Shown: positions 1-64,000 of the stretch, piece after piece | Numbering within the stretch: the stretch's first letter is position 1 | Layout: every line of letters starts with the position of its first letter | Origin: Paraspadella gotoi | Lineage: Eukaryota; Animalia; Chaetognatha | DNA length: 64,000 bases | Direction: 5' to 3' | NCBI GenBank assembly: GCA_051294375.1 | Contig: CM119270.1 | Coordinates: 959,238 to 1,023,237 of the forward strand | Notes under the pieces: model-generated | Databases searched by the model: none | Told to the model about the DNA's origin: nothing | The model's input: only the letters and a program-made list of their open reading frames with translations | Program-made: the position numbers and the translations under genes

Positions 1-103
1 GTACTCTACTCTCAACGATTAGTACTTTTTTTTTATTCCTACAATATGTAAAGATCACAGAGGAAAACAAATTCTAAGCTAAATTCTTTAATTCCCTTTA
101 AAG

Positions 104-3100
104 TCCCGACGCTCCGACGGCCTTCGACGTCGGAGCCCTCAACTCCCCACTCGAGGACGACCTGGTGCAAGAGGCCTTAAGGAAAGGGACCGATCTCCGC
201 CAATACTCCAAGCAGATCGAGCAAGAGCTTCAAGACGTCGAGAATGCCTCCATCTCTGGTTCCAAAAAAATAGCCTTTTTATTTTCTTTCCTTTATTTAT
301 ATTTTGACTCCTCTTCCCTCTTTATCCCCAGACTTCATCAAGGAGGCCTCCAATATCGCCAGCCTCCACGAACAGATCTGCTCCGTGGACGGGATCCTCG
401 GCCGCATGGAGAGCATGCTCCACGGTTTCCAGGAGGATCTGGGAAACATTTCCTCGCAGATCCAAACTCTGCAGCAGCAGTCGGTCAACATGAACCTCCG
501 CCTGAAGAATCGCCAGGCGGTGAAGGGAGAGTTGAGCCAATTCGTGGACGAGATGGTCATCGGCGACACTCTCGTCGAGGCCATCCTCGAGCTGCCCGTC
601 ACGGACCGGGCTTTTCTCGAGAACCTTCACGAACTCCATCACAAGATAAACTTCGCCAAGGAACAGTCCTTCAAGGAGGCCCGGTCCTGCGGCGATATCA
701 AGGACGTGCTGGAGAAGCTCAAATTCAAGGCCGTCGCTAAGATTCGCGAGTTTTTGCTGGGAAAGATCGCGGCCTTCAAGAAGCCGATGGCTAATTACCA
801 GGTGAAGGAAGAGATATTGTGTGGCAGCAAGACTTAAAGCTGCCTCACTGCTGTCCGTCCTCAGCCTCGTCTCAATAGCTGAGCAGGCTAAATCATCTGT
901 CTCCATCATCTGTCTCCATGATTGCAACCGTTCCTCTCGGGTTCAATCCCTGGGTATCCCGGTTCTGGCTTAAATGTGACGGAGCCGGTCACTGAAAGTC
1001 CGCAGCCCGTACGCCCGTTGGTGAGATACCCCGCGCCCTGGGTATCACAGGCAATCCTCCCGTTGCCATAATAGCACTTTTTTCAAAATTTAAATAGATT
1101 TCGAGCTCTTCAATTTTATCGACATATAGTAGTAATTTAAAACAACAGTATCGCCTTACTGGATAGCTAAAACTCACTGACAGCGTCGAAACTCTCCTCC
1201 TCTCAAAATATACTAAGCCGGACACGGAAGCGATTGTGTTCTGCTTTCCAAATGAGGAAGCCAATAGCCGTTTCATTATCCGTCCGATTATTTCCTCACT
1301 CACTATATTCCTCTTGATAGTTAAATTAGTTATTTTATATTAACTTCATTATTTCAAAACCCCCCCCTTTTCTCCCAGGTCCCCCAAAACGCCCTCCTCA
1401 AATCCCGCTTCTTCTTCGAGTTCCTCCTCGCCCATCAACGCGACGTCGCCAAGGAGATCAAGGAAGAGTACGTGGACACTCTCTCCAAAGTCTACTACTC
1501 CTACTTCAAGAGCTACCTCTCCCGCTTGACCCGGCTCCAGTTCGAGGAGGCGCCGGACCGTGACGACCTTCTGGGCGTGGAGGAAGGCGCCAAGCGAAGC
1601 CTCTTCGCCGCCAAGCCCGTCCTCAAGAACCGCTCCACCATCTTCACGCTGGAGTCGCGCGGGGAGGTGCTCGGGGAGGTGGAGGCGCCCATCATCGTGC
1701 CCCACGCCGCCGCGGATAACAAGACCAAGTGAAGGGGATTGACTGGAACCTGAGAAAATGGTTTTTAAAACTAACATAAGATCAAAAATCAAAATCCAGA
1801 TATCCCTTCGAGGCCCTCTTCCGCAGTCACCAATACGCCGTCCTGGACAATTGCTGCAGGGAATACCTTTTCCTCTGCGACTTTTTCATGGTGACGCCGT
1901 CGTCGTCTCAGGCTTTCGATCTTTTCACCGACGTCTTCGATCGAACCCTCGCCGTCTTCCTCAAACACGTGGACGGATTCACGTCGGAGACTTACGACAC
2001 CTTTGCCCTTTTACTCTGCTTGCATCTCTGTTTTAGGTTCGCGGGGAGGGATGATTCTTGTGCGTTGATTGCAGTCTTCATGTTGTCAATGATTTATGGA
2101 GAAGTCGCATATAATTTCGTAGTATAAATAAGAGCTAGTTTAGAAATCCCAATTACACAGTTCCGTGAATTAATTATATTAAAGGTGTCACGAGTTCTGT
2201 TCTTTTCTGTTCTCTTTCAATATGCGACCTATTTTGGGTTTTGCGATGTGTAACACGACTCTTTACTATTATATTCAAATGAGATTGAATTTTTGAAAGG
2301 AAGACCTCCGGGCGATTAATCGAATCTCTTCTTTTTAATTCCTCCCTCGCCAAAGGTTCCGCTCCCTGTGCCACAATCGCGGCGTGGCGGCGCTGAACAA
2401 ATACTGGATCGCGGTGGAGAAATATCTCTGGCGCCGGTTGGAGTTCGTCGTCAATCTCCACGTGGAGAGCGTGAGGACGACAGATCCGAGCAAGTTGGGC
2501 GTCATCGAGACCCGGCCGCACTACATCGCCAGGAGATACGCAGGTTGGTGGAAGAAGGAAATGAATCCAAACCAAAAGAATCGATGAATCCGATGGAAAT
2601 CCGATCCAGAGTTCAGCGGCTCGATCCTCTCGGTCAACACGACGTGGCCGTCAGAGGCCGTGACTCGGGCGTTGGCCAAACTCCAGGTGGAGGTAGAGAA
2701 CTTTGTGCTGCGGATGGCGGCCGAGTTTCCGCAGCGACGGGAGCAGCTCGTCTTTCTCATCAACAACTACGACATGCTTATCAGGTTGGATGATGTTGTT
2801 CTTCTTCTTGTATCCTGAAACTTGAAAGGCGTTCATCCATTTTGAGACTGCTTCGCTCTCATTGCTGTTGTCGCAAATCGTTTTCTTTGTCTTCGTCGTT
2901 GTCGTCGTTGACGTTAATTAACGATGGACAATGATAAAGGTGATGACAAAGGTAATGACGGATACGATGACAAATATTCAATAAGTCAATAATAATTTTT
3001 TGAAGGGTTCACTCTTGAGAGTCGATGTTCGAAATCCCTCGGAAATCCTTTGGCTTTGCCGTCGACCCCTTAAGTCTCTATGTCGGTTATTGGTCAGTCT

Positions 3101-4683
3101 AAGGTTGAAGTAAGGTCTGTGATTCGTCGGCTTTCTGATGATTCGTGAATGAGACTAGCAATCACGTCCCGAGGCCAATCAAGTTCGTCGATTGGTCCAT
3201 TCCGTTGATGTTGTTGTCGTCGTCGTTGTCGCCTCTGTCGTCTACTCCCTTTTTACGTGAATAAATTAAAATGTTCAACAAAAGAACAATTGACTCCAAA
3301 TTTTCCCACTTTCTCACTTTTTCTCATTTTCTCACTTTCCTAACCCATCCAACGCCCCCATCCCCCCCCCTCACCCAGCGTTCTCGTGGAGAAGACGTCG
3401 GCGGAGGAATCGGCGGAGGTGGTGGGGTTCAAGGAACTCCTCGTCTCCCGGACGACCGAGTTTGTTGAAGAAGTTCTTTATCAGTTCTTCGGCGGTGAAT
3501 ATATTTTATTGCGTAGAAATAATCGTCCTCTTTGTAAAGTTGCATTGTATTTAAATGGTTCTTTTTGCCATTTTTGTGTTGGTTTTTTTTTTCTGGAAGC
3601 AAAAAATTTCAACCGTTTCTAAATAAGCGTAACCACATACAACGCTTTAATCGGAGATGTGGAATTCGGGAATTAAAGAGAAAACCAGTTTTATTATTAC
3701 TTCTTCTATCCCCTTTAAGGGTCTTTAAATTGTTAGCGATAAAGTTGTAACATTTTCTACGTTTTTCCGAAGCAAATACAATATGCAAATGAGATGAAAA
3801 CACTTTTCTTTTCCCCACTTCCCCCCCACAAAATAAAAAAGGTCTGATGGTGTTCGTGAAGGAAGCGGAATCGGCGATCGAACGCGGGACCACGGAGGCG
3901 CTGGCGTCGCGCAAGGACGAGCGTCACGTGACGGCTTTGGCCAACGCGTTCGCCTCCGACTGGAAAAGAGCGATCGACTCCATTAACTCGCAAGTTATGA
4001 GGTCCGCCTCGCTGCCGCTGCCGCTGCTGAATGCTGATAATTGTTATGAGGTCCGCCTCGCCTGAATGCTGAATGCTGATAATTGTTTTTTTTTGGGGGG
4101 GGGGTCGCGATGGCGCAAAGGATGCGCGAGGAATTTAATTCCACAAACTAATTAATGTCTTACGATTTTTGAAAATATCTCACATTTCTGGAAGCGCTGG
4201 TGCGCGAGGAGAGCATGTTAAGTTTGCGTTTGTTGATTGGTGTATTTCACGTGGCCCATAATTGTGAGCGTTGGATTACTTGTTTTAGGACTTTACGAGA
4301 CATTACTAATTTATTGTTAATTCGGTTCTTATGTATTCCTAGATATTTGCCTGCCAATTGACCCACAAACCTAATGATTTGGTGGGATAAAATAACAATA
4401 TTAAACCTTTACTGCAATAGAATAGATATTTATCAATACTTAATCAAATCGCGGTAATAAGAAAATGAGATTGTTGAACTTCAACCCAAACCCCAGATCC
4501 TTCAGCAACTTTCGTCAAGGTCAATCGATCGTCCAGACATGCCTGGCTCAAATGATCCAGTACTACCACCGCTTCATCAAGGTTTTTGCCGTCGCGCCTT
4601 TCAAGAACTACGCCGTCCGCGGAGAGTTGCTCAACATCCATCACATCATGGTCGAAGTCAAGAAGCACAAGTCCACCTTCTGA
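104..4683 (+). CDS. VPS52: Vacuolar protein sorting 52 (GARP/EARP subunit), multi-exon; start codon not located (5' exon probably upstream)
   Basis: Inferred exons ~104-258, 332-801, 1379-1728, 1800-2036, 2356-2543, 2610-2784, 3379-3494, 3842-4001, 4497-4683. Vps52-typical peptides: DLRQYSKQIE, LHEQICSVDGILGRMESMLHGFQEDLGNISSQIQTLQQQS, ETRPHYIARRYAEF, FLINNYD, LLNIHHIMVEVKKHK. Confidence 0.93.
835..1073 (+). mobile_element. tRNA-derived SINE with an internally deleted twister and the shared two-hairpin tail
   Basis: B box GGTTCAATCCC ~940-950. Retains AAA-TGT-GA-CGG and TCCGCAGC (T1 CCG:CGG) but lacks the TAA cleavage segment. Tail GATACC..GGTATCACAGGCAA..TTGCCATAAT at 1021-1072. Confidence 0.7.
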
Positions 4684-5020
4684 AGGGGTCCCAAGTGGAT
4701 CGCCGACGGTGCCTAGAATGACGGCTCCTGACTTTGAAAAAAGGAAGAAGCGTGGATTGTCCTCTCCCCCTCCTTACCTCAAAACTTCGTCCGCTTAACT
4801 TACTAAGTCATTTTTTCGTCTTCTCTTACCGAAGAAAGAGGAGAGAAGAATTTTCACGGGGTTCCTTTCATGCGATTTTCTTGTCCTATCTTTTTTTTTT
4901 TTTACAAATAAATTCATTCCGGTCTTGCGTTTTTATGTAGCTTTTATATTTATACTGATAAAAAAAACAAATCAAATGATGCGTTTTTCTCTGCGTCGTC
5001 GCGACGGCGTGGAGAATCTA

Positions 5021-5030
5021 GTCACGTGAC
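5021..5030. promoter_or_regulatory. Palindromic E-box GTCACGTGAC upstream of DCTN1
   Basis: About 140 bp upstream of the ATG; the same 10-mer occurs at ~22302-22311, upstream of the nested SLC22-like gene. Confidence 0.4.
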
Positions 5031-5171
5031 GAATGAGCGTCCCTCGAAGAACGAGAATCGAGTATCTTTATCGGATTTTCAAAAAGACGATATAACGGCG
5101 TCGCGCGCTGACAAATTCGCGAACTCCTGGCCGACTTAAACGCATAATTTAATTATAACGACGACGACAAC

Positions 5172-8100
5172 ATGGCGAGCCCCAGCCTGCCGCCCGTCTC
5201 CCTCAAGAACGGGCACCGGGTTCAAGTGTCGGGCAAAGACTCGACTGGCACGGTGGCCTTCGTGGGCACGACCCAGTTCGCGACGGGCAAGTGGATCGGC
5301 GTCGTCCTCGACAAACCAGAGGGGAAGAACAACGGAACCGTCCAGGGGAAGAAGTATTTCTCCTCTCCCGATAATCACGGCATCTTCGTGCGGCAGGTGA
5401 GGTTTTTTTGGGGGTGAGGTGGGTCGGCTTAAGTAGGGAGGAGATCCTGTGGCGGTATATTCACACCGCCCCACGTCCACCATCCTTCAGCCAAATCCAT
5501 TGGCTCAGAGGGGGAACACACCATCCCAGGCGTAGTGTTCCATCCACAGTCCTAACGACTTCCCTCTGCGTTGGCAAAGCGAGACCGTCCTAGGGTAACC
5601 GCGCCAGTGACTGGAGGCGTCACTGAGGGTCGGAAGCCCCCAAACTTGGGCCAAAGCCAACAGTGAGATGCCCCATCCCAATGGGCATCACAGGCAACCC
5701 GGCTGTTGCCATAATGTCATGTTAAAAAGTAATGATGATTGAGTTATCGTATTTTCCCCTTTGAGTTTGAACAAAAACATTTTGTTTCTTCATGTGTAAA
5801 ATTGTGCTTTACATCGCTCCATCCAGAGAAAGTTGTTCAATGAAACATAATTTTCTGCATTATGCAAATGATATTATTAAACTTTCATCTCCCCATTCTC
5901 AGAGTCAACTCATCTTGCTCACCCCAATGGACGGAGCAGGAGGAGGAATTCCCTTGAGCGCCTCTCGCGATTCCCTCTCTGGTTCCGGACGCGACGGCGG
6001 CAGCCCTTCCGCTCATGCCACGCCCCCGAGCGGCGGCTCCAAGTCCGCCTCTCGCGAGTCTCTCTCCATGGAACGCGCCAAGTCGACTCTCAGCTCTGGC
6101 GGCGCCGATCGACCCTCCAAGATCTCGTCGGCGGCCAAGACGCCCGCGTCTAGCATCTCAAAAATTCGACGCCAGCGCAGCAGCCTGATGCCGGATACGT
6201 CGCCGGCCGCTGCGACGACGACCGAGAAGAAGACGGAGAAGGAAAAGGCGAATAAGAAGGAGTCATCGGGTGGGGAAGAAGCTGGCGGCGGCGGCGGCGG
6301 CTCGTCCTCTGCTGTGCAGGCGATGACCGACGCAGTCTCCGCCAGTCTCGAAACGTTGCAGCTGAGGCAGGAAAACGAAGGTATGATGATAATATTTAAT
6401 AATGGAATAATATTTAATTAAATAATTTTTCTAACTTTTCTTAGAGCTGAAGAACGAAGCCCAGGACCTGAAGGAAAAATTGGAGACGCTGAAACTGAAG
6501 CGACAAGAGGACAAAGTCAAGTTGAAGGAGTTGGACAAGACCAAGATCCAGTTGGAAGAGTTGCAACGCTACAAGGTCAAGATGCAAGAATCCAACGCCG
6601 ATTTGCAGAAACAAATGCAAAACTCCAAGAGAGAGGCCAAGGACACTCAGGTTTGCCGATGGATTGGGTGTGGATGTAATATTGTGTTAAATTTAAATTG
6701 AATTATATATCAATTTAATTAGGAAATAAGTTTTTATTAGCAGAAAAACAACGATCTGTTTTGACAATAAATCGTTGTTTTTCCGCCAATAAAAACTTAT
6801 TTCCTAATTTAAAACGCAACGAAAAGAGAGATTAAACACAATAAATTTGAATTGCTATATTATTTGTTTTTTCTACGCAGGAAGCCTTCGATGCTTACAA
6901 AGAGGAAATGGCCGAAGTGGCGGAGTCAATGGAGATCGCCACGCTTGACAAGGAGATGGCTGAGGAGAAGGCGAGTGTGAATGAATGTGTGAGAGTGTGA
7001 ATGAATGAATAAACGTCCGAATGGATATGTCATTAAAAGATGTCGAAGAGAAGAGTGCGTGTAGGGAAGAATTTGACTCTATGAATGTCCATGTGAATGA
7101 ATGAATGCGTGTGAGAAAGAAGGAATTTGCGAATGAGTCGATGAATTTGCTAGCGACTTATCAAGCCTTATTATTCAATATATATAAATTTAAGCAAAAA
7201 GAGTAAAACGAAGAATCCAAAATCGCCACGAATGCTCTTTTGTCACGGCTAGTCCGGTATATCGCGCGTTTATCAGAGAAAAAACGAAATAAAAACAAAA
7301 GACAAACGAAAGAAAAAACTGTACAAAAGTCGGCGCCGATCCGCCGACCAATCAGCGCCCGCCCTGGAGCGGGAGCCAGTCCTCTTCGACATCCGGGCTT
7401 ACGAAAAGCTCACTCGTCCCTAGCAGTCCCCGGAGTCGAAACTCCACGAAACATCTCTGCAGTAAAAACGGAAGAAAGTCTGCGCTCCAGACCAATCTCC
7501 CGCTCGAAGGATGACGCCAAGATCCACTCCACGAGCGAAAGCCTCCGAGACCGCCATGGCCCGCGTTGAGCCAGGCGGCGCTGAAACGTCTGCCTCCAAG
7601 AAGAGAGCCTTGAGAATAGCCGCGAAGCGCTGCGTCGAGAGAGGTCTAAATATAGATATTGGGGTGCAGAACAGGAAATCGTGCGGCGGTGAAACAGAAG
7701 AACGAACTGCCAGCCAACTCCGTAAGGCTTCCACTGGGCATCTTGAAAAAATCTGGAAGGGCATCCAAGCGAAAGGCCGGCCCTTATGCCCGCACCCTAT
7801 CAAGTCTTGGAGAACGAAAGATGCCCGGCGTCGCAACGATGAGGAAAACTGATCGGCGAAGAATATCCCTCGGAGATGCTGGAAGAGGCGCCGAGTCGAG
7901 AATCNNNNNNNNNNNNNNNNNNNNNNNNNCTGCCGGACGCCTGCCTGGCCGCTCAGTTCGACGCGGCTTTCTCCGGCCGGGCCAACGCCGCCACTCTCCG
8001 GGCCCTCACGCGCACTATGCAGGAAGCGGGTGCCGCCGCACATGCAGTGCTTCATGCAGCGGATGAGCTTCGTTCTCTCAAATCTTCGGTTCTTGCGGGC

Positions 8101-11100
8101 TTGCCGAGGGATCAGATCGCAGAGGCTATTGATGATCTGGCCTCGCCTCTTAGCGACGTTGCTGCCTTTCAAGCGGCGGCTTTCAACTCGGCCATCAGCG
8201 ATGTACGTAAGACGGTTCTTGCCTCCGTTTCAACGGATTTGAGAGCAGCGCTTTCACGGGCCCCGCCCACTGTCGACTCCTTTTTCGGAAATCAGTCTTC
8301 CCAGATTGCTTCGGCGCTCAATTCGTCGCTCTTGCGCAACGTCTCTCGTCAGAGCAGTCGGATGATCGTCGCCCTCGCTTTCGCCCTAAGTCGCAATACA
8401 AGCCGAGAAAGGGTTTCAAGAAGACCTTTCCTCGCAAGAAATCGGGAAACGGCGAGGGCAGGGGCGACAAGACTTCAAAGTGACGCCCTCCTCCAGGACC
8501 TCGGTCGCCGCCTCGTCCGACCGTTTTGGCCCATTTAGACACGGATCCGCCCACGGACTGGATTTTGGACTCGGACCCTCCCCTCCCCGCCCTCCGCCCG
8601 GAGGCTCCAGTGGGAGGTCGTCTTCACCTCTTCCGCGATTTCTGGATTTCTCTCGTCGGAGAGGACTCCCTTTTACAGAACATTTCGGGCTTTCGCATCG
8701 GGGAGGAGGAGATTCCCGTTCGCCTTCCCCGTTCTTCGGACGAGACTCCACTTTTCGGAGATCGAGATGCAGTGTCGACGCCGAGATCTCTGCAGCGTTG
8801 GAAAAGGGCGCCATCGAGGAAGTCGACGAGTCTCCGGTTTTTATTCAAAGATCTTTCTTGTCCCAAAAAAGGATGGAGGTTGGCGCCCAATCTTGAACCT
8901 CAAGAAACTCAACGCCAAGTATCTCGACCCCCTTACTTTCGCATGGAGGGGGCTCAGGATGTCAAGAAGATGTTTCGTCGAGGGGATTGGGGGTCGTCGA
9001 TCGACCTTCGCGACGCTTACTTGCATCTTCCGCTTCACAAGGAGGATCGGAGATACTGCCGCTTCATTTGGAAGGGACGGATCTTCCAATACAGGGTCCT
9101 CCCCTTTGGCCTCGCAACGGGCCCGTGGTCTTCACCAAGACGACGAGGCCCTTGGTTCAGTGGCTTCGTCAGAGAGGCATCAGATGTCTTTTTTATATCG
9201 ACATTCTGATCCTGGCAGCGACAGAAGAGGATTGTCAACGTGCAACTTTGATGGCCGCTCGTCTGCTCAAGGAGGCCGGTTTCATCCTCCACCTGCAGAA
9301 GCGATTTTGCCCTGCCACGCTTGACTCCTGGATCACATGGCCTCTCCCACACGGTAGCCCTACCGTCGTCAAGAGAGGAGACCATTCAATCTCTGGCATC
9401 ATCGATCATCATGGACCCTTCGCCATCGGCTCGACGCCTCCTTCAACTGCTGGGTCACGCGACAGCAGCCTCCATGGCTTCCCCACTTCTCCGCTGTCGG
9501 TCTCGCGGATTCAGCGGGATGTGAACCAAGTCTACAAGTCGGACTCGACCTCAACCAGATCGTTCACCTCCGGGATCCGGCACTGGAGGAACTTCGCTGG
9601 ATGGCGGAGTTGTCAGAGGATCTCTGCTTCGCGCCTATCGACACTCTCCTTCCAGAAGCTTGCAAGCTCCAGGTCACGACGGATGCCTCGACCCAGGGGT
9701 GGGGCCTCCTTTTTCAAGGTCGTCTTCTGAGGGGGAAGTGGAAGGGTGCGGATGCCCTTCTCCATATCAATGTGAAGGAGTTCATGGTGCTTCGTCTCTT
9801 CCTCCAGCGATTCGGTTCCTCACACAGAGATTCGTCGATCCTTTGAAGACAGACAGTCTGGTTCCTCACCTGCCTTCGTCGGGGATCCAGCAGATCCCCG
9901 GTTCTCCACGAAGTTGTCCGGGACACTCTTTTATTGGCCCACAACTTCAAGATTCGCCTCACGGGAGTCCACATCGCCTCGGAGGAGAACCTCGTCACGG
10001 ATGCGGCTTCAAGGGGTCGCAAAGTAGCGGATTGGAAGCTCTTCCAAGAGTCTTCAAGCAGATTGTAGACCGCTTCGGCCTTCCCAACAATCGATCTATT
10101 TGCGACGTCGGCGTCAACTCAAGTTCCACGTTTTTTCGCTTGGGAAGCGTCTCCCAAAGCGGAGGGAGTGGATGCATTGGCCCAAGTTTGGGCCTTCGAC
10201 CTAGCGTACCTTTTCCTCCGCCTCCGTTACTGGCGATGGTGATCCGCAAGTTGGAGGACGCCAAGGGAGTCTTCCTCCTGATAACCCCTTTCTGGCCAGC
10301 GCAGAAATGGTTCCCAGCCTTCTCAATCTTCAGATTCTGGACGCGAGGCGACTTCCGACGCCAGACAAGCTCGTCATAGACCTCGTCACCGGTCTCCCTC
10401 CTCCACAGGCGGAGCGCTTCAAGCTCGTCATCTGGAAGATTTCAGGAGGCTCCACCGCCTCGCAGATGTCGACGACTCCACCTTCTCCATCATTGCTGAC
10501 AGCTGGCGAGGTTCCACCAGGGAGCGTTACGCTCGCGCTTGGGACTCCTTCCGCTCCTTCCTTCAGGACCGTGGAGTACAAGGACTTACAGCCTCTGTAG
10601 AAGACGTTCTCGACTATTTGGGCCAACTCTGCGAACGTGGCCTTTCTTCAGTACGATCAATCTTCATCGATCGGCTATTTCTTCTACGCTCCCCCCCATG
10701 GAGGGATTGCCTGTTGGGGAGCTTCCAGTTGTTCGCCGTTTGCTCAAGGGAGTTTTCGAGAGGCGCCCTCCTTCCGTCGACTCTTCCCGCCGTGGAATGC
10801 AGCTTCTGTTTTTGCAGATTCTCGACTCGGCGCCTCTTCCAGCATCTCCGAGGGATCTTCTTCGCCGATCAGTTTTCCTCACGCCCTAGCTTCGCTCGGC
10901 GCCCTTCGGAGCTGCTCCTTGTTGCGACGCCGGCATCTTTCGTTGGCTTCGGATCACGTGCGTTTTGTCCCTTCGAAGCTCTCCAAGACTGATAGGGTGG
11001 GGCATATGGGCCCGGCCTTTCGCTTTGGATGCCCTTCCGCGATCTTTCAAGATGCCCAGTGGAAGCCTTACGGAGTTGGCTGGCAGTTCGTTCTTCGGTT

Positions 11101-14100
11101 TCACCGCCGCACGATTTCCCTGTTCTGCGCCCCAATATATCCATTTAGACCTCTCTCGACGCAGCGCTTCGCGGCTATTCTCAAGGCTCTCTTCTTGGAG
11201 GCCAGACGTTTCAGCGCCGCCTGGCTCAACGCGGGCCATGGCGGTCCTCGGAGGCTTTCGCTCGTGGAGTGGATCTTGGCGTCATCCTTCGAGCGGGAGA
11301 TTGGTCTGGACGCAGACTTTCTTCCGTTTTTACTGCAGAGATGTTTCGTGGAGTTCGACTCCGGGGACTGCTAGGGACGAGTGAGCTTTTCGTAGCCCGG
11401 ATGTCGAAGAGGACTGGCTCCCGCTCCAGGGCGGGCGCTGATTGGTCGGGCGGATCGGCGCCGACTTTTGTACAGTTTTTTCTTTCGTTTGTCTTTTGTT
11501 TTTATTTCGTTTTTTCTCTGATAAACGCGCGATATACCGGACTAGCCGTACAAAAGAGCATTCGTGGCGAGGCGGACCGATGAGAATCTGTATTCCATTC
11601 GAATTTTGGATTTCCCCTTATTCGTTCTGAAGCTGTCATTTGGCTTGACAAACTTCTCTGAGGAGAGTCAGTAGGTTACGACAAGGTGATTAGAGGGCAT
11701 TGGTGCTTATTGCCTTTTCCAGAAGGTCTCCCTCTGTCTCAGCGAGCGAGACGGGGAGTCATTGTGCGGCCAGTGGTGGTTTGGGATTCATCCACCACCA
11801 TGATTTAGGGAAGGTTCAGGTTCAAGAGATTGACTTGTTTCCATCTTATTCAGTTTTTTATTTTTTATGGTTATATGTCTTTACACCATATTTTTTCTCT
11901 ATTTATAAACAATATATATGGTATTATTGATTAGGTATCTGACATTAAAATACAATGAAAGTTCATCAGGCGGGACAAACTCCGACGGTGATGAGGAGTC
12001 GACCCAACGACGCAAACGAGCGGGAGCAACGCGATGGCGAGAATCCCAAGCGTCGGAAAGCACTCCCGATGAACCGACATGACGTAGGGAGCGCCACTGG
12101 TCCAGCACCCAATCGGACGGCAGAGGCGCAGAACGGGCAGAAGGCACAAAATCCTCAAAGCCGCCCGCGACGTCTGAATCAGAAGAATCTTCCTCCTCCT
12201 CCGACGAATAGTGAGCATCCGGGTCCGGGGCGGTGTGGGACCGCTGCGACCAGTGGCGCTTAGGTGCTGGTCCTTCAGAACGCGAGGACGAGGCGGACTT
12301 GCCAATGGGGGACCGGCCTCTGGAGTCGGAACAGCAAGGAGTTGAGCGAGAAGGCGAAGAGGGGCGTAGAATAAACCGGACCGATGAAGGATCGTCACAT
12401 AAAAAAGAAACGTAAAAAACAGGAATTAGACATTAATTCATTTCTAAAAAAAAAACGCCAAAACCCTCCCCCCCTCCCTCTCCCCAACCCAAGCCCAGTC
12501 CTCCAAGCCACGAGAAAAAAAGGGTGGTGAACCAAAAAGGGGCGGAAGGCGGGTCTCGTGGCGAGGCGGACCGATGAAGAATCTGTATTCCATTCGGAAT
12601 TTTGGATTCTATCATCGGTCCGCCTCGCCACGAATGCTCCCTAACGAGAAGGCGAAGTGTTGGGGAAAAAATCGAAAGAGAAAAATAAAGGGAGAAACAA
12701 AAAAGGGGAGGCGAGGCGAACGTAACCAAAGGATACGTAACTAAATTTAAACTACTGAAAAAACGACGAACAAAATAAACTCACCGTCGTAAATCCTCCA
12801 AGTGGTGCCGCGTATCGCGGCGGTGCTCGTCAAACTCCTTCCTCATGCTGTTCAGCGACGACGTAAGAGTCGCTAGGAGCGACTCCAGTCCTCCAGTCTC
12901 GGCGCCCGGAAAATTCGACGGGGCTGTTAACTGGCCGCCACGAGGCCCAGGCTCCGGAGCGGGAGGGGCGGTGGAGGTGGTGGTGGCGGCGGGGGAGAGA
13001 CCACTCGAGTCCCGCTGGACCCCTCTCCCCCTGCAGGGGCCTCTCTTCAGGGCGGGCGCTGATTGGTCGGCGGATCGGCGCCGACTTTTGTACAGTTTTT
13101 TCTTTTGTTTGTCTTTTGTTTTTATTTCGTTTTTTCTCTGATAAACGCGCGATATACCGGACTAGCCGTGACAAAAGAGCATTCGTGGCGAGGCGGACCG
13201 ATGATAGAATTCCCTCCACGGTCAATCCCTCCATTCATTCTCTCTCTCTCTCTCTCTTTCAGGCGGAAACTCTCCAGACGGAACTGGATCTCCTCAAAGA
13301 GAAAAACGAGGAACTCAGCGTCGAACTCGAGTTGATGAAGGAGGAGATCGACAGCGGCGGGCTCGGCGGCGGCGGGAGCGGCGAAGGCGGCGGCGTGACC
13401 ACTTATCAGATGAAGCAGCTGGAGCAGCAGAACGACAGGCTCAAAGAGGCGTTGATGAAGTTCCGTGATTTGTCCCAACATGAAAAGCAGGAGAACGTTC
13501 GATTGATCAAGGCGAGTTTTGTGAGAAGAATCGTGTGTGAAGGCTGAAGCGTTTGGTGAGGGGGGGAGGGCTATTTTATCGGGTATAAATTTTGGTGAAA
13601 TCGCGAATAGACTTTGGAAATGTGGATTTAATCTCTTGTGGCATTATATGTCATTTTTAAGGAAAGATATTTATAATTTGAATAAGATTTTTTTAATGCT
13701 AGATATGACAACTTTGTGATTTTCATCCCCTTCTTCCGTCTTATTCCGCCGATAGGACAAAGACGTGGCCAACGAACAGATCAAAAAGTTGAGTCGGGAA
13801 AAAGAGAGTTTGTCCCGACATGTGGCCGACATGGAGAAGGAGATGGGAGACATGAAAGAACAGGTCAGTATAAATCTACTCCATTTATTTTACATTAGTA
13901 GCAAAGGCCTTTCTGAATTCAACTAAAAAACTATACGTGCATAATACAATTTTGCGCCATCCGAAAATCGGATATCAGTTGATTAAAAGTTCTCTCGAGC
14001 TGAATGGATTGAGTGAAGAGGTAAGTTTGTTAGGTGAACTTATTTCAAATTTTTAAAGGAAGCTAACGAAGCTAATGACATAGTTGGATTACATTAGTCA

Positions 14101-17100
14101 TGTCTCATGTAGTCCATTTTAGGCCAATTTCAATTCGCCTAATACGCAGTAAGATAACTGATGAGAATTAAAAATGGTTCATTTTTGAATCAGGAATTTT
14201 CATTTTTCTTTTTTATTAGCTTAGGTCACGTTTTCAGGGCTGCATAGTCTTAAGAATTAATTGAGATATGCTTTAATCGATAGAAATTGGTGATGGCAAT
14301 TTTGGTTTGAAAACGATATCAAAGTGTAATATTTCTATGGAAATGATGTAGCAGAATAATTTGTAGATTATTTCAAATGAGATTAAGTTTTTGATTTGAT
14401 ATCCTGCTAATAATGATAACTCGAAAATATTAAACATACTTTATTATGAAAGGCATGTTAATAATCGGTGATTAATCGAACAACATGAGTTAACGACAAA
14501 ATACAAATGACATTTAAAAGTTATTTCCAATTTAATTGTTGAAATGATCATTCGTCCCACCTCATACGGTTCCCACTTGTCCCATCCCACGCCCACCTTT
14601 ACCTCTGCCCCCCTCCCTGCCCTAAAAGGTGGACGCGGCTCTTGGCGCGGAGGAGATGGTGGAACTCTTGACGGAACGCAACCTGCAGCTCGAAGAAAAG
14701 GTGGCCGAGATGCAAGAGAGCTTGGACGATCTCGAGGCCATGAACGAGATGAACGAGGAGCTGCAGGAGAACGCCCGAGAGACTGAGATGGAGCTGCGCG
14801 AGGAGTTGGACCTCAACAGCGCGAAGATGCACGAGAGTCACCGACAGTTGGAGGCGACCAAGTACACCATCGCCGACTACGAGGCCACCGTGCAAAAGTT
14901 TAGGGATCTGGTCGCGCAGCTGCAGGAGCAGATAAGGGAGCTGCGGGAGGAGTCGTCCACCTCGGCGACTGGAGCGACGACGGCCGCCGCCGCTGCAGCC
15001 GCTTCGGAAGCAGCCGCCATTGAATTTGATTTTAAGGTGTGCAAGGGGGGGGGTAGTTGGTGAAAGCAAGTGAGAGCGAATCGCGGGGGAATTCTCGTTA
15101 ATTCTTTGTCTTTGCCTTTTTTTTTCTTTTCTTTACTTTTTATTATAATAAATTTGAATTTAATATACCAATCTTTTGACAAATTAAGAGTCAAACTCAT
15201 ATTCTTAACCAGGATATATCTTCATTCCTTCCGCAGACCAAATTCGCCGAGACGAAGGCCTATTCTCAAACGATCCAGATGGAGCTTCGTTCTCTCGATC
15301 TGGAACAGAGCTACCATCAGGTCAAGCTGCTCACTTCCTTCATGCCAGACAGCTTCTTTAGACGGGGCGGGGATCACGACGCTTTGCAAGTCCTGCTGCT
15401 CATTCCTCGTGAGTTTTTAATTCGTTGGATGTCGGATGAGTTTTTAGTTTTTTTTGTTTTGGCTATAGTTATACTATACTATACTATACTATACTATAGT
15501 TATACTTATTAAGTATAAGTATAGTAAAATATACTTATGGCCGCAACGAGCCAGCGCGAGGTGGAAAATTCTACCGAGATTTAAACAAAGAGCCGAATTG
15601 ATTTAGAAAATTATCTTTTATTCTTTATTATATTTTTATTTTGTCTTATCCTTCTTCTTTATTTCTCGTTACATTAAATTGGCATTAATCTTCTCTAATA
15701 AAGTGAAATTAAAATTCGGGTGAATGCCAACTCCCGCGCTCTCGGTTTGCCGATCGAGGCTTCTTAAGATCCTCCACGCCGGATTCGCCCATTCCTTGGG
15801 TTGGGAGATGGTGAGAGAAGAGATGGGGGACGAAATGAAGAGAGAGGGAGAGAGAGACAGACAGACTGACTACTAACCCCCTTGTCCCGCCATTCCTTCG
15901 TTGATGATGCCATCGTTGACCACCGGCTTGGCTGACGTTCTATCCCACAATCAAAATGAGAGAAATCTTAAAAAGATGGATGATATCGTCTTGCTCATAT
16001 TCTCCCAACAGAAAAAAAAAACCTTGCTGATCTGATGGTTTCTGCCAGGCTCTTCGTCTCAAGATGAATCGTCTGAAGGTCCGACGGAGTTTGCGGCAGC
16101 TTTCGATTTTTTGTCTGTAAAAATTTTAAAAAACCTTACCAAGTGGTAAAATTGTCCATGAAATTGGTAAGGCGCAACAATGTATATGCTTTTATCAAAT
16201 AAAATTAAATGAATGTACCAATTTCATAAAATTCAGATCCTTGTATTGTGATGCTAGCGCGGGTATCATATAGTATTCCCCGATCTAATACTTAAGGGAG
16301 TGGTCTTTTCATACAATTGAAACATTCTTTGAAATATTATACCACTTCATTGATAGGGAAGCCAAGTACTCTGAGAGAGTCTTGATTGAAAGCTTGCAGG
16401 GACCTGCTATGTCTTTATCTTGTAAGAGTGATGGAGGCCTTAATCCACCAAAGCCTGTCCAATGTCAGATAGCTTATTTATTAAATGAATGGATAATTTT
16501 TATATTGGATGTACCAATTTCTTAAATAGGCTATATTTTCCGTGACATTGCACAAACTGTGGTGAGTTTAGGCCTCCATCCCTCTTACAATATATTAAGA
16601 GTCCCTGCAAGCTTTGTGGCTTATTATCTCCCAAAGCACCTTTTTTTATCAATGAAGTAGTATAATAGTTTTTAGACGGATCTGCTAATCAGCAGATCCC
16701 TGCTTTATAATCCACTTTGTCTGTCCGTCGGTCCGAACCCTAAATCTTGTCGATAAATCAGAATATAGAATTATGATAAATTATGCAAAAAAAAAAATAT
16801 GTCCGTCTGTTTGTATGTCCGTCCGTCCCCCCTTGGCATTAAAATCAAATTAAAGGATTGATAGATGGATGGATGGCTTTGAAGGAAATTTTGTGTATTG
16901 GTAGGAAAGTGTTTGATTGAGCTGGTTAAGTTTCGATGGAATAAAAAAGGAAATTGCAAGATTAATCATAACATCTCAATCGCTGCTTACCGCTAAATCC
17001 CCGTGTGCAGATCCGGCGTTGTTTGCTCAAACTTGTTTTGATTATCACCTCTCTTCGCTAACCCCTCCTCGCTAACCCCTCCTCACTCACCTCTCCTCGC

Positions 17101-20100
17101 TCACCGCTCCTCGATCACCTCTCTTCACTCACCTCTGGCAAGAGCCATGTGAGTCCAGCGCACACGAGCGTCAAAGTTCCGAAAAGAGTCACGATGATTT
17201 CGGGATGAGTTTTGAACAGAGTGGGTCTTCAATCCAAAACAAAATTAAAAGGAATTCAATTCGTACATATAACTAAGTTTAAAGAGAACTAAATGAATTA
17301 ATAAATAGACCGTTCATTAAACGGCAGTCCGTGCTCTTTTTATCAAGACTGTAGCATCAGGCTTCTGGCGGGTTAAACGCCCCATTCCACTCAACTCGAG
17401 GCAGCCACCGGGCGAGAACCCTGGACCTTAGGCTTGAGAGACGAACGCATTGCGTCCGGCTCCCACGGTCTCCATAAAAGGTTAAAATATCATTAAATAC
17501 TGATTTTAGTTTAAAGCAAAACTTACGACAAGGTTGAAAATATCGTGAATATTCTGGCTATGGCGGAGCATATACCCATCATCGTCGTTCTCACCGTCGT
17601 CGGGAACACCTTTTCGTTGGGGAGTGAGATGGGAGAATGGGTAAGAATAGCTGAGCTGATATCATTTGCCGATTAGTTCTTTTTTACCTCTGTCTGAAAG
17701 AGATTGACCAAAAGAACGGCCGCAGTCACGGCCAATTTTCCCATTAAGTAAAACACGTATTTTGCGATTACCGGAAGATTTTTCTGAATGAAATTCCACG
17801 TTCCCATCACGAGGAATGGAAGTCCTGTTGGACAAGTTCTCAATCAATTAATTGGTCGCCGAAAAAATGCTTTGGTCTCAAACCAACCGGCCATCATGAA
17901 CACTAGAGACACGCCCACTCGTCTTGGACATTTTCTGTCGAGAATAAAGCAAAGAGCTGGGACCGGAATCTCTGCCAAACCGAGCAGAATCATGTTCACG
18001 TGTCTGGGGAATGGGATTATACGTCACGTTATTAACTTTAAATCCCAACACGAATCTCGATACTCGATAATGTCTGACCTGTCGCTTTTGAACAGTTCGT
18101 TTGAGCTAAGCGCCAGCGCATAGTAGTAGATAACGACGATGGTTCTCATGAAGATAAATAAAAAAAGGCAACGCCACAAAACTATGAGCGAAAAAGGTAA
18201 CGCCACAAAACTATGAGCGAAAAATAGGAACGCTACAAAAAATACAGTGCAAAAAAAGAAGTGCAAATAAAAAAGCGTCAATGAAATACAAAATTAAAGT
18301 AGTGTCGCATCAATTATGAAAAAGAAATATCGCCTTCAAAATAATAATATAGCAAGATAGCTTATTTATTAGATGAATGGATAATTTTTATATTGATTGT
18401 ACCAATTTCATAATATCATAATATAATATAATATTAAACTGACCCGGCGTCATTTTCCGCTTCTTCTTCGCCTGGTAGTCTGTCAGAATCCCTTGCTCGC
18501 TCTCCCCGCTTAACGTCCCGCTGATCGACTTTTGCGATTTGTTACTCTCTAGCAGATTCAATTTCAATACTGGAAGAAAAAAAAAATTTCGTTGTATGCT
18601 ATTTATATGATCAATTGATCATTCACTTGCCGTTTTAAGTGACTGTAATTTATTTTCATAAGTCAGTCTTACACTCTTACGTCGTTTATGGAGTCGTTGT
18701 AAATGTGTGCATAGTATTTGTGGTATCATAGTGTATCTCCTATCGGATATCGTTCTCCTCGTTACGGTTTTCTTTTTATCGTCGCAATCGCTTGCGCTTC
18801 CGACGATTATGGAATAATGGTCTCAATAAATGGAGTCGTCGTCGTTTGCATTTCAAATTATATTATATTTTTATATTATTTGTATTTGTATGAAGCTAAA
18901 AATTTAGGTATATATTCTCATCATCAAGGTCCTTGAAGACTGATGAGGTGATGTATTAAATCATATAATAAACATATTATAAAAAAAAGTTTCAGCATCG
19001 AACTCGCGATCGCAGTCGCGCATGTTATCATTTTACCATCTTTCACCATTCTTTTTTCAATCCATCATCTCTCATACATTTATTCATTCAATTTTTTTAA
19101 TTAAATTAAATTAATTAAATTCGTTCAATTTAATTATTTCAGTTTATACTTTTAAATTAATTTATTCATTATAATTTATTTATCTCAATTCTTTCAATTA
19201 TTAAAATTAAATTTTAAATTTAATTCATTTATTCATTCAATTTTGAGTGAATGTGTTTGTCATGTGTCGAGTTTTTTTTTATGTTATTTATTTTTTTGTT
19301 ATTTATTTATTCTGTTGTGGCTAAATGAATTCCGCAATGTACCTTTTATCTCTTTTGACGTATTCTTGTCTCTATTTCTGCCTCTGAATGATACTTTCTT
19401 GCTCTCTGTACTGTTTATTAAAAAATAAAATATATTGGTTGTACCAATTTTATATAAAAGATACTGTGGCGAATCTTAAATTCGCCTCCCGTATAGCCTG
19501 GTGAAACTCAGCTCGTCACATTGGCTTGGGCAGCTAAGTACTCGTTAACCAACCGTGAGTTCCGGGTTCAATCCCCTCACGGTCACGCTGGTTAAAGTTT
19601 GATGGTGTCGGCATAAACACGCCAGTGACATGGTCCAAAGCCCTGAGCGCCAGCTGTCGGGAGATGCCTCACACCCCAGGCATCACACATGCCCCTCCGT
19701 TACCATAATACAAGCTTAAAATTAAGTGACCTCTTTGTGCTGCCCCTCCTGAGTCGAGGCGCTCTTGATCCACCGCCACGTGTCGCCGAGGTCGACGAGG
19801 AATCCAGATTCTCGTCAAACTTTGGCGTTGACGGAACCGTGGAGAAGTTGCCAATTTCCAAGGTCTTTTCATACTCTAGCTCCTCTTTTACCGCCACCAG
19901 TTCCGTGATGTTTTTGGGGTTGCACTTGATGGTCGCCTCTACGATTTTCTAGCAAATAAAATGGGTCTAGTTCTTGTGGATGTATTTTATGATTGGCTTA
20001 ACCATGTTCTGGTAAATGAGATTGGTCGATGTCTGATGCTGTGAGTGTTACATCTTTACGATTCTCATTCGCGACAACATGAATGTAGGACTACTATGAT

Positions 20101-23100
20101 GGTATCAAACCTATTTGCTACAAATACATTAAAGGCATGTTGTTCGCTAATCTCCAAGCCAAATTATTCATCTCAAGTAATATCCAATTTTACTCTTGCC
20201 TTAAGGGTTTTCCTCGCCATTATTTCAAAGTCCCGATATAAAATCGGGTCCGACTTGTACTGGTTGAGCTGCCACCGGATGCTCTCTGGGATCGTAAATA
20301 TTAAGCCGAAAGCGACCACAAAGAGAATCGCCTCGTACCAAAGCCACGGTCGCCATTTGGGAATAACTGATCGTGGGATAGTGTTGCCCGGGATGGGGAA
20401 GGGTCATGTTGGGCAGGGATTTGAGAAGGGGTTGAGAGGATTAATGCCGTTTTCGTATATATCAACGAAGGAAGTAGTACTTAAATGATATTTTGAGCAT
20501 AAATGTTCATTTTTCAATCAATAGGTACTTTCTTTTTATTTAATTGTCTTTTTATGCTTTTCCAACAAAACCTGAAGATAAAACTTCTGTTGTGTTTGTA
20601 GTTAATTTTAACTCCAAACTGGATCTAGACGATATATTGAATTCTCGTCCTCATTTATTTGGTTTTCTTTCTTTCTCACCGTAAGACGAAACAGGTAGAG
20701 TGATTTGCGCCGTCGTCGTCGCTGTCTGCGCCACCATCGCCATCCAGATTCGTCGATGCGGCGGATTCATCTCATACATCAAAACCGTGCCCACTCCTGG
20801 TGGCCAAATGACAAGGGGAATATTCTGGCAACAGCCTGGCTGCCTGTGATGCGCGGCTGTAGCATCAGAAAGTAGTTAGGACTGTGAATGGAACCAACCG
20901 GTCAGCGTTGCGTAGCCCATTCCACCGAGAAAACGCATTGTGATGAGAACGATAGAGCTAGAGCTGAGAGCCATCATCGAGTCGACAAATATAAAGGCAA
21001 AGCACATCCCAGCGATGACTGGTTTTCGACCTGTAGGGGATGTCGAGGTCACAAATAAAATTACTGCTTTTCTATAATATTAGTATATTAGCTAATGTTT
21101 AAAATAAGCAAATAAAAATCTACTGAGAGACTTGCCAAGTCATACTTTCTCTGGATCGAGCCACAATAAAGTGACAACCTCACCGATGAGAGCCTGCGTC
21201 CGCGGGCGACAACGAGGGACGCCGCTGCCAGTTTTACCCAGTAGCTGCGCTACGGGGGAAGGAACCTTGGCACGATGAGTGTGCACTACTCTACCGATGG
21301 TGTCGGCGGCCGGCACGCAGATAATGTAGGCAAAGGCGCTACCGATGAAGTAAAACGCGTCTTCAAGTCTCACGATATAAGAGCGAGAGCAAATGGAGTC
21401 GAAGGTCATGACGGTGGTTTCATCGGAGGGCGACTGGTAGAACAGGCTGCGGTCGAAGGTGGAAGGGAAGAGGAGTCATAATCATTAGATTTTGTCAATA
21501 ATCTTGGTCCTAATTTTTATCCTCATCTTAATTTTTGGCGGCCACCTGGAGTCGTTTAAGACGCATTTAGGGAAGTCCTTCACTACGCCCAATTCTGAGC
21601 ATGCGGGCTTGGCCGGTTTGTCCTCCATGTAGCGCGTTCTCACGCAGTCATTTTTTTTTGGACAGAGTTTTTTCATGTCCTTAAACTTGAAGTTTAAACT
21701 GTCCTCGGCTTTGTATGGGAAGGTTCCTATCAGGAATGGAACTTGAAAGTTTTAAACTGCCAAGATAGTTCAGGTTGTCAAATCAGTAAATGAGTAAATT
21801 TATTGAAAAACGACTGCACTTGTCCATTTAATTGAAGGATAATAAATAAATAAATTGATAATGATAATTGATAATCCTTCTGACCGGAATCGTTGACGAC
21901 GGCGCAGAACATCGGGGGAAACCAAGAGAGGAGCGGGACCTTCTGCAGGTTGTGGACGGTGAGGTGGAGGGCGAGGAAGAGGACGATGCAGAGCCGGAGC
22001 GGGTAAACCCTCGAACATCCCAGCGCAGTGAAGACCTGATCCAAAATCATCACCCCTTTTTTTTCGCTTTACCTCGCGCCTCGATTTTTTTAACGAAGTT
22101 TTATGTTCTAATTCTTTAAACCTTTTTTTCTCGTTGCTCTTTTTTTTTAAACCGAGTATGGAAGCGCTACTTATGCTCGATTTATTAAAAGTTTGTTGCT
22201 TAATTCCACCTTTTCTCGCTGAGCCCCCGAGAAAAAAAGATGGTTTATATGTTAAGCGGCAATCGATATTTATATGACTCATAGCTAGGGCCTCAGAGAG
22301 AGTCACGTGACTAACCCACTTATCAGCCCACTAGGTTTTCTCACTTTCTACATTGTTAATCATATAGAGAGAGAGAGACAGGCAAACTTTTGTTTACTCT
22401 CCACTTTCGCCCCACCGAATCAGGCATGATTAAAAAGGCGGAACTCCTGTCTTCCCAAATCGTGAACAAATTCGAGATTCCCGAGGAAATGGAAAGAGCT
22501 CACGTCTTCCTCTCCTCAAAGGGCGAACAGGCCTCCTTCGCCTGCGCCCTCGTCTATCAACTCGCGCGCCTGGTCGCCATCCTCTCGCGCTACGAGACCA
22601 GCCTGGCCACCTGCCCCGTGCACCTTTACTTGAAAGTGGGGACTCTGTTCCAAGTGAGTCGGCGCGCAATTCGCCAATTGAGATAATTGAGATCAATTTC
22701 CGTGTCTTTTAATTGGAGGTTTGAATTATAATTTCACGGTTACTTCCAATAAGATTTTTAATCATTTAGTTTTTTTCAAACAAACATATCGACGTTTTAT
22801 TATAAAATTAGAGCTCAACTTCTCTTTCTCTTTTTCCCATCCCAAAGGAACTCTCCATCCACGAGAAATGTCTCGACTACTTGACCGAACTCCTTCGCAA
22901 AGATCAACTGGATGAGACCATCAGCCTGGACAACCTCGAGAAATCCCTCGCCTTCTTCCACCACCTCTACAACGTGCACCTGGCTTCTGATCAACCCGCG
23001 TCGGGCGAGGGCGACGCCGCTTCCCGCCCGCTGCGGTGCACGCGCCTTCTGACCAATCACGTGCGACTGGTGCAGGCGGCGGCCGACTGCGTGCACGCCG

Positions 23101-26100
23101 ACCTAGGCCGCCTCAAGTTCTTGGCGCCGCCGGCGTCCGGAGAGGCGGACGACATCGCCGATCTCTTCAAGGACCTCGACGTCTGCAACGACGACTGCAA
23201 GCAGTTCATAAAGAAGATCCGGCGCCGCGTGCCGGCGATGACTGCGTCGCCGCAGGGAAAGGCCGGACGCGGCGGCGGCGCTGGTCTCAGCGCAGCCTCT
23301 TTGGTCTTCGACGAGACCGTCGAGGAGAGCCTTCAAGCCTGCGCTGAGAATGTGCACAAGATCGTGGCGGCGCTGCAGGAGATGGCTCAAGTGGGTTTCT
23401 TTTCAGTGTCGTGGGACATGATAATTATAAAAAATTTATAGTAATAATTATTATTTAAAATTCTGTTCTCAATGTAACCGATAAATGATCTTTTAATTCT
23501 CCACTTTGTCCTCCTTTTTCCACTTTGTCCTCCTTTTTCCACTTTGTCCGTCCTTTATCACTTTTTCCTCCCTTTTCCACTTTGTCCTCCCACTTTGTCC
23601 AGGCTGCGCAACACGAGGCGGCGCTGCAGTCGTCGTCCGAGTCGGGGGAAGAGCTCCCGCGGAAGAAGATGGAGGATCTCGCCTTCCGCGTCACCGATAA
23701 GATTTTCGGACGGGAGGATCAGGTTTTTACAAATGCAGGAGTTCTATACCTATATACCTATACACTGTACACACTGTACAGTGTATACACTGTATACAGT
23801 ATAGGTCTTATAGGTCTTAATTAAAAAAAAAATCCAATAATTAATTAAAGGGGCCCTTCGAGAGTCTCAAGTTGTCGCAAGGCGCCGTCATCGTCGTCAT
23901 GAACAAATTGGCCACCGCCATGCAGGTTTTTTTTTTTTTTTGCGTCGTATTTTTATTGTTGTTTTGTTTGTTTTGGTCCAATGGGAATCTGTTTTTTCAT
24001 TCGTTTGGATGTATTCCATATTAAGGGCGACGTCTAATGTGGACAAGAAGAAGGCGCATACCATTTCCATTGTAATAATGTACAGTTGCAAAGAAGGTGT
24101 AATAATGCGTATTATAAGCTTGAAGCGCGCGTCCATTCATCTAACTCGTCGACTAGAGAGAACCGAATCGAGGATAAAATCAATCAATCGATCAATCATT
24201 CGATCAATCAATCAATCAAAACTCAATTCAGGAGGGCGAGTTCGACGCGGCGCCGGCCAAGGAGGCGTCACCCCCGCCGCCTTCGGGTCCCGTCGTGGAG
24301 CGAGCCGAAAAAGTCAAGGCGGAATTTGAAGACGCGGAAAATCTCAAGATCAAACTCGATCACAAGGTGAGGAGGAGGATGAGGATGATGAGGAGGAGGA
24401 TGACGATGATGAGGAGGAGGAAAAATTAAACAAAGAAATTGGTTTCATTGAATTCTGCCCGTCCCTATAAAAGATCCAATTTTTAGTGTCTAGAAGGAAA
24501 TACAATTATTAATAATTATTCATTTAATAATTCATTATACTAATAAAAATTAAACAAAGAAATTGGTTTCATTGAATTCATAAACATTGAATTCACTACA
24601 ATGAATAATTGATCTAGAAATTAGAGCGTTTAATGAATTCATGCTCTTCGGTGCATTCGACTGATAATGAGTCGAATTCGACCTTTCGACCACCTAAATC
24701 AGTCGCTGCGACTTTTCGACCGTTTGCGAGTCGAAAAGTGGTCGAATAACTGCTCTGACTATACCTCGGAGGATGACGATGATGATGAGGAGGAGGATGA
24801 CGATGATGAGGAGGAGGATGACGATGAGGAGAAGAGGGATACAAACATGCCGATCTCCTTTGCTGGATTGATGACTTTACTACTGCAGGAAAGCAACACG
24901 CGTCGTCCGTTGTTTCAGCTTCCGTCTTGATCTGCTTCATCGATTTGCCGACCGATGCTCCGTCCGCAAGTGATCGATGACTCGGCGGCGCTGGCGCCGC
25001 TGACGATGCAGGAACGCACGGAACTGGAGGGGGAAACGGGTAGAGAACTGTAGGCGGGAAAGAAAAAATTGACGGTCGAGAGGGTAGGGAAGAGTCGGAA
25101 AAAACGAGATGGTAGGAGAAGGCTTGGGTAAGGAAAAGGGACACGAAGTCACGGCGGATCGGGCCGATGCCCGATGGAAAGAGCGCGTCTCCCGACTGCA
25201 ACGGATGTCGACGAAGTCGTCGTTGGTCGGGTGATGACGATGCTATCCCTTTGAAGAGACAACCGGCGCCGTTGAAGTCACCGGAATGCGATCGAGGAGA
25301 TCCTGTTGAGAAAAAAACATCAGACATATCAATATCATGATTCTCCAGGATATCACTCATCGTCTTGTCCATTACGTCACCCATTACCAGTCATGGGTAG
25401 TTTTACACACTAACTTATCTTCTGTCGACTTCAGATTTCACTTTAACCAAATCCTCTCTTAAAGAACGATCATATCACTCTGTCTTCCATAAACTTTTCC
25501 ATTCTTTCTCTCTCTCTCTCTTTTAGTCTTCTCTCCACAAACATTCTCTCATGTTGTCTACCGCCTTTTCAAGATTTGGGTGTACTCCTCCTCTGTCAAG
25601 GTGATCGATGTCGATCCTTCTTGCACGCCGCGCATCGATGTTCCCTCGTCCCTCTAGATCGAGGAACGACTCTCCTCAATTCGTCCGGCTGTCCTGAATT
25701 GTGATGGTTCCCACTCGCCAACTCTGGCGGTCCAGACCCGACGGCTCCCTTGATGCCATGAACCAAAATAAAATTCTGAAAGAAAAGGTAAGGTAAGATC
25801 TGCGATAGACTTGGAAGAAAAAATTATGATTGGTACGAACTATCCCGATTCAATTATTATCAATTTGTTATAAAAACTATGGCCAAGGATTTTTTACAAC
25901 TCCTTGCTTCATAAAAAAAAACCAGAACAATCTTACTTCAAATTCGATGTCCTGTTGAACTCGCAAAGGCACGAAAAAAATTGGAAAGATTGACGCGAAG
26001 CGTAATTTGGATTTTCTTTCTTTATTTGCCGCGAAATAGTTAAGCGGTGCAGAAACGAGTAATTCCTTCGGAGGCTTAAAAAAAACTTTATTCGTACCAG

Positions 26101-28235
26101 CGCTGAACCACCAAGTGGAGGACGGAATTTTTAGTGAAAGAATTCGATTACCAAAGTAAAATGAACGAAGTTTATTTCAGTATAAATCTCGTAAGGAGAA
26201 TGCGGCGCGAGAAAAAAATAACAATGACTTTTATATGACTACTTTGTTTACAAAGTAGGAATGTGAAAGGGAATGGAATTATAGCCGAGAAATATATTGA
26301 CATTTTGCAAATTTACAGAATTCTTTTTCACGAACTTACGTAAGATCAATATTGAAGGAACTAAGAAACTTACAGTGACTTCAAAGGGACTCGTATTAAT
26401 TACTTGCGAACCAAGCACTTGGTTTAAATATGAACCAATTTAGTTTTGGAGTAGGTGAGCAATTGCCTGCATTTTGAATTCCTCAAGGGGAAAGATGAAT
26501 TATTGAAATTACACAAAGGCATTGCTTTATTCTTTCCCTCTAACAAACTTAATCGCGTTTGTGATACTTTCTCCGCTTTATTTTGTTGTAATAAGTAATT
26601 TTAAAAAAATTTTGTCTAAGGCGTTGAGAAAGCTATGGGGAATAATGTAAATTTCTACAATATGCAAGTGAGATAGAGGAACTCTCATCTTTACAACGTC
26701 AAACACCTTTTCAACCCNNNNNNNNNNNNNNNNNNNNNNNNTCAACCCAACCCCGCAAGGAGGAGGACATCCGCGAGCTGAAGAAGGCTCTCAAACTGAA
26801 GGCGGAGGAGTTGAGCGCCCAGCACGTCCGCGTGGGGATGCTGGAGAAGAAGCTGGAGACGGCGAGTCGAGATCACGATTCGCGAGTGGAGAGGATCCAG
26901 CGGAAGCTCGATGAGGCCGTCCTGCAGCAGCAGAAGGACAAGAAGACCAACGAGGAGACACTGGACGCGTTGCAGGTTTGAGAGGAGTGGGGAAAAGATG
27001 AGAGGAGGTNNNNNNNNNNACCATAAATTTAAAAAAATATTATTTAAATTTAATTACAAATAATAATCTGCGATTTATTATTGTTCAATTTAATTCAAAA
27101 TGAAGACTTGATAAGAAACTATAGTTGACCAAAAAAAACACCGATTTTTGTATTTCCGTCTATTGGCAACATTTCTTGAAAATGCTCTTTTTTTCTTTAT
27201 CTCTCTTTTTCTTTCTTTTAAGTTGCGCATTTTCAAGAAATGTTTTGTTTTATCTAGAGCGGAGCAAATTAAAAAACTGGCGCAAACTTTAATGGTTTTT
27301 TTTTATGTTGACCTTAGTTGGTTATTATTGGTTTTATCATCATTATTATTATTATTGATAGTTTTTATTCATGTTATTAATATATTTATTTCCCGATCCT
27401 CCAGGCGGACATCGACGCGTTGGAGAAAGAAAAAGCGGAGCTGAAGGAACGCCTCCGCGTGATGGGCAAACAAAAGCTGTTCGAAGGAATAAACCAACGC
27501 GTAGGTGGCGCATCGCCAATCGCCGCCGCCACCCTCGGTCTTCCCGCCTCCGTCGCCGCCTCCACACCGCCGGGCTCTCCTTCCGGCCACGGCGTCTCGA
27601 CCGGCTCCTTGTCTCTCAAGGAGGCGGCGGCGCAATCCGCCGAACTCGCCGATCTCCGCGAATCCTTACGTCTCGCTCGGCACGATAACTGGCGTCTCAA
27701 GTGCGACCGAATGCGGCGTCAATTCCAGGAGAAAATGACGCCGCTTCCACGCCTCTCGCGCGTCAACGCCGTCGGCGGCGAAGAAGACCTCGAGCGTCAA
27801 CGCCTCATGCGCAAATCAGAGTCGCTGCGCAAGGAGATCGTAGAGGCGAGCGTCGCTAAGATTCCCGACTTGTCCAAGCGAAAGCCGGGCGTCGAACCGA
27901 CCGCCGGTCGCACGCCGCTCGCAGAATACTACGACCGAACGGACAAGCTGCTGCGGCTGCACAGCGAAGCGGCATCGTTGCGCGCCGACGTGGCGCAGCT
28001 GGCGGCGGCGTCGCGTCCCGGCGCTCTCATCGAGGCCGACCTTTCCTCTTTTCCGACGCCGGAATTCGCGCGGACTTTCGGCGCCGTCTCTGCCGGCGAT
28101 GCCGGCGCTGTTTCCGCCGGCGACGTCCTTGTGGCGCGTGTGAGGCCACCCGGCGCTGATATGAAAGCGGCGCCGCGGAAATTGCTCGTCTCACGTGAGA
28201 CGCGAAGAGAGATTCACGCGCTGTTGGCTTTTTGA
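5172..28235 (+). CDS. DCTN1: Dynactin subunit 1 (p150Glued), about 15 exons
   Basis: Exon 1 (5172-5396) encodes a CAP-Gly domain ([31 protein letters not shown]). Coiled-coil exons follow: 5903-6380, 6445-6650, 6881-6970, 13263-13511 ([13 protein letters not shown]), 13756-13863, 14629-15036 ([23 protein letters not shown]), 15237-15408 ([16 protein letters not shown]), 22424-22653, 22848-23390, 23603-23722, 23851-23925, 24232-24366, 26760-26975, 27405-28235. Confidence 0.95.
5570..5661 (+). ncRNA. Twister ribozyme type P5 within a short retroelement (~5420-5715) in DCTN1 intron 1
   Basis: GTTGGC-AAA-GCGA-GA-CCG-TCctagGG-T^AA-CCGC-GC-CAGTGAC tggaggc GTCACTG-AGGG-TCGGAAGC-CCCC...GCCAAC. T1 is CGG:CCG (compensatory change); one mismatch each in P2 and P4. 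Predicted cut 5596/5597. Confidence 0.78.
6717..6809. repeat. Near-perfect ~93-bp palindrome (mini-MITE-like)
   Basis: AATTAGGAAATAAGTTTTTATT..AAAAACAACGAT / ATCGTTGTTTTT..AATAAAAACTTATTTCCTAATT; a related half-site is at ~55454-55490. Confidence 0.8.
7211..13210 (+). mobile_element. DIRS-type tyrosine-recombinase retrotransposon, frameshifted and rearranged, in DCTN1 intron 4
   Basis: RT ([36 protein letters not shown]; ~8800-9300), RNase H ([16 protein letters not shown]; ~9670-10000), DAM-like methyltransferase ([25 protein letters not shown]; ~10100-10330), tyrosine recombinase C-terminus ([14 protein letters not shown]; ~11270-11340). Inverted terminal repeats at ~7223-7365 and ~13047-13190, a further repeat copy at ~11426-11610, and a palindromic junction at ~12557-12639. 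Confidence 0.9.
15709..22050 (-). CDS. SLC22/organic-cation-transporter-like MFS transporter, nested antisense in DCTN1 intron 15409-22423
   Basis: Minus-strand exons translate to [11 protein letters not shown]..., [42 protein letters not shown]|RKPVIAG...[28 protein letters not shown]...[34 protein letters not shown]...QTE|[25 protein letters not shown]|TKNRKLPQT. These are the MFS D-x-x-G-R-K, PESxRW, FPTxxR and LPETK motifs. ATG at 22050; TAA at 15711-15709. Confidence 0.88.
16670..17039 (+). mobile_element. Helentron-associated (DINE-1/HINE-like) non-autonomous element, copy 1
   Basis: T-rich flanks, 5' hairpin GGATCTGC-taatca-GCAGATCC, (GTCC/GTCT)n microsatellite, 3' subterminal GCAGATCC; homologous to 53410-53835. 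Confidence 0.65.
17322..17473 (-). mobile_element. tRNA-derived SINE with a degenerate twister remnant
   Basis: Minus strand GGGTTCTCGCCCGGTGGCTGCCTCG..GTGGAATGG-GGCGTT-TAACCCGCC; alignable by eye to 57957-58056 and to the 34-kb unit. Confidence 0.6.
19587..19654 (+). ncRNA. Twister ribozyme type P5 (no P3) within a tRNA-derived SINE (~19495-19710)
   Basis: GCTGGT-TAAA-GTTT-GA-TGG-TGtcggCA-T^AA-ACAC-GC-CAGTG-ACATGG-TCCAAAGC-CCTG-A..GCCAGC. T1 CCA:TGG; B box GGTTCAATCCC upstream at 19565-19575. Predicted cut 19614/19615. Confidence 0.75.
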
Positions 28236-28637
28236 AGTGAAGAGAGAGGCTCACAAGATTGTGACACGATTTCATAAATCTTTGTCCTCTCTAGAGAGTA
28301 GTCCCCATATCTGGCTATTTTTAAATATTTAACGTATTTTATCGCAAGCCTAAAAAAAAAAATAAATAAAAAAAGTGATATTTTTTATTGGGTCGAACGC
28401 TTCAGTGTCTTTTTGTCTTCGCTTTTTGTGTTTTGATTCAGTTGTACACAAAATTCGTTCGTGCGAATTAAAAGTAATTTTAAAGAAATTGTGGCCATGA
28501 ATTCTTTTTTATCATCAGCCTTTTTAAATAACTTTTTTATTTCCACAGTCAGTTTAGATTTAGTATTAATTTTTTATACATATTCCATTTTTTCGAACAA
28601 TAAATTATTTATAAAACCAACTAAACAAAACAAAACT

Positions 28638-29649
28638 ATGAACGGAATGTCCCACGATTCGCCGTCGAATCAGAGACCCCAAAGCTCCGGCTCTAAAGCG
28701 TCTCCGCGTCCGGCCTCCGGAAATAAATCCGGCAAAAAATCCAGAGGCCGACGCCGGAAGAAATCGGCGGAGGCGCGAATGGCCGAGGGCGGAGAGGAAG
28801 GACCCGGCCCTCCGAGAGCCGCCCCGGCGCCGATGGACGTGCCTACGCAGGAGGGGCATCAGCAGTTGCCGTATCCACAACTTCGACAGCAACCACAGCC
28901 GCCGCATTCACTGCTTCGACAACAACCGCAGCAGCACCAACGCCCGAGAAACCAAAATCGTCATTCCCAGACTCCGGAACAACAACAGCATCGACGAAAT
29001 CATCAGGGGCAGTCGCGACAGCCCCATCATACTCAGTCGCGCCAGCAACATCACGCGCAGTCGAGGCAGCAGCGCCGCTTCGAGCCTCACTGGGAGCCGG
29101 AAAGGGTCGCGGCTGCCCTCGAGGCTGGCCAACTCGTTGAAGGGAACATCAGGGTGAATCCGAAAAACTACGAAGACGCTTACGTTCCTGATCCCAACGG
29201 GAAACATCAGGTGGGCGTGACGGGAGACGAATCCTGAATTAGGGATTGTAGTGTACTGAATAGGCGGTTGAAGACGACTGATTTTGATAATTCTTATCAG
29301 ATAAAAATAATCGATGGGAGACCTTGAGGCGAATCCAATTTTAACTTTTAAATAACCTGCAGTAAGTTTCTTTGACAGAAATAAAAACAAAAACCTGAGT
29401 CGTTTAAGTGCTAAAAAGAAAATATTATTACGAAACCTATAATTTATGTTTTAAACTTAATATAGTGAAAGACGTAGTCTTATGAAGTTACCTAAACAAA
29501 TAAATTATAAACCTTGTTTCACTTCAATATGCAAATTACATTTTTGCGTTTTCTTTCGTTTAGATTCACATGAATTTCCTCGACCGAAATCGCGCTCTTA
29601 ACGGAGATCGCGTCGCTGTCTTCATCAAAGACAAACGAGATTGGATTAT

Positions 29650-29728
<79 letters not shown>

Positions 29729-32700
29729 AAACTCGATTACCTTTTAGGTGGACGCCATCAAAGATCTTCTCCGAAAATCTCCCGAAAGATTTCCTCCGAT
29801 CGTTCTCAACGAAATAAAGAAACTCGCCGCGTCTTGGGACGACGACGAAGACAACGACAACAACAACGAATCTGGATTTAGCGAGAACGAAAACGTTTTG
29901 AACGAATCGACAACATCGACGACGACGTCTTCCACCAGCGGCGTTTCCAGCGACGAACCTGCCCACTTGCCGACGGCGCCGCCGCGGTCATCTCCGCCGC
30001 TCGGCGCTCAGCCCGCAGCCGCCGCAGCTGCCGCCGACCCCGCTCTTCCGCCACCTGCCGTCGATCGCGTCCGGGAGCAGCTGCCGCCGGAGATCCGCAG
30101 CCTCGTTGATAAGATGGAGAAGAGTTGGCGGGAAAACGGCGGCGCCTCGGCTGCTGCTGCTGCCGCGGCCGAAGATGCGACGCGGCGGCGGCGTCGAGAA
30201 GGTAGCTTCTCCGTGGAAAATAATTCTCTGGCCAACGCACTGCAGGGGACGCTGGAGACGCCGTCGGGACTTGCGTTCGTCGACCAGTTTCCGGACGACC
30301 TATTGCAGAAAACGGGAAAGGTTGTCTTCGTGTCTGAGGTGAGTTTATTATTATTTTTCTACTTTGGAAGACCTTCAATGAAGGTCCTTCATCAAAACTT
30401 TTTAATGTCAAATTGTTTATCCCAACTTTATTTTACTGGAACCTTATTTTACTCGAAAAATGAATGAGTCTGCCTAACTTTTACTCAACTCGGCTGCCAT
30501 ATGCCACGTCTCGGCTAACTTGGGACTTCGACTCGGCTAACTTGGCCCTGTTTATGGCCTGGTCATTACTAAATTGGGCCTGCCAATAGGCCTGGGTTTC
30601 AACTAACAATTTCTTCGATTCTTTTTCTCTTGTCTATTATTATCATCATCATTATTATTAACCAGGATCTCCTCCAACCCTCTCTAGCCCGTTCACACCC
30701 GCACGGCCATCGGCGTCCTCAAACCTCTCGCCGACGGAAATCGGAAGGCGGCGCTGTTTTCTCCCAAAGACCATCGCCTCCCGCGGATGCTCGTTCCCAT
30801 CGCCGACTGTCCCGCCGATTTCCTCGCCCGGCCAAACGATCACGCCAAGACTCTCTTCGTGGCCAAAGTGCTTGTAGAAAAAGGGGTGATGGGCACTGGG
30901 CAAGGGAGAATCTATCTCCGAACCCAGTAGAAGTCGCGGGCTTTTTGCCCTATTTCTGAACGGTCCTTTTAAAAGAGTAAGGAGCCGGTTAAACCACTAA
31001 CCATGTTCCGGAAAGGAAGGCAACTGAGCCCAAATTCTCCCCGACACCGTCAGAGGGGCATATCGACCCCTTCTCACTTAAGGATCTCGATTTTTTAATT
31101 AACTTTACTTTTACTTACTTTTTTACTTACTTTTCCTCGCTTTAGATTTCCGAGTGGAAGGAAACGTCGATGATGGCGCACGGTTGCGTCGTCAAAACTT
31201 TAGGAGACGCTGGTGAGGATTTGGGGGGAAACGGGGGAAGGCAGGAAATTGGGGGAGGTGGGGAATCCTTTAATTGGGGTGAGTAGTCTCACTAGTTCCA
31301 CCTCGAAAAGTCTTCTCTCTGTCTACTAACTTTAGGTCAAAGATCCCCCGTTTCAAAAATAACTAAATACTACTAAATTATTAATAAGATAAGTACTTCT
31401 TTATCGAGTTAAGAATGTATTGCATTGTGTTGACTATTTGTTAAAAAGGCGAGATAGAGCCGGAACACGAAGGCCTTCTCCTCGAACACGGATTCGACTC
31501 GGCCGACTTCGCCGACGACGTCCTCGACTGCCTTCCCTCTGTCGGGGACGACGAACAGTTTGACGTTCCCGAGGAAGTGATAAGGGAGAGGTCAGAGAGA
31601 GATATGGTTAGATTCCTAACGCGCTCGGAACTGGTCACCTTCCAATTTCCCCTCTTCAGATCCGCCAAGGGGTTCGACTTCCGCGCCAAGTGCGTCTTCT
31701 CCGTCGATCCGGCGACGGCTCGTGATCTCGACGACGCGCTCCACTGCGAATCCCTCGGCGACGGAGTCTTCGAAGTCGGCGTCCATATCGCCGACGTCTC
31801 CTACTTTGTCGAGTCCGGGACTCGGCTCGACGAGGTGGCGAGCCATCGCGCCACCAGCGTCTACATGGTCCACCGTATGATCCCGATGCTGCCGCGGCTG
31901 CTGTGCGAGCGGCTCTGCTCTCTGCAGCCGGGCGTCGACCGTCTCTCGTTTTCCGTCGTCTGGAGGATCAAGGAGAACGGGGAGATCTTGGACGAGCGAT
32001 TCGGGTCTTCGATCATCAGATCCTGCGCCAAGTTGGCCTACGAGCACGCCCAAGGCTTCATCGACGAGCCGAATCGAGAGTGGAAGGCCGAAGAATTGCC
32101 GGAAATTTCCGGTGGATGGACGTCGGTGGATCTCGCCGAGAAAGTCGGCAATCTCCAACGCATCGCTAAGAATCTGCGTCTCCAGAGATTCAAGAACGGA
32201 GCCCTCAGACTCGATCAGGTTCGGGAAGAAAGTCTCTCTGTCTGTCTTTCTTTCTTTCTCTTTTTCTCTCTCTGCTTCTTTTTGACTTTTTATTTGTCTC
32301 TTCTTCTGTTTCACATTCTCTGTTTTTCTCCAATTGACGATCCGGGGCCGCCCATAGATCAAACTCGCCTTCACTCTACATCCGGAGACCCGGATGCCGA
32401 TCGGTTATCGCGTCTACGATCACAACGACTCCCATCGCCTCATTGAGGAGTTCATGCTTCTCGCCAACATGGCCGTCGCTCATCGCCTCAACGAGTACTT
32501 TCCAGAGAAGGCGCTGCTAAGACGGTGAGGAGAGAGAGAGAGACTGACAGAGACAGAAAGAAAGCTCTTTCCGGGAATGGTGCTGCTCAGACAGTGAGGT
32601 TGAATTATAAGGAATTGTATCCCATTCCCTGTGGCTGCTGAGTTTTTCTATCGTTTGCAGAGAAATTTATTGTTGTTGGGTAGTGCGGGGTAATTCAGAA

Positions 32701-35700
32701 CACTGACATATAAAATGAAATAAACAAAATTGTTTAAAGATATTTTATAATTTTTTTTGCATTAAATGTTTCACCAACTTGACTTTCCATTATTCAAGTT
32801 AGAGCATTCCGCTGCTGCTGCTGCTGCTGCAGCAATTTCAAAGCTGCTCGTTTTTGAGTAATCGTTTTCAAGCCTCTGTCACAATCATATTTGACGTAAT
32901 ATGATTATGGAATATTAATATATGATAGACGAGTCGCCTAATTTTTAGTTATTGAATATCATATCATAACAGCGTGACTGCTCTCTGACGGGATGTGGTC
33001 ACGAATCCACAGTGAATAGGCAATGGGTTGATGAAGCGACACTCCTGAGAAAAGAGTTTTAATTGTCGACCACAAGGGGTGTTCTCCACACGAAGATGAA
33101 TAGGACGATGCACCACTGTTGGAGGGTGATTGTTGTGGGCGATTCCGGCGGGCGCCGGCCGGGCTTGAGAAGCACGAGACCCTCCAACGGGTGGACCACA
33201 ATGTCAGTTAACCACTCGGTCGACCACAATGTTGCCCACTGTGTAGGATCGGGGGACCAGAGATGTGGACGCGATCCGGAAAGCGTAAGCGAACACTGTG
33301 GAAGCGGCGATTTTTGAAGAACCCGAAACCGGGAGCGATAGAAAAATTGAGAATAAAGATTGAACCCGGAAGCTATAATAACCCTGCGTGTTCGCTTCCT
33401 GGTCATTTGTTTTTATTGGTTAGAAATGAAAGGTATTTAATGTATTAAAAATCTTTGCAACCCCCTGTTTTTCTTGATTTTTCTTATTAAAATTTTTTTT
33501 CAATATTTAAATTTGTTTGTTCTTATTTTTTTATTCACTTTTTTCTTATTCTCTTCTTTTATTTTTGGTTTTTCTTTTGTATTCTCTTCCTCTTGGTCGA
33601 GAATCTATGAAAAAAATTACATATTTATTTTTTTAATTATCTTTTTAATATATTAAATTAAAATCTGAGCTGAAACAAATATTTTTTCTATCTGAAAAAA
33701 AACTGTAATTATAAGTTAAATTAAAAATATAAATGAAAATTTTTTAATTCTATAAAACTAAAAAATTATTTTTTATATTTTTGTTATTTTTTTTTTTAAT
33801 TTAAGACTACCAAACAAGTTTGAGCAACAATGCCGGATCTGCCCACGATCATTATCGGATAATTAATTTAGTTGAAAAATAATAAATTATTTAATTATTA
33901 CATTCTGGTGGTCCTATCACCACAGATGGATTAAAGCTGTTTCTTTCACAGCGCCTCAGTGGCTCAGTGGACTAATGCACCCTCCAATTGTCGTCCCTGG
34001 TTCGAGCCCTGAGGTTGTCATGTAGAAAGTGGGATGGACCGGGTAACCCGCCTGTAGGCATGGGCCTACTGCCAGATCCAAAGCTCTGGACTACATGAAC
34101 ATGCTGTCTCGCTGTCCCCACGAGGTGACACCGCTGCGGGTGTGGCGCCCTGTAAAACCAGCCTCAATGGTGAGCCCGACGTGATACGAACACGCAACCA
34201 ACCGGGATGATAATACTCCTCTGCCTTGATGTGGTTTGAGCTACGCAGCTGCCACTCAAAGCAGGCCACCAGAATGAAGAGAGGTTCAGCGGAGAGACAT
34301 GCGCTTCATCCCCCTGCTTCGTACTCTCATATGCGAGAGTCCTGGGGGCGGCTGTCTGTGGTCCTATCACCACAGATGGATTAAAGCTTTTCTTTCACAG
34401 CGCCTCAGTGGCTCAGTGGACTAATGCACCATCCCAATGTGCGTCCCTGGTTCGAGCCCTGAGGTTGTCATGTAGAAAGTGGGATGGACCGGGTAACCCG
34501 CCTGTAGGCATGGGCCTACTGCCAGATCCAAAGCTCTGGACTACATGAACATGCTGTCTCGCTGTCCCCACGAGGTGACACCGCTGCGGGTGTGCGCGCC
34601 CTGTAAAACCAGCCTCTTCAACATATTTATTAATTAAAAGAATAACATCGAACATTTGGCAGCTCAAATGATTTGAACAAAGACGATAACGACGACGAAT
34701 ATATGACGAAGACAACCCGTAGTACAGTAGTGGTCAATAAGAATGACCTGTTCATACCCAACCTTATTATGGCTAACCTAATGTAAATACTAGTTGTTAT
34801 TATTTTATCATTTTTGCTTGTTTGTTTTTTCGTTTTTTTTATATAATTATGACAAAAGAAATGACGACCATGATGATGATGACGAGGAAACACCGTCATG
34901 ATTAATGAATAATTGATTGATCAATTAAATGAAATTCATATCAGGCCTGTTAGTTTTTAGGTCTTTTCGTCAGGTCACTGACCAAGACAAAAGCAAAAAC
35001 GACGTTGGAGATGACGACAATGTTAATACTGACATTGTTTAATTGATTAATTGATTAATTAATTAATTGGTTCTTTTAATAATTTATTGATAAATAAATT
35101 TTTAATTAGTGAATGTTAAATTAATTGATTAATTAAATTATTGATAAATAAAAAAATTGATTCATTAATTTTTTGATTGATTAGTTGATTAGTTAATTGA
35201 TTGATTGATTAATTGATTAATTAAATAATTAATGCAGTTTGTATTTACATTTAATAAAAGAAAAAAGCAAATATGAAACAGGTTTTTTTTTAATTTAAAT
35301 TTATTTCCACAAAAACGATTCTTACAATCTTACAATTTTTCATAGTAAAAATTTTACTTGTTAAGATTGTTTAAAATTATTCTACCAATGAATTACATGT
35401 CTAAAGAGAATATTTTTTTAAATAATAAAAAATGTAAAATTTATAAAAGAAGGAAGCGATGTGCACTCGAACCGAAAGCGATCCGGGCTAAAAAAGTAAG
35501 GATTGCACCCGAAAACGGGAGCGGGAGGGGCTTGGAAGCGCCGCGCGGATTGGCAGCGGCGGAAAAATCGATCGCTTCCACATCTCTGCGGGGGACGCCA
35601 TCCTAGATTAGACAACACTCGAACGCGTTCTTTCTTATTAACACGAAGCTCACAAGGCTGTAAAACTGACTACAATAATATTAATTAATAATCATTGTAT

Positions 35701-38627
35701 TTTTGACTTTCTCTTTTGCTGTTTGAAATAGTTTAGAGATGAAAAGAAAAATTCGTTGGAACAGCAATTTAGTTTTTATTAATGTGTACATGTTTCGACT
35801 CTTAGTGGTACGAGTCTTCTTCATCATTTATTTGTTTTATCAAAACAAATAAATATCCTCTATTTTATTTTCATATCTCCTTCTCTCTCTCTTTTCTCCT
35901 TTAATTATATGTAGCTCTCTCTCTCTCTCTTTTCCCCAGTGCTTATTCATCGGAAAAAAAACGAGTCTGCAGCTGGCTCTGCAGGGGCTCTTTCTGTTTC
36001 TCTCTTTTCTCCTGCTGCTTCTGCCTTTTGATTTCTTTCTTTTTTTCTGGCTGCCTATGCTGCTGCCGCTGCTGATTCGTCCGAAAACGATTTGGCTTCT
36101 CTCCCTCTCTCTTCGTTTTTATTAAAAAAAAAATTGAATTAGGATTGAACTCGTAAAATTAGGCATCGCATTCGTGCATTTATCATTTTGCTATCGCAAC
36201 ATCGGGTTTTTATTTCGTTTTTTTTCTCAGGGGCTGCGTCTGCTGATCAGTTTATTTTTTGACAATGAAATTTTTTTTATTGACAATCGCAAAATAGAAT
36301 TTTTCATTCTTTTTATAAATTAATTTTCTTTTCTCAAATTTTTTTTTTAGTATCAAAATTTGTTGTCAATCCAGATTTTTCTTATGCGATTGCGACGATC
36401 CTTATGGTTTTAAGATTTTTAAAAATAAATTTACTATGTGAAAAATTTGAATACTTTCAAAAGTGTTCCGAATTAAACCGCACTACCCTATTGGATGTTA
36501 TCGCGACACAATCCGCTTTGATTATTTTCGTCTCTCCCAATTTTTATTTGTCTCATATTTAACTGTAGCAGATTAATTTATAGATTATTTCAAATGAGAT
36601 TGAGTTCCTTAATCTCATTTGCATATTGTCATTCTCATACAGCTATATCACCCTGTTATATAATTGATTCATAAACCCAACCCGCGCAGAAACTTCTTGA
36701 GTTATAAGAATTGCAAGTCTCAAAGTCTCAAAGAGACGAACTATATGTATGTAAACTAATATTACATTAAAAAAACTGCACGTTAAGCCTCCCATAAAAT
36801 TACTTCATCTCAAATTTATGACCTGTGCACAGCGAATGCGACGTTGACGTTGACGTGAAAAGATCTCAATTTTTTTTGCATGATTGTTTAATTTGCTTTC
36901 TGGTTAGTTGTTTTTCGGATTTCGTTTACAAAGTAGAGAGTTTTTATTTTGATTAAACGACGATTTAATTTGTTTCGGTTCTTGTTCGAACCTTCATCAG
37001 CGCAATCGTTGTTTAATCAAAATAAAAACTCTCTATTTTGTAAACGAAATTTTTTTTTTAAATATTCACGTCACGAGACGTTTTATTCCATGTCAAATCA
37101 CGGGATCGTTCCTTTTTTTCATTTTTCTTCAGTCATCCGCCGCCGCAGGAAAATCTGATGGAATCGATCGAACGATTTTGCGAATCTCTTTCGATCCACA
37201 TCGACATCTCTTCCTCGGGAGCGCTGCAGAAGTCGCTGCAGAGCCTCGTTACAGCCGACGGCTTCTCTGCAGCCAGGCTCCAGGTTGGAGAGGGGCGTTG
37301 GGATTTTGACTGAGCCTGGTATTATATGACCGAAGAACTTGAGACCTTGTTGTCCATCCCAATAGCCTTTCCTCGCCCCTCCCTCACTTCCCCTTTCCCG
37401 CCCTCCCTCACTTCCCCTTCCCCGCCCCTCCCTCACTTCCCCTTCCCCGCCCCTCCCTCACTTCCCTTCCCCGCCCCTCCCTCACTTCCCCTTCCCCGCC
37501 CCTCCCTCACTTCCCCTTCCCCCTCTCAGGTTCTTACGGCGATGTTCGCTCGTCCGATGCAATTGGCCGAATATTTCTGCGCAGGCAAAATCGTCGACCC
37601 GATGACTATCATCACTACGCCTCAACGTTCCCTCTACACTCACTTCACCAGCCCCATAAGAAGGTAGCCGAGTCGAGTTTTCTCCTTCGAGATGTTTTAT
37701 GTCATTGCATTAAACTTCTCTACCAATAGTGACTTTAATTTCATTTCTTGTTCCCATTTGCAAGTTGTGATTAATCCAATCTTTTTTTTTCCCCGCCAAG
37801 ATACCCCGACGTGGTCGTCCACCGAATGCTGAAGGCGTCCCTCTCTTCGCCGCCGACGCGGAATCGAGCCCGGGATCGATCCAAGTCTTTCTCCTCGACG
37901 GCGAGTCGCTGCAACAAGATGAAGGCGGCGGCGAAGAAGATTTCCGAGGCGAGCGCCGAGATTTTCTTCGCTCTTTACGTCAAGCACTGCGGACCGGTTG
38001 AGGAAAAAGGTGAACGAGGGAGTCGTTGGGCTTTTATAGTCTTTGTTGTAAAGAGATTACGTTCTATACAGTTTACATTATGTATAATGAACAATGTGGA
38101 CGATCATAACAAGCAGAAATAGGGAGGGGATGCTTCACGGTTGTCTTTCGTGGTCGAAAGTCGGCTGTTTCGTTTGTGAACGAAACAAAACGAAAACAGA
38201 AAAAATGAAAGGAAATGAAATTATTAAGAATACTCAATTTCCACTCCCCCCCCCCTTGACTGCAGCCATGGTGATGTCCCTCCTCAACCGATCCTTCGAC
38301 ATTCTCCTTCTCCAATCCGGCGTCACCAAACGCGTCTATCTCGATCGCTGCGGCCTCGAGTCTTATCGCCTTCTTAAGAAAGAGGGCTCCCCGCCGCAGC
38401 TGCGGCTCAAGTGGCCGCCGCTCGACGCTGCGGACGCCGCGGAAGACGTCGAGAACCGCGACGCCGCTTCCGCCGCAGCCTCGGCAGCTCCGGCCGCCCC
38501 GGCGCAGCTTCGGATTCAAACCATCGACGTCTTCGATCTCGTCGACGTTGTCCTGAAGACTGTCGACGAGCCGCTCAAGTTCTCCGCCATTTTGCGTCGT
38601 CCGGAAGTCGAAGACGATGAGGGATGA
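28638..38627 (+). CDS. DIS3L2: DIS3-like exonuclease 2 (RNB family 3'-5' exoribonuclease), about 12 exons
   Basis: [41 protein letters not shown] motifs [47 protein letters not shown]. No N-terminal PIN domain is seen. Exons ~28638-29210, 29564-29653, 29748-30338, 30666-30867, 31146-31212, 31449-31576, 31660-32218, 32358-32524, 37133-37283, 37530-37663, 37801-38009, 38266-38627. Confidence 0.93.
34018..34098 (+). ncRNA. Twister ribozyme, circularly permuted type P5 (tandem copy 1)
   Basis: TCATGTAG-AAA-GTGG-GA-TGG-ACCGGG-T^AA-CCC-GC-CT-GTAGGC atgg GCCTAC-TG-CCAGA-TCCAAAGC-TCTGG-A-CTACATGA. Closing stem TCATGTAG/CTACATGA, P3 and P4 stems, T1 pseudoknot CCA:TGG, T2 GC:GC. Predicted cut 34044/34045. 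Confidence 0.85.
34468..34548 (+). ncRNA. Twister ribozyme type P5 (tandem copy 2)
   Basis: Same sequence as 34018-34098, 450 nt downstream; predicted cut 34494/34495. Confidence 0.85.
36583..36628. repeat. Fullest copy of a dispersed short palindromic repeat containing ATGCAAATGAGAT
   Basis: CAAATGAGATTGA-gttcc-TTAATCTCATTTGCATA; partial copies near 2275, 3782, 5862, 14372, 26660, 45557, 45740, 48436, 51548, 52614 and 58330. Confidence 0.75.
37372..37525 (+). repeat. C-rich minisatellite (~22-24 bp unit CCCTCCCTCACTTCCCCTTCCCCG) directly upstream of a splice acceptor
   Basis: About 6-7 tandem copies are visible. Confidence 0.9.
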
Positions 38628-39275
38628 AACGGCGCAGAGTGGGGGGGGGGAGAGCGTTGTTGTTGTTGTCCGTGGCGATTGGTGTCCAGTTGCCATTTTT
38701 ACTTTTAGAATTTTTGTTGTTGTTATTTTGTTGGTAGTAAATCGCGGTCTGTTTTTCGGTAATTTGTGCTTTTCGGAATAATTATAATTATAATTACTCG
38801 CTCAGTCCTTCTATTTGTCAATTGTTCTTTTTATTTTATTTAAAAAAATAATAATAATAAAAATAAAACGGTAGAAAAAACGGTTTTAGAAGTTGCTAAT
38901 GATAATCGGCTCACAAATTGTTGAAAATGCAATTTTTTTATCGTTTTGAAACGTCGAGGGTGCGCGGCGGCCAATTTAAATATTTCAAATGTTTCTTTTT
39001 CGCCTTGTACTTGGAAATAAAAAAAAAAAGGAACCTCCTAGTCGTTAACCGTTTTATATTTAAAAAAAATGTATTTACACGTTCTGTTCCAACAGTCGGG
39101 AAACGTGCTAAGCCCTAAGTGGCTGGAGTTAGGAAAAAGAGAAAAGGGGGAAACGAGAGAAAGGGTAAACGATTCCTCTCTCTTCCGCAATCATAAAAAC
39201 AAAACAAAAAAAACCCTTTTTTTAAAACAAAATAACATCTTAAGAATAAGAAAGAGAATCAACCCCGTCCCCAAG

Positions 39276-42200
39276 ATGGTGCTCCATCCGCTCGAGTTCA
39301 CCGACTGCCTCCACGACAGCCCCTACTTTCGCGAGAACCTCCACACTCACGAGGCCGAGCTGAGTCGGACGAGCAAAGCCATCAAAGGCCTCATCAAGAA
39401 CTGCGAAGAGGCCTTCGACTGCGCCCGCGCCCTCTCCAAGGCCCAGCGCACCTTCGCCGACAACCTCATCAAGTTTAAGTTCGAATGCATCGGGACGACG
39501 GAGACGGACGACGAGCGGGCCATCACCGAGTCTTGCGAGAGGATGGGACAAGTCTTGGCAAGGTGAGAGGAGAGAGAGAGAGAGACGGAAAAAAATGAGA
39601 GAGTGGGTGTTTTAAAGAAGGACTTTCCCACATCATGTATATTTCGGTTTCCCAAATACCTCTCTTTCTCCAAAAGTGCCATAGTCCCGTATATGTTCTC
39701 ACCATGCCGCGACATCCCCCACTTCCCTCCATTCTCTCACCATCACTCCCACCACCCCCCACCTCTCTCCAGCATCGAGGACACCCGCGACCGTCTGATG
39801 GACAAAGCCCAGGAGCAGTTCATCCAACCTCTCCGCGATTTCCGCAAGAAGGAGATCGACGAAGCGACGGAGATGAAACGAAAATTCGATCGTCAATCCG
39901 CCAAATTCTCCGCCTGCGTCGAACGCTACTGCGGTGTCAGCGTCAAGAAGGGCGACGGGGCGTTGGAGGACGCGGAGGCGGCGCTCGTCGCCGAGCAGCG
40001 CGGGTTCTTGACGTCGTCGATGGAGTACGTTCTCACGCTGCAGAGGGTGCAGGTGAGAGGGAAATTGGGGTTGGAGAAGAACGGAGGTTTGCTCTTTGCA
40101 TATTGCGCCGATTTCGTTGTGGTTTTAACAGTCGAAATTTATAGAGATATTCTTTGAATCGGGGTGGTAAAAAAAGGCATTCAAGGTTTCAAATGTTTTA
40201 CAAAATTTTTAAAATGACGACATTATTGATAGTGAAAGACCCATCGTAAAATTGAAAGTTTTAGAATTGCTAATCTAGGCTACGAGTTTTTTCATTTTAT
40301 AATTATTTTAATATCATTTTCTCTTTTTTTTTTTACTCCCTGCTTTCCCCCAACGCTTAGGAAAAGAAAAAGTTCGAATTCGTCGAGATCCTCCTTTCCC
40401 TCATCCAAGGATGGAAGACTTTCCATCACGAAGCCTACGACCTTACCCAAGACTTTCAACCTTTCCTCGTGGATCTCGGCCACAGACTCCAACTCACCCG
40501 GGATCATTTCGCCGTCAACTTCGAGTCGGCCGAACGCCTCATGCGGAAGCTTCTCTCCGAGCGCAACTCGGTCGCCGGCGCCGTCCCTCGCTCCACGGAG
40601 ACGTGGAGGAAGCGGCGCTCCACCGTCGGCGCCACCAAGGAAGGCTACCTCTTCCTCATGGACCGAAAACCGTGGGGCACGACCTGGGCCAAACATTACT
40701 GCGCCTACAAGAAGCAGAACAAAGTTATGACCATCATCCTTTACCAACCGGGCAGCTCGCGAGGGATCAGCTCGACGGATACGTTCGTGGTGACGTCCTG
40801 CGTGAGAAGATCTTCCGATTCCATCGAGAAGAGATGGTGCTTCGACGTCACTTCGCAGGAGAAGGCGCATCAGGCGTTTACGTTTCAGGCGCTCGGGAAG
40901 CAGGACAGGTGAGGGAAAGGGAGGGAGAGAGAAAGGGGATCAGCTTTTTTGGTTAGTGACCACAGTTTTGTAGAGTGAAAAGTGTAAAGGCTGTCTTAGC
41001 CCTACGTGGGGGTCGTCTCTCCGTCCTCCTCTCCGTTTTGCTGCAACGTAAAGAGACTGACGTGCGCGTCCCTCGTCTTCGCCGGAAGTGGGCGCGGCCC
41101 TGCCGGACATCCGCTCGCCGTCTTGAGGGAAGAAGAGCCCGTCGACGCCGGATGGGGCGACGTGGACCGTGGTCGACGAGGTCATTAAGACCCTCTGTGG
41201 TCTCCGTGGCAGTGGGTCAGTGTCTGAGCCCCCTGCCTCCACAAGTGTATTCACAAGTCTATCTCAAAGAGAAAGAAAGTGGAGAAAATCTCTTATGTAA
41301 ATGAAGAGAATGAACCACGCCAATCTCTCTGCAAAAAGACATCTTCGTCATCTTCGCTGCTGTCGTCGTCGTCGTCGTCGACGTACTAATTGTTTTGACC
41401 GTCTCATTTGTCTGAGAAAACGAACTTTGCTATAGTTCTTATTAGATTATGTATGATTACTAATCGATAGGTTAGTATTTATACAGTTTCTCTTATCTTC
41501 GATGATAATGAAATGTTTCCAATCAATATTTCCTTGCAAAAGGGACGAGTGGTTGGCGGCGATGGAAGGCAAGGAGCCCGACTACGCCTCCTTCCGCCCG
41601 ACGCCGGCCAAAGCCAAGGACGACGCCGACGCCTTCCCGCGTCTCGACGAAGAAGGAAGAATCTTCGTCGCTCGTTGCGTCCAGATCGTCGAGGCGCACG
41701 GGCTGGAGAATCAAGAGGGGCTCTATCGGGTCGTCGGCAGCGCGGCCAGGGTTAAAAAGTGCGTAGAGATAAGGGATAAGTTGTATTGCATGTTGAAATT
41801 AAGGTATATTGATTGGTGATTGAAGAACGATAGACGGTTTCCTGCCAATTTGATTAGATTAACTACCTCCACAGGATGGTCCACACCTACTTCTTCGGCG
41901 CCCCCGGCGTGGCCCCTCACTCGATGGAGACGCTTCAAAAGGAGTCGGCCGACGTGAAAAACGTCACCAGCGCCCTCAAGCATTTCCTCCGCTCGCTGCC
42001 GGAGCCGCTGCTCACCTTCGATCTGTACTCTTCTTTCGTCGCCGCTGCTCGGCTGGATTCGCGGCAGCAGCAGGTCGACGCTGTAGCGGATCTGGTGCAG
42101 AATCATCTCCCGCCGCTCAATCGACAGGTAAGAGTAGGGAGGAGAGAGACGCATGAAAATTATACGTTTTTTTATTTTTTTATTTTTTTTATTAACAATA

Positions 42201-43706
42201 TGTCAAACGCTCCAAAAAGAAAATACATGAATTATAAGGTTTTACATATCAAAACGTTAATCTGTTTGAACTTGTCCTTTTGACTTTCTTGAGTAATGAG
42301 TATTTACTCTCTCTCTTTCCCGAAAGGTCCTCGCCCTCCTCCTCCGCCATCTGGTTAAAGTCTCCGCCTCCAGCGACCGCAATCTGATGACCCGTTCCAA
42401 CCTGGGCGTCTGCTTCGGCCCGACCCTCTTGCGCAGCGAAGAAGAGACGATGGCGTCGATCATGGACATCAAATTTTGCAACGTCGTCGCCGAACTGCTC
42501 ATCGAATTCAGCGACGTCGTCCTGAACAGCGCCGGTAACGCCGCCCTCGATGGCGCCGCTTTTCCGTCCGGCGTTCGTCCACGCCCCGCCGGTCGTTCTC
42601 CCGTCCCGGGTCGTCGTGATAAGCGTCCGGCTCCGACTCCGCCCAAGCGTCCGCCCAAGTTCCCTCCGACGTCTCCTCCACCGGCGCCGCCTCCGAAGCC
42701 GACGTCGCCGCCGCCGACTCCCGGCGTCGGAAATCCTTTCGCGTCCGGCGAAGAATCCCTCAGTCCGATCACCGATCCCTCCAACCCATTCTACGTTCCG
42801 CCGCCCGAGGCCGAGAACGACTACGCCAGAATAACGCCGCCGACGTCGCCGCCACCACCGAAGGCGGACGGCGTCTCCGGCGCCGTGGATAAAAGCGGCG
42901 CGGCGCCGGAAGACGCCGGTTCCGCACACTCTCGATCATCTTCGGCGTCTTCGGTGGAAGTCGAGGCCATAGAACTTCGTTTCCAATTCGATCGCAATAA
43001 CAACGACAACGAAGACAGCCACGACGACGCCTGTCGTGCGATCGAAGACGTCGTGGACAGTGGCGCCGCCGTGACTGAGTCGAAGACGTTAGAGACAACA
43101 ACAGCGTCGACGACGACGACAACAACGAAAACTCTGTCTCAGTCGTCGTCGCCGCGTTGTTTGACTTCCTCCATCGACGAAGGGCCAGTCTACGCCGTCG
43201 TCCAAAAGGTGGACGCGTCGCAGAATCCGTCGGCCGAGTCGCCGACATCATCCGTCCCCAAGACCGACAACAACGACAACAACGAAGAAGAGGATGAGGA
43301 GGAAGAAGTCGTCCTTCGCGACGCCGCCAAACGTCCCGTCGCCACGCCGCGTCGCCTCCGCCCCGTCTCAGCGCAGCCGCGTCCGGCGCTGCCTCCGCCA
43401 CCGGCTCCTGTTGCTGCCGTGTCGGCAGCTTCCTCTGCTGCAGCTTCCGTTGCCGACGACGACGAAGGCGACTACGACGAAGCCGGCGTCGTGCAACCCA
43501 ACTCATCGTCCAGAGCCTCTCCACGCGCGCCGTCGCGGCTGAAAAAGCCCCAGCCGCAACCACGCCATTCCGCCGTCGGGGGCGTTCCCGGGGACGGGAA
43601 AGAGGCGTGGGTTCCGCCGCTGACGCCTAGAAAGTCGAAGACGCCGGAGGTCGGCGGCGGCGGCGGCGAAGACGACGACGACGTCACAAAAGAGAACTTT
43701 GTCTAA
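39276..43706 (+). CDS. BAR-PH-RhoGAP protein of the GRAF/oligophrenin family (ARHGAP10/26/42/OPHN1-like) with Pro-rich tail and no clear SH3
   Basis: N-terminus MVLHPLEFTDCLHDSPYFRENLHTHEAEL, PH domain (KEGYLFL...DSIEKRWCFDV), GAP domain (EGLYRVVG, SALKHFLRSLPEPLLTF, NLMTRSNLGVCFGPTLLR). Exons 39276-39562, 39773-40052, 40361-40908, 41543-41758, 41875-42127, 42327-43706. Confidence 0.92.
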
Positions 43707-44781
43707 AGTTTGTTCGTTCGTCATTTGTTGTTTACTTTACTTAACTTAAACAAATTTATTCTCTCAGTATTTTTTTTTTCTTCCATCCGCGAAATCTTTT
43801 TTTGTGTGTGTGACCGACTCCGCTGCGTGCCTTCTAACTTCGTTTCGCTTCCGGAATCCGGAACGAAAATAGTCCAAGCGCTTCCGATAAAAGCGTCCTC
43901 CTCTTTTTAACTAGTCTTTATCGTCGTCGTCCTTTTCGTCGTCGTCGTCTCAAGTCAAATTTATACATCAATCATGTATGTATACTGTGTATAGTATACA
44001 ATGTAAACAACTATAAATGAATGCTTTTTAACAAGAGCCTCACCGGTCCCAGTCCCAAGTGCCTTTTGTTTTTTTGTGTTTTTTTTTAACGTAAAAATCG
44101 CGCCCGTTTGTGCCCATTTGTCTTTTTATCGTTTCGACATGTCCCGACATGTCGCGAAATCCAGAGCCAGGTCGTTTGTCTTCTCCCGTGCATGTTTTGC
44201 GCATGCGTGTTTTCGTTTTTTCTATGGTTTCATTGTTAACGTTAAATAACTGTTGAAGCTTTGCTTGTAGTTTTGATTGTAGTTGTTTTACCGAGGAATT
44301 TTATTTAATATCCTGTGTTGTGGACGCAGTGTACGATTTAGGTTTTATTAGCGGCGGATTAAATACTCAGTTTTGCTTTTATTTGGTGTTGAAGTTAAAA
44401 AGCTTGAAAGTTGAACGTATATTTTATACATACATACATGAATCAGAATTGTTTTAAAGAGTTTCATGTCGGTTTCGTACATAAACTGATTTAGTTTGAC
44501 TGAATTTCTTAGCACGCTTTGATCGAAAATCGTTTATAAAAAAAAAAATCCCTCCTGATCAGTTACTTAATTATCCCTAATAATTTCTTTTTCGAGTGAT
44601 ATATTAATACGCATCTCTGTTGAATCAGATTTTTTCTAGTCTTTTAACGGTTATATTTTTTCTATTTTCAAGTATTTTCTTCGTCGAAGGTTTAGAAAAA
44701 CAAAATCAGTAAAGATTATTATCGTGTTAAAAAAACCTAAAAACGAAACACAATAAAAACATAAACACCCCCCAAAAAAAG

Positions 44782-46428
44782 ATGCAGAACTTGGCGGCGA
44801 ACCCTGAACCCATGAGTCTTGGCTCTCCGACTTCCCCACCTCCTCCATCCGGTGGTCCGACGACGTCTCCTTCCTCCGCCCACCATTATCTTCCGGGTTA
44901 CCTCCTGGGCGATTTCCCCTCCGTCGCCCATTCTCCCTCTCTGCCCGCTCATCATCGATCCTCCTGGTTGAGCGGCGCCGGTTCCTCCCACTCTCCGCCC
45001 AAGGGGCTGCAATTGGCGCCGTCCTTGCATCAACCGTCGCCTCAATCGGCGCCGCCCGGATTCGCTTCCACGTCCGGTATCCGCTCTGGCTTTCCGTCGC
45101 CGGGTCGTTCCGGCGTCGCCCTCTTGCCTTCTCCTTCGTCGGTTGGGCGAAAGGACTTCAAACCCGGCGCTCCTCCGACCGTCGGACTCTTTGATCACGT
45201 GCAGGCGTCGCCGGCGTCGAATTTGCATCAGGCGGCGTCGGCAGTAACCGCAGGAGCGCCGTCGACGCCGCGCGTGAGCAGCGTCTCCGCGGATTCATCC
45301 TCATCGACGATTCGTCGAGATTCCTCTCTATTTGGTTCTTCGATGATGACGACGGCGACGACGACGACGAGTCCCGAGGACGAAGAACATTGGGTGACGG
45401 TCTTTGGATTCCCGCCCGCCGCAGCATCTTACATTCTGCAGCAATTTTCGCAGTTTGGTAACATAGTGAAGCACGTGATTTCGCCGACGGGAAATTGGTA
45501 AGTCGTGTAAGAGATAGATTCTTAGAATAATACTAAATAAGATTGAGATTTCATCAATCTCATTTGCATATAGTAGTAAATCATTTTAAGTCCAATTGAT
45601 TTTTGTACTGTATTATTATTAGAAATATTTTTGGATTTTACAATGCTTTTCTGAGGACAGGTTGAGGTAGTGGAGGGGATTGAGTCGCGGTATATTTCAC
45701 CGACTGGCAATGTGTATCTGAGTAACTTGTGGTTCGTCTTAAATGAGATTGATTTCTTCAATTTAATTTGAATATTGTAGCAATTTAGAACATTTCTCAC
45801 ATTTTCTAAAGCGTTTCCGTCACATTTTAGCCAGAACCGAGATACCAGGGATTGAACCCGGGGACACGGTAAAGACGAAACGCTGAGAATCGATCGTGGC
45901 GAAGATTGAACTCTCTCTTCTTTTCCCTCCCTTTTCCCTCCCTTCCCCAGGATGCACATCCAATATCAGTCCCGCATCCAAGCGCGAAAAGCCCTTAGCA
46001 AAAACGGCAAAGTCTACGGCAACAACATCATGGTGGGCGTGTCCCAATGCCTCGATCCTAACGTCACTTCCTCCAACTCTAGCGACGTTACTCTCGGCGG
46101 CTGCGAAGTCGGCCCCAACTCTAGCTTCGCCTTTTCCGGCGCCGTTTCGGGTCCGGCCCATCCGGCGCTCTTTAACTCGCCGGCGTTGAACTGTTCGTCC
46201 CCGGCGTCTCTTCCCGCTTCTCCGATGTTGTCGTTGTCGACGTCGCGAATGACGAAGACGCGTTCCATGCGGCCGCTCACGTCCTCCTCGATCCTCAACT
46301 CCTCCGTCAGGGAGGAAAGGGAGGTGCTCAGTCCCGCCTCCTCTGGCGGGAGAGGAGGAAGAGAGGCGACCCCGCAGAAGGAGTCGGGATTCTTGTCCAA
46401 AACCGTCGATTATTTCTTCGGCTGGTGA
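44782..46428 (+). CDS. NUP35: Nucleoporin Nup35/Nup53
   Basis: EPMSLGSP...[11 protein letters not shown]-like [25 protein letters not shown]...[25 protein letters not shown]-terminal amphipathic [10 protein letters not shown]. Exons 44782-45497 and 45951-46428. Confidence 0.95.
45807..45900 (-). mobile_element. 5' part of the same SINE family as 835-1073, ending at the predicted twister cleavage site
   Basis: Minus strand GGGTTCAATCCCTGGTATCTCGGTTCTGGCTAAAATGTGACGG matches ~939-982; then AAacgcTT-T^A, after which the motif stops. Confidence 0.7.
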
Positions 46429-46832
46429 CGACGACGACGATGACTCGCGACCAACGCTCGATTTTTTTTTTAAAGCGAGTGGAAAATTGTGCCATTTTTT
46501 TATCTTCATTATATTTTTAGTAAAAAAAATTATCCAATTTTTTTGAAATCTGCGGTTTTTATTTTAACGGATGCAATTGTGACTAGTGACATTGTATTAG
46601 CTGAAGAAAAAAAAATGAAATTCCGACCGAAACAGAAAACTCCAAACTAAATGTCAGATTAGCCAGAAATTTTTCTTGAATTTTGTGTTTTTGATCTTTT
46701 ATTTTTCCATGGACTTGGCCGACTTCTAATGTGCTACCCATTCGATGGGTAATTTTTTTTTTTTATCTTCTTTTTATTGTATCGCGATTAGGAATCCAAT
46801 TGAACTACTCTCCTTCCACCTTGACCTTCGCT

Positions 46833-49800
46833 ATGGCGACCGCGCTCGCTTCCCGCCAAACGAGGCTCTTGCTCATTTGGTCTCAAGAACTATTGTCGTC
46901 GTCGTCGATTTTGCGGTCGTCGTCGTCTCGTCCGACTCGAAGGTTTTTCACTGCGCAGACAATCGCTCTTTCTTCTTCTCCGCCCGACGCCAAGGTGAGG
47001 AAGTGATGGAGGGGTGAGGTGAGGAAGAGGTTTTGTGGTGAGGATGAAGAGAGTCACAGAGACGAAGGGTGAGTGATGGAGAGGAGAGCATAAGAGGTTT
47101 AAAGTTTTGGTAGGACCTGTAAATGCCATGTCATGGGTTTGTAATACGCATGCAAGTGTATTTTAACTTTAAAGAACTTTATTTAAAGGCGCCGTTATTT
47201 TAACTTGACTTTTTAGCTACGCCTTTCTTCCCCCTTATCTCTCATTTCTTTCCTTTCAAAGAATGTCCACTTAAACGACCTTTTTCGCGACGAGGTCGAC
47301 TCCCTCTCCACCCCATCCCCCACCGCCTCCGCTCCTTCCACTTTCGGCAAATCTCATCAACACGAAGCCATTTCCGCCGCCTCCTCCGCCGACGAGCTCT
47401 TCCGTTTCGTCGTTGGGCGGAGGTCTTACTTTTCCGCTTTTCCCGGCGCCACACTTAGCGCTCTCTCGCGGCTCAACCGGCTTGATAAAGAAGGCGCCGC
47501 GGCGGCGGCCGCCGCGACGCCGCAGGAGGACGCTGAATACGCCCGCAAACTTTCGGCGCTGACGGCGCCGCTCGGTGGTCAAGCTACGACGATGCCGACG
47601 CCGCTCGTCGCCGCTTGTCTCAAGAATCTTGTCCAGCAGCTACATCGACGCCCGGTGCTAGCGGAGGTCGAGTCTTTCGTCAATGTCGTGGGTGAGTTGT
47701 GGATTGGGAGTCGTGAATTCGACATTGTGGTTTCAACATTTTGTTTTTGTCGTCTCTTGTCGTCGTCGCTCAACTTTTTCTTCTTCTTCAGAATCCTTTG
47801 AAAACGAGGCTTGCTGGAGATTCAGGGACATGGAGCTCAAATCTTTGGTCGGCATCTTTCAAAGTTATCCCAAAGAATCCGTGCGAACCTCACAGGTTTT
47901 TGAATTTCTTTTACTCTTTCCTACGTATTTGTTTTCAACTTTTGAATATAACATAGTTAAAGATATACAGAAATTAATTAACGGTCGCCACATTTTAAAG
48001 AAATGTTCTCGTTTTTCACTACCCTCACCATCACTCTGAACTACCCCCCCCCCCGGGACTGACATTGTTTCTCTCAGTCCTGCCTATTCGAGGCTGTGGT
48101 GAAGCAAATCGAGCTCCGCTGCTCGGATGTTGACTCCCCTTCCCTCGCCATCGACGTCCTCTACATCATCGAGGGAGTCGAAGGACTTCCCGAATCCCTT
48201 CGCCCGAATATCGAGTCTCGTCTACTCGAACTCGCTGACTCCATGACCCTCAAACAGATCGTCACCGTCCTGGGATTCTGTTCGCGGAGTCGTCGGGCCG
48301 ACCCCGCCCTACTCAAGATGCTCACCTATCAGGCGTCAAAGCGAGGGCAGCCCTTCACCGTCCATCAGGCGGCAAAGGTTCGGGAGTGGGGGGACAACGG
48401 GGGAGGGGGGGCGAGGAACTGACGTATTGTACCAAACTCTCATTTGCATGTTGCAGAAATGGGGAGAACGTACATGTTGAATATTATCTAAAGGTTTTCG
48501 CTTTTAATTGTTGTATCAACAAAAGGAAATAACTGTGCCGTAAATCATCAATACAATGACGCTGTTTCGTATCTCTCTTCAGACGGCGTTTTCCTTGGCT
48601 TCTCTCTCCTTCACCAGTTTCCCTCTTTTGGAGAAAATCTGTTCGGAAGTGAAGGGAGAATTGGAAGGGGATTTCGGGGACGTCTCTCTCTTTCATCTCT
48701 CCTCTCTGGTCACCTCTTTCGCCGCTCTCCGGTGGAAGGACGAGGTGAGCTTGGAACCAGTTCTTAATAAAGATTGTTAGAAAATGAAAGTGATAAAGTT
48801 GTAGCGGTAGTATTTCATACCCCCGTTACTCGTCCGAGAATCAGTCCGTCACTTCAGGTGGGTTGGACGCCGCGTCGCGCTTTCTTGTGTAAATCAGTCC
48901 TTTGGGTTGGGAAGGGGCTCGTGCTACCTCCGGCGCCATAGGTGCTGCTGATTCTCGGACGAGTAACGGGGTATGAAATAGTGCGAGGTAGTGGTGCAGT
49001 CTTATAGTGTGACACACTGAAACATTAAAAATGTTTAAAAAGTTTTACAAATTCTTTAAAGAAAAAAAATTTCGTTTTAAAAGGCGAGCCCATTTTCAAA
49101 ACCACTTTCCTTCGCCAAGTCAAGTCAAATCAAAACCAATCAATATTTAATTTAGATATAAAAATAATTTTGGTTTTTACTACAGTTTTAAGATTGAAAA
49201 AAAACTTTACAGGTTAGTCACAGACGTTTTTTTTTCTAGCGGCGGGTTTCAGTGTGTCACCTTGTACGCGTTTCTTTTCTACTTTAAAGATTTTAAGATT
49301 TCCTTCTAGGGCTTACTGGATTTGATCTGTCGTTGCTTGCTCGACAAATGCCAAAACGGGGAGGAAGATGGGGTGAGAAAACTTCTAAATTAGGAAATAA
49401 GTAAATAAAAATAGAAATAGATAAAATATTAACAAATAAATGTATTTATCCCCCGTAGTCAAAAATCTCCTCTTCCCTCATGACTTTCCTCAAATCCTTC
49501 GCCGTCTTGAATCATCGTACTGAAGCGACGACGCCGCTTTTACCTCTAATCCACGGCGCCATCGACGCCGCTTTTGACGACGACGCCGTCGATCTCGCCG
49601 CTCGCATCGACTCGGTGTCCTCTTTGACGCAACTGGAGATCGCGACGCCGGCGGAAATCGACAAAGTTCTCGTCTCCGTCAACGCCGCTCCCGAGGAGAC
49701 GCTTTCGAGAAAGACTCTTCTCAAGGTGATGCAATTGAACGCCGAGGCGTGGACTATGGGCGCCGCTTATTCGGGCGCCAAATTAGATTCTCGTTTGTTT

Positions 49801-50370
49801 CCGGCGCCATCGTCGTCTCAGACGGCGCCCTCCACTCAACCTTCTCGTCTCGAACAATTCCGTCGAGAAGTGAGAGAGTATCTCCCGGCGGCGAAGGTCG
49901 AAGCCTCCCTGCGGCGCGAGCCAGAATCCGCCGTTGCCCCCGCCGCCGCCGCGGCGCCGCCAAAGCGGAAATCCTACGTCATCGACGAACCCTTGCTACT
50001 TCTCTGCGGTCACGTGGTCGACTTTGTCCTCGTCGTGGACTCCAAGGGAAACACCCTTCCGGTTCCGGATCGCCTCGCGCAATCTTTGCGCGCGCCGGGT
50101 TCGGATTTGACGCCGGTGACGCCGCTATTGGCCGCCGAGGACGACTCTTGCGTCGCCGTTCTTCTTCTCGACGCCTTCGACACGACGCGGCCCGTGACGA
50201 GTCCGATCGGCGAGAAGGCGAAGGCGACGCGACACTTGGCGGCGCTGGGGTTCAAAACCTGTTTCGTCGAGTTGAGATCTTTTTTCGCGGAATCAAAATC
50301 GCATCGAAGTTCGTACTTGAATCGCGTCGTCACCGCCGCCGTGGATCCTCTCGAGTCATACGCGGGATGA
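46833..50370 (+). CDS. FAST kinase domain / RAP-domain mitochondrial RNA-binding protein (FASTKD/TBRG4-like)
   Basis: Arg/Ser-rich presequence-like N-terminus, Leu-rich helical repeats (LSSLVTSFAALRW, FLKSFAVLN), C-terminal RAP-like segment (VAVLLLD...IGEKAKATRHLAALGFKTCFVE). Exons ~46833-46994, 47261-47691, 47792-47895, 48078-48377, 48583-48744, 49310-~49372, 49459-50370. Confidence 0.7.
48811..48980. mobile_element. MITE, 170 bp, ~33-bp TIR
   Basis: TATTTCATACCCCCGTTACTCGTCCGAGAATCAG ... CTGATTCTCGGACGAGTAACGGGGTATGAAATA. Confidence 0.85.
49003..49266. mobile_element. Tc1/mariner-like MITE
   Basis: TIR core GTGACACACTGAAAC / GTTTCAGTGTGTCAC with TA at both outer ends. Confidence 0.65.
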
Positions 50371-50688
50371 ATGAGGCGGATATTCGTTTTCCAACTTTTT
50401 GTTCTTAGTATTTAAAACAGACGCCGTCGTTTCGTGATAGTAACTGCAAAGTTTTGTTAGCAAGTATTTTTTTTTTTAAAGTATTTACAAAAAAGATATC
50501 AAAAGAAATTGAGGTTTTTGTTTTAATTACCTATTGTCCCTGAGTTTTAATTTTGACGTGAAATTTTTTTTTTTAAACTTTGGGTTTACTTTTAATCAAA
50601 TTTCTTTTTTTGTTGATGACCGGAGATGATTTTACCAGATATAATAATCTCTTAAACCACGCCCATTCCGGAAAAAACTTTGCGTCAT

Positions 50689-53600
50689 ATGTTGAATAAA
50701 TTGAAGCGGCCGCGGGACGAGTCGATCGAAGCCGCGCAGAAGATCCTCAAGCTCACCTCCAAACCGGTCGCGGACGTCGCTGATAACGGCGACAGTGCCA
50801 TCTCTCTGCCTAAACTCTCCCTCGATCCTAAAGCCTTCGAGATGACGAAGAAAAAATCGGGAAAAAACAAAAGGAGGAACAACAACAATCAATACGTCCA
50901 CAGCGCCGCCGCCGATGCCCTCAGAGTGGCGGAGGCCGTCGAGGCGGAGATCCCGGAGGCCAATGAAGAGCCGGAGTGGGAAGTAGGCGCGGCGGCGAAA
51001 GAGGCGGAAGTGCCGGAGGCGAATCCGAGTCTGGATGAGTCGAGATCCGGCGCCGATTCTTCCTCTGCCCCCTCCCCCTTGGCCGCCTCCCCTCCTCCGC
51101 CCCCTCCACCGCCCCCTCCACCCGTCACCTCGGAACGGATGAAGTCCGACGAAGAGGAATTCCATCGTCTGCACCCCGAAAGCCCCTATTGCGTGGAGTG
51201 GGCGCAGACCGACTCCCTCGTCAAGTTCCTCGTCAAATTTCCTCGTCCCGTCGTCAAGGACTCTGCATCAGTGGAAGTCAGTCCCGACAGATGCCTCGTC
51301 GTTGACGCCGAGAACGCCGGAGATGCGGCGGCGTCGCGATGGAGCGCGAGATTTTGGCGTAACGTCGAGGAGACGAAGACAAAGGTCGATATTAAGTATT
51401 TAGTCATTGATTATTAATATTTTGTTTATAAAATATTATTATTCTCGCTATTAATTACTTATGTTTAAAATTAATCGTAAAAAATAATACTACTAAACTG
51501 GTGAAGCAATGAAACTCCGCCCATACTTATTCGAAATACGGCAATACATGCAAATGAGATTGGATTGCATTTCCTTTAGGTGTTGATCAAAGGCGACGAG
51601 GTTCATGTTATGCTGGTCAAAAAAGACACAGGAATAAGATGGGAGAGGCTGATGCTGCCTCCCGCTCCGCCACCGCCGCCGCCGCCGCCTCCGCCGCCAC
51701 GGGTCCAATCCAGAAAAGAAAGGAACGATAAAGTCGACGTCGCCGCGGAGACTCCATCGGAGTCTGCTGCGGAGACTCCATCGGAGGCCGCCTCGGGGCC
51801 CGAGGAACCCGTCTTCAAACTCGACCACCTCAAGCACAGTTGGTACGAGAAAGGCTCGGACATGCTGGCCGTCCAAGTCTTCGTCAAGGACGTCTCGACG
51901 AGTCACTTGAAGATCGACTTCGCCCGCGATTCTCTCCGCATCCGATTCAAGACCGCCGACGCCGCCTTTCTCAAGATGCAGACAGCCTCATCGAGCTCTC
52001 TTTTCGAGTGGGCCGTCCGACTGCGGAACGGGATCCTTCCCGAGCAGAGTTACTTCAAGCTTAACAAGAGCAACGTTGAGATCTCGTTGAAGAAAGACCG
52101 TCCCGGTCACTGGGTGGCGTTGGAAGCCAGCTCCGTCGGGGCCGTCGCTAAACGATGCCCCGCCGGAGTCGTGGCAAAGAAAATTTCCGACGATGTTAAC
52201 GCGGCGACGACGACAACGACGAAGCCAGTCCACACTAAACCCGCTTACTCCACAGTACCTCACCTAAAGGATGATGTTTCTCCTGGAACCGCTTCCACCA
52301 CCACGACCACTGCCTCCGCCGCCAAACCCACCTGCATGGTGTCGCCGCTAGTGCCATCTTCTTCTTCTTCTTCTTCGGCTGCGTCGGCTGCGTCGGCGGC
52401 GGCGACCAAGTCGGATCCTGGCGCCGATTCCCCCGTCGCCGGCCAAAGCCGGACGATGTCGACGATTCCGGCCAAGTCGCCAGGATCCTTCGTCGTCGGT
52501 ACGACCGGTTTGGATAACATGGGCAACACGTGCTTTATGAATTCGGTGAGTTAATAAAGGATGGAGGAATCTCTTTGTCACTAAATTACTAAAAGATTTT
52601 CAAAATACTGCAGTATGCAAATGACTTTGAATAACTCGATCTCATTTCACAAAAATGTTCAATCCATTTTTCCCAATGCATCGATAAAAGGCAATAACTA
52701 TTGAATTATTCAAGTTTTTTAAATCGTTTGCCGCTACGAACTTCACAATAACCAAATTACCAGTCAAGTCTGTCACAACTTTCTTTATCCTCCCCATTTG
52801 GTCCCAGGTACTCCAGTGCCTCGCCAACACCCGCGAGCTGCGCGATTATTTCCTCAGCAACCGATACCAGACAGAACTCAACCGGGAGAACCCCCTCGGG
52901 CTCGGGGGCAACCTGGCCATCTCTTTCGGCGTTCTCATGCGGGTTCTCTGGTCCGGGTCATATGCCTCCACGGCCCCGGCCAAGCTCAAGGCCCTCATCG
53001 CTCAAAAGGCCGGACAGTTTGTTGGCTTCGCGCAACACGACGCTCAGGTGGATATAGAGGAGAGGGGGGGGTAGTGTTAGGGGGCGAATCTTGCGTGCCC
53101 CCTGACGAGTAATGATGAGCGCAGAGTGACCAAAGGAGTCACCGAGAGTCGTGGCGTGGCAGAAAGTCTCTCTCCAACAAGGGAATGATTGATCACGGGC
53201 ATCCGTACATTGACAGTACACCCTGGAATCTGGATCAAAAACCACGGAACCTCTCTTATTATTATTAATAACTCATGATAGCTGAAAAGGAAAGGTAATG
53301 AATAATAGATATCGATCAATAAATAATAAATGAATACTGAATAGTGGATTGAAAGTTTCTTTCTGACAAGGACGATCGACAACATTTAAGTTTTTTGGTT
53401 TTTAGAAAGTTTTTAGTCGGATCTGCTTATCAGCAGATCCCGACTCTTTAATTCACTTTTTCGGTCCGACCCCTCAATCTTGTCGGGCATTCACTTATAT
53501 CATGTCAGAACATCGAATTATGATAAATTATGCAAAATATATGATATCCGTCTGTCAGTCTGTCCGTCCGTCCGTCCGTCCCACCTTCGCAAAAAACGCC

Positions 53601-56322
53601 AATTACTCGTGATTGGATGGTAGGGAAGTGTGTGATTGAACTGGATACGAAGTTTCGATGGAATCATCCTAGTGGAAATGAGTTTAAATGGAAAAAAAAA
53701 ATTTCACTATTTGAACACCAATTACTCATGAGTGGATGGGGCGATTGATTTGAAATTTTGTATGTGGGTAACAAAGTGTGTGATTAAGCTGGAAATCAAG
53801 TTTCGATGGAATCGTTTGAGTGGAAATGAGTTTCAAAATGATATTAAATAGTCGTCTATCATTACTTTATTAATTGTTCTTTTTTTATGTCTGTCTTTTC
53901 TGAGAAATGCTTCATCGCCACCGCCCCCCCCTCAGGAATTTCTGGCCTTCCTCCTCGACGGCCTCCACGAGGATCTCAACCGCGTCGTGGACAAACCCTA
54001 CACCGTGGCGGTCGAAGCCGACGGCCGATCCGACCAAGTCGTGGCCGAAGAGGCCTGGCAGACCCACCTCTGTCGCAACGACTCTGAGATCGTGGATCTC
54101 TTCTCGGGCCAGTACAAATCCAAGCTGACCTGCCCGGTCTGTGATAAGGTCTCGGTGACCTTTGACCCTTTCACTTACCTCACCGTGCCCTTACCCAAAC
54201 GCAAGCTGCTGCTACCCGTCACTTTCATGTGGGCGGATCCTCATCGATCGCCCCTTAAGTACCTCGTGCCCTACTCCAAGGAGACGGGCACCGTGGAGAT
54301 CCTCAAGGCCTACGTGTCGGACAAGAACACGGGTCTGTCGCCAGGCGATCTCGTGGTCTTCGAGGTCGTTAGGCACCGTATCCATCGGGTCTTCGAATCA
54401 GGCGCCAGGCTCAACAGCGTCTCGCCTTCGGACAACATCGTCGTCGCGGAGAGGCTGCCGCAGAATCTCGCGCCGGGTGACATTTCTTTTCGTAGATTCT
54501 CACATTTAAATTTGTAATTGATATTTGTGTTTATATTAATTTCCCCCCCCTCATCTTCAATCAGGAGAAAAAATCGTGGAGGTGCTGGTGATTCAACGCA
54601 CGCTGTCGCCGACGACGATGCCGACCAGGTGCTCCTTCTGCCGCAAGGATTCGCTCGAGGGTTCGTTGCGGCGCTGCAGCAAATGCTTCAAAGTTGGGTA
54701 AGTCGTCGATTTGAGGAAGGAATTAATTAATTCACAACGTGATCTAAACCTGAACCTTCTCTTTCGTCTTTCGACTCCAGCTACTGCGACCACACCTGCC
54801 AAAGATCTCACTGGAGCGTTCATAAGCCCATCTGCCGCAACGCCCCCGAGCCTGTGGGGATCCCTTTCCTCCTTTCTCTGCCCGAATCGCAGATCACCTT
54901 CCAGCGCCTCGTCCACTACCTGCAAAACTTCGCCGCCCTTAGCGTCGACGTCTTCCGTCCACCCTCCAAGTCTCTCGGCGCCGGGGGAGACGATGCCGGC
55001 GCCACCGATGCTTCGACGCTGGGCAGCCCGACGACGCCCGTCGATCAACCGGCCGGGATCGATTCGAGCGACGCCGGTTTTGACGATGAAGATGACGACG
55101 ACAATTCCGGCTTCGTATCTGCGGCGTCGTCGACGTCGTCGATTTGTTCGTCGTCGGCGACGGCGCCGCCACCGCCTCGACCCGCAGAGGAGTCGTCGTC
55201 GGACGATCGACCCTCGCGCATCGTCCACGGCGTCCCCCAGCGACGCGACAACGCCAAGCCCGCCTTTCGCATCCGCGTCGTCGACGAGAGAGGGAACAAC
55301 GTGGGGGAGATTCTGGATGGAGGGAGCGAGGGGGAAGGTGAGAGCGGGTTGAGGAAGGGAGAGGGATGTGGAAGGTGAGACGGGATCGAGTTTTCATCAG
55401 CGCTGATAAAGACTCGGGGGGGGGGGGGGAAACCGTTTTTTATTGTTTAAAAAATCGTTGTTTACAACAAATAAAAACTTTTTCTCTTAATCATTACGCA
55501 ACTTAAGATTAAGCATGAGCTCAACCACCTCTCCTCTCCGCCCCTCCTTTCTTTCTCATCTATCCAGCCTGTTCAGACGTCCTTCTCGACCTGAGCGACA
55601 AACCCTTCCTGGCGATCGATTGGAAGAACAACTCGGCCTGGGAAGGAAGCGTCATGGTGCAGAGCCGCTCCGAGATCGACTCCGTGGACGGGGACGCCGG
55701 CGCCGGCGCCTTCGCCGCCCGCCTCGCCGCCAACAACCTCTTCTCCTCTTCCTCCAACGCCAACGAAAACTCCGACTCGTGGGCGGAGGACGTCGGCGCT
55801 TTGGACGAGTGTCTCGAGAAATTCACGGAGGCGGAGGTGCTCGGCGAGGACGACCTCTGGTATTGCCCGCGATGCAAGGAGCATCGACAGGCCTCCAAGC
55901 GGTTGACCTTGTGGAAATTGCCAAAGGTGTGGGGGAAGAAGTGGGGTTGGGGGGGGGAGATGGAAAAAGGTGATTTTTGGGTTTTTCTTCGGAAATTCTG
56001 ATTTGTTTTTTGCTTGTAGTTTCTGTTTCTTGTTTTTTCCATTTTCTTTTCGTTTTGTTTAATGTTTTTTTTTTTCTTCTAAGAAGTTTTCTTTAAAACC
56101 GTTCTACCTTAGATCCTCTCTCTTCGATTCTCCTTCTAATTTCGATTCTCCTGAAATTCTTTTTCTCCTTTTCAGATTCTCCTTCTCCACCTCAAACGTT
56201 TCTCCTTCCGCAATTTTATCTGGCGAGACAAGATCACGAAACATGTAGACTTTCCTCTTAGGGGACTCGACATGAAAAAGTAAGTGCCATCGTTGACTTA
56301 CCTTGACTTTTTCACTATAAAG

Positions 56323-56361
<39 letters not shown>

Positions 56362-56932
56362 GTCCTTTAAAAAAAGGTTCTGCCCATCCCTCCCGCCCGC
56401 CGCCTCCGGCCTCTACGATCTCTACGCCGTCATCAATCATTTCGGCGGCATCATGGGCGGTCACTACACCGCCTTCGCTCGCCTCCCCGCCGGCGACGGA
56501 CGCGCCGAGGAATTACCGTGGCGCGTTTTCGACGATTCTCATGTGACGCCCATGACTCGGACTTCGGACGTCGTCTCGCGCCACGCCTACGTCCTCTTCT
56601 ACGTGAGGCGCGACGATCGGGCGGAAGTGTGCCGCGGCGTTGACGGCGTCGCTTCTTCGTCGAGCCTTTCCGCCAGCGGCGACGGGGAATCGGAGGAGGA
56701 AGAAGACGAGGAAGAAGAAGAGAGGGAGGAGACTAGGAGAGAGCCGCGAGCGGGAGATCGTCGCGGCGACGTTGAGAGATCTAGCGGCGTCGCGGAGACG
56801 TCGACCGGCGCTGTACGCGGCGCCGGATCCGCCGGAGACTTTAAGCTGTGGAGAAAAGGATCGGACACGAGCACGTGCACCGAGGACACGCTGCTATCGT
56901 CGGGGGGGACGGATTGCGACGAGATTGATTGA
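50689..56932 (+). CDS. USP19: Ubiquitin carboxyl-terminal hydrolase 19 (two CS domains, USP domain with inserted MYND zinc finger)
   Basis: CS domains (VEWAQTDS; LKHSWYEKG), Cys box [44 protein letters not shown] finger C-x2-C...[20 protein letters not shown], His box [20 protein letters not shown]. Exons ~50689-51384, 51580-52545, 52808-53047, 53936-54476, 54565-54697, 54781-55337, ~55577-55926, 56176-56279, 56377-56932. Confidence 0.93.
53410..53835 (+). mobile_element. Helentron-associated (DINE-1/HINE-like) element, copy 2, 3' truncated with an internal duplication
   Basis: GGATCTGCttatcaGCAGATCC, GAATTATGATAAATTATGCAAAA, (GTCC)n and AAGTTTCGATGGAAT shared with the 16670 copy. Confidence 0.65.
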
Positions 56933-57135
56933 TTGAATGATGAGAGGGATGAGAGGAGAATTAGAGGATAACGATTGATTGATTGAATGATGAGAGGGAT
57001 GAGAGGAGAATTAGAGGATAATGATTGATTGATTGATTGAATGATGAGAGGAGAAGAGAATTTGAGGATAATGATTGATTGATTGAATGATGAGAGGAGA
57101 ATTAGAGGATAATGATTAATTGATTGAATGATGAG
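56926..57135 (+). repeat. Tandem repeat (~40-50 bp unit) starting at the USP19 stop codon
   Basis: GATTGATTGAATGATGAGAGG...AGAATTAGAGGATAAT repeated 4-5 times. Confidence 0.85.
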
Positions 57136-57772
57136 AGAGAGGAGAGGAGAAGCAATGGAGGGCAGAGGAGAGAGGAAAGAAGAAAAAAGAAAAGGAAAGA
57201 AGAGAAAAGAAAAGGAGGAGTGAAGTATCGTGCCCGAAAACTTTCAAGGCGATTGACGGTCGACCGAGAAAAGCAAAAAAAAGAAGCAAAAAAAAAAATG
57301 GCGACCGAAGCTCAGTTGTAGTTTGTTTCATTGTAAACCCGTAGCCTCTTTGTCTCAGTTACAACATAGTTACTGTAGTTGTCTTGTAAGCCGAACTCGT
57401 GCGTTGACTTGTGTTGTCGTCTTTTTTTGACGTCGACTGAAGATCTCTTGTTTTTTTTTTCTGGGACCAAATAACAACAACAACGACGACGACGACGAAA
57501 ACTATCACGGGCTGTTTTTCTTTCACCTGCAGGAATAAGAAAACGCGCAATAGAATATATACGTTTCACTCAAATCACATAGAAATCTCATTTTTTTCTT
57601 ACTATTTTTCCGTGATTCTTACCGAGTAGCTCGACAATTATTAAACGTTTGCCTCACAACTTTTTTTTTTGCTTGACATTCAGTGATGAGACTTTGAAAA
57701 TAAACAATAAACTCGGTTTTATTAATAAAAAAAAATAAATTGTAAATCGAATTTAAATCTCGAGAAGAGCGA

Positions 57773-58988
<1,216 letters not shown>

Positions 58989-59378
58989 AGACATTGTTTG
59001 AGAGAGCGACGGTGAAGCCGGGGCGGAAGCCGTGGCGCAGTTTAGGGAGAAACAGTCGCTAAATCAATAAATCTGCTCGAAAAAAAAAAAACTCGTTCCA
59101 TCTTCTCTGTCGACTGCGGGAGTAGACTTAGTAGTATATGCTATTATGCACTATGCACCTTGTTTCTTTTCTTTCTTTTTTTTTTTTTGGTCAGTTGGGG
59201 GCGTCCTCGAGTTTTGTTTTTATCCGAACATTTCTTGTTTTTGCTCGACAGAAACAAAACAAACAAAGGAAAGAAACGGGGGGGAAAAAAACAAAGCGCC
59301 GGTCTGCGTTTTTTTTTCCACGTCCTTTCTCCCTTTTTTTTCGCGGCCACCGCCACGCCCACGGCCACGCCCACCGCC

Positions 59379-62300
59379 ATGGTGGACTTCGACGTTGACC
59401 GGTGGATCGAAGTCTCGAAACAATGCAATTATCTACCCGAGAACGAGTTGAAGCGGCTCTGCGACATCGTCTGCGACCTGCTGCTGGAAGAGTCCAACGT
59501 CCAACCCGTCTACACCCCCGTCACCGTCTGCGGGGACATCCACGGCCAGTTCTACGACCTGGAGGAGCTCTTTCGACGAGGGGGTCAGGTCCCCGACACC
59601 AACTACATCTTCATGGGAGACTTTGTGGACCGGGGCTACTACAGCCTGGAGACGCTGACGCGGCTGCTGCTGCTCAAGGCTCGGTGGCCGCACAAGATCA
59701 CGCTGCTGCGGGGGAATCACGAGAGTCGACAAATCACTCAAGGTTTTGGAGAAAGGGGGGAGAGGGGGAATGGGTTGAAGGGTGTCAGGGGGGAATGGGT
59801 TTAAGGGTGTGACAGGGAAATGGGTTGAAGGGTGTTAGGGGGAATGGGTTGAAGGGTGTGAGGGGGAATGGGTTGAAGGGTGTCAGGGGGAATGGGTTGA
59901 AGGGTGTCAGGGGGAATGGGTTGAAGGGTGTCAGGGGGAGGAATGGGTTGAAGGGTGTCAGGGGGAGGAATGGGTTGAAGGGTGTGACGGGGGGAATGGG
60001 TTGAAGGGGTGAGGGGGAAAAATGGTTTAAGGATTGGTTACTAAAGTCGCGAATGCCAAATCGACGTAATATCGTCCTGAATTAATCCACATTAGAGTTG
60101 TCATTTTATACAATATAAACAAAGCTATACATGGCTCACGAGTTTACATCATTCCTAAAGTTAATAAAAAAACTTTGTTGTTCCACGAAAATTTTCGTTT
60201 TTTAATTAATCATTAGACACATTTGAATCCGACAAAGTTTTAATTAGATAACCAGTCTGGGTGTCATTCTGTTCGTTTTTCCAAGCTCTTTTTAACGAAA
60301 ACAGTTTTATTTAAAAAAAAAACTTTTTCGCCCGAGCCAGGGGTGAAGAGTCAAAATATGAAAATTCACCATTTTTTAGTATTTTTTAACTTTTTCCAGT
60401 TAATTTTTTTAAATATAATATTCTTTAATCAAGTTAATTACTTCTGATAATGATTTTAATTTATCCTATTTAACTGTTTTTTAAACATTCATTAAAAAAT
60501 ATTAGTTTTTAGCTTAAACCAAGGGTATTGAAGAGCTAAAATGTTTAAATATTTTTTTTTAATATTTATAAATTATAATTTATTATTTTTTTAAAAATAA
60601 CTTATTTTAATCATGGTAATGAAAATATTTGATATCTTTAAATGCTTTGAGGCGACTTACCACAACTTTAAGTTAATCAATTAATTTAATAATGTTTTTT
60701 AAAACTGAAAACCCCAAAAACTTTTATGATCCAAAGCAATTAATTTTAATTTTTAATCATAAAATGTAATTGTTACAAGATAAAATTATTTAAATAATAT
60801 TCGGATATTACTATAAAAAAAATTTGTTTACTTCATACTATATAAATATAATTTTATTTAAAAAATAATTTAAAAAAAATGATATCTGCATATGAAATTT
60901 TGTACGGATAAGAGTAATAGTTTGGTTTTAACTCTATATACAAATATTTTGTTATTATAATAAAATAATTTTTCTTTAATATACAATCATTTTAAAAAAA
61001 TAATTAATTGCTTTTTACTTTTTTCATTAAATAATTGTTTAACAAAAAAGTTTTGTTTTTTCTCACTAAATCTAAAAACAAGAAAAGAAAGTTATGATTT
61101 TATAACACGATTCATTAAAAATACTACCTCTTATAGTCGCATTCATATATTTAAATTAAATTCATAAATTCATTTAGATACTATTTTATATATAATAATA
61201 TTGTTAATTGTTAATTTACTTGATTAGCAAAATTCCATAAATTAAAACATTGTGTTGAACTCTTTTATTGCATTTTTAGATTTAAGATATTAACAAATAA
61301 ATCTTAATTGAATTTGTTTAAAAAAAAATTTTTTATCGTTGTTAACAAATTCATTTTAAATTATTCTTTTTTGTAAATCTCTAAAACAACAACAAAAAAA
61401 GAAAGTATCACCACATGTAATTATGTTTAAACAAAAATTTTTTTTAATAAATAAAAAGTTTTTCTAAAGTTAAATTAAAATTTTAATTAAAATATAAATA
61501 TTTCTATCCTAGCATCAGGTAAGTCCCTCCCCTAAGCCACCATACCTCACGTCTCGGCGTCACAGGCCAAGCATGAACCTTGAACCTATACATCGTCCAT
61601 AAAACTTTTCCATTCTGTAACTTTCCCAGTTGGGTTATACTATTACAACAACCTTGTTGATCGTAATGCTAACTTATTCAACCTGAATTACAACTACCTC
61701 TCAAATAGTTTAAAACTAAACACTAACCCTTAACCATTAACAAAATTATTATTTTTTTATGCGATATCGCATAAAAATCTGGATAGTGGATATCATTTGT
61801 ATTATAATTATATTCTTTTGTTATGTAACAATTTTATTATTAATGATTTTTTAAATATCAATTTCCTTTCCTATTTTCTTTCGTTGTATTTTTTCAAATT
61901 ATTTTAGAGAAAACAAAGTTCCCTTGTTTGTTTGTAAACAACGATTTTTATATCACAATTCACAAAGTCGGGAACCTGATCCAATTCAAGGAAGGGCTCG
62001 TAAGAAGGCAATGTGGTCCTGAAGAAGAAGCAATGACTAGATGGTGGACAATTAGAATAAGGAAAAAAGATTCTCTCCCCCCTCTCTCTCTTTCTTTCCC
62101 TCTTTCCTTGAAAAGGTTACCGGAGCGGCGCCCAAAAATTACGCCACGCTTTTGGTTCTTGCTCCGCCACTAACCTATTAAAGCACCTTTACTAACTTTC
62201 TAACAAACAAAACAAACTTTGTTTTCTGCTAAAATATTATATGATCTAAAAAATTTTATGAATTGCTTTATTTTTAAGATGAATCTTTTAAAAAATTTTT

Positions 62301-62956
62301 TTAGAAATAGATCACAATAGTTTTTAATGCTTTTAATTATAAAAAAATTAACTATGTTAATTAATTTAAAAAACCATTTAAAATTTTCAAATATTTTTAT
62401 TATCATGATTAAAATATGTAATCCTTAAAAAAATAGTAAATTATTATTTGAAAATATTAAAAAAGACAATTTAAAAATCTTAGCTCTTTAACACCCCTGG
62501 CTTAAGCCCTATGAATATTTTAAAAATAGTTGAATATGATAAATTAAAAGCATTATCATTAGTAATTAACTTGATTAATGATAATTATATTAAAAAAAAA
62601 AAAGAAAAAAGCTAAAAAATATTCATAAAAGGTGAAATTCCATATTTTGGCTCTTTAACACCCCTGGCTCGGGCGAAAAAGTTTTTTTTTTTAAATAAAA
62701 CTTTTTTAGTTAAAAAGAGCTTGGAAAAACGAACAGAATGACACCGAGACTGGTTGTTTATTTAAAACATTGTCGGATTCAAATGTGTCTATTAGACACA
62801 AGGTTGAGACAGAGAATGATTTATTCTCTCAAAAAGTGAAAAGCAATAACAAGATCAATACTACGTCGGGTCACTATTTACAGGACAAAGGAACAAACAT
62901 AAGGACATGTTCAGGACATGGTAAAACAAAGGATAAGTCGTGAAACCCGTTGGTGA

Positions 62957-62992
<36 letters not shown>

Positions 62993-63666
62993 CTCTTGTC
63001 AGTTGTTGAATTTGAGAGGTCACGTGTTCAAGGCTGCCACACATTCCTATTTAATTTGCATTAGAGCGGACAATTTCATTACTGAACTTCCCTCCATCCT
63101 TCTCTCTCTTAGTCTACGGTTTCTACGACGAGTGCCAGACAAAGTATGGCAACGCCAACGCCTGGCGTCATTGCTGCAAAGTCTTCGACCTTCTTACCGT
63201 CGCCGCCATCATCGACAACCAGGTGCTCTGCGTCCACGGCGGCCTCTCCCCCGACATCAAGACGCTGGACCAGATCCGCACCATCGAACGGAACCAAGAG
63301 ATCCCTCACAAGGGGGCATTTTGCGACCTCGTCTGGTCCGATCCCGAGGACGTGGACACGTGGGCAATCAGCCCTCGCGGCGCGGGTTGGCTCTTCGGAC
63401 CCAAGGTCACCTCCAAGTTCGTCCACCTCAACGACCTCAAACTCATCTGTCGCGCCCACCAGCTCGTCCACGAGGGCTACAAGTATCTCTTCGAGGATCG
63501 CGTGGTTACCGTCTGGTCCGCGCCCAACTATTGTTATCGTTGCGGCAACGTCGCCGCCGTCCTCGAATTCCGAGACGTGGAGTCGAGAGAGGCCAAGCTT
63601 TTCAAGGCCGTCCCGGATTCGGAGAGGGTCATTCCACAGCGGACCACCACGCCCTACTTTTTGTGA
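59379..63666 (+). CDS. PPP6C: Serine/threonine protein phosphatase 6 catalytic subunit
   Basis: [75 protein letters not shown]-terminus TTPYFL. Exons 59379-59742 and 63113-63666. Confidence 0.95.
59755..60018 (+). repeat. G-rich minisatellite (~23 bp unit GGGGGAATGGGTTGAAGGGTGTCA) directly downstream of a splice donor; G-quadruplex-prone
   Basis: About 10 tandem copies are visible. Confidence 0.9.
60214..62791. mobile_element. Foldback-like non-autonomous DNA element with long (several hundred bp) imperfect TIRs, in the PPP6C intron
   Basis: TAGACACATTTGAATCCGACAA...TTCGCCCGAGCCAGGGGTG at the left mirrors CACCCCTGGCTCGGGCGAA...TTGTCGGATTCAAATGTGTCTA at the right; internal subrepeats are present in both arms. 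Confidence 0.85.
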
Positions 63667-64000
63667 ACATACCTTTTTTTAATTGGGTCGGGGGGGGGGG
63701 AAGGAGGGGGTGGGAGAAAGGAGGGAGAGAGATAGAGATACCTTCGCGCGCAGAAGGTGAAATGCGGGGCGATTCGCATTTAAACTTCCTTAGCTTCTTT
63801 TCTTTTTATTACATAGTCTCTTAGAAATTTTTTTTTTTTTAATTCTCACCAGCAATTGTTGACTCGCGCTCGGATGAAACGTTCCCCATTGTAAAAACCA
63901 GCGCGTAAAGATTAATACAGTCGAAACCGCGTCGCGAGATGTAATTAAAGTAGCGGACAATATTTTCTATTTTCTTTTTTTCCTGTCATTTTTGATTTAT

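Follow-up and report, generated by a model that had tools for sequence, protein, structure and literature searches.

The 64-kb window analysed here (64,000 nt of a Paraspadella gotoi contig, taken as a whole) contains several repeats with a twister-like layout, raising the questions of whether this layout is genuine and which kind of mobile element carries it. The order of blocks, stem-AAA-P2'-GA-NNN-P1-UAA-P2-GC-P3-P4-U-NNN-AAGC-P4'-stem, was confirmed at the four places reported in a first-pass annotation (5570-5661, 19587-19654, 34018-34098 and 34468-34548). A descriptor blind to the T1 pseudoknot, drafted after the sites had been seen, returned exactly four sites over the window, all with T1 fully paired (3/3), at least 2 bp in P4 and at least 5 bp in P5. 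The same descriptor gave 60 matches in 500 block-wise dinucleotide shuffles, one with T1 at 3/3 and none combining T1, P4 and P5, while a looser descriptor gave 0.58 matches per shuffle (100 shuffles). The conserved unpaired core (UAA, GC, U-NNN-AAGC, AAA and GA) is correctly ordered at 4/4 sites, as judged against the Rfam twister-P1 consensus and Table 1 of PMC8501958. The copies at 34018 and 34468 are not independent, because their cores are identical and both lie in one element. The remnants annotated near 970, 17390(-), 45820(-) and 58000 are present as well, together with a further related remnant at ~20830(-) that has no ribozyme.

In an alignment of the modules, T1 is paired in 12/12 cells and T2 in 6/6. 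T1 takes three complementary states, as had been proposed: CCG/CGG at 5570, TGG/CCA at 19587, 34018 and 34468, and CGG/CCG in the 970 remnant. Two-sided changes are seen in 6 of 12 pairs, a value reached in 0/500 shuffles; the count comes from only four distinct rows, the same rows from which the structure was read. Pairing is not complete in every stem: P2 has a mismatch at 5570 and 19587 and is reduced to 3 bp plus a bulge at 34018 and 34468, with no common variant among the contigs of that family. The 19587 copy deviates from most contigs of its family in this mismatch and in a P3 shortened by a private deletion. P2 has 4/4 pairs in most of those contigs, the mismatched position carrying the pairing base in 98% of depth in contig sets X1, X2 and X5 and 99% in X9 (the sets used for family counts and depth). 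The 5570 module has a P3 of 7 bp, a P5 of 6 bp and 3/4 pairs in P2. Taken as four distinct rows, the alignment supports the proposal that compensatory changes preserved a twister-type fold across diverged repeat families.

Rfam scans of the whole window and of local segments revealed no twister at threshold. The best score was 15.6 bits (twister-P1, 5570 copy) against a gathering score of 67.2, and the other copies had no Rfam twister match at E up to 10. The covariance-model check named in the first-pass annotation was negative for clan CL00120 at the gathering threshold, and the module is not filed under any Rfam twister family. Type-P5 twister ribozymes were reportedly treated by Roth et al. 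in 2014. The modules share with them the block order, an RNA that ends at P5, the UAA, GC, AAGC, AAA and GA elements and both T1 and T2 (permutations: PMC10085705, PMC6765202), and differ in having no Rfam match, a loopless palindromic P1 and, in family B, a P2 of 3 bp. Pattern searches for relatives gave 0 matches in viral sequence and 7 in metagenomes, the latter regarded as chance (T1 paired in 0/7). A search for canonical P5 twisters as a control set gave 5 matches, one of them viral and four from genomes; Rfam recognised none, and their P2 has 1-3 of 4 pairs.

The best-defined carrier is a complete two-LTR TRIM (family B) on the sense strand of a DIS3L2 intron, between exons that end at 32525 and start at 37134 (tblastn; Table 1). 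Its boxes match the Helenus motifs TRGCY..YGG (box A) and GGTTC (box B; PMC10886601). Only promoter boxes are shown for the LTRs, because neither ARAGORN (0 tRNAs in the 64-kb window) nor Rfam reports a tRNA. The primer-binding site (PBS) matches tRNA-Trp at 17 of its first 18 nt, or at 29 of 32 nt including an extension beyond tRNA position 58; the identity was taken from printed sequences, namely a human tRNA-Trp probe and the PBS for tRNA-Trp shown in PMC10886601 (Fig. S2). tRNA-Trp was also sought in viral contigs, with 0 matches in one search and 36 loci in another, none of them tRNA-Trp by ARAGORN. The putative polypurine tract (PPT) is weaker than the PPTs published for Helenus (PMC10886601), and no ORF of at least 130 aa overlaps the element. 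There is no TTTT from the LTR1 A box to 34388, where LTR2 of this copy has one, upstream of the second ribozyme. Other genomic copies of family B share the start point and have heterogeneous flanks ending in ATAT (11 contigs in X1, 8 in X2). No contig of these sets spans the whole TRIM; pieces across an LTR-internal junction had fewer than 31 letters on one side and were not counted as bridges.

Table 1 Features of the twister-bearing elements in the window. Cut sites are predicted by the U-A rule of PMC8501958.
Feature	Position	Strand	Details	Basis
Complete TRIM of family B, two LTRs around an internal part	33904..34620	+	717 bp	LTR ends, family contigs
Target-site duplication of TRIM	33900..33903 and 34621-34624	+	ACAT, exact	
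LTR1	33904..34166	+	263 bp; TC start (non-canonical), CA end	ends backed by family contigs
LTR1 A box, B box	33960, 33999	+		
LTR1 twister-like module	34018..34098	+	P5-type permutation; predicted cut 34044/34045; P1 segment 34038-34043, palindromic	
Primer-binding site	34168..34199	+	complementary to tRNA-Trp 3' end	by-eye comparison
Putative polypurine tract	34336..34354	+	G-rich, interrupted/imperfect, adjoins LTR2	sequence
LTR2	34355..34620	+	266 bp; 97.7% identity to LTR1 over 260 bp	
LTR2 A box, B box	34409, 34449	+		
LTR2 twister-like module	34468..34548	+	identical to LTR1 module; predicted cut 34494/34495, 450 nt beyond the first	
Solo-LTR-like element, family A	19465..19707	+	243 bp; ends TG...TA; B box 19565; duplication ATAC, exact (19461-64, 19708-11)	contig ends
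Its twister-like module	19587..19654	+	predicted cut 19614/19615; P1 segment 19606-13, full palindrome	
Solo-LTR-like element, diverged family-A subfamily	5448..5713	+	same terminal motifs; flanks agree 2/4	sequence
Its twister-like module	5570..5661	+	predicted cut 5596/5597; P1 segment 5588-95, full palindrome	
Family-A solo-LTR-like remnant, Vps52 intron	820..1070	+	ribozyme without UAA-P2-GC; flanks agree 3/4	sequence
Family-A remnant: 3' hairpins and terminal motif, no ribozyme	20820..21055 (approximate)	-		
Short remnant of 970 subfamily	45816..45860	-	B box to T1'	
Decayed tRNA-like head and family-B-type twister	17315..17475 (approximate)	-	P2 CCC; core letters lost	
Decayed B box and family-B-type twister 3' half	57955..58062 (approximate)	+		

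The 19587 element of family A is solo-LTR-like, as probably are those at 5570 and 970. In the contigs, family A has its termini fixed at 19465 and 19707/8, beyond which the flanks are unrelated and no tail follows (left loose ends in 44, 40, 36 and 9 contigs of X1, X2, X5 and X9; right loose ends in 24, 28 and 22 contigs of X1, X2 and X5). The termini form short imperfect inverted ends (5/6), neither an internal part nor a PBS was seen, and the three family-A copies contain no TTTT. The first-pass annotation had described the carriers as SINEs dependent on an RTE-type LINE. [quoted passage not shown] Compared with tRNA SINEs, the 19587 family and the TRIM have no 3' tail, have TSDs of 4 bp and start ~55 nt upstream of the A box. 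The 17390 and 58000 remnants have a tRNA-like head, and LTR ends were looked for in both and not seen, so they may represent a SINE-like form.

We consider it moderately probable that these are Helenus-type LTRs with a predicted twister, and that the full element is an animal LTR retrozyme in which a twister takes the place of the hammerhead, cleavage in the two LTRs yields a 450-nt RNA and a Gypsy element provides mobilisation. The twister layout is present in every intact LTR. Pol III would initiate in LTR1, from its tRNA-like head, and transcribe into LTR2, and both ribozymes would cut at their predicted sites to give a 450-nt RNA without a terminal repeat, which a host ligase would circularise. 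Priming would be by tRNA-Trp, and a CsRn1-like Gypsy element would copy and integrate the product. The CsRn1 lineage of Gypsy typically combines a tRNA-Trp PBS with a 4-bp TSD, animal Helenus elements generate 4-bp TSDs and have their PBSs in common with Gypsy (PMC10886601), and plant LTR retrozymes provide a precedent for the proposed cycle (PMC4918200). No autonomous partner was seen.

Helenus (TRIMp3; Kojima 2024, PMC10886601) is likewise a non-coding TRIM of less than 1 kb with A and B boxes in the LTR, a PBS, a PPT (putative in the present TRIM), many solo LTRs and an inferred Gypsy partner, and in animals has a 4-bp TSD; a tRNA-Trp PBS is also given for at least one wasp family. The strings 'Twister' and 'self-cleav' are absent from the text of that paper, and motif searches of its consensus file found no twister context. 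The TRIM differs from Helenus in the ~170 nt that follow the B box and hold a predicted ribozyme and hairpins, in one non-canonical LTR end and in a PBS match that is 32 nt long. Plant LTR retrozymes (Cervera, Urbina and de la Pena 2016, PMC4918200; PMC7761336) likewise have a ribozyme equally placed in both LTRs, a PBS, a PPT (weak in the TRIM), a 4-bp TSD, solo LTRs, no ORF, a GC content of ~56% and a proposed Gypsy partner. They use a type III hammerhead and tRNA-Met and have a ~700-nt monomer with demonstrated circles, whereas the TRIM has a twister layout, tRNA-Trp, Pol III boxes, an animal host and a predicted 450-nt monomer. It appears to work like an LTR retrozyme but is not filed as one, having no type III hammerhead (no hammerhead matched Rfam in the window or local scans) and no tRNA-Met PBS. 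Metazoan non-LTR retrozymes (Cervera and de la Pena 2020, PMC7229834) are likewise small, animal and ribozyme-processed, and some need dimeric ribozymes for good cleavage, but by definition they have no LTR, PBS or PPT, and they consist of tandem arrays with type I hammerheads. The twister T-variants of the Schistosoma RTE LINE Perere-3 (Liu et al. 2021, PMC8501958) share a retroelement twister core with a weak or borrowed P1; there the layout is type-P1, the twister sits 5'-terminally in a LINE that is autonomous, and the target site completes P1, in contrast to the P5-type permutation inside LTRs seen here.

That LINE position is the single prior retroelement role of twisters given in PMC8501958, and reviews describe animal retrozymes without LTRs, PBS or PPT (PMC7761336, PMC7229834). 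The two-LTR ribozyme design has to date been described only in plants, with a different ribozyme; here a gene-less invertebrate element carries a predicted twister in each LTR and likely spreads through a self-cut, possibly circular RNA. If true, the retrozyme design would have re-arisen with another ribozyme class, promoter and host kingdom, in a young, high-copy animal TRIM. The exact RNA ends and the 450-nt circle are predicted, making twister function directly testable, and the module would add a twister variant missed by Rfam, possibly a natural dimer-dependent one.

The dimer idea stems from P1. Palindromic pairs number 4/4 at 5570 and 19587, 3/3 at 17390 and 2/3 in the TRIM, against a background of 2.1% for 8-mers and, among 6-mers, of 12% at the inner two pairs and 4.8% over the whole length. 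Isolated P1 segments of intact copies are predicted to form no hairpin and to form homoduplexes of -8.1 to -11.0 kcal/mol. All P1 segments that can be read are palindromic but not long enough for hairpin closure, so a transcript's two LTR ribozymes may pair through P1 as a swapped dimer, and solo LTRs would then cut poorly. We tentatively suggest that the twister in this way 'counts LTRs': it would fold only by strand swap between the two LTR copies of a transcript, restricting cutting and ligatable ends to full-length elements and keeping thousands of intronic solo LTRs silent. For 33948-34620, the minimum free energy fold takes the form of a double twister with swapped strands. The core dimer gain of ~-12.3 kcal/mol lies within the range of the element's other 80-nt windows (median -9.2, best -16.1, n=64), P1-P1 pairing is lost once LTR1 is folded with its first 44 nt, and in nested folds of the TRIM an extended P2 covers the catalytic G and T2 bases. 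A 450-nt stretch offset by 10 nt from the predicted monomer folds slightly better than shuffles (z -1.5; 7/100), and the predicted monomer folded as a circle is 64% paired (no shuffle control).

Ordinary LTR replication would require no circle: the ribozyme would trim the 3' end in LTR2 only, replacing a T-run terminator, the LTR1 copy would be slow and a short terminal repeat would survive. A PBS and a PPT suffice for the standard cycle, and most published animal Helenus LTRs are T-rich soon after the tRNA-like part, the place occupied by the ribozyme in the TRIM (PMC10886601). The two cores, however, hardly differ from each other, nor do the 70 nt upstream of them, so selective cutting demands an extra rule, and a swapped dimer would create both sites simultaneously. 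We regard this account as unlikely, although it survives best among the alternatives to the LTR retrozyme.

The twister might instead be a passenger, brought into the TRIM LTR by a twister-bearing tRNA SINE, such that many of the dispersed copies would be SINEs, served by a ribozyme of no importance to the TRIM; this too we doubt. Kojima proposed SINE insertion as the origin of Helenus LTRs (PMC10886601), and the 17390 and 58000 remnants fit such a form. Contig depth, which suggests ~2,000 copies for each of the two families and so bears out the large genome-wide family anticipated earlier, is uneven: in multiples of single-contig depth, it is 80-140x near the LTR 5' end, at 34391, and 1,000-3,000x in the core, and a few contigs begin at the tRNA-like head (3 in X5, 1 in X9). 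The low depth, however, coincides with clustered differences that only the TRIM copy has, the bin just upstream being several-fold deeper, and the ends of family A are fixed, with a 4-bp duplication, no tail and a start well upstream of the A box.

It is improbable that the module is a twister fossil or non-catalytic structural mimic in TRIMs that now spread without cutting. Such a state would agree with the absent Rfam match, the 3-bp P2 of family B, a P1 unable to form in the monomer and the position of four carriers on the sense strand within host genes. Twisters without P1 nevertheless still cleave, inefficiently (PMC8501958). All unpaired core letters are preserved though the stems differ between families, and T1 is complementary in each of its three states.

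Ginger-type DNA transposons have integrase-like ends and 4-bp duplications, and family A, with its imperfect inverted ends, 4-bp duplication and no visible internal part, could be a non-autonomous element of that type; this is very improbable, as Pol III boxes, twister, terminal motif and target preference are common to family A and the two-LTR element, and an RNA enzyme brings no obvious benefit to a DNA transposon. A tandem non-LTR retrozyme was rejected on the PBS, TSD and LTR ends, a Helitron for lack of matching ends, an RTE LINE partner for want of a tail, and a partnership with the tyrosine-recombinase element that lies at 7.2-13.2 kb since self-BLAST found no shared sequence. As to gene context, the 19465..19707 element lies in a dynactin gene region (dynactin domains at 5202 and 22812), and the 5448..5713 element immediately follows the dynactin CAP-Gly exon.

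The first-pass annotation had described a twister-like layout at 5570, 19587, 34018 and 34468, and this layout was found at all four positions; a descriptor without a requirement for the T1 pseudoknot matched these sites only. Each of the four has a fully paired T1 together with the P4 and closing P5 stems. The same descriptor, composed after the sites were known, gave 60 matches in 500 local shuffles, one with T1 and none with T1, P4 and P5 combined; a looser descriptor gave 0.58 matches per shuffle. Since the structure was derived from the same aligned sequences, the pairing statistics lend modest support: in an alignment of five cores (four distinct), pairing was present in 87.8% of cells versus 76.2% after shuffling (4 of 500 shuffles were equally high), T1 was paired in 12 of 12 cells, and 6 of 12 pairs had changed on both sides (0 of 500 shuffles). 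Additional pair types did not stand out from the shuffles (123 of 500). Rfam did not recognize the motif; 5570 scored 15.6 bits against twister-P1, for which 67.2 are required, and the other sites gave nothing. We regard the module as very probably twister-derived, and intact copies are predicted from their sequence to be probably active ribozymes.

The earlier interpretation was partly right: a twister-type module with T1 always paired is supported, SINE-like carriers are not. The carrier of 34018 and 34468 is very probably a TRIM with LTRs (family B). These modules lie within two 260-bp direct repeats of 97.7% identity, identified by self-BLAST of the window, and ACAT flanks the element at both sides. 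One base past LTR1 the internal part opens with a PBS that can pair with the tRNA-Trp 3' end at 17 of 18 nt, or at 29 of 32 nt if an extension is counted, as matched by eye using the human probe in PMC5737633 and the PBS of Fig. S2 in PMC10886601; a primer in PMC7555719 agrees with this probe. An imperfect G-rich tract closes the internal part, and both LTRs contain an A box and a B box 5' of the ribozyme. ARAGORN called no tRNA in the window. Family-level data were taken from public contigs of four of the 11 sequencing runs listed, placed on two stretches of the window. Other family B copies start at the identical base, with unrelated flanks ending in ATAT (11 contigs in run X1, 8 in X2). P2 of this family consists of 3 bp and a bulge, a short form also present in the 17390(-) and 58000 remnants; no common variants are listed there in the family contigs except at the second A of UAA, which is changed in 13% of the X2 depth.

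Positions of the LTR-type carriers and their parts in the window
Feature	Position	Strand	Basis
LTR1 (family B)	33904-34166	+	self-BLAST repeats, ends set by family contigs
Internal part, 188 bp (family B)	between LTR1 and LTR2	+	family contigs
LTR2 (family B)	34355-34620	+	self-BLAST repeats, ends set by family contigs
Family A element, 243 bp, with 19587 module	19465-19707	+	ATAC at both flanks
Family A copy	5448-5713	+	terminal motifs and hairpins as in 19465-19707; flanks match 2/4
Family A copy	820-1070	+	terminal motifs and hairpins as in 19465-19707; flanks match 3/4

By comparison with PMC10886601, the family B element belongs to the Helenus-type TRIMs. The word "Twister" occurs 0 times in that paper, no twister context is among the matches listed from a motif search of its supplement (line breaks could mask some), and parts 1, 5, 6 and 7 of the supplement contain no twister discernible by eye. 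A twister in an LTR is an arrangement that joins two known kinds. No title or abstract among the papers listed in literature searches describes it, and the Roth 2014 lists, Repbase, subscription papers and bioRxiv supplements may include such copies. PBS base 19, opposite tRNA position 58, is mismatched and variable within family B. Position 58 is usually m1A, which leads to arrest and misincorporation (PMC4787781); since the variable base sits opposite this residue, the PBS extension may have been copied from a mature tRNA. The match, at 34168-34199, extends 14 nt beyond position 58.

Contigs of family A stop at 19465 and 19707 and continue in unrelated flanks, with no tail; 2679, 2669, 1490 and 255 contigs cover this interval in the four runs. 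An LTR/TRIM carrier is likely for this family as well. No internal part was seen among the copies and contigs examined, so that we only infer that these copies are solo LTRs. The 19587 module has a mismatch in P2, a site at which 98-99% of the depth in each of the four runs carries a pairing base, and P3 is ~14 bases longer in most family A contigs than in the 19587 copy. The defects are thus peculiar to this copy and the family is intact. A long-range fold surrounds the cassette at 5448-5713, 19465-19707 and 820-1070, made up of one hairpin on the 5' side, two on the 3' side and a closing helix of 5 bp, both strands of which have changed between 970 and 19587. One X9 contig, 1823 nt long, has a depth of 339, against 3-18 for the other X9 pieces listed; it includes a family A piece at its positions 167-316 and may represent a longer element carrying this LTR. 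Relative to the ribozyme strand, the non-canonical LTR end is the 5' one in family B (33904) and the 3' one in family A (19707, 5713, 1070), and the end motifs are near reverse complements; judged from these motifs, one of the families may carry the cassette in inverted orientation with respect to its LTR.

Abundance in X1, X2 and X5 was estimated by dividing the summed depth by the median found at single-contig joints. The values are orders of magnitude, depth not being copy number: ~1,900-2,900 for family A, 1,000-3,000 for the family B core and 70-330 for its internal part. The 5' end of the family B LTR at 34391, a spot where the window copy deviates from most, gave 80-140 only, and the bin directly 5' of it is several-fold deeper. 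Some head-only family B copies may exist.

Under the U-A rule of PMC8501958, family B cuts are predicted at 34044/5 and 34494/5, spaced 450 nt. TTTT is absent from the LTR1 A box up to 34388, where LTR2 of the window copy has TTTT and LTR1 does not. If Pol III transcribed the element and both LTRs were cut, the resulting RNA would lack a terminal repeat. Plant retrozymes overcome this by making the RNA circular before it is primed by a tRNA and reverse-transcribed by Gypsy (PMC4918200, PMC7761336), and the cut RNA could follow the same route. The CsRn1 Gypsy lineage typically has a tRNA-Trp PBS and a 4-bp TSD (PMC3630058); the passages of PMC3587641 consulted contain no link to Trp. With transcription, cutting, circle and partner all putative, we lean slightly towards the whole retrozyme cycle. 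The four larger carriers (820-1070, 5448-5713, 19465-19707, 33904-34620) lie on the sense strand within Vps52, dynactin or DIS3L2. From such positions a monomeric ribozyme, if active, would cleave pre-mRNA.

An obligate dimer, for which dimeric hammerheads are a precedent (PMC7229834), appears doubtful. The P1 segments are even-length palindromes, with self-pairs of 4/4 at 5570 and 19587, 2/3 in the TRIM and 3/3 at 17390. The window background is 2.1% of 8-mers and, for 6-mers, 12% at the inner pairs and 4.8% over the full length; the copies are not independent because of their common ancestry. In the minimum free energy fold of 33948-34620, with pseudoknots outside the folding model, P5, P2 and P1 are exchanged between LTR1 and LTR2. 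In two of three folds, P1 (7 of 201 LTR1 positions) was the sole LTR1 part to pair with its own equivalent; this pairing was absent from the remaining fold, which included the first 44 nt of LTR1. The dimer energy gain of the core was unexceptional among 64 windows.

Genes in the window include Vps52, dynactin and others. A DIS3L2 exon marks the window as animal DNA, with 58-69% identity to most of the 120 matches listed; the best come from molluscs and annelids, and none is from a close relative. A broken tyrosine-recombinase retroelement, DIRS/Ngaro-like, occupies 7223-13210, with a weak RVT_1 match (8897-9730), Phage_integrase at 7420-8229(-), nested inverted repeats 96-99% identical and an N run at 7905-7929. 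Eight copies of the ATGCAAATGA motif (3783, 5862, 36624, 45569, 48449, 51548, 52615, 58332) lie in non-coding, AT-rich DNA, and the flanks of several are alike; the motif is probably a small dispersed repeat. Palindromic or dispersed MITE-like repeats were found at 16332-16942, 53408-53836, 36919-37050, 6714-6812 and 60214-62791, and further high-depth repeats at 19413-19460 and 34634-34700.

Follow-up and report, generated by a model that had tools for sequence, protein, structure and literature searches.

The 64-kb window analysed here, that is, the whole stretch of DNA from Paraspadella gotoi, contains two twister-like motifs exactly 450 nucleotides apart, which raises the question of what kind of element carries them and whether its RNA might be cut and circularised. 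The initial annotation described about 1.6 tandem units of a candidate retrozyme, beginning and ending within an element. The repeat itself is confirmed, since positions 33904-34165 and 34355-34616 are 97.7% identical over 260 aligned bases at a spacing of 450, but we read it as LTR-internal-LTR. Judged from its sequence features, the element is a non-coding TRIM within the definition of Helenus (TRIMp3), including the A and B boxes in the LTRs. We tentatively favour, at somewhat less than an even chance, a Helenus-type TRIM with predicted twisters in its LTRs that works as an LTR retrozyme, its RNA circle being copied by a Gypsy-type helper.

Anatomy and copies of the element

By sequence comparison, the element spans positions 33904-34620 (717 bp) and consists of an LTR of 263 bp, an internal part of 186 bp and an LTR of 268 bp (Table 1). 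It shows the features that define a Helenus TRIM: two LTRs, a length below 1 kb, no coding capacity (no stop-free frame of 110 aa on the + strand), a primer-binding site (PBS), a polypurine tract (PPT), A and B boxes in the LTRs and a 4-bp target duplication, the latter read at one insertion only, that of the window copy. In a by-eye comparison with Fig. S2 of Kojima, 17 of the 18 bases of the PBS coincide with that of Gypsy-32_NVi and pair with the 3′ end of the A. mellifera tRNA-Trp. The G-rich tract is short, with seven purines in eight bases and a single interrupting C. The PBS, the G-tract, the TG...CA ends and the target duplication are additional to the features described in the initial annotation. 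The element lies in sense orientation within an intron of DIS3L2, whose flanking exons match residues 367-555 and 657-705 of the protein, and is nested in another multi-copy AT-rich repeat, as deduced from flank depth. None of the runs is recorded as RNA, and X6, which might be RNA, also extends over the intron flanks and was therefore left out as evidence of expression. Among host proteins, Vps52 has matches in animals only, the best named ones at 64-67%, and a tree of 25 proteins places it solely with two other records, on a long branch.

Table 1. Positions of the features of the element and of its host locus in the window.
Feature	Position	Strand	Basis or remark
Host intron, DIS3L2 gene	32525..37132	+	flanking-exon matches, splice sites
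Left target-site duplication, ACAT	33900..33903	+	sequence; empty-site joint
5′ LTR, 263 bp, ends CA	33904..34166	+	repeat alignment; depth steps and loose ends at 33903/33904 and 34165
Hairpin opening each LTR	33904..33926; second copy 34355-34376	+	sequence, folding
tRNA-like head, predicted Pol III internal promoter, acceptor-like stem	33953..34015	+	match to Helenus box consensus
A box	33960-33970; second copy 34409-34419	+	sequence
B box	33999-34009; second copy 34449-34459	+	sequence
Twister-like motif, type P5, 5′ LTR	34018..34098	+	canonical layout, Liu 2021 Table 1 (PMC8501958)
P5 (8 bp)	34018-25/34091-98
General-base G	34033
T1	34035-37/34078-80
Linker	34038-43
Vestigial P1	34038..34050	+	34039-42 self-complementary; 34040-43 can also bridge the cut site by pairing with 34047-50
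UAA; predicted cut	34044-46; 34044/45
T2	34050-51/34083-84
P3	34052-71
P4	34072-76/34085-89
Predicted 450-nt monomer between cuts	34045..34494	+	prediction; carries PBS, G-tract and one permuted LTR
Internal part, non-coding, 186 bp	34167..34352	+	depth below LTR; LTR-internal-LTR contigs
tRNA-Trp PBS	34168..34185	+	one base past the 5′ LTR
G-rich tract, likely PPT	34344..34351	+	one base before the 3′ LTR
3′ LTR, 268 bp, TG...CA	34353..34620	+	alignment; X1 and X6 contigs stop matching at 34620
Second twister-like motif, same sequence as first; G34483, predicted cut 34494/95	34468..34548	+
Right target-site duplication, ACAT	34621..34624	+	sequence; empty-site joint

Copies of the element were studied through the variant, joint and loose-end tables of contigs from public sequencing runs. 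The empty site, with the joint 33897>34621 and a single ACAT, appears in all four runs. At the left end, contigs with unrelated flanks have loose ends before positions 33903/33904 (six and nine contigs, run X2), and at the right end they do so behind 34165 plus TTCA (23 contigs in X2 and seven in X6). Contig depth steps at both LTR ends and is several-fold higher in the LTR than in the internal part; summed contig depth does not equal copy number and served solely to locate these steps. The family is young and has many copies with fixed ends. Both ends of the repeat in the window are these fixed LTR ends, flanked by the target duplication, rather than points within an element, and the hairpin that had been placed over a unit junction is the first feature inside each LTR. 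Insertion with arbitrary end points, for which the initial annotation had taken the ends of other copies as the measure, is thus refuted by the loose ends and depth steps.

These observations bear on a non-LTR tandem retrozyme, in which copying would go round the circle more than once and the product would insert with arbitrary end points. In its favour, the element resembles Schistosoma SM-alpha in having a tRNA-like head and two ribozyme motifs separated by one unit; nevertheless, the fixed TG...CA ends, the 4-bp duplication, the PBS, the G-tract and the excess of LTR depth make it very improbable, and animal non-LTR retrozymes, in the available part of the source, are devoid of LTR, PBS and PPT and generate duplications that are longer (PMC7229834).

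Relative to the family majority, single bases are missing from the window copy at several places, and its 5′ LTR is without the initial TG and three bases close to the LTR end; a relative in public run X10 starts with TG at 33902-03. Missing single bases are typical of error-prone long reads and, among the listed contigs, none reads across the entire insertion or across its left junction, as would suit a duplication that arose as an assembly artefact, a concern raised in the initial annotation. We find this hardly credible, because LTR-internal-LTR is read in single contigs of X1, X2 and X6, which are runs from two studies, and because the target duplication agrees with the empty site. Likewise, the two LTRs of the window copy differ at about nine places and yet have private alleles in common: two minority alleles, at 33948 and 34117 and their partners, are common to both LTRs, the pattern predicted when a single copying event yields the pair.

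Promoter and twister-like motif of the LTRs

The head with A and B boxes that had been noticed initially is present, and the box sequences, TGGCT...TGG and GGTTC, fit the Helenus consensus (Kojima 2024). ARAGORN finds no tRNA gene and the Rfam scan gives no tRNA match; according to the available part of the original description, Pol III transcription from such boxes is a prediction in Helenus itself as well (PMC10886601). No T4 run occurs between the B box and the LTR end. A TTTCTTT tract lies upstream of each tRNA-like head, the second reading TTTTCTTT in the window copy, and might stop Pol III transcripts early.

The closing stem, P3, P4, T1, T2, G34033 and UAA site of the proposed twister are all present. 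Its core is intact, including the general base, the general acid, A+2, both pseudoknots, the trans A-A pair and L4; T1 is fully compensated with respect to the canonical form, with CCA:UGG for CCC:GGG, P3 retains a U-U mismatch as in Schistosoma twisters, and P4 has five pairs. The motif had been called complete, which holds for the core and pseudoknots but not for two of the stems: a 6-base palindromic linker replaces the P1 stem, and the 5′ strand of P2 has three bases instead of four, which permits either a bulged P2 of 3 bp or one of 2 bp. A self-pairing centre, as in this linker, occurs in 14% of random 6-mers. As far as the available parts of the sources go, twisters assayed on a large scale tolerate defects in P1, P2 and P4 and are sensitive only at the pseudoknots and catalytic residues (McKinley 2024, PMC11662667), and P1 is reported as dispensable (PMC8501958, PMC11662667).

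A twister descriptor, composed after the sequence had been seen, matches only the two sites of the motif in the window and one of 25,960 sequences obtained by dinucleotide shuffling of the element. The Rfam search suggested in the initial annotation yielded no twister match, either at the gathering score or at E values up to 10, and the Rfam scan gave no second ribozyme in the internal part. Rfam misses this twister-like variant, and comparable elements may escape notice. A strict twister pattern has no matches in metagenome contigs, and a pattern scan of viral contigs also gave none. With a looser pattern, we examined 118 of an estimated 480 or so loci, and none of the 118 has a downstream pseudoknot partner or a BLAST match to the element, so these are chance matches.

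Positions 34010-34105 and 34460-34555 are the same without any difference, and a 99-nt contig of X6, with a depth of 872, equals the first motif throughout. None of the eight listed variable places within 34018-34098 is catalytic or belongs to a pseudoknot. A diverged relative (X6 record 16) aligns ungapped with 15 differences in 84 bases, six of these differences being listed; there is no listed change at 34045-34052, and the 3-base P2 strand is apparently kept. Two linker bases are altered in this relative, the only diverged one informative on the linker, with self-complementarity preserved. The family is, however, too young for a selection test, and intact residues are therefore no proof of function.

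In 2D energies, which omit the pseudoknot contribution, the active fold reaches -22.4 kcal/mol, against -29.3 for a slipped fold in which G34033 and T2 are paired and -27.8 for a cut-site hairpin; these two inactive folds thus have an advantage of 5-7 kcal/mol. A swapped dimer of two twisters is 10-12 kcal/mol better in 2D than two monomers, and the slipped fold gains as much from dimerisation as the active fold.

The stability of the inactive folds agrees with an ordinary Helenus-type TRIM carrying a passenger twister, which would rarely or never cut and would have arrived through capture of a SINE-like tRNA-plus-twister unit or of a Penelope-type tail, while replication proceeds from uncut RNA by normal strand transfer. 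The defects in P1 and P2 point the same way, as do a related twister without a tRNA head in a different, 3.6-kb sequence from the same organism and, in the available part of the paper, the derivation of Helenus from a SINE insertion into an LTR by Kojima (PMC10886601); the youth of the family would explain the intact residues. An uncut transcript would already have a long terminal redundancy, which makes a ribozyme unnecessary to a TRIM. Conversely, all the cleavage residues are intact in the family majority, defects in P1 and P2 are usually tolerated, and the alignment with copies less than 90% alike continues across the motif, in some cases ungapped. Moreover, if the ribozymes of both LTRs were active, the uncut template would be lost, and retention of such a ribozyme needs a reason. 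On balance, we consider a passenger twister possible but somewhat unlikely.

A possible replication cycle

In our favoured reading as an LTR retrozyme, Pol III transcription would start near 33953 from the A and B boxes and, given that the LTR has no T4 run downstream of the B box, would read through the second twister. Both twisters would then cut between U and A, at 34044/45 and 34494/95, leaving a 5′-OH and a cyclic phosphate. This part of the initial annotation, in which two twisters at a spacing of 450 nt release from a Pol III transcript a monomer able to circularise, remains reasonable as a model. The cut RNA would have no terminal redundancy and must be end-joined before it is copied; its ends could pair (34046-50 with 34490-94) and so be presented to an RtcB-type ligase, and this pairing would leave the ribozyme blocked within the circle. 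Copying primed by tRNA-Trp would proceed round the circle from the PBS, in place of the first strand transfer, and plus-strand priming at the G-tract would restore the TG...CA ends, with a Gypsy-type helper carrying out reverse transcription and integration with 4-bp duplications. The folding z-score of the monomer is -2.0 when linear and -1.4 when circular, with 64% of the circle paired, and it is not exceptionally stable.

An active twister could, instead, form 3′ ends in replacement of a Pol III terminator, the doubly cut RNA being a dead end; RNA cut only in the 3′ LTR (33953-34494) would keep a terminal redundancy of 92 nt and could be copied as a linear molecule by strand transfer. The LTR has no T4 run after the B box, whereas many Helenus LTRs in the available part of the source show, by eye, a T-run following the tRNA-like part (PMC10886601), and the competing folds would yield partial cleavage. 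However, the two twisters are identical, the first is transcribed earlier, and we found nothing that reduces its activity; the predicted fold of the precursor sequesters the 5′ half of the second twister, not that of the first. We therefore regard 3′-end formation as unlikely.

More speculatively, the palindromic linker might let two twisters swap halves and share P1, and cleavage would then be more efficient in the two-LTR precursor than in solo LTRs or in the completed circle. The literature searched contains no twister acting as a dimer. It is doubtful, as a model, that the element is both the first animal LTR retrozyme and the first twister retrozyme, with half-swapping twisters, cleavage of only the two-LTR precursor and a self-silenced 450-nt circle as template.

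If the LTR retrozyme reading were true, LTR retrotransposons would have adopted ribozyme-made RNA circles more than once, with the ribozyme class being interchangeable, and eukaryotic twisters would have a second natural role beside 5′-end processing of non-LTR elements. The circle as template is still a proposal for retrozymes, and this small and young family, with its many copies, its known primer and a one-base catalytic mutant, makes the model testable. If the motif does not cut, the element is one more Helenus family.

Comparison with known systems

Animal non-LTR retrozymes share with our element an animal host, a non-coding sequence and ribozymes one unit apart; according to the available parts of the sources, these and SM-alpha are tandem repeats with type I hammerheads, linked to Penelope-like elements and devoid of LTR, PBS and PPT, whereas the element has LTRs, PBS and PPT and no type I hammerhead. 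SM-alpha has a tRNA-type Pol III promoter beside the hammerhead in its repeat, and amphibian hammerheads must act as dimers (PMC7229834, PMC6765202, bioRxiv 10.64898/2026.07.22.740005, as far as available). The pairing of a tRNA-type promoter and a ribozyme, the twister form of which the initial annotation took to be possibly undescribed, thus has a precedent with a hammerhead, but we found neither a twister retrozyme nor an animal LTR retrozyme in the papers searched. About 2,600 tested twisters are listed with their genetic contexts in PMC11662667 and might include P5-type ones whose P1 is short, or ones lying in LTRs.

With canonical P5 twisters, the motif shares the U-A-A cut site, the general-base G followed by A, the AAA before P2, both pseudoknots, L4, P3 and P4 (PMC8501958, available part). 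The 5′-end twisters of Perere-3 and RTE elements have a weak or variable P1 and a very similar P3, but, in the parts available, are single, type P1 twisters of autonomous non-LTR elements (PMC8501958, PMC7761336), unlike the two P5-type motifs of a non-coding LTR element.

Helenus elements (TRIMp3; Kojima 2024, PMC10886601) are also non-coding, shorter than 1 kb and equipped with A and B boxes in both LTRs, a PBS and a G-tract, and also form solo LTRs. In the available part of the same source, animal families have 4-bp duplications, as here, a tRNA-Trp PBS occurs in a wasp Helenus family and in Gypsy-32_NVi, and the internal parts of wasp Helenus elements end in similar short G-tracts. Our element differs from them in the twister-like motif after the tRNA head: that part of the paper contains no mention of twisters, with ribozymes named only in a cited title, and no ribozyme was seen in the Helenus sequences read or searched. 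Four element-specific probes found no matches among the sequences of the Helenus supplement, which suggests that an independent origin is likely.

A precedent for both layout and mechanism is given by the LTR retrozymes described from plants, which carry hammerheads; the available parts of the literature describe animal retrozymes as non-LTR tandem repeats (PMC4918200, PMC7229834). Plant LTR retrozymes (Cervera, Urbina and de la Pena 2016, PMC4918200, available part) are likewise non-autonomous, with a ribozyme in each LTR, PBS, PPT, 4-bp duplications, solo LTRs and Gypsy-like priming, and our element has this layout, with a predicted ribozyme in both LTRs. Their doubly cut RNA lacks an R repeat, and a circular template has been proposed for its copying. 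They use a type III hammerhead and a tRNA-Met primer, in contrast to the animal host, predicted twister and tRNA-Trp of our element, in which Rfam gives no hammerhead match at the gathering score or at E values up to 10. Monomers measure ca. 600-1000 nt in plants against a predicted 450 nt here, and circles, shown in plants (PMC4918200), are only predicted in our element. Also, the LTR of an N. benthamiana retrozyme appears to be driven by Pol II (PMC12029980, available part), whereas the predicted promoter of the element is of tRNA type. The element may function like an LTR retrozyme while lying outside the class as defined by the type III hammerhead; under our model, it would correspond in an animal to the LTR retrozymes of plants, with another class of ribozyme.

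Direct repeats and LTR anatomy

The initial annotation had described a 450-bp unit with a tRNA-like head and a twister, tandemly repeated. The direct repeat was borne out: the two repeats, spaced 450 apart, align over 260 bases with 97.7% identity and share an uninterrupted run of 153 identical bases; the A box, B box, closing stem, P3, P4, T1 and UAA site all lie where they had been placed. The element is the sole copy within the 64-kb window. Its first repeat ends with CA at 34165-34166 and the primer-binding site, which by eye pairs with the tRNA-Trp printed in Fig. S2 of Kojima 2024, starts one base later; the second repeat starts with TG at 34353 and ends with CA at 34620. The left LTR in the window lacks the initial TG, present at 33902-33903 in a relative from sequencing run X10. 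We are highly confident that these repeats are LTRs. The internal part contains two stable predicted hairpins, 34207-34265 and 34312-34351, the second ending in the G-tract, which could serve as packaging or priming signals.

Features of the element and its host intron (window coordinates)
Feature	Position	Description	Basis
Host intron	32525-37132 (4.6 kb)	DIS3L2 gene; element in sense orientation	Flanking exons match DIS3L2
5' LTR	33904-34166
Twister-like motifs	34018-34098, 34468-34548	Identical; predicted cuts 34044/45, 34494/95
Primer-binding site	34168-34185 (18 bases)	17 of 18 bases as in the Gypsy-32_NVi site	By-eye comparison, Kojima 2024, Fig. S2 as printed
G-tract	34344-34351	Ahead of TG at 34353
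3' LTR	34353-34620
ACAT	Both element ends	4-bp target-site duplication

Family copies and host locus

The window derives from an invertebrate animal: its Vps52 finds metazoan proteins only, the best named ones at 64–67%, and a tree assigns it to no phylum. Evidence for a family comes from contigs of five public sequencing runs from four studies, some of which may be the window's own source. In run X2, the flank has a summed depth of about 3,000 (depth, here and below, is no copy number); just past 33904 the value exceeds 200,000, and past 34168 it drops from 203,000 to 45,000. Among the ends listed, loose ends with unrelated flanks occur before 33903 and 33904 (at least six and at least nine X2 contigs) and behind 34165 plus TTCA (at least 23 contigs in X2 and at least seven in X6). 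Single-contig depth in X6 is 872 for the LTR against 210–226 for the internal part, which suggests solo LTRs, and single contigs in X1, X2 and X6 carry the whole LTR-internal-LTR arrangement. Two minority alleles are common to both LTRs of the window copy, as expected of one copying event. The depth steps and the loose ends piled at fixed LTR ends, together with the primer-binding site, G-tract and ACAT duplication, refute the arbitrary insertion end points initially proposed.

None of the contigs listed spans the window's own insertion. A joint from 33897 to 34621 with a single ACAT, present in all four runs of the first contig comparison, represents either an allele that lacks the element or a paralogue of the repeat that received it. 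The flanks (33700-33899 and 34625-34800) are themselves multi-copy, and the TRIM, a non-coding miniature LTR element, is inserted within another repeat; contig depth is very high at about 33774-33860 and 34625-34780, and conserved short motifs alternate with AT-rich stretches. The exons flanking the host intron match DIS3L2 residues 367-555 and 657-705, and a short intron of this gene is filled by six copies of a 25-bp pyrimidine-rich minisatellite (37369-37522). Two inverted copies of an approximately 430-bp repeat, 83% identical (60214-60648 and 62371-62791), lie between exons of a PP2A-family phosphatase gene, likely PP6. A frameshifted retroelement (about 7220-11590 and 12550-13230) has reverse-transcriptase-like and tyrosine-recombinase-like frames in translations by eye, and inverted terminal repeats at 7223-7813 and 10980-11570 by self-BLAST. 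We take it to be probably DIRS-type, on the features we associate with that family.

The twister-like motif

The motif, in P5 permutation, shares with the twisters in Table 1 of Liu 2021 (PMC8501958) the AAA, P2, G-A, T1, U-A-A, GC, P3, P4 and 8-base loop, and the same U-U mismatch in P3; T1 shows compensatory changes on both strands and could be lengthened to 4 bp. The motif, a complete twister in the initial annotation, gave no match to Rfam twister models at gathering score or at E values up to 10. A relaxed descriptor, composed after seeing the sequence, matched fully in the window at the two LTR sites only and once in 25,960 shuffles (five times when P5 was not required); a core-only match at 5596, without a P5 stem, is probably due to chance. 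Family-wide departures from the canonical twister are a P2 5' strand of three bases and a 6-base linker as P1; defects in P1, P2 and P4 are described as tolerated, and pseudoknot or catalytic changes as harmful, in McKinley 2024 (PMC11662667). A 99-nt X6 contig (depth 872) is identical to 34000-34098, so the window carries the majority form.

The eight variable places listed for the motif in the second contig comparison fall in the linker, P3, the P3 loop or position -1. Variants listed in the first include at least one single-contig change in P2; others, several in number, affect P3 or the opening base of P4, and some of these changes break base pairs. As a sign of selection this distribution is weak, because the family is young. 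In 2D energies, with pseudoknots unscored, the active fold reaches -22.4 kcal/mol against -29.3 for a slipped fold and -27.8 for a hairpin spanning the cut site, and these more stable predicted structures argue against activity. We consider meaningful cleavage by the predicted twister rather likely; a passenger ribozyme within an ordinary TRIM seems to us unlikely, if still a serious alternative.

The four central bases of the linker are self-complementary, and two twisters could swap halves by sharing the linker helix, an arrangement likened to amphibian hammerheads, which reportedly require dimers (PMC7229834). The modelled swap gains 10–12 kcal/mol (2D), and the slipped version gains equally. 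A related motif without a tRNA head, matching window 34008-34091, occurs in a second sequence from the same organism, a 3,622-nt X6 contig of depth 160, high against other low-depth contigs; variants matching it have a single-copy-like depth of about 204 in X2. Among the six of its 15 differences that are listed, 34039 and 34043 are T, leaving the linker self-complementary, and position -1 is C, reported as tolerated by twisters (McKinley 2024, PMC11662667). The contig's length fits a Naiad Penelope-like element; as Naiads are without hammerheads and 3.4–4.4 kb long, a Naiad tail is a possible twister donor.

Proposed propagation and known elements

From its predicted promoter, Pol III would start near 33953. 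There is no T4 run downstream of the B box inside the LTR, so a transcript reading through the TTTCTTT run that lies at the beginning of the second LTR would contain both twisters; the window copy has TTTTCTTT there, a base less than the majority form. Two cuts would release an RNA that has no terminal repeat and measures 450 nt, the majority form being a few bases longer; cleavage in the 3' LTR only, which would leave a linear template whose repeat is 92 nt long, is in our estimation quite improbable. In the plant retrozyme model, as outlined in PMC4918200, the RNA makes up for its missing terminal repeat by being closed into a circle, which is then copied all the way round from a tRNA primer, and the 450-nt RNA might be circularised and copied in the same way. 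Five bases at one end of this RNA are able to pair with five at the other; this pairing would promote ligation and later block the ribozyme. Copying would be supplied by a Gypsy-type helper, which we infer from the primer-binding site and the 4-bp duplication.

Judged by sequence, the element has every feature of animal Helenus (TRIMp3), including tRNA A and B boxes in the LTRs. The available text of the Helenus paper (Kojima 2024, PMC10886601) does not mention twisters; a whole-file search of its supplement, in which line breaks may mask a few matches, turned up a single instance of the canonical twister loop motif, not within a twister, and no match to any of four probes specific to our element's LTR or twister. 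In mostly non-subscription literature outside Repbase, we found no twister in an LTR, animal LTR retrozyme or TRIMp3 ribozyme. The available parts of a July 2026 preprint (bioRxiv 10.64898/2026.07.22.740005) describe LTR retrozymes as mainly plant elements with type III hammerheads, and those of the 2016 retrozyme paper (PMC4918200) report animal hammerhead repeats as devoid of PBS and PPT. Helenus and plant LTR retrozymes are already known singly, as are twisters in non-LTR elements and viroid-like circles, and SM-alpha is described as joining a tRNA promoter to a hammerhead; the combination of a Helenus-type LTR element, a tRNA promoter and a predicted twister appears to be new.
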